Program-made: the position numbers and the translations under genes
DNA from: an uncultured virus (IMG/VR IMGVR_UViG_3300038423_000106)
Taxonomy: Duplodnaviria; Heunggongvirae; Uroviricota; Caudoviricetes
Direction: 5' to 3' (one strand)
Length of the DNA stretch: 20,000 nt
Virus record (IMG/VR): IMGVR_UViG_3300038423_000106
Shown: positions 1-20,000 of the stretch, piece after piece
Layout of the letters: each line of letters opens with the position of its first letter
How positions within the stretch are numbered: the first letter of the stretch is position 1
The notes under the pieces: generated by a model
The model's input: only the letters and a program-made list of their open reading frames with translations
Told to the model about the DNA's origin: nothing
Databases searched by the model: none

Positions 1-23
1 GTGAATACCAGGCTAGAGTCCAT
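1..23 (-). CDS. Start of the next gene (MDSSLVF...), truncated by the window edge; function unknown
   Basis: Strong RBS AGGAGG (29-34 on the minus strand) followed by ATG at 23. Confidence 0.6.
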
Positions 24-32
24 CGTTTCCTC

Positions 33-692
33 CTATGGTACGGTTACCGCCAGGGTCGCGCTCATGGCGCTGACTTTAGTTCCAAGCGCCGACTTGACGC
101 CATAGTACCGGGTCTGCCCCTTGACCGGCTTCGTGTCGACATAGGACGCCGCTGTGAGCCCGCTCGCCAGCTGTTTCGGGTCGGGCAGTTTCGGTTCCAC
201 TCCCCGGAACACATCGTAGCTGATTCCCTGCAAATTTACAGGCGTCCACTTCAACGGCACGCGGTTCTCCGTGACAGTCTCGACCGTCAGGCCGGTGGGC
301 GCCGGGGGCTGCGCGTCGGCTGGGATCGTGGCGCTCACCTCGTTTGACGGCCCTGAAAGGCTCGGGCTGGCGGTCGACAGATAGGCTTTGGCGACATACC
401 AGTAGGTCTGCAGAGCCGTCACCGCCGTATCGGTGTAGGAGCAGGTCGCGAGCGGCGAAGCATTCAGTGCCGTCGCGCTCTCCCCGCCGGAGGCCGTTCC
501 CTTGTAGAAATTAAACTGCACGCCCGCCGCCGTATCCGTGCATCCCCCGAGGGTAACGGAGTGCGCCGTCGCAGTGGCGGTGAGCGGGCGCGGCTCGATG
601 GAGGGCGGGGCAGGAGTGTTGGCGCGCTGGGCAGTCGGAGTCATACAGCCGACCAGGGCGAGCGAGAGAACTGCGGTGATGATGATTTTCAT
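33..692 (-). CDS. Lipoprotein with two FN3-like domains, 219 aa
   Basis: RBS AGGAG overlaps the upstream stop. Lipobox MKIIITAVLSLALVG|C, Pro-rich tether, and two FN3-like units (FNFYKG..SYTD..YWYVAKA..SGPSNEV; PPAPTGLTV..LKW..YDVFRG..SYVD..YYGV). Confidence 0.8.
   Translation of the reverse strand: MKIIITAVLSLALVGCMTPTAQRANTPAPPSIEPRPLTATATAHSVTLGGCTDTAAGVQFNFYKGTASGGESATALNASPLATCSYTDTAVTALQTYWYVAKAYLSTASPSLSGPSNEVSATIPADAQPPAPTGLTVETVTENRVPLKWTPVNLQGISYDVFRGVEPKLPDPKQLASGLTAASYVDTKPVKGQTRYYGVKSALGTKVSAMSATLAVTVP
227..242. promoter_or_regulatory. Palindrome copy 4 (CCTGCAAATTTACAGG)
   Basis: Core 228-241 has one mismatch to CTGCAAATTTGCAG. It is intragenic, about 200 bp upstream of the next gene start. 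Confidence 0.45.
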
Positions 693-699
693 GATTCTC

Positions 700-3192
700 C
701 TAGTGCACAGTCACAGACAATCCGGTTGGGGCGAGCGGGCCGCCCGTCAGCGGCGCGGCCGACATGAGGTCGATCAGCATCGCGTCACTTCTGCAATCGT
801 TCGGACCCTCGTTCGTCCATTGCACCGTCCCGTCGAGCGAAGGGCAATTTCCGTATGACGGACAAAATACTTGCCAGTTGGGAACCGTCGCGCCCGTCGT
901 CCCTCCGGCCGCCGTGAGGTAGACGTCGTTGTTCGGGTTGTTCGACACGGGGTAGACGGCCGATCCACCGGAGAACGCCGTGCTGGCGGACGGTGAAAAC
1001 CCGGCACGCAGTTGGTCGCATGATGCCTTCAGGTTCTTCCATGTAACCCCGCCGTCCACGCAGGAGGTGGCGCAGGCGGCGTCCCAATCAGGCTGCGTGC
1101 CGGAAGTGGTGCCAGCGGCGATGACCTGGAAGTCGTATTTCCCCGCGTTGTTCGAGGTCGGGTACATCGTGGCCCCGAGCGCGTAAGCCGCGCTCCCGGC
1201 CCACGCGGGCGAGGTCGAGCCGCGCGTCCCCATCATGTCCGTGCCGACCAATGCCCACTGGCCGTCCTGCGAGGCGTTCCCGATGTTGTTCTGCGCCTCG
1301 AAGCTCTGGTTCATCCCGGTGTTATAGATGTGCGAGAACCTATAGGTCGTTCCCAGCGGGCAAGTCCCGAGGCCCGTGCACTCTCCCACCACTTCACCGT
1401 AGTACGCCAGTCCAGTGAGTGCGCCGTTGGAGATCGTCGGAACCTGCGTGGCGAAGTCTACTATCGGAGGCGTATCCGTCAGCCCGGAATCGCGGTAGGA
1501 GTCATGGTGATCTGAAGGGAAGCCATTTGGCAGGATGTCCCGGCTCAACCATCCGGTTGAACCGCTACCGCCAATGGTCGGATAGGGCACTTCGTCAATC
1601 GTCCCGCTCACGCTCTGATAAACCATCGGCTGCGAGAAAAGATGCTGGTACTGGTCATTGTCCGCCCAGTAGTTCAAGTAGCCCTGCGCCTGGTGGCCGG
1701 AGGTGTGGCTGGCCCCGCTCGTCTGCGTGCTGACGTTGATGTTCAGCGTGGCTACTTGCCAAGTGTAGGTGTAGCAGTAGACGTCGGCCAACTGCCAGTA
1801 GGTCGAGTTCGGGGGAGCGTTCCCCGCCGTCGGGGTGGCGTAGACGTACTCGTAGTAGCTGTACGGCGCGCCGTGCGAGGGATCGTAAACCGTCTGGTGC
1901 GCGGGACTCGTCTTGGAATAGGTCTTGCCCGCGCTGTATGCCCCGTAGTACGTCGCGTTCGTGTTCAGGCAATTAGCCGTCCCCGGCGTGAGCACGGGCG
2001 TCCCGCCGCCATGCGTCGGCGTCAGCGACATGTAGGCCGAATTAAGGTCTGCTCCATTCCCGTGCAGCGTCATCAGGTCGGTCAAGGGGCATGGGTTGGT
2101 CCCGTACTTGCCGCAGATCACCGTGTCGGTAGTTGTCCAAGTGCCCGCGACGGTCGTGCCAGATCGCACCTGCCCGAGCCGAGTATTCAAAGCGTAATAT
2201 CCGGTTCCCGCTAAATACACTACAGCGTCGAATCCCGGCCCTTGCCCGTTGACTGAGCCAATGTTTGTCCACGTCACCCCTCCATCCGTGCAGGTCGAAG
2301 TGCAGGTCGACCACGTCGGCTCCGTGCCGGAAGTCGTTCCGCCGACGGTCGCCTGGAAGGCATGATTGGCGGAATTCCCCGTTTGCGGATAGATGAACGA
2401 AGTGTAGTCTCCGGTAACGTAGGCCGTGCTCCCCTTCCAATCCATCCCGCCCGCCATCGCAAGGGCTACTGAGCCGTCTGTCGCTGTCGTAAACTCCCCG
2501 TTCCATGTACTAAAGTAGGTTTTGGGGAAAGCGTTGCCAAGGTTCGCGTAAAGCGTTCGCGTGAACGTGTCTGTGCTCGGGTTGATCACGTCCTTGTAAA
2601 TGGTCAGACCGTCCGACCAAAGCTCGAAGATGGTGTACGCCTGTCCTCGGCTGAATACCTCCGCGCCCCCCGAGTTGAGCACGGTGCAGCCAGAAGTGCA
2701 CGGACTTCCGCTGATCGAGCCGCCGACGATCTGGCTCTTGGTCACGCCGGGATTCGAGGGCGAGATCGGTGTTCCGCCCGCTTCAGCAGCCCGGATCGCC
2801 GTCTTGTTTAGGTAATAGAGATAAGGGCCGCCTCCGACTGAGTAGACCATGAGCATGTTCGAGTTCTGCTCAAACAGATCGCGTTCTCCATCCGAGCCGA
2901 GTTGGAAGCTGTTGGTCGTCAGATGTGTACTTTGATCGGTCACAAGCAGCAGGAACGAGCCGAAGTCTTTATCCGTAGTGGCGGTGTTCGCTGGCGCGTT
3001 CGCCGCGAACGGTCCTGTTCCCGTCAGGAGGAAGCTAATGGGCGCTCCCGCGTGGCCCACTCCGACTCCCGCGACGCACCCGGATTCCGTCCCGACCTCG
3101 CAATTGTCCGTCCTCGCCGCGTAGGTCTGCGGCCCTTGCGCGAAACAGCAAGTCGTGAGCAGGACGCAGGCGAATTTGAGGAGGCTGCGCAC
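700..3192 (-). CDS. Secreted protein with CBM5/12-like repeats, possibly inserted in a beta-propeller, 830 aa
   Basis: Start reassigned to GTG at 3192 (MRSLLKFACVLLTTCCFA|Q), 2 bp after the upstream stop. Three W..S.AY..G..YP..N......GTT...P.W...C..DG.V.W.N repeats. YRFSH.YN and GNASQDGQWALVGTDM are TolB/propeller-like. Ends in PLAPTGLSVTVH. Confidence 0.65.
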   Translation of the reverse strand: MRSLLKFACVLLTTCCFAQGPQTYAARTDNCEVGTESGCVAGVGVGHAGAPISFLLTGTGPFAANAPANTATTDKDFGSFLLLVTDQSTHLTTNSFQLGSDGERDLFEQNSNMLMVYSVGGGPYLYYLNKTAIRAAEAGGTPISPSNPGVTKSQIVGGSISGSPCTSGCTVLNSGGAEVFSRGQAYTIFELWSDGLTIYKDVINPSTDTFTRTLYANLGNAFPKTYFSTWNGEFTTATDGSVALAMAGGMDWKGSTAYVTGDYTSFIYPQTGNSANHAFQATVGGTTSGTEPTWSTCTSTCTDGGVTWTNIGSVNGQGPGFDAVVYLAGTGYYALNTRLGQVRSGTTVAGTWTTTDTVICGKYGTNPCPLTDLMTLHGNGADLNSAYMSLTPTHGGGTPVLTPGTANCLNTNATYYGAYSAGKTYSKTSPAHQTVYDPSHGAPYSYYEYVYATPTAGNAPPNSTYWQLADVYCYTYTWQVATLNINVSTQTSGASHTSGHQAQGYLNYWADNDQYQHLFSQPMVYQSVSGTIDEVPYPTIGGSGSTGWLSRDILPNGFPSDHHDSYRDSGLTDTPPIVDFATQVPTISNGALTGLAYYGEVVGECTGLGTCPLGTTYRFSHIYNTGMNQSFEAQNNIGNASQDGQWALVGTDMMGTRGSTSPAWAGSAAYALGATMYPTSNNAGKYDFQVIAAGTTSGTQPDWDAACATSCVDGGVTWKNLKASCDQLRAGFSPSASTAFSGGSAVYPVSNNPNNDVYLTAAGGTTGATVPNWQVFCPSYGNCPSLDGTVQWTNEGPNDCRSDAMLIDLMSAAPLTGGPLAPTGLSVTVH

Positions 3193-3194
3193 AC

Positions 3195-4862
3195 TTAATG
3201 CACCGTCACGGTCAAGCCAGTCGGGGCGTTCGGCCCCGTAGCCGCAAACTGGTACGCGCCCACGTTCCACGCGCCAGTGGAAGGACGATTAACTCCGAGA
3301 ATGGCTGGAACGACTACAGTGTGATTGGTGGCGTTGTACGCCACGCCAGTGAACCCCTGAAGGCAGGCCGCCTTGGATACGGAATCGTTCAGTCCGTTGC
3401 AGAATGTCGCATTGTTCGTCCCGGCCCCGACCGTGGAATTACTGGATGCCGTGGGCGCGTAGTCGTTCGCTGACGTGTAGCCCTGCGTAGCGGCAAGAGT
3501 GGGCGTCATAAACAGATCAGTAGTTTCGCTACTGAATGAGCATCCGTCCATCGTGGAAGTGTAGGTCGTGATCCAGTGATTGTTCTGGGAGCTAACCGAT
3601 CCGGGAGCCGGAGCGGGGCAGGGCCATGCTGAATTGAACGGAGGATTCACGAAAGTGTTGTTATAAAAAGCCACATTCCCGCCGCCGATGGGAGGCGATG
3701 CTTGGCTGATGTTGAAGTAGTTCGAGTTCGCGTACAGGTCATGGATGACGTTGTTGAAGACGTAGTCTGTCTGTCCGGTAGGCGGGGCGAGCCACAGCGT
3801 GTTCGCGGAAAGCGCCTGGCTCCCGAGCGTCCCGATGTAACGGAAGATGTTGTTGTAGAAAAGATTCGGATCTGACGAGCCGTGGGACGTTTCCCCGTAG
3901 CACTGGAGCACGTCCGAGTGCGACGAGCCATCCGTCACGTTGTTCATATACTCCCAGAGATTGTCGTGAACCCGATAGCAGCCAGAAGATGAATTTTCTC
4001 CTTGGTTGTAGCGAACGACGTTGTAATTGAACTGATAAACGTCGCCTTTCATCGAAATCAGCGAGTACGGGTCGGAATCCGAACCGTCGATGACGTTGTA
4101 TTCATAGGTGATTCCGGGCTCCTGATTATAGCTGTAAAATGCGATCCCGCCGCCACCTTGCGTGCCAGCCGAAGTATGGGTCCATCCGTGAACGTAGTTT
4201 CTCGAAACAATGTGCCCGTTCGGGCTGCCGCTGGAGTTGAAGGTGAGCATGATCGCGCCACCTTCGTTCGATGATTGCGTGGTGTTCCAGCAGAACCCAG
4301 TGAACTCGAAATCGTCAAGGATGTTATAAACCGTGCCGCTGAAGGCAACCATGTCGTTGCCGTTCGTGACTTGGTAGGCGCAACTGCCGACCACGCTCGT
4401 GCTCGGCGAGTTGTCGCCCGTGAAAACGGGCCGCGTCCATCCCGTGCTCGGCCATCCGAGATCGACGCCGATGTACGTGTAATGACTGCTCGTGCCGCTC
4501 CAAGTGAAGTTGATGCCGCCACCGCCTGCGTATGGAGTCGCGGACGAGTTGCCGAAGTGGTAAGTCGATCCGCCCTCGATGATGATCCCGGTTCCAGCGG
4601 GAACGCCTGCTGATTGCACCGTGCCGCAAGTGGCCGTGCAGGTTGGCATCCCCGGAATGTGCAGCCACGGGCTTGATTCACTAGTGCCGGAATTGCTGTC
4701 CGACGCCCCGGAGAGCGACGAAGCGTAATAGCAAGAGGTCACGCCAAGCGAGGCAAGGGTGACCAACGCGCCCGAAGCATTCGGATAGTTCGTTCCATTG
4801 GGACAGGAGCCGCCAGCGGCAAAACAGGCCGCGCTCAGAAACAGGATAAGTACGCATCTCAT
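3195..4862 (-). CDS. Secreted right-handed parallel beta-helix protein (pectate-lyase/depolymerase-like), 555 aa
   Basis: Start MRCVLILFLSAACFA|A at 4862 (ATGA overlap). CYY.SS.SG.SDSNSGTSESSPW.H entry motif, Asn-ladder repeats (NYVH, YNVI, DNLW, NNIF, NNVI, NNTF), and C-terminal W.VGAYQF followed by PNAPTGLTVTVH. Confidence 0.78.
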   Translation of the reverse strand: MRCVLILFLSAACFAAGGSCPNGTNYPNASGALVTLASLGVTSCYYASSLSGASDSNSGTSESSPWLHIPGMPTCTATCGTVQSAGVPAGTGIIIEGGSTYHFGNSSATPYAGGGGINFTWSGTSSHYTYIGVDLGWPSTGWTRPVFTGDNSPSTSVVGSCAYQVTNGNDMVAFSGTVYNILDDFEFTGFCWNTTQSSNEGGAIMLTFNSSGSPNGHIVSRNYVHGWTHTSAGTQGGGGIAFYSYNQEPGITYEYNVIDGSDSDPYSLISMKGDVYQFNYNVVRYNQGENSSSGCYRVHDNLWEYMNNVTDGSSHSDVLQCYGETSHGSSDPNLFYNNIFRYIGTLGSQALSANTLWLAPPTGQTDYVFNNVIHDLYANSNYFNISQASPPIGGGNVAFYNNTFVNPPFNSAWPCPAPAPGSVSSQNNHWITTYTSTMDGCSFSSETTDLFMTPTLAATQGYTSANDYAPTASSNSTVGAGTNNATFCNGLNDSVSKAACLQGFTGVAYNATNHTVVVPAILGVNRPSTGAWNVGAYQFAATGPNAPTGLTVTVH

Positions 4863-5752
4863 TGGATCACCACGCAGATCACGTTCGACGGCGGACCTTC
4901 TTTTCCCGCAGAGTCCACTGCCGTTACGTAGTAGTCGTAGTTGTAGAACAGGGCTACTACCTGATCCGTATAGGTCACAGTCGGAGCCGTGACCGATCCG
5001 ATCTTCGTCATGCTGACCGGCGTGCTGCTTCCTGTGCAACTTCCGGTCGAAGGATAGCCACGATAGATATTGTAACTAGCGGCAGGATCACTTCCCGTAG
5101 GGGCGGTCCACGCGGGGAGCGTGTAGTGCGGAGCGAGCACGTAGCTGTATCTGTTGTTGAACCACTGGCCACCGATCAGAGAATAGAGCGTGACATACAT
5201 AGTCGAACCGTTGGCCGGGAACCCGGTCGCCTGAGTGCTCGTGAGAACGTTCCCCAGATTGCCGGACTGGATGTAATTGTTCCCGCCCACGGTGGTCCCT
5301 ATGTCGATCCAGTAGGCAGTTGCGCTCGTTCCTGCCGCCCATGTGAACGTTATGTGGTTTGTGTCCAGAGTCGAGTTGTTCGTCGGAGTCTGCATGACGG
5401 CGGCCCCGGCCGTTCCGTTCAGCGACGAATACGTGTAGACGCCGTGCTGCCATACGCCGCTCACCAGAGAGTACAGGGTGGCATAGACTGTTGTGCCGTT
5501 CAATGGGAGGCTCTGCACGGTGATAGTCAGAACGTTTCCCAGATTGCCGGATTGGTAGTAATTGTTCCCGCCAGCCGTCGTCCCGAGGTCGAGCCAGTAG
5601 GCCGTCGCCCCGCAGGAGGAGCAAGTCCAGTCGAACGTCACCGTGCTCCCGCTGAGTTGGGTTCCGGGTGTCGGCGTGGTGAGCGTGGCTTGCGGGAACG
5701 CCGCCGCGCAAGCGAGCCAGAGGAAGACTGCAAGTTTGCAGGTAATTTTCAT
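4859..5752 (-). CDS. Secreted protein with two tandem ~95-aa beta-sandwich repeats and a C-terminal FN3-like domain, 297 aa
   Basis: Signal peptide ending AAAFP|Q. Duplicated TF.W....ATAYW.D.GTT.GGNNY.QSGNLGNVLT...P.NG.T.Y.TLYSL..G.W. Terminal WTAP.....SYNIYRG...YTD.....YDYYVTAVDSAG.EGPPSN is FN3-like. Confidence 0.75.
   Translation of the reverse strand: MKITCKLAVFLWLACAAAFPQATLTTPTPGTQLSGSTVTFDWTCSSCGATAYWLDLGTTAGGNNYYQSGNLGNVLTITVQSLPLNGTTVYATLYSLVSGVWQHGVYTYSSLNGTAGAAVMQTPTNNSTLDTNHITFTWAAGTSATAYWIDIGTTVGGNNYIQSGNLGNVLTSTQATGFPANGSTMYVTLYSLIGGQWFNNRYSYVLAPHYTLPAWTAPTGSDPAASYNIYRGYPSTGSCTGSSTPVSMTKIGSVTAPTVTYTDQVVALFYNYDYYVTAVDSAGKEGPPSNVICVVIQ
5728..5741. promoter_or_regulatory. Palindrome copy 3 (CTGCAAGTTTGCAG)
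   Basis: One mismatch to the core. The reverse complement of 5726-5743 (ACCTGCAAACTTGCAGTC) matches 16771-16788 at 17/18. Lies in codons 4-9 of the 4859..5752 gene. Confidence 0.55.
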
Positions 5753-6645
5753 TGGTAGCCCGCCGCCGTCCAGAAGATCGTGCTCGTGACTTCCGTCGTG
5801 TCGCTCGACACGATAAGGAACCCGAATGCCGTCTGATTGACCACGTTCAGGAAGCCGTTGCCGAACCCGGCGGCGGCGCTCTTGCGCGTCACCTCCACGG
5901 CGTAGTTCGCGTCGCAGTAGGCAGCTCCGTTCGAGAACGTGACCTGATATGCCGCTTCAGGGGAGGAGCCGTACTGCTGCAACTGTCCGACGCCCGAGGC
6001 CACGTGGTTGTCACATGCCGTGGCTGCGGTCCCCGTCTGCCCGAGCAGAAAGAACGTAGGAGCGGGGGGTGGCGGAGCAGGAAAGGGCGCGCAGTTCGGG
6101 TATCCCGTGCTCAGCCATCCAGTAACCACCGGGGTCAGCGCTGGGCAGTTAGATTGGTAGATGCCTCCGAGCGAGTAGAGTTGCGGCGTGGCGAGCTTGG
6201 CCGTGATCACGGAAGGGTTCGTCGGCACGTACTGGTCGAAGTTACAAGCGCCGTTCGCGCACCAGTAGTTCGAGGTCTGCGGCTGCACGCACGCGTTGCC
6301 GTTCGCGGCGGGAGAGATCACGACGTTGTTCGAATCCTTTATGGTCAAAGCAAAACAAATGTTCATGGGATTCGTCGTGCTCGTGTTCGCCACCTGGCAG
6401 CCGCCCGTGATCGCCCCGTTCACTATCGGGCACACGGTCGGGTACGTGATCTGCTGCCCTCCGCCGTTCACCTGGTAGCTCACGGGGTTCCCGCCGCTGT
6501 CCGTGGCCTGCCAGACGAGTATCCCCGATGGCAGCAGGACTCCTCCAGCGCCGTATATGTTCGCGGCCGTGATGTTCATGAACGATTGGGAGAACGCGCT
6601 CCCGGCGAGCGCCGTCAGCAAAGCGATTTGAAGCAGTCGTTTCAT
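5749..6645 (-). CDS. Signal-peptide protein with C-terminal tail-fibre-tip-like domain, 298 aa
   Basis: Start MKRLLQIALLTALAGSAFS|Q at 6645 (ATGA overlap). C-terminal QQYG...VTFS...Y.DANYAV.VT...NQTA.GF.I......IFWTAAG resembles gp53-like fibre tips and the end of 13845..14378. Contains a Pro-rich linker. Confidence 0.6.
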   Translation of the reverse strand: MKRLLQIALLTALAGSAFSQSFMNITAANIYGAGGVLLPSGILVWQATDSGGNPVSYQVNGGGQQITYPTVCPIVNGAITGGCQVANTSTTNPMNICFALTIKDSNNVVISPAANGNACVQPQTSNYWCANGACNFDQYVPTNPSVITAKLATPQLYSLGGIYQSNCPALTPVVTGWLSTGYPNCAPFPAPPPPAPTFFLLGQTGTAATACDNHVASGVGQLQQYGSSPEAAYQVTFSNGAAYCDANYAVEVTRKSAAAGFGNGFLNVVNQTAFGFLIVSSDTTEVTSTIFWTAAGYQ

Positions 6646-8930
6646 TGCACCCCCGCCCCCCCGAAAACCGCACTCCCACCTATCACTTTGTTCGGACTCG
6701 ACAGTCCCGCCCAAGCCTCGACCAGGTTGTAGACGTTGACGCTCCCGAGGCCGGTGGCGAAGTCCCAGCCGGAAGTGGCGGGGTAGGCTGGTTGGTAGGC
6801 GCTGTCACTCGTGCTCAACACGCCGAAGTATTGATATGTGGAATCGTCGGGATCGTAGCAATTGACGTAAGTCGAGGCAGCTCCCGGATCACCACAACTT
6901 GTCGCGTTATCGCCTGCGGTGATGTCGTGAAAGACACACGAACTGCCTATTGAACTTCCAAGGCTTGCGTTGCACTGACTGTTTCCACCTGATCCGTATT
7001 CCGCCCGTGCTAATTGGTACAAAATAGGATTCGCAAGCCCCGACTGCGTTGTGCCGATCTTCTGGTTTATCAAAGCCTGAATCCCGGCCCAGATGGGCGT
7101 ACCCAAACTGGTCCCCAAAACGCCGCCCCAGAGCGTAGGAGGGTTGAGTGTGCCGCCAGTTCCATAGCAACCTTCGGAATCCGAGTTGCAATACATATAA
7201 AAATGCGTCCAAGTGCCTCCCCCGGAGAACATCGCCACGTCTGGCTGGTCGCGCACGCCATCTGAGGGATTGCCGAGAACGGATTGCCATGAAGGTTTCG
7301 GCCATCCGGCGCAAGTGCCGTTCACGACTGTGCCGCCAACGGGAACAGCCTGCCCGGTAGCGCAACTGCTCGGTCCTCCGCTGCCCGCGAGAATGGACTG
7401 GGAGTTTCCCGCTGTGTAAATCGCGCCTCCATAACCCGTGACAGGAAAGTTGCCATCCTTGATCGTGTTGCATACGCTAGTCGAGCCGTAGATTGGAATG
7501 CCGAGATACGAGGCTATGAGCGGGCTGGTGCAGGAATCGTCCCACGGAATCTCCGGCACGTAAGTGCCGCCTGCGGTGCCATACACCGAGTTATTGGTCG
7601 CGTTCCAATAGGAATTTATCGTTCCGGCGTAAGTGTCCCCGAAGTCCGTCCCGCCCACCGACGTGGCGTAGGGTGTCGAGCCAATCGCGTTCACGCTGAA
7701 GCCGAACACGGCAGAGAGGCCGTCGCTGCCAAAGCTGCAAATGCTCGCCCCCCAGTCCCCCGCGGCCACGAAAACTGAAATACCCTCCGACGCCGCCTGT
7801 TGTAACGCGTCATAATAAGCCAAGTTCGCGGCAGGCCCGTTCGCGGGTTCGCACAGTGCGTAACTGACGCTCATGATCGTCGGCGGGGAAGGCAGGTTGA
7901 CCAAGTTCTGAATCGCGATGATGATGCCGTCCCCAAATCCGCTGTCCCCGGCAAAGCAGGACGCGAGCACGAGATTGGCGCTCGGGGCTGCTGCGCTCGC
8001 CCACTCAACATCCACGGCGGCCTCAAGAACGTCAGGCGTGACGCCGGGATCGCTGCATGTAGGCTGCCCGCTGACCTGCGGGTGGGTCAGCGTTAGGGTG
8101 CTGGTGTAAGTGCTGAGTCCGCTAACCGAACGGAAATTTAGCCAGTCGCCATTCCACGGGCCACCCGAAGGTTCTTGCAAATCTGAATCTTCGACCAGCG
8201 TGATCGTCTGCCCCTGCCCGCTGATCCCGGAACTGAAGAGTGGGAGGAAACCGTAAATCGTCTCCAAATCGAACGGCATGACGTTTTGCAGTGTCCCGGC
8301 GCCATTAGTAAGAATTATCTGCGGCTCGGGGTTGAAGTTGCTCAGCCCCATGATGCCGACAATTGCGGGAGCCAAGGCAGCCGGGACTTGGGGGTTGCTG
8401 ACATTGCCCCTGTGGTTTTCGCTGGTCATTGGGCCGAGGCCCATGTTGCCATTCGGCTTCCTGCGGTTCACGGTCAGGTTGTGAATCTCGGTGTGGAAGG
8501 CGCCTGTGACCTGTCCCGCCGTACCCGAGAAATCTATCGTCAGATTGCTCGCGCCGTTGACCGTGAAGCCGTGCGACTTCAGCCATGTCGTGATGGCTTT
8601 CCGGTCGTCAGGATGCGTCGGCCACTGCGCGTTGAACTGAGCCGCCGTGAGCCATTTGCGGTAGTTCGGATGCTTTCGATCGTAGCGCGTCTCCACGTCG
8701 GCGGCCAGTGCTTGCGATTGTTCAGGAGCGCGGGCCAGCACCATGACCATGTGGTTCATGGCGAAGCTATCGGCCACCTTGCCCTTGTCGTTTGCCGGGA
8801 CGGTCGCCTCGGGCCTCGTGTTGCCAGCAAGCGTTGCCAGTTTGGTTTCGTCCACAGCAGAGGTCACGAGTCGGCGCGGGGTCTGCGCCATGACGCTCGC
8901 GGCCAGCAAGATCAGAAGGGTTATCCTCAT
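6642..8930 (-). CDS. S53 family (sedolisin/kumamolisin-like) serine-carboxyl peptidase with Pro-kuma activation domain and signal peptide, 762 aa
   Basis: Pro-domain P.YRKWLTAAQF...WL.SHGFTV...IDFSGTAGQV..AFHTEIH. Catalytic E-x3-D in EAAVDVEW (~8010-8024), oxyanion Asp in AAGDWG (~7755), nucleophile in GTSLGTP (Ser 7107-7109), and Ca-site motifs DITAGDN and GWDFATGLGS. Confidence 0.95.
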   Translation of the reverse strand: MRITLLILLAASVMAQTPRRLVTSAVDETKLATLAGNTRPEATVPANDKGKVADSFAMNHMVMVLARAPEQSQALAADVETRYDRKHPNYRKWLTAAQFNAQWPTHPDDRKAITTWLKSHGFTVNGASNLTIDFSGTAGQVTGAFHTEIHNLTVNRRKPNGNMGLGPMTSENHRGNVSNPQVPAALAPAIVGIMGLSNFNPEPQIILTNGAGTLQNVMPFDLETIYGFLPLFSSGISGQGQTITLVEDSDLQEPSGGPWNGDWLNFRSVSGLSTYTSTLTLTHPQVSGQPTCSDPGVTPDVLEAAVDVEWASAAAPSANLVLASCFAGDSGFGDGIIIAIQNLVNLPSPPTIMSVSYALCEPANGPAANLAYYDALQQAASEGISVFVAAGDWGASICSFGSDGLSAVFGFSVNAIGSTPYATSVGGTDFGDTYAGTINSYWNATNNSVYGTAGGTYVPEIPWDDSCTSPLIASYLGIPIYGSTSVCNTIKDGNFPVTGYGGAIYTAGNSQSILAGSGGPSSCATGQAVPVGGTVVNGTCAGWPKPSWQSVLGNPSDGVRDQPDVAMFSGGGTWTHFYMYCNSDSEGCYGTGGTLNPPTLWGGVLGTSLGTPIWAGIQALINQKIGTTQSGLANPILYQLARAEYGSGGNSQCNASLGSSIGSSCVFHDITAGDNATSCGDPGAASTYVNCYDPDDSTYQYFGVLSTSDSAYQPAYPATSGWDFATGLGSVNVYNLVEAWAGLSSPNKVIGGSAVFGGAGVQ

Positions 8931-9874
8931 TTCTGCACGACCGAGGCGCGGTGGCGCTTCACGCTGCCGCCGCCTGTATAGGTATAGGAAGCCACGTTGC
9001 TGTCTGCCGTGTAGGAAGTTCCGGCGACCACGTTGATTGTTTCGGCCACGGAAACGGTGAAACTCTCAGCAAACGAGCCTGTAGTACAGGCCAATCCAAA
9101 TCCATTCGTCACCGGATTCGTTGGGCTGACCGCATAACATGTTACGAACGTGGCCGACGAACTGGAACAGCTCACGGTCTGCGGCACCGTCCCGCTGCTC
9201 GGCGTGCAAGTCGGCGTGGCGGCCTTGGTCACGCTCCCACTGGTCTTGAAGGCGGCGACGTTCGACTCCGCATCGTCGCCATCGGCGCAGGTCCACACCA
9301 TGTCGATGGCCCCGCTGCCTGTGTTGTGGTAGTAGGCGTCTGCCTGCGAAGCGGTGGAAGGGTTATAGTCGTCGTTCGCTATGGTGCCCGTGCTTACCGA
9401 ACTGCAATCTCCGCTGCCGTCGAACCCTCCATAGGTCGAGATGAACAAGTCTCCGGACTGCGAAGGCAACAGGCTGCCGGGGTCTTGGCCGTTGCCATTG
9501 TTATTATTGCTGCCATCCGCCGGATTGAATCCAGTTGGCGTCCCGCTGAAGACCTGCACGGTGAGGAAGGCGCCGCCGCTTGCGCATGAAACTGTATCGG
9601 TTCCGCCGGAGAACGAGCCATAGGCGTAGTATGTCCAAAGGTAGTCCGCATCGGCATTGGCCTCGATGGCGTGCCAGCCCAGGCTTAAGGTATCTGTGGG
9701 CGCGTTGCCGATAATGCTGCACGATGCCTCGATCAGCGTAGCCGTGCCCGACCAAGTGACCGTGCAGGACGGCGGCGAATTCGTATAGTCGTCGCAGTTC
9801 CCGATGAGAGTCTGGGCGCTGGCCGCAGAACCAGCGAGCAGAAGCAAGGCGAGGATGAGTAAGATTCGTCGCAT
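8927..9874 (-). CDS. Secreted protein with C-terminal CHB_HEX_C/Fn3-associated-like domain, 315 aa
   Basis: Signal peptide MRRILLILALLLLAGSAASA|Q. AATPT.TPSSGT..QTV......CY...FTVS.AETINVVA....SNVASYTYT matches that domain pattern. Ends in a basic tail KRHRASVVQK. Confidence 0.65.
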   Translation of the reverse strand: MRRILLILALLLLAGSAASAQTLIGNCDDYTNSPPSCTVTWSGTATLIEASCSIIGNAPTDTLSLGWHAIEANADADYLWTYYAYGSFSGGTDTVSCASGGAFLTVQVFSGTPTGFNPADGSNNNNGNGQDPGSLLPSQSGDLFISTYGGFDGSGDCSSVSTGTIANDDYNPSTASQADAYYHNTGSGAIDMVWTCADGDDAESNVAAFKTSGSVTKAATPTCTPSSGTVPQTVSCSSSSATFVTCYAVSPTNPVTNGFGLACTTGSFAESFTVSVAETINVVAGTSYTADSNVASYTYTGGGSVKRHRASVVQK

Positions 9875-9876
9875 GG

Positions 9877-12800
9877 CTAATAGGTATATTCGATAATGAC
9901 TGCGAGACTTGTGCTGTGCGTGTCGGGCGTGCCCATCACCGGATCAATGCCCGTCCCGGTCGTCCAGCTCGCGTTCGACACCGAGCACGAGGAACTGTAG
10001 GCATAGCTGTTCCCGCACTGAAGCGTGCCGCTGCAAACCGTCGTGCCCGTTCCAGCCGAGCCGAATGACGGATTGACGGTCGTGGTGTTGGACGAGTAGT
10101 CGCTCCGGCACTTCACCGCCGTGATCGTCCGCGTCACTCCAGAATCGTTGTAGCAGGTGTTGTTCGAGATGGCGTCGTCGCCAGCCGTCAGCACGTTCGA
10201 GGTTCCCGTGCCGCCCCAGACCTCCGTGCACGATCCCTTGCTGTACTGTGCGGCAAGCTGCGTGGCCGTGACTGTGGCGTTCGCCATCATCGCGCCCGTG
10301 ATGAGGTTCGTGCAGGTGCTCGACAGGTTCTTGCTGCCGTCGGTGCAAACTGGCAACGAAGCGGTTAGTCCGCTAAAATTACCGCCAGTCGCGCTCACCG
10401 TGCTCGCCAGAGTCAGGGCTCCCGCCGCGCTCAAATGGCCTTCCAAAGTCCCGACCGTGTACACGCCCGCCGACACCGACCCGCCCGAGTACCAGCGCAC
10501 GATGTCGCCCGTGCCCGAAACGTCGAACACAAGTTCCCCGATGCCGCCAGTGGAAGTGCCCGCCGCTCCGATCAAAGCGCCGATGCTCGTGTTGTTGTTC
10601 GTCGAGTTCGTGTTCTCGATCACGTAAGGCGCGGTGAGGTTCCCGGTTTCAACTCCGGCCCGCGTGACCACATCTCCTGCTGCAACCTCTGTGATCGTCG
10701 TTGCCGTCGCTGATCCCGTCAGCTTCGATTCCGCCATGCTCGTGATGTCGCCGTTCACGACCGCACTGCTGGTCACCGTCTGCGTCGATCCGGCGAAGTG
10801 GGCTATGCCAGCCCCAGGCGAGGAAGCATTGACCACGTTAGCCGTCACCACGCCACTATCATGCAGCAAGCAGGTCGTGCTCGTGACCGTGCAGTCAATC
10901 AGGTGTCCGGTTGTCGGCACAGCCGCGAACCCCTGAATCGTGTTGCTCGCAGTCGCTCCGCTCGCCCACGTCGTCGTGAAGTTTCCGGTCGCCGGGAACA
11001 TGGACAAGCTACCAGCAGTGCCGCTCACGCCCAAGGTCGGCGTATAGGTCAAGGCGGGCGTTGCGCCAGCCAGAAGCTCGCCTGCGCCGCCCGGTAAATC
11101 GCCAGCCGCAATCGCCGTCGAGTTGAACACTCCCGCAACCGACGTGGCGTGCAGGACGTGCGTAGTCGTCGTGTCGGAGTTCGCGCCGACCATGTACTCG
11201 CTCGTGATCGGGAACGTGAGCGTGACCGCACCGGACGAGGCCGGGAAAGTCAGGGTTGTCAGGTTGCTGCCAGTCCCGGTTACTAATTGGTTGCTGGCCG
11301 TGCCGAGGTACAGCGGCTGGTTGAACGTGGCCTTGTTCGAGGCGAAGGTGAACTTCGGGCTGCCGCTGTCCGCGCTGCCCAGCGATCCGCCAGCCGCCAC
11401 CGCGAGGTTTCCGCTCGCGTCCAGCGTGGAAGTCGTCGAGGGCGTTTGCAGTGTGGTCGTGCCGCCGCCCGTGACCAAGGCCGTGCTCGTCAGCGAGCCG
11501 GAACTGACGACCGTTACCGTTCCAGAACCGCCCGGCGTGGAGCAGGTTCCGTCGCTCTTGAGATAACCAGAGCAGGAGCCGGAGCCGAACAGTGCGATTA
11601 CATTGGAGGAAGTTGCTGGCGTGATGTTCGTGGAAGTGGAGAACGCCGCCAAGGGCGTGCCGCTGGAGTAGCCGGACGAAGTGACCGTGCCGCTGCTCGT
11701 GCCGACCGCCGCGCCGTTGACATACAATCCAGCCGCATTGATCGTGCCCGCGCCCTTCGCCCCGCCCGTCGCGCTGCCCCAAACCGAGCCAGTTGGCTCT
11801 GTGGCGAGGAGTTGCCCAGAAATTGTTACCGCGCCAGCAAACGTCGCCGCCTGATTCTGATCGAGGAGTAATGCCTGCGTCAGAGTCGTGGAGCTGTTCG
11901 GAGTCGTGTAGAACTTCAACTGCGAGCCGAAAGCCGAACTGGTCCAAGCCTGCGTCGTCCACGCGCTGATGATCGCGCCGGTAGCTTCCGTGTCCGAAGT
12001 CGAATCGGAACCGCCGAACTGTAGCGTGCCCATGATGACGCCGGAACCAAGCGCTGCTCCCGTCGGAACGGCGGACAATGAGATGATTCCGCCGTCAGCG
12101 GAGAGTCCCGTCCCGGTCGTGCCGACGTTGTGGAAGTGCGCCGAAGTGTCGTTGCTGCCATAAACCTCAAAATGGGCGTCGATGGCCTGCGAGCCGCGCA
12201 CGCCAAGTTGCAGCGTTGGCAAGCTGTCGTAGCCGGTGTCGTTGTAGTAGAAATCCGCAGGAATGCCAGAGAGCAAGCCTCCCGATCCCGCAAAGAGCAC
12301 GCCATACTGCGAGATGCCGCTGTCGGTGATAGCAGGGCTGCTCAAGCCGGTGACGAATGTCGGGGAAGTCGCGAGCACGAAGTTGCCGGTGCCCGTCGTG
12401 TTCCCCGTCGCGTCCGATGGAGTGATGGCCGAGATCGTCTCCGTGATCGTGGGCGAGGAATAGGCGTAGTGCGGGATGCCCGAGGAAGGCGTCACCGCGA
12501 ACAGGCCGTGGTAAGAAGTCACGCCCGAGGCCGGAGCCTCCCAGCAAACGGAGCCTGTGGGCTGATTGGCTACGCAGTTATCCGCGCCTTGAGTCAGCGC
12601 GAAGTAGCCCGCGCCCGAGCCGGAGAAGGTCGCGCCGGGAAAGGTCTGTGCCGCCGTCCATGTGTTCGCGTGGCCCAAATTCAGCGAGGCCACCACCGCG
12701 CCAGTGGTAGGAGTTACGGTAAGCGTGCTGTCGCTGTTCGAGACCGAGAAGACTGCGCCTCCGCTTCCGTTCGCCACCCATGACCGCACGCCAGCGGTCG

Positions 12801-13848
12801 TGCTCGAAAGCACGTAACCCGTCGTTTCTGGATTGCCCAGGGCCGGTTCCGCGCCCACCGACGCCGCCGTCGCCGAAATCGCCCCAGCCGTGTTGAGGAT
12901 GCTCGTACCGTCAGGCTTAACCCCACCCAAAGTGGAGGAAGTGGCGGCTGGCAGCGAGTATGCCGCCGTGCTGCATCCGCTGGACGAATCACTCAAGTCA
13001 GCGCATGCCGGGCGCGATTGGTGGGGCAGGCCGCTCGTGTCGATGTAACTCACCCAGTTGTGAAGTGAGGAAGTAATGGAGTTGACTCCACCAAGCGCTC
13101 CAGCACTGGCCGCTGGCAGCGTATAGGTGGACGAAAACGCGCCCGTGCCAAACCCGTTGCTGCCGGAAGTGAATGTACCGGTGACCTGCCCGACCGGAGT
13201 GTTGGGCGAACAACTTCCGCCGATCTGGCACGCCGTTCCGTTCACCGTCGTGGACGGCGCCGTCCCGGTCAGGCCACTCCACGGTGCCGCCGTCGCCTGA
13301 ATCACGCCCGAGTTGATCGGGACGATGGAGCCGCCCGTGGACACCTGGAACGGCCCCGAGACCATCGGGGAGTTGGCGACGAGCGCCGACCAGTTGGTGG
13401 AGCTAGAACCTGCGCACGAGCCGAAGGTGGTCGCCGTGGACCCGGCGGCGACTGACAACTCGCACTGGCTGGCCGCGGTAGCCAAGGTGGCCCCGGCCCC
13501 GGACTGTCCCTGCATCTGCCATGCTGATCCGGTGTTCGTCATCAGTACGCTCGCCCCGGCCTGCAGCGCTCCGAGCGACACTCCCCCGTTGCCCTGGTTC
13601 ACGGATATAGGGTGCGCGACCCCGTTCACGCTGAGCGTGGGACTCGCCCCGGAGTTCTGGTTGACCCCGGTGAGCAATACCGAGTCCCCGGCGGCTGGCG
13701 TGAACGACGGCGTGGTAACGCAAACGTAAGCCGTAGACGATGTGGAGGAGTCGGGGCAGTACCACGTGAAGGCCGTGCCCGTCTTCTGGCTCCAAGCGAA
13801 CGGGGCCAGCAGGAGCAGCGCCAGGAACCATTTGAGTCTCATCATCAT
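9877..13848 (-). CDS. Large Gly/Ser/Thr-rich tail-fibre/adhesin-like protein with signal peptide, ~1323 aa
   Basis: Start MMMRLKWFLALLLLAPFAWS|Q (ATGA overlap with the upstream stop). Fibre-like motifs include YTLPAASAGALGGV, YSLPAATSSTLGGVK, TGTGNFVLATSPT, GGAKGAGTINAAGLYVNG and SGTVT repeats. Confidence 0.7.
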   Translation of the reverse strand: MMMRLKWFLALLLLAPFAWSQKTGTAFTWYCPDSSTSSTAYVCVTTPSFTPAAGDSVLLTGVNQNSGASPTLSVNGVAHPISVNQGNGGVSLGALQAGASVLMTNTGSAWQMQGQSGAGATLATAASQCELSVAAGSTATTFGSCAGSSSTNWSALVANSPMVSGPFQVSTGGSIVPINSGVIQATAAPWSGLTGTAPSTTVNGTACQIGGSCSPNTPVGQVTGTFTSGSNGFGTGAFSSTYTLPAASAGALGGVNSITSSLHNWVSYIDTSGLPHQSRPACADLSDSSSGCSTAAYSLPAATSSTLGGVKPDGTSILNTAGAISATAASVGAEPALGNPETTGYVLSSTTAGVRSWVANGSGGAVFSVSNSDSTLTVTPTTGAVVASLNLGHANTWTAAQTFPGATFSGSGAGYFALTQGADNCVANQPTGSVCWEAPASGVTSYHGLFAVTPSSGIPHYAYSSPTITETISAITPSDATGNTTGTGNFVLATSPTFVTGLSSPAITDSGISQYGVLFAGSGGLLSGIPADFYYNDTGYDSLPTLQLGVRGSQAIDAHFEVYGSNDTSAHFHNVGTTGTGLSADGGIISLSAVPTGAALGSGVIMGTLQFGGSDSTSDTEATGAIISAWTTQAWTSSAFGSQLKFYTTPNSSTTLTQALLLDQNQAATFAGAVTISGQLLATEPTGSVWGSATGGAKGAGTINAAGLYVNGAAVGTSSGTVTSSGYSSGTPLAAFSTSTNITPATSSNVIALFGSGSCSGYLKSDGTCSTPGGSGTVTVVSSGSLTSTALVTGGGTTTLQTPSTTSTLDASGNLAVAAGGSLGSADSGSPKFTFASNKATFNQPLYLGTASNQLVTGTGSNLTTLTFPASSGAVTLTFPITSEYMVGANSDTTTTHVLHATSVAGVFNSTAIAAGDLPGGAGELLAGATPALTYTPTLGVSGTAGSLSMFPATGNFTTTWASGATASNTIQGFAAVPTTGHLIDCTVTSTTCLLHDSGVVTANVVNASSPGAGIAHFAGSTQTVTSSAVVNGDITSMAESKLTGSATATTITEVAAGDVVTRAGVETGNLTAPYVIENTNSTNNNTSIGALIGAAGTSTGGIGELVFDVSGTGDIVRWYSGGSVSAGVYTVGTLEGHLSAAGALTLASTVSATGGNFSGLTASLPVCTDGSKNLSSTCTNLITGAMMANATVTATQLAAQYSKGSCTEVWGGTGTSNVLTAGDDAISNNTCYNDSGVTRTITAVKCRSDYSSNTTTVNPSFGSAGTGTTVCSGTLQCGNSYAYSSSCSVSNASWTTGTGIDPVMGTPDTHSTSLAVIIEYTY

Positions 13849-14378
13849 TTCCCCATCGCGATCCATGTCGTGTTGCCGCTCGTCGCGTCCACCGTGAAGC
13901 TCGTCGTGTCCCACGCGGACAGGTTGCCAACGCCCGTTCCCGAGTTGACGACCACGATCGGCTTCACCGTGAACGCCCTCGTGAACGTCGTCACGTTCGT
14001 CGTCGCCAGGCCCCACTGCACGGTGAATCCTCCCAGAACGGCGGGGAAGACGATGTAGCCGGCGGCGCTCCCGATGGCGACGATGGGGGCCATGTCGGCG
14101 GCCGTGAGCACGTTCATCAGCACCGCGACAAGGTTGGCGATGGCGGTGGACGGGTTGGCGGAGCCGTCATTCGGCGAGTACCCCTTTGCCACGAGCATCC
14201 CGGCGAACGCCGCCATGAAGGTCGTGAGCTGGAAGTCCTTCTTGTTCAGGTAGGCCGAGGGCAGTATCCCCTCGTAGGGTACGCCGCCCGTGACCAGCGA
14301 GTAGGAGTCGTAGGTGGCGTCCGACTGCTGGTTCGCCGCCGTCGGGTTCACTTGGATCAAATTAGTGCTTCCGGCCAT
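13845..14378 (-). CDS. Short tail-fibre / fibre-anchor protein with gp53-like C-terminal domain, 177 aa, no signal peptide
   Basis: N-terminus (MAGSTNL...AANQQSDATY...G..PSAYLNK..FQ) resembles the baseplate-binding N-terminus of fibres that follow DUF2612 genes. C-terminus GYIVFP...GFTVQWG..F.RAF...P.V....WIAMG is a fibre-tip type module. Purine-rich RBS upstream. Confidence 0.75.
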   Translation of the reverse strand: MAGSTNLIQVNPTAANQQSDATYDSYSLVTGGVPYEGILPSAYLNKKDFQLTTFMAAFAGMLVAKGYSPNDGSANPSTAIANLVAVLMNVLTAADMAPIVAIGSAAGYIVFPAVLGGFTVQWGLATTNVTTFTRAFTVKPIVVVNSGTGVGNLSAWDTTSFTVDATSGNTTWIAMGK

Positions 14379-14393
14379 CAGAGGTTCCTTCCC

Positions 14394-15527
14394 TTACGTC
14401 GCATAGCCCACGTCCGCCCCGGCGATGAGCGAGTTGTCCACGTCCGCCCCGAACACGGGAAGCAGCGGCGAGCCGTAAATGTACTCGACCCCTTGAGGCC
14501 TGGGGATGATCATGTCGTTCTCGATCATCTGGAGGGCGATCGGCGTGAACGTGCCCGACAGGATGATGTTCGCCGTCATGTTCTGGTTGTCGAGCACGGT
14601 TATGTGCCCTCCGGGGAACAAGTAACCCCAGAGGACGTAGAGCGAGCCGACCTGCCCGTCCCACTGGTTCTGCGCGATCTTCGCCTGGATCAGGGTCAGG
14701 TAATCGGCGTCGTCCAGGATCGGGCTGACCGGGACCGGAGGACTCCCGGTGACGGGTTGGAACGGCAGGCGCCTGCTCGCCCCTACGATCGTGCCGATGA
14801 TGTCGAGTTGCGCCCCGGAAGCCGGGACGACGGGGTCCACGGGAGCGCCGGAAGCGGGCAGCGTCTGGCCCCCTCCTGGTCTGAACGCGTACTGCGCTCG
14901 ACTGCCGCGTGGCGCGTTTGTGGTCAGGGGCAGGGCGAACGCCTGGTAGAGTTGCTGGACGCACGCCAGCAAGTCCGTCACCGGCTGGATCAGCGCCGCC
15001 GCCCAGGCGTAGAGGTTCTGCGCGTTCTTGTACTGCGACGTGAACAGGCTCAGGTAGTAGAGCGGGAACACGAACTGCTGGCCCAGCGAGTAGGAAGTCA
15101 GCGACGAATCGTAATTCACCAGCGGCAGGTACAGGGGGTTGCCGTTCTGCGCGACGCGGCAGTCCGAAACCTGCCACGAGGTGACGGACGCCGTGTGGCC
15201 CACGACGTACTGGCAGTCGGTGCCGACGTTCACCGTCGCGGCCAGGGGCGGCGCGGGGCCGCTCTGGAACTGTATGTGCCAGCCGTTGTCGGTCAGCACC
15301 GCGAGCTGCTGGGAGATGGCGAGCGAGCCGTGGAGTATCGTGATCTGGCTGCCCGAGGCGTCGTAGAAGTTGATGTACAAACGCGGCTGCATCCCGCCGG
15401 AGAGGTACTGGATCGTCCCGGTGAGGAAGAACACGTCGCCCGGTGAGCACGGAACCTGCGCCGAAGATGCGCCGATGCTCTCGTCCGGGGCGGTGAGGCC
15501 GGTCACGTTGAAGAGGGGATAAGGCAT
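14394..15527 (-). CDS. DUF2612-like baseplate wedge protein with an extra N-terminal domain, 377 aa
   Basis: Start MPYPLF at 15527 (TGATG overlap). Motifs YYLSL.TSQY, A.GAQLDIIG.IVG.SR, LDD.DY.TLI.AKIAQN.WDG, DNQNMT and IIPRPQGV. Position directly after baseplate J fits. Confidence 0.85.
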   Translation of the reverse strand: MPYPLFNVTGLTAPDESIGASSAQVPCSPGDVFFLTGTIQYLSGGMQPRLYINFYDASGSQITILHGSLAISQQLAVLTDNGWHIQFQSGPAPPLAATVNVGTDCQYVVGHTASVTSWQVSDCRVAQNGNPLYLPLVNYDSSLTSYSLGQQFVFPLYYLSLFTSQYKNAQNLYAWAAALIQPVTDLLACVQQLYQAFALPLTTNAPRGSRAQYAFRPGGGQTLPASGAPVDPVVPASGAQLDIIGTIVGASRRLPFQPVTGSPPVPVSPILDDADYLTLIQAKIAQNQWDGQVGSLYVLWGYLFPGGHITVLDNQNMTANIILSGTFTPIALQMIENDMIIPRPQGVEYIYGSPLLPVFGADVDNSLIAGADVGYAT

Positions 15528-16762
15528 CAGACCGAGTTCACCTGCACATTTGCAGCCAGCCCCTCCGCCGTGTCCCACGGATTGCTCATGGGTATGTCAG
15601 CGTCCGTTGTGAACGCGAACGGCGGCGAGGTCTGCGTCAGGCTGACGTACAGGTCCGTCACGTCGTAGATCGGAACCTCCAGGTTCCCCGCCTGCGACAT
15701 CGCTACGGCCATCAGCGCGCCCCAGGAGATCGTGCCGCCTAATTGCAGGCCGTTCAGGTAGTTGACCACCGCCGTCACTATCGCGGCCTCGACCGCCGAG
15801 TTGAACGCCGGGGTCAGGGCGTGCGCGTTGACCACGACGTAGGCTGGGACGAACGTCGGCAGGTAGAACCCCACGTCGAACGTCGCTCCGGTGTAGGGGT
15901 CGACCACGGGCTGCGTCGTCGTGCCGTTCGTCAGCGGGCCTATGCCGCGGTTGTTGTAGATAGCTGTGGCCACGTCCAGAAGCGTCCCGCCCTCTACGAT
16001 GCACGTTACCGAGTGCGGCGGGCCGTACCAGCTCGGGCCAGAGGATGGCAGAGGCCATGTGGTGATGGCCGATCCGGTCGGGTTCTCCAGGCAGAGCGAG
16101 TCCACGACACCGGGGACCGCGGCAACGGCGGCAGCAGTGCCCGCGAGCAGAGTGATCGATGGCAGTTCCGTGGAGATGGCCTGCCGCGTCCTGAGCTGCG
16201 AGTCGGTCTCTACCGGCTGGCCCAAGGTGGCGGGCGAGGCGTTCGTCACGCTCACCCACCCAGCGGTCGGGGTCGCTATCAAATTGATCTGGCCCGTGAT
16301 GGCGTTGACCGCGCCGATGACCTCGCAGGTAACGACCGTCGTGATGCTCCCGCCGGATGGGATTATGACCGTCGGCGGCAGATCCCAGAGGTAGCCCTGC
16401 TGCGGAACCGAGTCCTGCACCTTGCCGTTCGAGATGACCGTGGCCGTGCCGGTGATCGTGACCGGGCAGGTGGAGTAGCTGGCCGCCTTGCGCACCAGGC
16501 CGTTGTAGGCCACGTCCGTGTCGAGTGCGGCGCCCACGGCGGTGACCGGGCTGCGGTTGTTGTAATCCTGCTGCACGGCGTTTCCCAAGTCATTCATGGA
16601 AAGCGCGAACATCGAGCACAGCTGGTAACCGGCGGCGTCGATGCCCAAATACTCTCCAGGGCCGTAGATGGAGAGCCAAGCGGAAGTGTAGAGCCCGAGG
16701 TAGTCCTGATACTGCGGCAGACTCAGCCCACTAGGCCCAATAAACGGAGGAAAATATGCCAA
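15527..16762 (-). CDS. Baseplate J-like protein (gpJ/Mu gp47 family), 411 aa
   Basis: TTG start with AGGTG upstream. Motifs P.TAVGAALD, GL.RKAASYST, GAVNA..G.IN.I.TP.AGW.SVTN, G...ETDSQLR.RQ, ENPT and PPHSV..IVEGG are all typical. Confidence 0.92.
   Translation of the reverse strand: MAYFPPFIGPSGLSLPQYQDYLGLYTSAWLSIYGPGEYLGIDAAGYQLCSMFALSMNDLGNAVQQDYNNRSPVTAVGAALDTDVAYNGLVRKAASYSTCPVTITGTATVISNGKVQDSVPQQGYLWDLPPTVIIPSGGSITTVVTCEVIGAVNAITGQINLIATPTAGWVSVTNASPATLGQPVETDSQLRTRQAISTELPSITLLAGTAAAVAAVPGVVDSLCLENPTGSAITTWPLPSSGPSWYGPPHSVTCIVEGGTLLDVATAIYNNRGIGPLTNGTTTQPVVDPYTGATFDVGFYLPTFVPAYVVVNAHALTPAFNSAVEAAIVTAVVNYLNGLQLGGTISWGALMAVAMSQAGNLEVPIYDVTDLYVSLTQTSPPFAFTTDADIPMSNPWDTAEGLAANVQVNSV
15535..15555. 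repeat. Palindrome copy 2 within a 21-bp direct repeat (AGTTCACCTGCACATTTGCAG; 20/21 identical to 16766-16786)
   Basis: Direct sequence comparison. It lies in the last codons of baseplate J, just upstream of the next start codon. Confidence 0.7.
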
Positions 16763-16772
16763 GTCAGTTCAC

Positions 16773-16786
16773 CTGCAAATTTGCAG
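16773..16786. promoter_or_regulatory. Perfect 14-bp palindrome CTGCAAATTTGCAG (operator-like), copy 1
   Basis: Self-complementary. Sits between the baseplate J start/RBS (minus strand) and the TATAAT box (plus strand). Confidence 0.65.
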
Positions 16787-16792
16787 TCGCGT

Positions 16793-16798
16793 TATAAT
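16793..16798 (+). promoter_or_regulatory. Putative sigma70 -10 box (TATAAT) for the zinc-ribbon gene
   Basis: Perfect TATAAT ending 11 nt before the ATG at 16810, in a GC-rich background. No consensus -35; a perfect palindrome (16773-16786) occupies that region instead. Confidence 0.55.
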
Positions 16799-16809
16799 GA
16801 AGCAGGGCC

Positions 16810-16956
16810 ATGTACAGGCACAATCCAACTAACACTCACAAGATCATACGCAAATGCATTATGTGCGGACATAGTTTTTGCGCTGGAACATTTTCAGGTC
16901 CGATGGCGATGCCAGCACTCCCTCGCACATGCAGGAAATGCAGAAAGCCCAGATAA
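16810..16956 (+). CDS. Small basic zinc-ribbon protein (48 aa, CxxC..CxxC), antisense to the operon
   Basis: Manual translation: MYRHNPTNTHKIIRKCIMCGHSFCAGTFSGPMAMPALPRTCRKCRKPR*. It fills the only large intergenic gap, and its TAA (16954-16956) abuts the stop of the convergent gene. TATAAT lies just upstream. Too short for the ORF track. Confidence 0.7.
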   Translation: MYRHNPTNTHKIIRKCIMCGHSFCAGTFSGPMAMPALPRTCRKCRKPR

Positions 16957-18399
16957 TCACGGTATCCCCTGCGACGGCGGCTGCGGCGAGTAGACTACGT
17001 TCGTCGGCCCGAAGGCCGTCTGCGCCGTGCACGTCATCGAGAATATTCGCGACGGCGCGTCGAAGTTCACGGTCAGGTCGCTGATTCCGGTGACATACGG
17101 TGTGCCCAGAATCCTCTGCTGGAGCAGCAAACTGACTTGTTGCGTGGCCGACCCCGGGGCGCCGAGCATCTTCTGGAACATCGGCGTCCCGTCCAGCACG
17201 CTCTCCCACCACTCGCCCATGAATAAATCGATAATTGTCTTTATCGCCTGCGCGACGGCGTAGACGTTCGAGTAGTAGCTGGTCCAGACCGGGTCGTTGT
17301 TCGGCCCGAGCGTGCGGTAGGTGAAGACGTTCGCGGTCTGCGCGGAGGTTGCCGAACCCTGGCCGCTGGCAGTCGTTCCCGCGCTGCCGGAAGGTGGGAG
17401 CACCGTCAGAGTGAAGTCCTGCGTGGCCGTGCCGTTGGTGTTCGAGGCGGTGAACATGAGGCCGTAGACTCCCGTGGCCCCGAAGTTGACCAGGCCGCCC
17501 AGCGCCGCCGTGCCGTCGCCGTTGTCGTGGAAGGTCACTCCCGCGGGCAGTGTGCCAACACTCGTGAGACTCGGAGCGGGCGAACCGCTCGTGGTCACGG
17601 CGAATGCGCTGTTCGCGCCTGCAGTGAATGTGGCGTTGGCCGGGCTGGTGAACGCCGGGGCCGTGCCCGTTCCGGCGGCGAACGCCATCGCCACCGTGCC
17701 CCAATAAGGCTCCGTCCCGGTGAAGGCCGCCGTGGTCTGTCCAGGTGCTGCGTTTAACTGGTATTCCACCTGCCCGTAGGTGGCCACGGTCGCGCTGATG
17801 CCGAGCGTGTAGCCGCTTCCGGCCGTGAGGTTCGTCGACCCCGCTCCGGCCGCGCTCAGGATGACGAGGATCAAGTCCGCGTTCGCCGTCGTCAACCCGA
17901 ACGGGACGTCGGGCGTTCCGCCCGTGCCGCTGTTCGACACCCCCGAGATGTCATCGGACGCGCCGGACATCACCAACTCGGTGACGATCGGGTATTCTAT
18001 CCCGCCGACTTCCGCGATGACGTACTCCACGGAGACCGTCCCGCTCCCGCCGCCCTCGTTGATCGCCTCCACCGTGATCGTCTGCGACGGGCTCATCGGG
18101 GGCGCGTTGGCGATCCACCAAAGCGTCGAGCCGGCCACGTCGTTCCCCGCGTCCTGGGCGAAGCTGCTCGGCCCGTCCAGACCGCTCGTGAACGTGCCGC
18201 CGTAGCCTCCAGAGACGACGGGCGCGTTCATCGCCACGCCGCCCGTGTTCGACGACACGAAAGCCACCAGTAGCAGCAGGCTCGCGTTCGTAGTTGGCGA
18301 GGTGAATCCTCCGGCGCTGGACGTGATCGTGCCGAGGGATGACACGATGCCAGATGCCGAGCCTCCCTGCTTCCACGCCTGCAACAGGCTGGCGGCCAT
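16957..18399 (-). CDS. Baseplate wedge/sheath-initiator (gp46/gp25-like) C-terminal domain fused to an N-terminal beta-rich domain and a putative Ig (He_PIG-like) domain, 480 aa
   Basis: Start MAASLLQAW at 18399 (TAATG overlap with the spike stop). C-terminal ~120 aa YRTL..NND...AVAQAIKT..DLFMGEWW....GTPM.Q..LG...ILGTPYVTGI match the small gene normally found between spike and baseplate J. APAFTSP...GTLPAGVTFHDNGDGTA.L.G...FTASN..GTATQDFTLTV is a putative Ig domain. Confidence 0.8.
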   Translation of the reverse strand: MAASLLQAWKQGGSASGIVSSLGTITSSAGGFTSPTTNASLLLLVAFVSSNTGGVAMNAPVVSGGYGGTFTSGLDGPSSFAQDAGNDVAGSTLWWIANAPPMSPSQTITVEAINEGGGSGTVSVEYVIAEVGGIEYPIVTELVMSGASDDISGVSNSGTGGTPDVPFGLTTANADLILVILSAAGAGSTNLTAGSGYTLGISATVATYGQVEYQLNAAPGQTTAAFTGTEPYWGTVAMAFAAGTGTAPAFTSPANATFTAGANSAFAVTTSGSPAPSLTSVGTLPAGVTFHDNGDGTAALGGLVNFGATGVYGLMFTASNTNGTATQDFTLTVLPPSGSAGTTASGQGSATSAQTANVFTYRTLGPNNDPVWTSYYSNVYAVAQAIKTIIDLFMGEWWESVLDGTPMFQKMLGAPGSATQQVSLLLQQRILGTPYVTGISDLTVNFDAPSRIFSMTCTAQTAFGPTNVVYSPQPPSQGIP

Positions 18400-19079
18400 T
18401 ACGGGTTCTCCGGCGCGCCCGTCTGCCCGCTGCCCACGGGGTGGACGTGCGTCGAGTAGGTCGTCGAGTCGTTCACTATCGTGCCGTTGACCACGAGGTT
18501 TCCGGTCACGCCAAGGTTCCCGGTCACGGTTATGCCGAGGCTGCTCGCAGTCAGCTTTATCGTTCCGGAAAGGTTGCGGAGTTCGGCAGAGGAGGTGTTG
18601 TAGTCGGGGATCGGCACGGCGGCCGAGTGAGGCCTGAAGATCGCCACGCCGTCGGCGAAGTTGTGCCGCCTGAGCGGAGGAAGCTGCACGTTGTTCGCTC
18701 CGCCAGACTGCCGCCACGCGTCCAGCGCGTTGTCGTTGAAGATGACGAAGCATTCGTCGCCGGCCTGGATCGGGAATGTCTGGAGCCACCCTCCGCCGCC
18801 CGCGACCACGACGGTGGCGCGAAACGGGTGCGTCCACTTGAAGTCCTGGGGCGTCATCACGCCGCCCACGTTCTGGTAGGTCTTCTCCATCACCGCAGGG
18901 AGCACGGTCACGATGGGCGGAGTGGTTGCTCCGTCCCCGGGGTCGAACTTCTGGACGATGCAGACCATGGCCACTCGCAGGGAAGCCATCGCCTGCTTGA
19001 CGGCGCTCCCCACCTCGTCGGTCGGGAGCCCGAGCCACTGCGAAAGCGAGAGGAAGTCGAGCGTCTGCCCGTTGCTCAT
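18399..19079 (-). CDS. Baseplate central spike, Gp138/gpV-like (OB-fold, beta-helix, HxH apex)
   Basis: Start reassigned to MSNGQTLDF (ATG at 19079, ATGA overlap with the hub stop). Motifs LRVAM..IVQKFD, GGGGW.QTFPI.AGDEC.VIF.D..LDAW.QSGG, RRHNFADG.AI and C-terminal THVH are characteristic of Gp138-type spikes. Confidence 0.88.
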   Translation of the reverse strand: MSNGQTLDFLSLSQWLGLPTDEVGSAVKQAMASLRVAMVCIVQKFDPGDGATTPPIVTVLPAVMEKTYQNVGGVMTPQDFKWTHPFRATVVVAGGGGWLQTFPIQAGDECFVIFNDNALDAWRQSGGANNVQLPPLRRHNFADGVAIFRPHSAAVPIPDYNTSSAELRNLSGTIKLTASSLGITVTGNLGVTGNLVVNGTIVNDSTTYSTHVHPVGSGQTGAPENP

Positions 19080-20000
19080 TGCGACGACCCGATCAGCTTC
19101 GTGATCAGCGCGCCCTGGTTGACCGCGCCCTTGATGTCCGTCTGCCACAGGTCGCCGCGCGAATCGCCCCTATGCCTCACCTGGAGGACGGCGTACTTCA
19201 GCGGAGGGCTGAGCGGGTACGGCGGGTAGCCGGCGGCGTTCGGCTGGTACGGTATCTGCTCGATGAGAGCCTGGTCGATGGACACCACCTGGAGCGGCAG
19301 CTTCGTCACCACGAACGGGTTGAGCAGCACGGAGAAATCTACTCCGTTCTGGTTCTGGACCGGCGTTCCGAGCAGCCCGTTGGACGGGGTGAATGTGAAG
19401 TCCGAGGTGGCCGTGTCCACCCCCTCCGCCGGGTCGCCGACGTAGATGCCGGTGTCCGTCGCGGCCAGTCCGCGCTGCTTCATGAACCAGACGAGGTCGT
19501 TCGCCTTCGTGATCTCGTCCAGCACCTGCGCCGGGTTCCCCGCCACAACGCTGTCGTACTTCAGCTGCGTGTCGCTCAGCTTGGACGGCAGCGGGGTTTC
19601 TAAATGCAGCCCGAGCGACTCGATCATCGAGGTCACGATCTGCGCCTGGTTGAACCCGGAGTACACGGCGCTCAATGTCTGCCCGTTGATCGCCTGGAGC
19701 AGCCCGATTATGCAGTGCAGCGTCAGCCGGTAATCGGTGACGTTCTCCCGCGTCCACGTCGGCTGGAGGATCGGACCCTGCCAGATGATGCCGTAGTTGC
19801 CGTTCTGGTACCCGGCGCTCAGGATGACGTTCATCCCCGGCTTGACCGCGTAGGCGTCCTTGATCAGCCCGATGGAGGTCGCCGGCCCGAGGTTGTAGAT
19901 GTCGATGTCGGCGAACCAGTAGGCGTTCTGGAAAACCAGCGTGCGCACGTCGAAGGTGATGCGCAGCGCCTCCGGCTCGAACGAGCTGTCGCTGACCGTG
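19076..20000 (-). CDS. Phage baseplate hub / tail protein (Mu gp44/gpD-like), 5' end outside window
   Basis: Frame stays open from 19948 to the window edge (TVSDSSFEPEALRITFDVRTLVFQNAYWFADIDIYNL). Motifs LRITFDV..A.IDIYNL, VILSAGY...YGIIW.G, GLLGTP and H.GDSRG.LWQT are typical of myophage hub proteins. Lies directly upstream of the spike gene. Confidence 0.8.
   Translation of the reverse strand, partial: TVSDSSFEPEALRITFDVRTLVFQNAYWFADIDIYNLGPATSIGLIKDAYAVKPGMNVILSAGYQNGNYGIIWQGPILQPTWTRENVTDYRLTLHCIIGLLQAINGQTLSAVYSGFNQAQIVTSMIESLGLHLETPLPSKLSDTQLKYDSVVAGNPAQVLDEITKANDLVWFMKQRGLAATDTGIYVGDPAEGVDTATSDFTFTPSNGLLGTPVQNQNGVDFSVLLNPFVVTKLPLQVVSIDQALIEQIPYQPNAAGYPPYPLSPPLKYAVLQVRHRGDSRGDLWQTDIKGAVNQGALITKLIGSSQ

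Follow-up and report, generated by a model that had tools for sequence, protein, structure and literature searches.

The particles of tailed phages are generally considered to be assembled entirely in the cytoplasm, and to our knowledge all characterised tailed phages make and fold their fibres there, without an export signal. At least one report has taken a lack of signal peptides (SPs) to favour a phage origin of fibre-like proteins (PMC6199706). The locus described here, from an uncultured virus (IMG/VR IMGVR_UViG_3300038423_000106; the whole stretch analysed, 20,000 nt, is referred to as the window), raises the question of why a baseplate operon should continue directly into eight SP-bearing genes (positions 33..13848). 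Part of the host-recognition gear of this virus seems to mature outside the cytoplasm, the compartment where particles are built.

Layout of the locus and origin of the DNA

The fourteen genes considered (G1 to G14) are all located on the minus strand, and G1 to G6 encode baseplate and fibre proteins without SPs. G1 (19076..19999), whose 5' end lies outside the window, encodes a baseplate hub (phrog_196, E 4e-35) with no SP-like N-terminus visible. It is followed by genes for a gpV-like spike or plug protein (G2, 18399..19079; PF18352, E 9e-13), a baseplate wedge subunit with an N-terminal extension (G3, 16957..18399; phrog_120, E 2e-20, residues 362-469), a Baseplate J-like wedge protein (G4, 15527..16762; PF04865, E 3e-15; phrog_6, E 2e-39) and a DUF2612 baseplate protein (G5, 14394..15527; PF11041, E 8e-21). 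G6 (13845..14378) encodes a short fibre of 177 aa without cysteine (phrog_1396 tail fiber, E 3e-5); alignment shows a conserved N-terminal part of ~95 aa and a small C-terminal knob, with homologues at the same position in related viruses.

The eight genes that follow (G7 to G14) possess seven Sec-type SPs and one lipobox. Their starts were re-assigned (GTG in the case of G13), and the coordinates agree with a sequence-only reading of this DNA in which the SP genes are joined to the baseplate operon by ATGA overlaps or gaps of 2-7 bp. Overlaps of 4 nt and ATGA type occur at G6/G7, G8/G9, G9/G10, G10/G11 and G11/G12 (five of the eight gene junctions between G6 and G14), with gaps of 2 nt at G7/G8 and G12/G13 and of 7 nt at G13/G14; the chain begins inside the late fibre gene G6. 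Consensus scans, which are a weak test, detected nothing promoter-like on the coding strand, and terminator-like sites were about as many as chance predicts (13, with 13.3 expected). GC3 is 0.71-0.81 for the SP genes and 0.85-0.93 for the baseplate genes, and the lower value of the former fits an acquired accessory block.

The next gene, for a 117-aa membrane protein, starts at 1..23 (minus strand; contig ORFs). Beyond the window it is followed by a spanin-like gene (phrog_7686, Rz-like, E 4e-4; phrog_1501) and then DUF5675 (PF18925). Other downstream genes, on this or a 98%-identical record, encode RusA, HNH, exonucleases, a replication initiator and DnaB, and there is a divergently transcribed gene for an HTH regulator. 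The sequence is catalogued as viral, and the phage origin claimed in the sequence-only reading was upheld, the SP block standing between baseplate and fibre genes on one side and a spanin-like and early-gene region on the other. The 98%-identical record (G001) carries G10-G14 and then replication genes; it has a different SP gene at the G9 position, and the central ~1.2 kb of its G12 is replaced.

Using G5, 49 related viral loci were fetched. An SP gene is present among the first four genes after DUF2612 in 22 of the 26 loci of the metagenomic DUF2612 clade, a succession for which the sequence-only reading had proposed to search. By tblastn with G5, G7 and G10, no cultured close relative was found in the collection of cultured and deposited phages: G5 gave only distant matches (24-37% identity), for G7 the sole matches were two uncultured records, over 6% of the protein, and G10 had no match. 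The prophages identified by a scan of genome contigs with G5, in Paenibacillus, Brevibacillus, Pelotomaculum and a Clostridia genome, were all distant and gave no host assignment. The sole organism name in the cluster-member listing is Candidatus Acidiferrum sp.; the host is probably, if weakly so, from Acidobacteriota.

In contigs from three further runs, of peat or wetland origin, every bin of the window is represented (30 of 30), and six of the seven junctions that link one SP gene to the next are bridged (G13/G12, G12/G11, G11/G10, G10/G9, G9/G8 and G8/G7). No bridging contig was present for G6/G7 among the pieces listed (31-letter rule). Misassembly of the block is unlikely, because the contigs of other runs cover all bins and bridge these six junctions. 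Contigs of an RNA-library run (X19), a library that may contain DNA, fall on 25 of 30 bins, with none on 2669-3335, 4003-4669 and 8005-10005.

Signal peptides and paired cysteines

SPs were called with a heuristic of our own rather than SignalP, which looks for a positively charged n-region together with 8-16 residues of hydrophobic core and a small-x-small site. All eight of G7-G14 were positive and none of G1-G6 (0/6), which bears out two statements of the sequence-only reading, that every gene after the short fibre gene G6 begins with an SP, one of them (G14) with a lipobox, and that the baseplate genes with visible starts lack SPs. The same reading counted six mature starts at Gln, one at Ala and one lipobox. 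Its Ala (G12) and lipobox (G14, lipid Cys) stand, and its count of Gln was close, this residue following the best cleavage site in G7, G8, G9, G10 and G13, with G11 ambiguous.

As a control, which proved noisy, a permissive version of the heuristic was applied to ORFs in the related loci, with every start codon tried. In the distant clade it scored 18/129 upstream and 7/72 downstream ORFs as SP-like. In the metagenomic clade it scored 40/148 downstream ORFs. The run of SP genes G7-G14 is beyond chance, because even this permissive version scores only 18/235 upstream plus-strand ORFs there.

The mature proteins contain 22 (G7), 10 (G8), 14 (G9), 10 (G10), 4 (G11), 12 (G12) and 18 (G13) cysteines, and G14 has two besides its lipid Cys, so that the count is even in all eight. 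Even counts also occur in 26 of the 27 relatives that are complete and carry an SP, compared with 64 of 104 baseplate homologues without SPs (Fisher p 3e-4). This signature points to oxidative folding, as would be expected of disulfide-bonded extracytoplasmic proteins. A small-x-small/Gln site was identified in 124/132 SP proteins of the family sharing the N-terminal domain of G10 (G10N) and in 52/57 of the G7 family. The predicted export of G7-G14 looks real, because mature cysteine counts are even in these proteins and in nearly all complete relatives.

Predicted products of the exported genes

G10 (5749..6645) is predicted to be an exported fibre protein consisting of an SP, an anchor-type N-terminal domain and a short C-terminal part. 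From the family alignment and a structure model, G10N (6136..6588, residues ~20-170) is a beta-sandwich with conserved Cys. Relatives were gathered by a scan with an alignment of the family (A2); scans with single proteins (P0221 and P0093) found few. The family comprises at least 441 cluster representatives at E<=1e-3, with a common plan of SP, conserved N-domain and variable rest. Among the 150 listed, matches start at residues 1-20 in nearly all and protein lengths range from 84 to 1886 aa; by the heuristic, an SP is present in 138 of these best 150. In 16 viral loci the order hub, V, wedge, J, DUF2612 and G6-type fibre is followed directly by an SP-G10N gene; in 13 loci the distance from the fibre gene is between -4 and +17 nt, and all 19 copies carry an SP. 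G10N identity among the 16 loci (41-64%) is similar to that of the baseplate proteins. The G10-type gene is a fixed member of the baseplate module in this phage lineage.

The G10N model has a pLDDT above 90 for residues 20-145. Its nearest folds are the tail and neck fibres of cyanophage A-1(L), the tail tips of Bxb1 and Ur-lambda and the N-terminal domains of the P22/Sf6 tailspikes. Foldseek scores against the PDB are weak (E is 0.015 with the tail fibre of A-1(L) and 0.15-0.2 with the P22/Sf6 domains), and VIA Z values of 8.3, 7.4, 7.2 and 6.6 over 82-94 residues lie in a range that possibly reflects just a common beta-sandwich. Eight viral models in BFVD match at E<=1e-3, those with names including a collagen-like protein and a pectate-lyase spike; at weaker E, tail-fibre and minor-tail proteins are also found. 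By its model, the G10N fold resembles the docking ends of phage fibres. A subclade of G10N proteins without SPs starts one residue ahead of the cleavage point of SP-bearing members, and one of its members carries Pectate_lyase_3, a tailspike-type architecture. A conserved N-terminal anchor followed by a variable distal part was found for G10 only, G7 and G12 being without one.

G7 (9877..13848; 1323 aa) is predicted to be a mosaic fibre-like protein, with modules common to SP proteins located in the structural modules of other phages. It has no match in Pfam, PHROG or PDB sequences and lacks the G10N anchor domain; 76 mosaic homologues were identified, 61 of them with an SP by the heuristic. 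Its Cys-rich C-terminal module of ~140 aa (G7C, 9877..10302) is shared at 58-87% identity with 24 viral contigs and forms the very C-terminus in 34 of the 34 homologues having it. In other phage lineages, 22 of 24 G7C proteins carry an SP; one such protein is located inside a siphovirus-type tail module and two adjoin major head protein genes. The two families meet in one locus (L071), where a single SP protein of 2054 aa begins with G10N and ends with G7C. The structure model of G7C is poor (pLDDT 44).

Two further products resemble enzymes. G9 (6642..8930) is a candidate protease of the pro-kumamolisin/sedolisin type: residues 63-199 match the activation domain Pro-kuma_activ (PF09286, E 5e-21), as expected ahead of an S53 catalytic domain, and a weak subtilase-type NCBIfam match (E 0.003) was obtained. 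Pfam gave no catalytic-domain match up to E 5 and the PDB no sequence match; a Gly-Thr-Ser motif in the translation may belong to the Ser-Glu-Asp active site expected of sedolisins. G12 (3195..4862) is predicted to be a right-handed parallel beta-helix (Pel9A/DUF1565-like) and is a candidate polysaccharide-degrading enzyme. The ESM Atlas placed it near beta-helix and pectate-lyase clusters (features 0.97, structure TM 0.58-0.68) that carry PF13229, PF22842 and PF07602, the nearest being bacterial secreted beta-helix proteins, commonest in Acidobacteriota. Direct Pfam search gave no match, no anchor domain was seen, and PDB sequence search returned one chance-level row.

G8 (8927..9874; 315 aa) has no family match in Pfam, PHROG or NCBIfam. 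G11 (4859..5752) consists of two tandem repeats of ~95 aa, with an internal direct repeat of 89 nt at 82% identity, and an FN3-like end; its C-terminal 80 aa resemble small SP proteins in two of the related loci (L006 and L017). G13 (700..3192; 830 aa, three small repeats) matches phrog_20658 (E 1e-10, residues 649-722), with only weak Atlas matches (TM <0.5) and an empty PDB sequence search. Loose-threshold Pfam and NCBIfam searches gave nothing useful for G7, G8, G10, G11 and G13. No homologue of G8, G9, G12 or G13 was identified in the loci fetched with G5. G12 and G13 share a C-terminal tail, which occurs in no other protein or locus compared; a recombination joint at this tail was considered and dropped, many third codon positions being different and a repeat search being negative. 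G14 (33..692), a lipoprotein of 219 aa with FN3-like domains (weak fn3 match, E 0.07), is encoded two genes upstream of the weak Rz-like spanin gene. Outer-membrane spanins are typically small proline-rich lipoproteins that pair with a spanin of the inner membrane, and are smaller than 219 aa.

Competing explanations and comparison with known systems

The reading we favour, to which we give slightly less than an even chance, is that the locus is the distal tail and host-surface module of an uncultured peat myovirus, with products routed via the host Sec system. It is held just as tentatively, at a little short of evens, that these fibres and enzymes leave the cytoplasm, acquire stabilising disulfides and either become part of the particle or do their work at lysis. 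The proteins would cross the membrane unfolded, lose their SPs to signal peptidase I (G14 would be lipidated instead), then fold in the oxidising periplasm and, if fibres, oligomerise there. Once the inner membrane is opened by holin or the cell bursts, anchor-bearing G10, and perhaps G7, could dock on finished tails, probably on or beside the short SP-less fibre G6. Protease-like G9, the G12 beta-helix and binding-type G8, G11 and G13 may ride on this scaffold or act free on the envelope and matrix, and G14 would remain membrane-anchored. The locus resembles known tailspikes and receptor-binding proteins in its tail-module location (overlaps to baseplate genes, G10 position, G7C contexts); the point of difference is cytoplasmic folding without an export signal, at odds here with the eight SPs and even cysteines. 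An option raised in the sequence-only reading, that fibre and enzyme subunits are exported, fold in the periplasm and attach at or after lysis, thus gains support for export and fibre-type maturation (G10 in 16 relatives, its anchor-like fold, tailspike-type homologues without SPs, even cysteines), its last step being the tentative one. Several observations count against the favoured reading. G6 is already a complete SP-less fibre with a knob-type end, and the exported proteins are perhaps dispensable for adsorption; G8, G9, G12 and G13 lack homologues in relatives, and G9 is swapped at 98% identity; G12 is nearest to bacterial secreted proteins and has no anchor, and G7 lacks that of G10N; SP-gene GC3 is lower, G10N fold scores are weak and SP calls come from a home-made heuristic.

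A rather unlikely but serious alternative is that the proteins are exported late products outside the particle, acting on the envelope of the dying cell and, once released at lysis, stripping or masking receptors and matrix polymers. Progeny would then not be trapped on debris and neighbouring cells would be accessible; superinfecting phages may also be excluded, with G14 as a membrane-anchored blocker. That export is well supported agrees with this, as do the resemblance of G9 and G12 to free secreted enzymes without an anchor, a gene set that differs between 98%-identical phages, the lower GC3 and the presence of SP-less G6. It leaves unexplained, however, why G10N is fibre-anchor-like, conserved like baseplate proteins and fixed in place in 16 relatives, why SP-less homologues have tailspike architecture, and why SP proteins occur inside structural modules of unrelated phages. 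The second option of the sequence-only reading divides here: a late-expressed secreted module is live for G8, G9, G12 and G13, and a domesticated tail-derived machine finds no support, since the same phage has genes for RusA, exonuclease, a replication initiator and DnaB. A tailocin or extracellular contractile injection system is likewise unsupported, this being a virus record with those genes and HNH; the stretches of DNA covered hold no head genes.

Lysogenic-conversion cargo (morons), that is, surface or secreted proteins expressed from a prophage to the benefit of the lysogen and sited at a hot spot behind tail-fibre genes, is improbable. Composition and presence are unlike those of core genes (GC3, absence of G8, G9, G12 and G13 in relatives, the G9 swap), the divergent HTH regulator may mean a temperate phage, and Porphyromonas gingivalis phages offer a precedent in five SP genes with Gln at +1 (PMC10367356). 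Yet the promoter or terminator expected of such cargo was not seen for G7-G14, there is no intergenic space, 4-nt overlaps join most junctions, such cargo does not usually reach anything like 13.8 kb, the G10 family belongs to the conserved module rather than being a sporadic insert, and no integrase is apparent in the parts examined of these incomplete genomes (29 kb and 33 kb). It is more improbable still that the hydrophobic N-termini are not working signals, being mis-set starts or cytoplasmic-side tethers on ordinary cytoplasmic fibres. The predictor is home-made and several ORFs have alternative upstream starts, but the re-assigned starts yield overlapping stop/start junctions, n-h-c architecture with small-x-small/Gln recurs in hundreds of homologues with unrelated mature N-termini, the even-cysteine signature is present, and SP-less homologues have their first residue just where the mature proteins are predicted to start. 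That host DNA, or a chimera made in assembly, has been attached to a phage tail operon is scarcely credible: the contig is metagenomic and G12-like proteins are commonest in bacterial clusters, but phage genes flank both sides, G001 carries G10-G14 and then replication genes, contigs of three other runs cover every bin and cross six of the seven SP-gene junctions, and this gene order recurs in 16 further viral contigs.

A broader possibility, viewed with somewhat more doubt than belief, is that in a large group of soil and peat phages of several tail types, with hosts that are probably Acidobacteriota, the last step of virion assembly takes place outside the cytoplasm, Sec-exported receptor-binding fibres and spikes being pyroglutamate-capped and disulfide-linked in the periplasm and docking on finished tails only once lysis breaches the inner membrane. 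An SP would then be a normal feature of fibres in this host group and not the mark of a non-structural gene. If fibres are exported across a host group, the rule of cytoplasmic assembly fails, pipelines that sort structural from auxiliary genes would mislabel host-range genes in soils, and host-range prediction must include secreted proteins; such fibres would also represent adaptation to acid peat and provide binders and enzymes of unusual stability. Even the modest reading is unusual, with ~13.8 kb of a late operon devoted to secreted proteins.

In the multi-fibre and multi-tailspike clusters of myoviruses, several receptor-binding proteins encoded behind baseplate genes are docked via conserved N-terminal anchors and assembled in the cytoplasm. 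The present locus is similar in that fibre- and depolymerase-type genes directly follow baseplate genes, G10 has a conserved N-domain and modules are exchanged in mosaic fashion; it differs in that every member has a Sec or lipoprotein SP and paired cysteines. The docking parts of P22/Sf6, A-1(L), Bxb1 and Ur-lambda provide the nearest folds to G10N, which is unlike them in its conserved Cys and SP, with no sequence similarity and weak scores. Exported proteins of tailed phages include secreted and SAR endolysins, spanin lipoproteins, Llp of T5 and proteins of the lambda Lom-Bor type near fibre genes. Like these, the present genes are late or fibre-adjacent Sec or Lol genes, G14 having a lipobox and lying near a spanin-like gene, but the former are one or two small proteins with established roles in lysis or exclusion, whereas here there are eight, the longest of 1323 aa, with features of fibres, a protease and a beta-helix. 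Addition of fibres after export is not known to us from any tailed phage, and a literature search, covering papers without their supplementary files, returned none on SPs of tailed-phage tail fibres. In filamentous phages, the receptor-binding protein pIII has a Sec SP and folds with disulfides in the periplasm. It is thus comparable as an adsorption-type protein, with the difference that those phages are tailless and assemble at the membrane; the gIII signal peptide is named as such in a published report (PMC9402515). Five SP genes of P. gingivalis phages, of unknown function and with Gln at +1, are read as host-surface modifiers in the account given of them (PMC10367356), and a 'Q-rule' has been described for signal peptidase I substrates with Gln at +1 (PMC5837995). 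The proteins of the P. gingivalis phages and those predicted here are alike in being phage-encoded signal peptidase I substrates with Gln at +1; the former have a Bacteroidota host and are not linked to fibre families or a tail operon, whereas here fibre homologues have a fixed place in the baseplate module and slight indications point to a probable host in Acidobacteriota. Relative to the literature, what appears to be new is the presence of predicted SPs on relatives of tailed-phage fibres that are fixed in the baseplate module.

Operon layout and phage origin

All long ORFs of the window are carried on the minus strand. Read from the high-coordinate end, the first six genes (G1 to G6; 19999 down to 13845) are, judged by homology, a simple myovirus baseplate set: a hub protein (G1; phrog_196, E 4e-35), a gpV-like protein (G2; Pfam/PHROG family matches), a wedge protein (G3; 16957-18399) with homology confined to residues 362-469, members of the Baseplate_J (G4) and DUF2612 (G5) families, each by family match, and a 177-aa fibre (G6; phrog_1396, E 3e-5). 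The first ~360 residues of G3 form an extension beyond the wedge homology and are Ig-like in sequence character. G7 to G14 follow (13848 down to 33); with starts re-assigned, each overlaps its predecessor by 4 nt or is separated from it by a short gap, the gaps being 2, 2 and 7 nt. On the coding strand of the window a consensus scan identified nothing promoter-like, and terminator-like sites were at chance level (13 observed versus 13.3). GC3 is 0.71-0.81 in G7 to G14, which encode proteins with signal peptides (SPs), versus 0.85-0.93 in the baseplate genes.

The window sits in a 29.4-kb virus record. Inspection of its flanks, suggested by the sequence-only reading, showed Dit-like and Pam3-plug-like tail genes upstream of the baseplate set; after G14 there follow, in order, a 117-aa membrane protein, a weak match to an Rz-like spanin, a DUF5675 protein and another SP protein, with an HTH regulator, a PAPS-reductase-like gene, RusA and HNH beyond them on the opposite strand. 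In a second viral record (G001), 98% identical over the shared parts, G10 to G14 are followed by exonucleases, a replication initiator and DnaB. Every window bin was covered by contigs of three other peat/wetland runs, which also spanned all but one of the seven junctions within the SP block. The stretch G5 to G7 was present in 20 of the 21 runs among the matches listed, from 18 studies, the labelled runs being peat or wetland. The block G7 to G14 is phage DNA; host DNA or a misassembly, which the same reading had named among its refuting cases, is not borne out given the junction-bridging contigs, the second record and the phage genes on both sides. Contigs of metatranscriptome library X19, for which DNA carry-over is possible, fall on 25 of the 30 window bins and include baseplate genes, G7, G13 and one contig spanning the G11/G10 junction.

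Signal peptides and paired cysteines

SPs were called with a self-written n-h-c plus small-x-small rule, not with SignalP. By this rule all eight proteins of G7 to G14 were positive versus none of the six of G1 to G6, in agreement with the earlier observation that SPs run throughout the block and are lacking upstream. G14 possesses a lipobox. The mature proteins of G7 to G13 have 22, 10, 14, 10, 4, 12 and 18 cysteines, respectively, and G14 has two in addition to the lipid-modified one; the counts for G1 to G6 are 1, 2, 1, 5, 4 and 0. Disulfide-bonded extracytoplasmic proteins show paired cysteines. The number was even for 26 of 27 relatives that are complete, carry an SP and terminate in the module at the C-terminus of G7 (binomial p 4e-7), versus 64 of 104 SP-less homologues of G2, G4 and G6 (Fisher p 3e-4). 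We infer from this parity a second, independent mark of export, probably reflecting disulfides.

Among the homologous SP proteins collected (P0001-P0226), Gln lies directly after the small-x-small site in 124 of 132 members of the G10 family and 52 of 57 of the G7 family, and it is also the usual residue there in G7 to G13 themselves. This 'Q-rule' (Gln at +1) has been described as specific to Bacteroidetes (PMC5837995). The hosts, however, are probably Acidobacteriota, judging by the GC content (50-65%), by the Atlas taxa and by a single organism name, Candidatus Acidiferrum; the rule may reach beyond Bacteroidota. Elsewhere on the same phage (L064, beyond the window), small SP-type proteins are encoded at 1789-2307 (plus strand), after the spanin-like/DUF5675 genes, and at 5932-6282 (minus strand), among early genes; neither had a family match above the curated cut-off.

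The G10 and G7 families

A search with residues 1 to ~170 of G10, SP included, gave matches to 441 cluster representatives (E<=1e-3). Of the best 150, which are 84-1886 aa long, nearly all match from residues 1-20 of both proteins onward; an SP was called in 138 of the 150 by the self-written rule, most of the other 12 being visibly truncated. Alignment of this conserved N-terminal domain (G10N) revealed eight conserved cysteines, six of them invariant and the other two nearly so. The order hub, gpV, wedge, Baseplate_J, DUF2612, G6-type fibre and SP-bearing G10N gene was found in 16 IMG/VR loci, in 13 of which the last two genes are separated by -4 to +17 nt. All 19 G10N genes in these loci encode an SP, and G10N identity across them (41-64%) is as high as that of the neighbouring baseplate proteins. 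The SP protein is therefore a fixed member of the tail module of this lineage. The window departs from this order in that G7, G8 and G9 sit between G6 and G10.

A small subclade of G10N proteins has no SP and starts Met-Ala one residue before the point at which its SP-bearing relatives would be cut, a start that confirms their predicted cleavage site. Pectate_lyase_3, a domain that usually forms the body of tailspikes, is present in one member. The subclade further shows the SP to be an addition to a probable fibre or spike anchor.

An AlphaFold model of G10N, built on 53 sequences, is a beta-sandwich with pLDDT >90 for residues 20-145. Foldseek searches of the PDB returned the tail fibre of cyanophage A-1(L) (E 0.015) and the N-domains of the P22/Sf6 tailspikes (E 0.15-0.2), while the wide VIA-align search returned the A-1(L) neck fibre (Z 8.3) and the tail tips of Bxb1 (Z 7.4) and Ur-lambda (Z 7.2). 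Against viral models there were eight Foldseek matches at E<=1e-3, the named ones being a collagen-like protein and a pectate-lyase spike. These matches are singly weak but of one kind, namely N-terminal docking parts of phage appendages.

G7 had no family match in Pfam, PHROG or PDB sequence searches. Its 76 homologues are mosaic, 61 having an SP, and the module shared most often is the last ~140 residues (G7C; 9877-10302). G7C occurs at 58-87% identity in 24 viral contigs, within otherwise unrelated proteins, and forms the extreme C-terminus in all 34 homologues that have it; such conservation and invariably terminal placement are what a shared receptor-binding tip or an intramolecular chaperone would show. 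In other viral contigs 22 of the 24 proteins carrying G7C have an SP. Neighbours that PHROGs could name place one of these proteins in a siphovirus-type module, flanked by tape-measure-sized and by tail-assembly/minor-tail genes, and two others beside major head protein genes. In L071, another viral contig, a single SP protein of 2054 aa opens with G10N and closes with G7C, a layout that, by its domains, is that of a putative long fibre.

SP genes following DUF2612 in relatives, for which the sequence-only reading had proposed a search, were found in a sister clade fetched through DUF2612: an SP gene was among the first four genes after it in 22 of 26 loci. None of eight distant DUF2612 loci, which resemble Bacillota prophages in a genome contig search, had an SP gene there on a protein >150 aa. 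In the sister clade (L003-L042) a fibre of ~330 aa is followed by a conserved SP-less protein of ~132 aa (e.g. L010:8904-9302) and then by large SP proteins (e.g. L010:9277-12228), whose mature N-termini share a short conserved motif unlike G10N; a Pfam search gave no match. The arrangement suggests a second anchor system, parallel to the first.

Accessory genes and possible roles of the SP proteins

G9 has a pro-kumamolisin activation domain (Pfam search), its catalytic domain being unconfirmed by further searches. G12 is a Pel9A/DUF1565-type beta-helix protein with nearest clusters that are bacterial, most commonly from Acidobacteriota, and the three small repeats of G13 are similar to a PHROG annotated as head decoration. 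G8 could be assigned to no family. G11 consists of two tandem repeats and an FN3-like end; an 89-nt direct repeat of 82% identity (5235-5323 and 5520-5608) marks a duplication of a ~95-aa domain within the protein. No homologue of G8, G9, G12 or G13 was identified in the related loci. Another SP gene takes the position of G9 in G001, where the central part of G12 (3486-4716; L060 2667-3926 in G001) also differs completely over ~1.2 kb between flanks of 98% identity. Both positions resemble sites of frequent cassette exchange. The lack of homologues in relatives, the replacements in G001 and the lower GC3 therefore mark G8, G9, G12 and G13 as a fast-changing accessory set. G12 and G13 share a C-terminal tail of ~13 residues (3195-3240 and 700-745, minus strand), resembling the opening strand of a truncated FN3 domain; the motif recurs in the full FN3-like domain of G14. 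Many third codon positions differ between the two at the DNA level, which makes the tail a conserved peptide rather than a recent DNA repeat. It was absent from all other proteins and loci compared, and could serve as a docking strand.

At the level of sequence, these comparisons show export signals of a working type, a disulfide signature and a phage late-operon context for the SP proteins, and a predicted fibre ancestry for G10. The earlier proposal that exported fibre and enzyme subunits join the particle thus stands as regards export and the ancestry of G10; its remaining step, the docking of exported, oxidatively folded fibres on tails at or after lysis, with enzymes riding along or free, is one that we favour tentatively, at somewhat under an even chance. 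The SP proteins would pass through Sec, lose their signal peptides by cleavage, perhaps have the N-terminal Gln cyclised, and fold under oxidising conditions in the periplasm. Fibres bearing the anchor would dock on tails when the holin joins cytoplasm and periplasm, or after release, and the enzymes would either ride along on the tails or act free. A main weakness of this reading is that the SP-less G6 may be sufficient for adsorption.

A second reading, less likely than the first, is that the SP proteins are exported and do not attach to virions, acting in receptor or matrix stripping, in exclusion or as public-good enzymes. That the SP genes are moron cargo is unlikely, and artefacts make up the small remainder.

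Literature searches returned no description of signal peptides on the fibres of tailed phages. Phage proteins known to be exported include endolysins, spanins, exclusion lipoproteins and pIII of filamentous phages. Related published cases are five SP genes of P. gingivalis phages, which obey the Bacteroidetes Q-rule and are reported as being of unknown function (PMC10367356), and the CAZymes of soil prophages, 5% of which carry SPs (PMC13507307).

What the first reader, a model, noticed from the sequence alone, without database searches (positions are those of the whole stretch)
33..5130. Split FN3 modules: orphan C-terminal 'A-strand' tags and FN3 domains lacking strand A, a possible strand-complementation docking system
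Seen: two otherwise unrelated enzyme-like proteins end in nearly the same 12-mer, PNAPTGLTVTVH* (3198-3233) and PLAPTGLSVTVH* (703-738). This matches the first strand of the complete FN3 in the lipoprotein (PPAPTGLTVETV). Two neighbouring FN3-like domains start directly at the second strand: HSVTL... in the lipoprotein (~563-321) and HYTLPAW... in the 297-aa protein (~5129-4862). Inference: the tags could insert into the incomplete FN3 domains, as in pilus donor-strand exchange, making a modular cellulosome-like assembly. Alternatively they are a C-terminal sorting signal.
Basis: inference. Interest (0 to 1): 0.75.

Follow-up and report, generated by a model that had tools for sequence, protein, structure and literature searches.

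The report
Split FN3 strand-tag docking system
Two secreted enzymes of a soil-bacterium phage end in a 12-residue peptide that looks like the missing first strand of a neighbouring protein's incomplete fibronectin-III domain, and the same tag and acceptor pairing recurs in Acidobacteria, pointing to an undescribed way of clipping secreted enzymes onto scaffold proteins.

Summary
Both tags sit at the stated coordinates. They are conserved at protein level, not DNA level, and do not arise by chance.

The tag (P-x-[AP]-P-[TS]-[GN]-L-x-[AV]-x-V-[QHN]-stop) is widespread and modular:
- It ends at least 87 of 120 homologues of the beta-helix enzyme.
- It ends proteins of at least 20 unrelated groups in soil metagenomes, including S8 proteases, GH16 and a caspase-like peptidase.
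- All 124 metagenome matches are followed by a true stop codon.
- Genomes carry only 0-3 copies, so it is not a proteome-wide sorting signal.

AlphaFold2 leaves the tag disordered on its own enzyme. A complex model places it as strand A, antiparallel to strand B, of the FN3-like domain of the adjacent 297-aa protein: score 0.70, best of 3 controls 0.01. This pass may owe much to the model's memory of the FN3 fold.

The nearest relatives of that domain are small secreted proteins that start at strand B and end in an A-strand tag.

In 81 Acidobacteriaceae genomes, all 15 tag carriers have this FN3 subfamily, against 17 of the other 66. In 8 of the 15 it lies within 36 kb of the tag.

The lipoprotein has its own A-strand-like segment and is probably not an acceptor. 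Binding is untested.

The scan has noted similar orphan-strand tails on other DNA. The new element here is a candidate reader for the tag.

The parts
3198..3233 (-). Donor tag 1: the last 12 codons (PNAPTGLTVTVH) of the 555-aa beta-helix enzyme; stop TAA at 3195-3197.
   Evidence: pLDDT is below 50 and there is no secondary structure in the monomer model. Residues 541-555 form the whole interface on this chain in the complex model.
703..738 (-). Donor tag 2: the last 12 codons (PLAPTGLSVTVH) of the 830-aa protein; stop TAG at 700-702.
   Evidence: In this family the tag is an add-on. 2 of 10 members carry it, and the other 8 end at or within 3 residues of ..DL(L/I/M)SA(H/Y).
3198..4862 (-). 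555-aa secreted right-handed beta-helix glycanase or lyase-like enzyme (signal peptide, body, Gly/Ala/Pro linker, tag).
   Evidence: AlphaFold2 mean pLDDT 82. Foldseek matches GH136 lacto-N-biosidases, PL9/PL6 lyases, rhamnogalacturonan lyase, the HK620 tailspike and RbmB. There are 270 homologues at E<=1e-3. No Pfam or NCBIfam hit.
703..3192 (-). 830-aa secreted protein of unknown fold carrying tag 2. The likely start is GTG 3192, which gives the signal peptide MRSLLKFACVLLTTCCFAQG.
   Evidence: PHROG 20658 matches its repeated motif, E 1.3e-10. In locus L118 a relative is fused behind a beta-helix homologue.
4862..5128 (-). Candidate acceptor: the FN3-like domain of the 297-aa protein (H209-Q297), which begins at strand B and has no strand A.
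   Evidence: sequence; interface residues 209-220, 222-224, 272-280, 283-297, with antiparallel register 213:552, 214:551, 215:550; nearest relatives.
5129..5752 (-). N-terminal part of the 297-aa protein: a signal peptide and two copies of a beta-sandwich repeat of about 90 aa that has no Pfam model.
   Evidence: AlphaFold2 pLDDT 88-98 over the repeats. 272 homologues at E<=1e-3, most made of repeats only. No Pfam hit.
36..692 (-). 219-aa lipoprotein with two FN3-like domains. Each has an A-strand-like segment of its own (PRPLTATATA|HSVTL and PPAPTGLTVETV). Probably not an acceptor.
   Evidence: sequence only. No Pfam hit. No homologue beside tags elsewhere.

Best explanation
The 12-residue C-terminal peptide is a donor strand. 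It corresponds to strand A of a fibronectin-III (FN3) domain, detached from the rest of the domain and hung on a flexible linker at the end of Sec-exported enzymes.

Its partner is an FN3 domain that lacks strand A and starts directly at strand B, with the signature (Q/P)-H-[STY]-x-x-L-x-W ... YN[VI]YR.

The tag lies antiparallel to strand B. Its conserved Leu (L550) packs into the core beside the conserved Trp (W215) and the F and G strands, which completes the sandwich and joins the two proteins without a covalent bond.

In this phage the acceptor is the C-terminal domain of the 297-aa protein, whose two N-terminal repeats may bind glycan. The donors are the beta-helix glycanase-like enzyme and the 830-aa protein. 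Either enzyme could therefore be coupled in trans to the same binding module.

In Acidobacteriaceae the acceptors sit at the C-terminal tip of ASH/HYDIN-type Ig-array proteins, or on membrane-anchored proteins of about 110 aa. The donors are beta-helix enzymes of polysaccharide-synthesis loci and other hydrolases.

Shown by sequence or computation: the anatomy, the conservation, the modularity, the model of the complex and the co-occurrence. Inferred: that the two parts bind, and what the binding is for.
For: 1. The tag is real, conserved and strictly terminal.
- Among the 120 listed homologues of the 555-aa protein, 67 end in the strict motif and 87 in a looser one.
- In 1.49 Mb around 80 bacterial homologues the strict motif occurs 96 times in six frames. 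56 of these lie directly before a stop; the other 40 look like noise.
- All 124 metagenome matches to PPTGLxAxVQ+TRR end in TAG, TAA or TGA (51, 46, 27), none in TGG.

2. It is modular.
- With the tag removed, 121 metagenome carriers fall into 20 BLAST clusters. Pfam names S8, GH16 and C14 among them.
- 2 of 10 members of the 830-aa family carry it.
- A third family of about 240 aa carries it in 5 loci.

3. Tags within one locus resemble each other more than tags from different loci: 6.67 against 3.87 identities of 8, and only 3 of 720 permutations reach the observed value. In 5 of 6 loci, 5-8 of the identical residues use different codons.

4. The tag is free on its own protein: pLDDT is below 50 for residues 544-555 while the body is confident.

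5. Complex model: score 0.70, best of 3 controls 0.01. That mark was reached by 116 of 157 solved complexes and 2 of 215 mismatched pairs. My own alignments were used, so these counts hold only roughly. The three runs agree in at least 55% of contacts, and the partner's pLDDT is at least 49. The interface is the tag (541-555) against strand B (209-220) and strands F and G.

6. Donor and acceptor occur on one chain. P0390, P0354, P0306 and P0334 (125-173 aa) start at strand B and end in PNAPSALTVTSVK, PNAPTGLTGQVR, PNAPTNLNGQSQ and APPTGLSGKVGP. In P0390 and P0334 strand B follows the signal peptide directly; in P0354 and P0306 it follows a further stretch of about 30-40 residues. They are 4 of the only 5 proteins with a tag-like end among 151 examined. 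In P0256 the first FN3 lacks strand A, while the inner FN3 domains begin PNAPTGLSFVQ-SG-LTVTLSW, which is the tag followed by the turn and strand B.

7. Co-occurrence in a sample of 81 Acidobacteriaceae genomes.
- All 15 tag carriers have a hit to the FN3 profile A3 at E<=1.5e-10, against 17 of the other 66 (Fisher 7e-8).
- At E<=1e-5 the figures are 15 of 15 against 42 of 66 (p 0.003).
- In 8 of the 15 a hit lies within 36 kb on the same contig, where 1.7 are expected (simulated P 7e-5).
- In L299 the tagged enzyme is the next gene to a 788-aa Ig-array protein ending in an A-less FN3.
Against: - No binding has been measured.
- The complex model rebuilds a very common fold from two pieces, so its pass may reflect memory of FN3 rather than this particular pair. 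The tool says so itself.
- AlphaFold2 on the 297-aa protein alone gave pLDDT 33-70 for this domain. It therefore cannot show whether the groove is open or filled in cis.
- The FN3 subfamily is commoner than the detected tags: 17 of 66 genomes without a detected tag have it. Either many acceptors have no donor, or my narrow DNA pattern misses tags.
- Co-occurrence was not corrected for shared ancestry or genome size. The E-value cut-off of 1.5e-10 was chosen after seeing the data.
- Away from the phage, acceptors are seldom neighbours of tags. There are none within 1.2 kb of the 124 metagenome tags, and one A-less FN3 (L071) within 10 kb of the 80 beta-helix loci.
- No homologue of the phage's 297-aa FN3 or of its lipoprotein lies beside tags elsewhere.
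- The phage has two donors and one clear acceptor.
- Other viral homologues of the enzyme end differently.
Confidence: 0.6

Rival explanations
1. The tag is a beta-strand address label, but it is read by something other than an A-less FN3. Candidates are a PDZ-type domain that binds C-termini, a POTRA-like domain, or a periplasmic part of the polysaccharide export machinery. Under this reading the fit to the 297-aa protein is a modelling artefact.
For: The end of the tag is fixed to within a residue and finishes in Q, H or N (92 of 120 homologues end in one of these). A reader of free C-termini would demand exactly that. Bacterial carriers of the main family sit in polysaccharide-synthesis clusters, beside GT2 in 74 of 80 loci, GT1/4 in 52 and a Polysacc_synt flippase in 28. 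Acceptor-type FN3 genes are rarely adjacent.
Against: No such reader was found or tested. The tag matches, residue for residue, strand A of complete FN3 domains of the same subfamily (P0256). Small proteins with both donor and acceptor exist. Co-occurrence and proximity with the FN3 subfamily are strong. Controls in the complex model scored 0.00-0.01.
Confidence: 0.15
2. The tag is a C-terminal sorting, secretion or processing signal. A dedicated enzyme or secretion step recognises it, and perhaps removes it, as sortase-type and exosortase-type signals are recognised.
For: It is strictly C-terminal, modular across unrelated families, and found on proteins with N-terminal hydrophobic leaders (107 of 120 homologues pass a crude test). 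A sedolisin-type peptidase is encoded four genes upstream in the phage.
Against: The tag has no hydrophobic helix or basic tail; the chain ends 5-6 residues after the conserved Leu. Genomes carry only 0-3 tags each: 5 genomes, 301 phylum-wide genomes with counts at control level, and 15 of 81 family genomes with 1-3 tags. No NCBIfam or Pfam sorting-domain model matches. No processing enzyme recurs beside the tags.
Confidence: 0.15
3. The tag is an evolutionary remnant of a lost C-terminal FN3 domain, or part of the enzyme's own fold, with no function in trans.
For: Some homologues carry whole Ig or FN3 domains after the same point (L030, P0076, P0080). A truncation origin is therefore plausible.
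Against: The same end point is kept across families and over sequence divergence down to about 35% identity. Synonymous changes show selection on the peptide. The tag has been gained by some members of otherwise untagged families. It is disordered in the monomer model.
Confidence: 0.05

Closest known systems
PilC/PilY1 to PilK beta-strand complementation in type IV pili (bioRxiv 10.64898/2026.02.14.705861; abstract and significance statement read)
   Same: The last ten or so residues of a large exported protein supply, in trans, a missing strand of a partner's beta-sheet. In some relatives the same strand is supplied in cis.
   Different: There the partner is a minor pilin and the strand is the final one of its sheet. 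Here the partner is an FN3 sandwich and the strand is its first one. The clients are enzymes of many families, and no filament machinery is involved.
Donor-strand complementation and exchange in chaperone-usher pili, type V pili and archaeal threads (archaeal threads: bioRxiv 10.1101/2022.04.26.489512, abstract read; the others recalled)
   Same: An Ig-like fold lacking one strand is completed by a strand from another chain. The small donor-plus-acceptor proteins (P0390 type) have the layout of a self-polymerising subunit.
   Different: No chaperone, usher or processing protease was seen. The missing strand is A, not G, and the donor is C-terminal. In the window the result would be a heterodimer of enzyme and adaptor, not a fibre.
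Cohesin-dockerin assembly of cellulosomes (recalled, not searched)
   Same: The logic is the same: a small C-terminal module on many different secreted enzymes plugs into a receptor domain on a scaffold or anchor protein.
   Different: A dockerin is a folded calcium-binding domain of about 70 aa that binds the surface of a complete cohesin. Here a 12-residue unfolded peptide would become part of the receptor's own fold. Each genome has only a few clients.
WceF of Pantoea stewartii, a tailspike-like beta-helix glycosidase encoded in an exopolysaccharide cluster (PMC7949094; abstract read)
   Same: A right-handed beta-helix glycan-cleaving enzyme encoded inside a polysaccharide-synthesis locus, with phage counterparts. 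This matches where the bacterial homologues of the 555-aa protein sit.
   Different: This is a resemblance of context and fold only; no sequence relationship was tested. The abstract does not mention a C-terminal strand tag on WceF.
Tripartite C-terminal sorting signals (LPXTG, PEP-CTERM, GlyGly-CTERM; recalled)
   Same: A short conserved motif at the extreme C-terminus of exported proteins from unrelated families.
   Different: Those have a motif followed by a transmembrane helix and a basic tail, dozens of clients per genome, and a dedicated transpeptidase. The tag has none of these features.

Membership tests
Fibronectin type III domain (the tag as its strand A) | The tag aligns with the N-terminal P-x-x-P-[TS]-[GN]-L motif and strand A of complete FN3 domains. 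| tested here: met
   It matches the lipoprotein's second domain PPAPTGLTVETV, the inner domains of P0256 PNAPTGLSFVQ-SG-LTVTLSW and the fused form in L030 PSIPTGLAKTGATTSSISLSW.
Fibronectin type III domain (the 297-aa C-terminal domain) | Recognised by the curated model, or by homology to FN3 repeats. | tested here: inconclusive
   No Pfam family at E<=0.01. However, phmmer finds 418 proteins at E<=1e-3, mostly multi-FN3 proteins with the W ... YNVYR ... Y-x-V-x-A-x-D signature. The AlphaFold2 model of this domain has low confidence.
Donor-strand complementation systems | The acceptor fold lacks one strand in its own chain. | tested here: met
   Tested by sequence only. Strand B (HYTLPAW) follows the previous domain's last strand with no spacer. 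The same is seen in 13 of the 14 distinct bacterial domains read; the exception (L248) has its own A-strand-like segment.
Donor-strand complementation systems | A strand from another chain fills the gap. | tested here: inconclusive
   The model supports this but does not show it: score 0.70, best of 3 controls 0.01. The mark was reached by 116 of 157 solved complexes and 2 of 215 mismatched pairs. Runs agree in at least 55% of contacts and the partner's pLDDT is at least 49. The pass may come from likeness to solved FN3 structures.
Donor-strand complementation systems | A dedicated chaperone, usher or maturation protease. | tested here: not met
   None was recognised among the window's genes by Pfam, PHROGs or NCBIfam. 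The sedolisin gene is present, but no link to the tags was tested.
Tripartite C-terminal sorting signals (LPXTG, PEP-CTERM and similar) | A motif followed by a hydrophobic helix and a basic tail, with many clients per genome. | tested here: not met
   The chain ends 5 residues after the Leu. Genomes carry 0-3 tags each. No NCBIfam sorting-domain hit.
T9SS C-terminal domain | A folded C-terminal beta-sandwich of about 80-100 aa. | tested here: not met
   The tag is 12 residues long and disordered in the model. No Pfam or NCBIfam match.
Cohesin-dockerin | A dockerin domain (duplicated calcium-binding loop-helix) and a cohesin domain. | tested here: not met
   No Pfam match to either in any of the 14 window proteins scanned. 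The analogy is one of function only.
PDZ-type recognition of free C-termini | A PDZ-domain protein that binds the terminal residues. | not tested
   Considered because the end point of the tag is so exact. No search for a partner was made.

The most novel reading that the evidence does not exclude
Soil Acidobacteria and at least one of their phages use a natural split-FN3 system. A 12-residue strand-A tag on secreted hydrolases snaps into strand-A-less FN3 domains, which are carried by Ig-array stalk proteins, by tiny membrane anchors and, in the phage, by a lectin-like adaptor. The result would be small, exchangeable enzyme-scaffold assemblies. Subunits that carry both halves (P0390 type) would daisy-chain into non-covalent FN3 fibres. 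The orphan-strand tails that this scan has noted in other phyla would be versions of the same principle.
Probability: 0.4. Interest if true: 0.85.

Novelty: new variant of a known kind. Interest (0 to 1): 0.8.

Why it matters
If the pairing is real, it is a compact, genetically encoded way to attach secreted enzymes to scaffolds. It differs from cohesin-dockerin and from sorting signals. It is spread over many enzyme families in soil bacteria and has been borrowed by a phage together with its acceptor.

It would explain a class of conserved orphan C-terminal tails that annotation pipelines ignore. It would give a handle on how Acidobacteria organise enzymes that remodel their exopolysaccharide. 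It would also offer a natural peptide-plus-domain pair for protein engineering.

The idea is directly testable with one peptide and one 90-residue domain.

Tried and rejected
1. Proteome-wide sorting signal. Rejected.
- 5 whole genomes hold about one real tag each.
- In 301 genomes sampled across the phylum, counts equal the reversed-pattern control.
- In 81 genomes of the family, 15 hold 1-3 tags (matches translated by eye).

2. Conserved neighbours. tblastn of the phage's eight secreted proteins against 80 bacterial loci and 124 metagenome loci found relatives of the 555-aa protein only, apart from one weak hit to the repeat region of the 297-aa protein.

3. Exact tag in viral contigs. Of 9 stretches, only the 2 on one near-identical phage contig are tags. 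Of 26 viral loci with a homologue of the enzyme, only that same contig has the tag.

4. AlphaFold2 on the 297-aa protein, to see whether strand A is supplied in cis. The domain came out at pLDDT 33-70, which is uninformative.

5. A link between the 315-aa protein and the 240-aa tagged family. No BLAST hit.

6. Pfam, PHROGs and NCBIfam gave nothing for the tag-bearing proteins, the 297-aa protein or the lipoprotein, apart from one PHROG repeat hit.

7. Literature. Four full-text searches found no paper on a split-FN3 or strand-tag docking system or on such a tag in Acidobacteria. The library lacks most subscription journals.

8. Earlier notes of this scan, looked up by sequence and by place, gave nothing relevant.


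Full report
**What the window is.** The tool treats the window as part of a virus record of 29.4 kb. All the genes discussed lie on the minus strand.
- Positions 20000 to 13848 encode contractile-tail baseplate proteins: baseplate hub, a spike-type protein, wedge subunits, Baseplate_J, DUF2612 and a fibre-like protein (Pfam and PHROGs).
- Beyond the low end of the window, the contig carries ORFs that I read by eye as lysis, repressor, RusA and HNH genes (not scanned against a library).
- Between these two blocks lie eight tightly packed genes whose products all begin with a signal-peptide-like leader (leaders read by eye): 1323 aa, 315 aa, a 762-aa sedolisin-type peptidase (Pro-kumamolisin activation domain), 298 aa, 297 aa, 555 aa, 830 aa and a 219-aa lipoprotein.
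- Start and stop codons overlap or nearly touch. ATG 4862 overlaps the stop of the 297-aa gene. GTG 3192 lies two bases after the stop of the 555-aa gene. The lipoprotein ATG lies seven bases after the stop of the 830-aa gene.

**The observation.**
- The 555-aa and 830-aa proteins end in PNAPTGLTVTVH (3233-3198) and PLAPTGLSVTVH (738-703).
- A degenerate pattern for this end plus a stop finds only these two sites, and none in 200 of 200 shuffles.
- 10 of 12 residues agree, but five of the ten use different codons. This is selection on the peptide, not a recent DNA copy.
- The bodies of the two proteins are unrelated. One is a right-handed beta-helix (AlphaFold2 mean pLDDT 82). Its Foldseek matches are GH136 lacto-N-biosidases, PL9/PL6 lyases, rhamnogalacturonan lyase, the HK620 tailspike and RbmB. 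The other has no recognised family apart from a repeat motif that hits PHROG 20658.
- The tag matches the start of the lipoprotein's second FN3 (PPAPTGLTVETV).
- The FN3-like domain of the 297-aa protein begins at strand B with no room for strand A..YSYVLAP|HYTLPAWTAP... YSYVLAP is the last strand of the preceding repeat, as the repeat-only homologues ending ..YTYTSGP show. P0171, the only full-length relative among the 120 listed, reads ..YTYTLAS|HYVTLSW...
I read this as its own strand A, so that part of the observation does not hold.

**The tag is a conserved, terminal, modular element.**
- Of the 120 best homologues of the 555-aa protein (270 at E<=1e-3), 67 end in a strict form of the motif and 87 in a looser form. 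92 of the 120 end in Q, N or H. Several of the 33 'misses' still look tag-like by eye. Others carry whole extra Ig-like domains or a different short tail.
- In 1.49 Mb around 80 bacterial homologues the strict motif occurs 96 times in six frames. 56 occurrences sit directly before a stop codon, and the other 40 look like noise.
All 124 end in a true stop (TAG 51, TAA 46, TGA 27, TGG 0).
- With the tag cut off, 121 of these carriers fall into 20 clusters. Pfam names an S8 subtilase, a GH16 and a caspase-type C14 peptidase among the representatives. Most of the rest have no Pfam family.
- In the 830-aa family the tag is an add-on. 2 of 10 members have it, and the other 8 stop at or within 3 residues of ..DLLSAH.
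- A third family, of about 240 aa, carries it next to the beta-helix gene in five loci.
- Tags on two proteins of one locus are more alike than tags from different loci: 6.67 against 3.87 identities of 8, and 3 of 720 permutations reach the observed value. In five of six loci there are 5-8 synonymous differences. The six loci represent about four independent lineages, so this is a hint of a shared partner and not proof.

**It is not a general sorting signal.**
- Five whole genomes carry about one real tag each.
- In 301 genomes spread over the phylum, the pattern is no commoner than its reversed control.
- In 81 genomes of the family of the Silvibacterium-titled record, I count 15 genomes with 1-3 tags. 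I translated the 58 listed matches by eye. Two further genomes with D or E at the third position were left in the negative class.
- The tag has no hydrophobic or basic tail, and no NCBIfam or Pfam model matches it.

**Where the bacterial homologues sit.** The beta-helix gene lies in polysaccharide-synthesis clusters. Cluster representatives are GT2 (in 74 of 80 loci), GT1/4 (52), a methyltransferase (45), a polysaccharide deacetylase (43), a HAD-type protein (43), a hexapeptide transferase (42), FemAB-like proteins (38), a Polysacc_synt flippase (28) and a Bac_transf sugar transferase (18). A multi-pass membrane protein in 73 loci has no Pfam hit. This context recalls WceF, the tailspike-like glycosidase of the stewartan cluster (PMC7949094, abstract read). 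None of the phage's other secreted proteins has a relative in these loci.

**Test of the docking idea in the window.**
- In the monomer model the tag (residues 544-555) has pLDDT below 50 and no secondary structure, while the body is confident. The tag does not pack on its own protein.
- The monomer model of the 297-aa protein is confident for the two repeats (pLDDT 88-98) but poor for the FN3-like domain (33-70). It cannot say whether a groove is open.
- For the complex I gave residues 113-297 of the 297-aa protein and residues 506-555 of the enzyme, each with its own alignment (result). The verdict was that the model supports binding but does not show it.
- Score 0.70 (three runs: 0.75, 0.70, 0.69); best of 3 controls 0.01. 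That mark was reached by 116 of 157 solved complexes and 2 of 215 mismatched pairs. Because my own alignments were used, these counts hold only roughly.
- The runs agree in at least 55% of contacts, and the partner's pLDDT is at least 49.
- On the enzyme side the interface is exactly the linker end and the tag (541-555). On the other side it is strand B and the B-C loop (209-220, 222-224), strand F (272-280) and the G region (283-297).
- The register 213:552, 214:551, 215:550, 216:548 is antiparallel, as strands A and B are in FN3. L550 touches W215, A214 and residues 274-276, 289 and 292, so it points into the core.
- The caveat is serious. This is a common fold rebuilt from two pieces, and such cases tend to pass by likeness to solved structures.

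**Independent support from relatives.**
- A phmmer search of the 93-residue domain against 1.84 billion representatives gave 418 hits at E<=1e-3, mostly ordinary FN3 repeats in giant proteins.
- Matches that reach the very start of the query include small proteins of a special kind. P0390 (125 aa) and P0334 (127 aa) have a signal peptide followed directly by strand B (..NAQAA|HSVALSW..). P0354 (157 aa) and P0306 (173 aa) reach strand B after a further 30-40 residues (..PGGAS|HCSLLTW.., ..PPGIL|HCSILTW..).
- After strand G and a linker of about six residues, all four end in an A-strand tag: PNAPSALTVTSVK, PNAPTGLTGQVR, PNAPTNLNGQSQ and APPTGLSGKVGP.
- Among 151 proteins examined, 5 have a tag-like end, and 4 of them are these.
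- By my reasoning from FN3 topology, the linker has the length of a normal inter-domain spacer. It is too short to reach back to the far pole of the same domain. The strand would therefore have to go to another molecule.
- P0256 has an A-less first FN3 directly after its signal peptide. Its five inner FN3 domains begin PNAPTGLSFVQ-SG-LTVTLSW and similar. The tag therefore corresponds to strand A up to the residue before the A-B turn.

**Co-occurrence.**
- With a profile of these domains (A3) I searched genomes. All five tag-carrying genomes tried have strong hits.
- Reading 14 distinct hits, 13 start as ..(Q/S/V/E)-H-(S/T/R)|V-x-L-x-W.. or similar, directly after the last strand of an ASH/HYDIN-type Ig domain or after an N-terminal membrane helix, with no P-x-x-P-x-x-L strand. 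One (L248) has an A-strand-like segment of its own.
- The large carriers are arrays of ASH/HYDIN/Cep192-type Ig domains. One begins with a lipoprotein-like leader by eye. The small ones (107-120 aa: L254, L259, L289) are a membrane helix plus the domain.
- In the 81-genome family sample, all 15 tag carriers have a hit at E<=1.5e-10, against 17 of the other 66 (Fisher one-sided 7e-8). That threshold was chosen after seeing the data.
- At the search's own limit of 1e-5 the figures are 15 of 15 against 42 of 66 (p 0.003).
- The two unpublished genomes in the sample, G307 and G327, are both in the negative class. Without them the figures are 17 of 64 and 40 of 64.
- In 8 of the 15 carriers a hit lies within 36 kb of a tag on the same contig: 1.2, 2.3, 9.4, 28, 33, 35, 35 and 36 kb. 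1.7 are expected if placement were random (simulated P 7e-5). Only the 150 best of 227 matches were listed, so 8 is a lower bound.
- In L299 a tagged 550-aa pectate-lyase-like enzyme (..PPVPPTGLAAVVH) is the next gene to a 788-aa Ig-array protein ending in an A-less FN3, and a second such protein is transcribed divergently.
- These tests do not correct for shared ancestry or genome size.

**Results against the reading.**
- The FN3 subfamily is commoner than the tags I could detect, so it may be a stable six-stranded variant that needs no partner.
- No FN3 signature lies within 1.2 kb of any of the 124 metagenome tags. Within 10 kb of the 80 beta-helix loci there is one A-less FN3 (L071) and one complete FN3 (L030).
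- Among 26 viral loci with a homologue of the enzyme, only the near-identical phage has the tag. The others end in long Ig-domain tails or in other short tails such as ..GATIIQ and ..GGVKIK.
- The phage has two donors for one clear acceptor.

**Comparison with what is known.**
- The nearest precedent I found is the C-terminal peptide of PilC/PilY1, which completes the sheet of a PilK-type minor pilin in trans (abstract read).
- Donor-strand complementation in pili and in archaeal threads is the general kind (abstract read).
- Cohesin-dockerin is the functional analogue (recalled).
- Four full-text searches found no description of a split-FN3 or strand-tag docking system, or of this tag in Acidobacteria. 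The library lacks most subscription journals, so this is not proof of absence.
I did not test those notes. What is added here is a candidate reader for the tag.

**Verdict.**
- I rate it about 0.9 likely that the tag is a real, selected, modular C-terminal element.
- I rate it 0.6 likely that it works by completing A-less FN3 domains, and that the 297-aa protein is the acceptor in this phage.
- I rate it about 0.15 likely that the lipoprotein is an acceptor.
- The mechanism belongs to a known kind, strand complementation in trans. As a docking system for enzymes built on a split FN3, it appears to be new.

Noticed in passing
window 36-13848, minus strand: Eight consecutive genes lie between the baseplate module and what I read by eye as lysis genes of a phage. 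All encode proteins with signal-peptide-like leaders: 1323 aa, 315 aa, a 762-aa sedolisin-type peptidase, 298 aa, 297 aa, 555 aa, 830 aa and a lipoprotein. Tail fibres would normally sit here. A block of exported enzymes in this position is unusual.
   Followed up: partly
window 3487-4411 compared with L098:2954-3926: A closely related phage contig is 93-98% identical on both sides, but the middle of the beta-helix gene is replaced or strongly diverged (only a 201-nt stretch at 72% identity). The N-terminus and the C-terminal 45 residues with the tag are kept. This looks like a swap of the specificity-determining body between conserved ends.
   Followed up: partly
L118 (viral contig locus), ORF of 1623 aa: A homologue of the beta-helix enzyme is fused, through a short tail ..SGGMRMSGNMVLKGSWSL.., to a relative of the window's 830-aa protein (..YSARTDNCAVGTESGC..). 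The two tagged proteins of the window therefore occur as one chain elsewhere.
   Followed up: no
window 703-3192, minus strand: The 830-aa protein contains at least three copies of a motif of about 30 residues (..GGTTSGTEPTW...C..DGGVTW.N..). The motif matches PHROG 20658, annotated 'head decoration', at E 1.3e-10.
   Followed up: no
L104, L108, L110, L111, L116, L120; P0051, P0096, P0106: Some homologues of the enzyme end in a different short tail of 20-27 residues instead of the FN3-type tag, for example ..SGTTISSGATIIQ..GGSVIIHE and ..VRLSGGVKIK. This may be a second kind of strand tag.
   Followed up: no
window 5129-5690; P0132-P0250: The two N-terminal repeats of the 297-aa protein belong to a large family with no Pfam model (272 hits at E<=1e-3). 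Many members consist of 2-5 repeats only and end ..YTYTSGP.
   Followed up: no
P0390, P0354, P0306, P0334 (from the representative library): These small secreted proteins combine an FN3 lacking strand A with a C-terminal strand-A tag on a linker of about six residues. That is the layout expected of a subunit that polymerises head to tail by donor-strand complementation.
   Followed up: partly
L249-L267, L299, L300; window 5126-5128: A histidine sits one or two residues before strand B in 12 of the 14 distinct A-less FN3 domains read in tag-carrying genomes (QHS, QHT, SHT, VHS, EHR, KHH, NSH) and in the phage domain (APH). It would lie next to the free C-terminus of an inserted tag.
   Followed up: no
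L254, L259, L289: Proteins of 107-120 aa consist of one N-terminal membrane helix and one A-less FN3. They are possible membrane anchors for tagged proteins.
   Followed up: no
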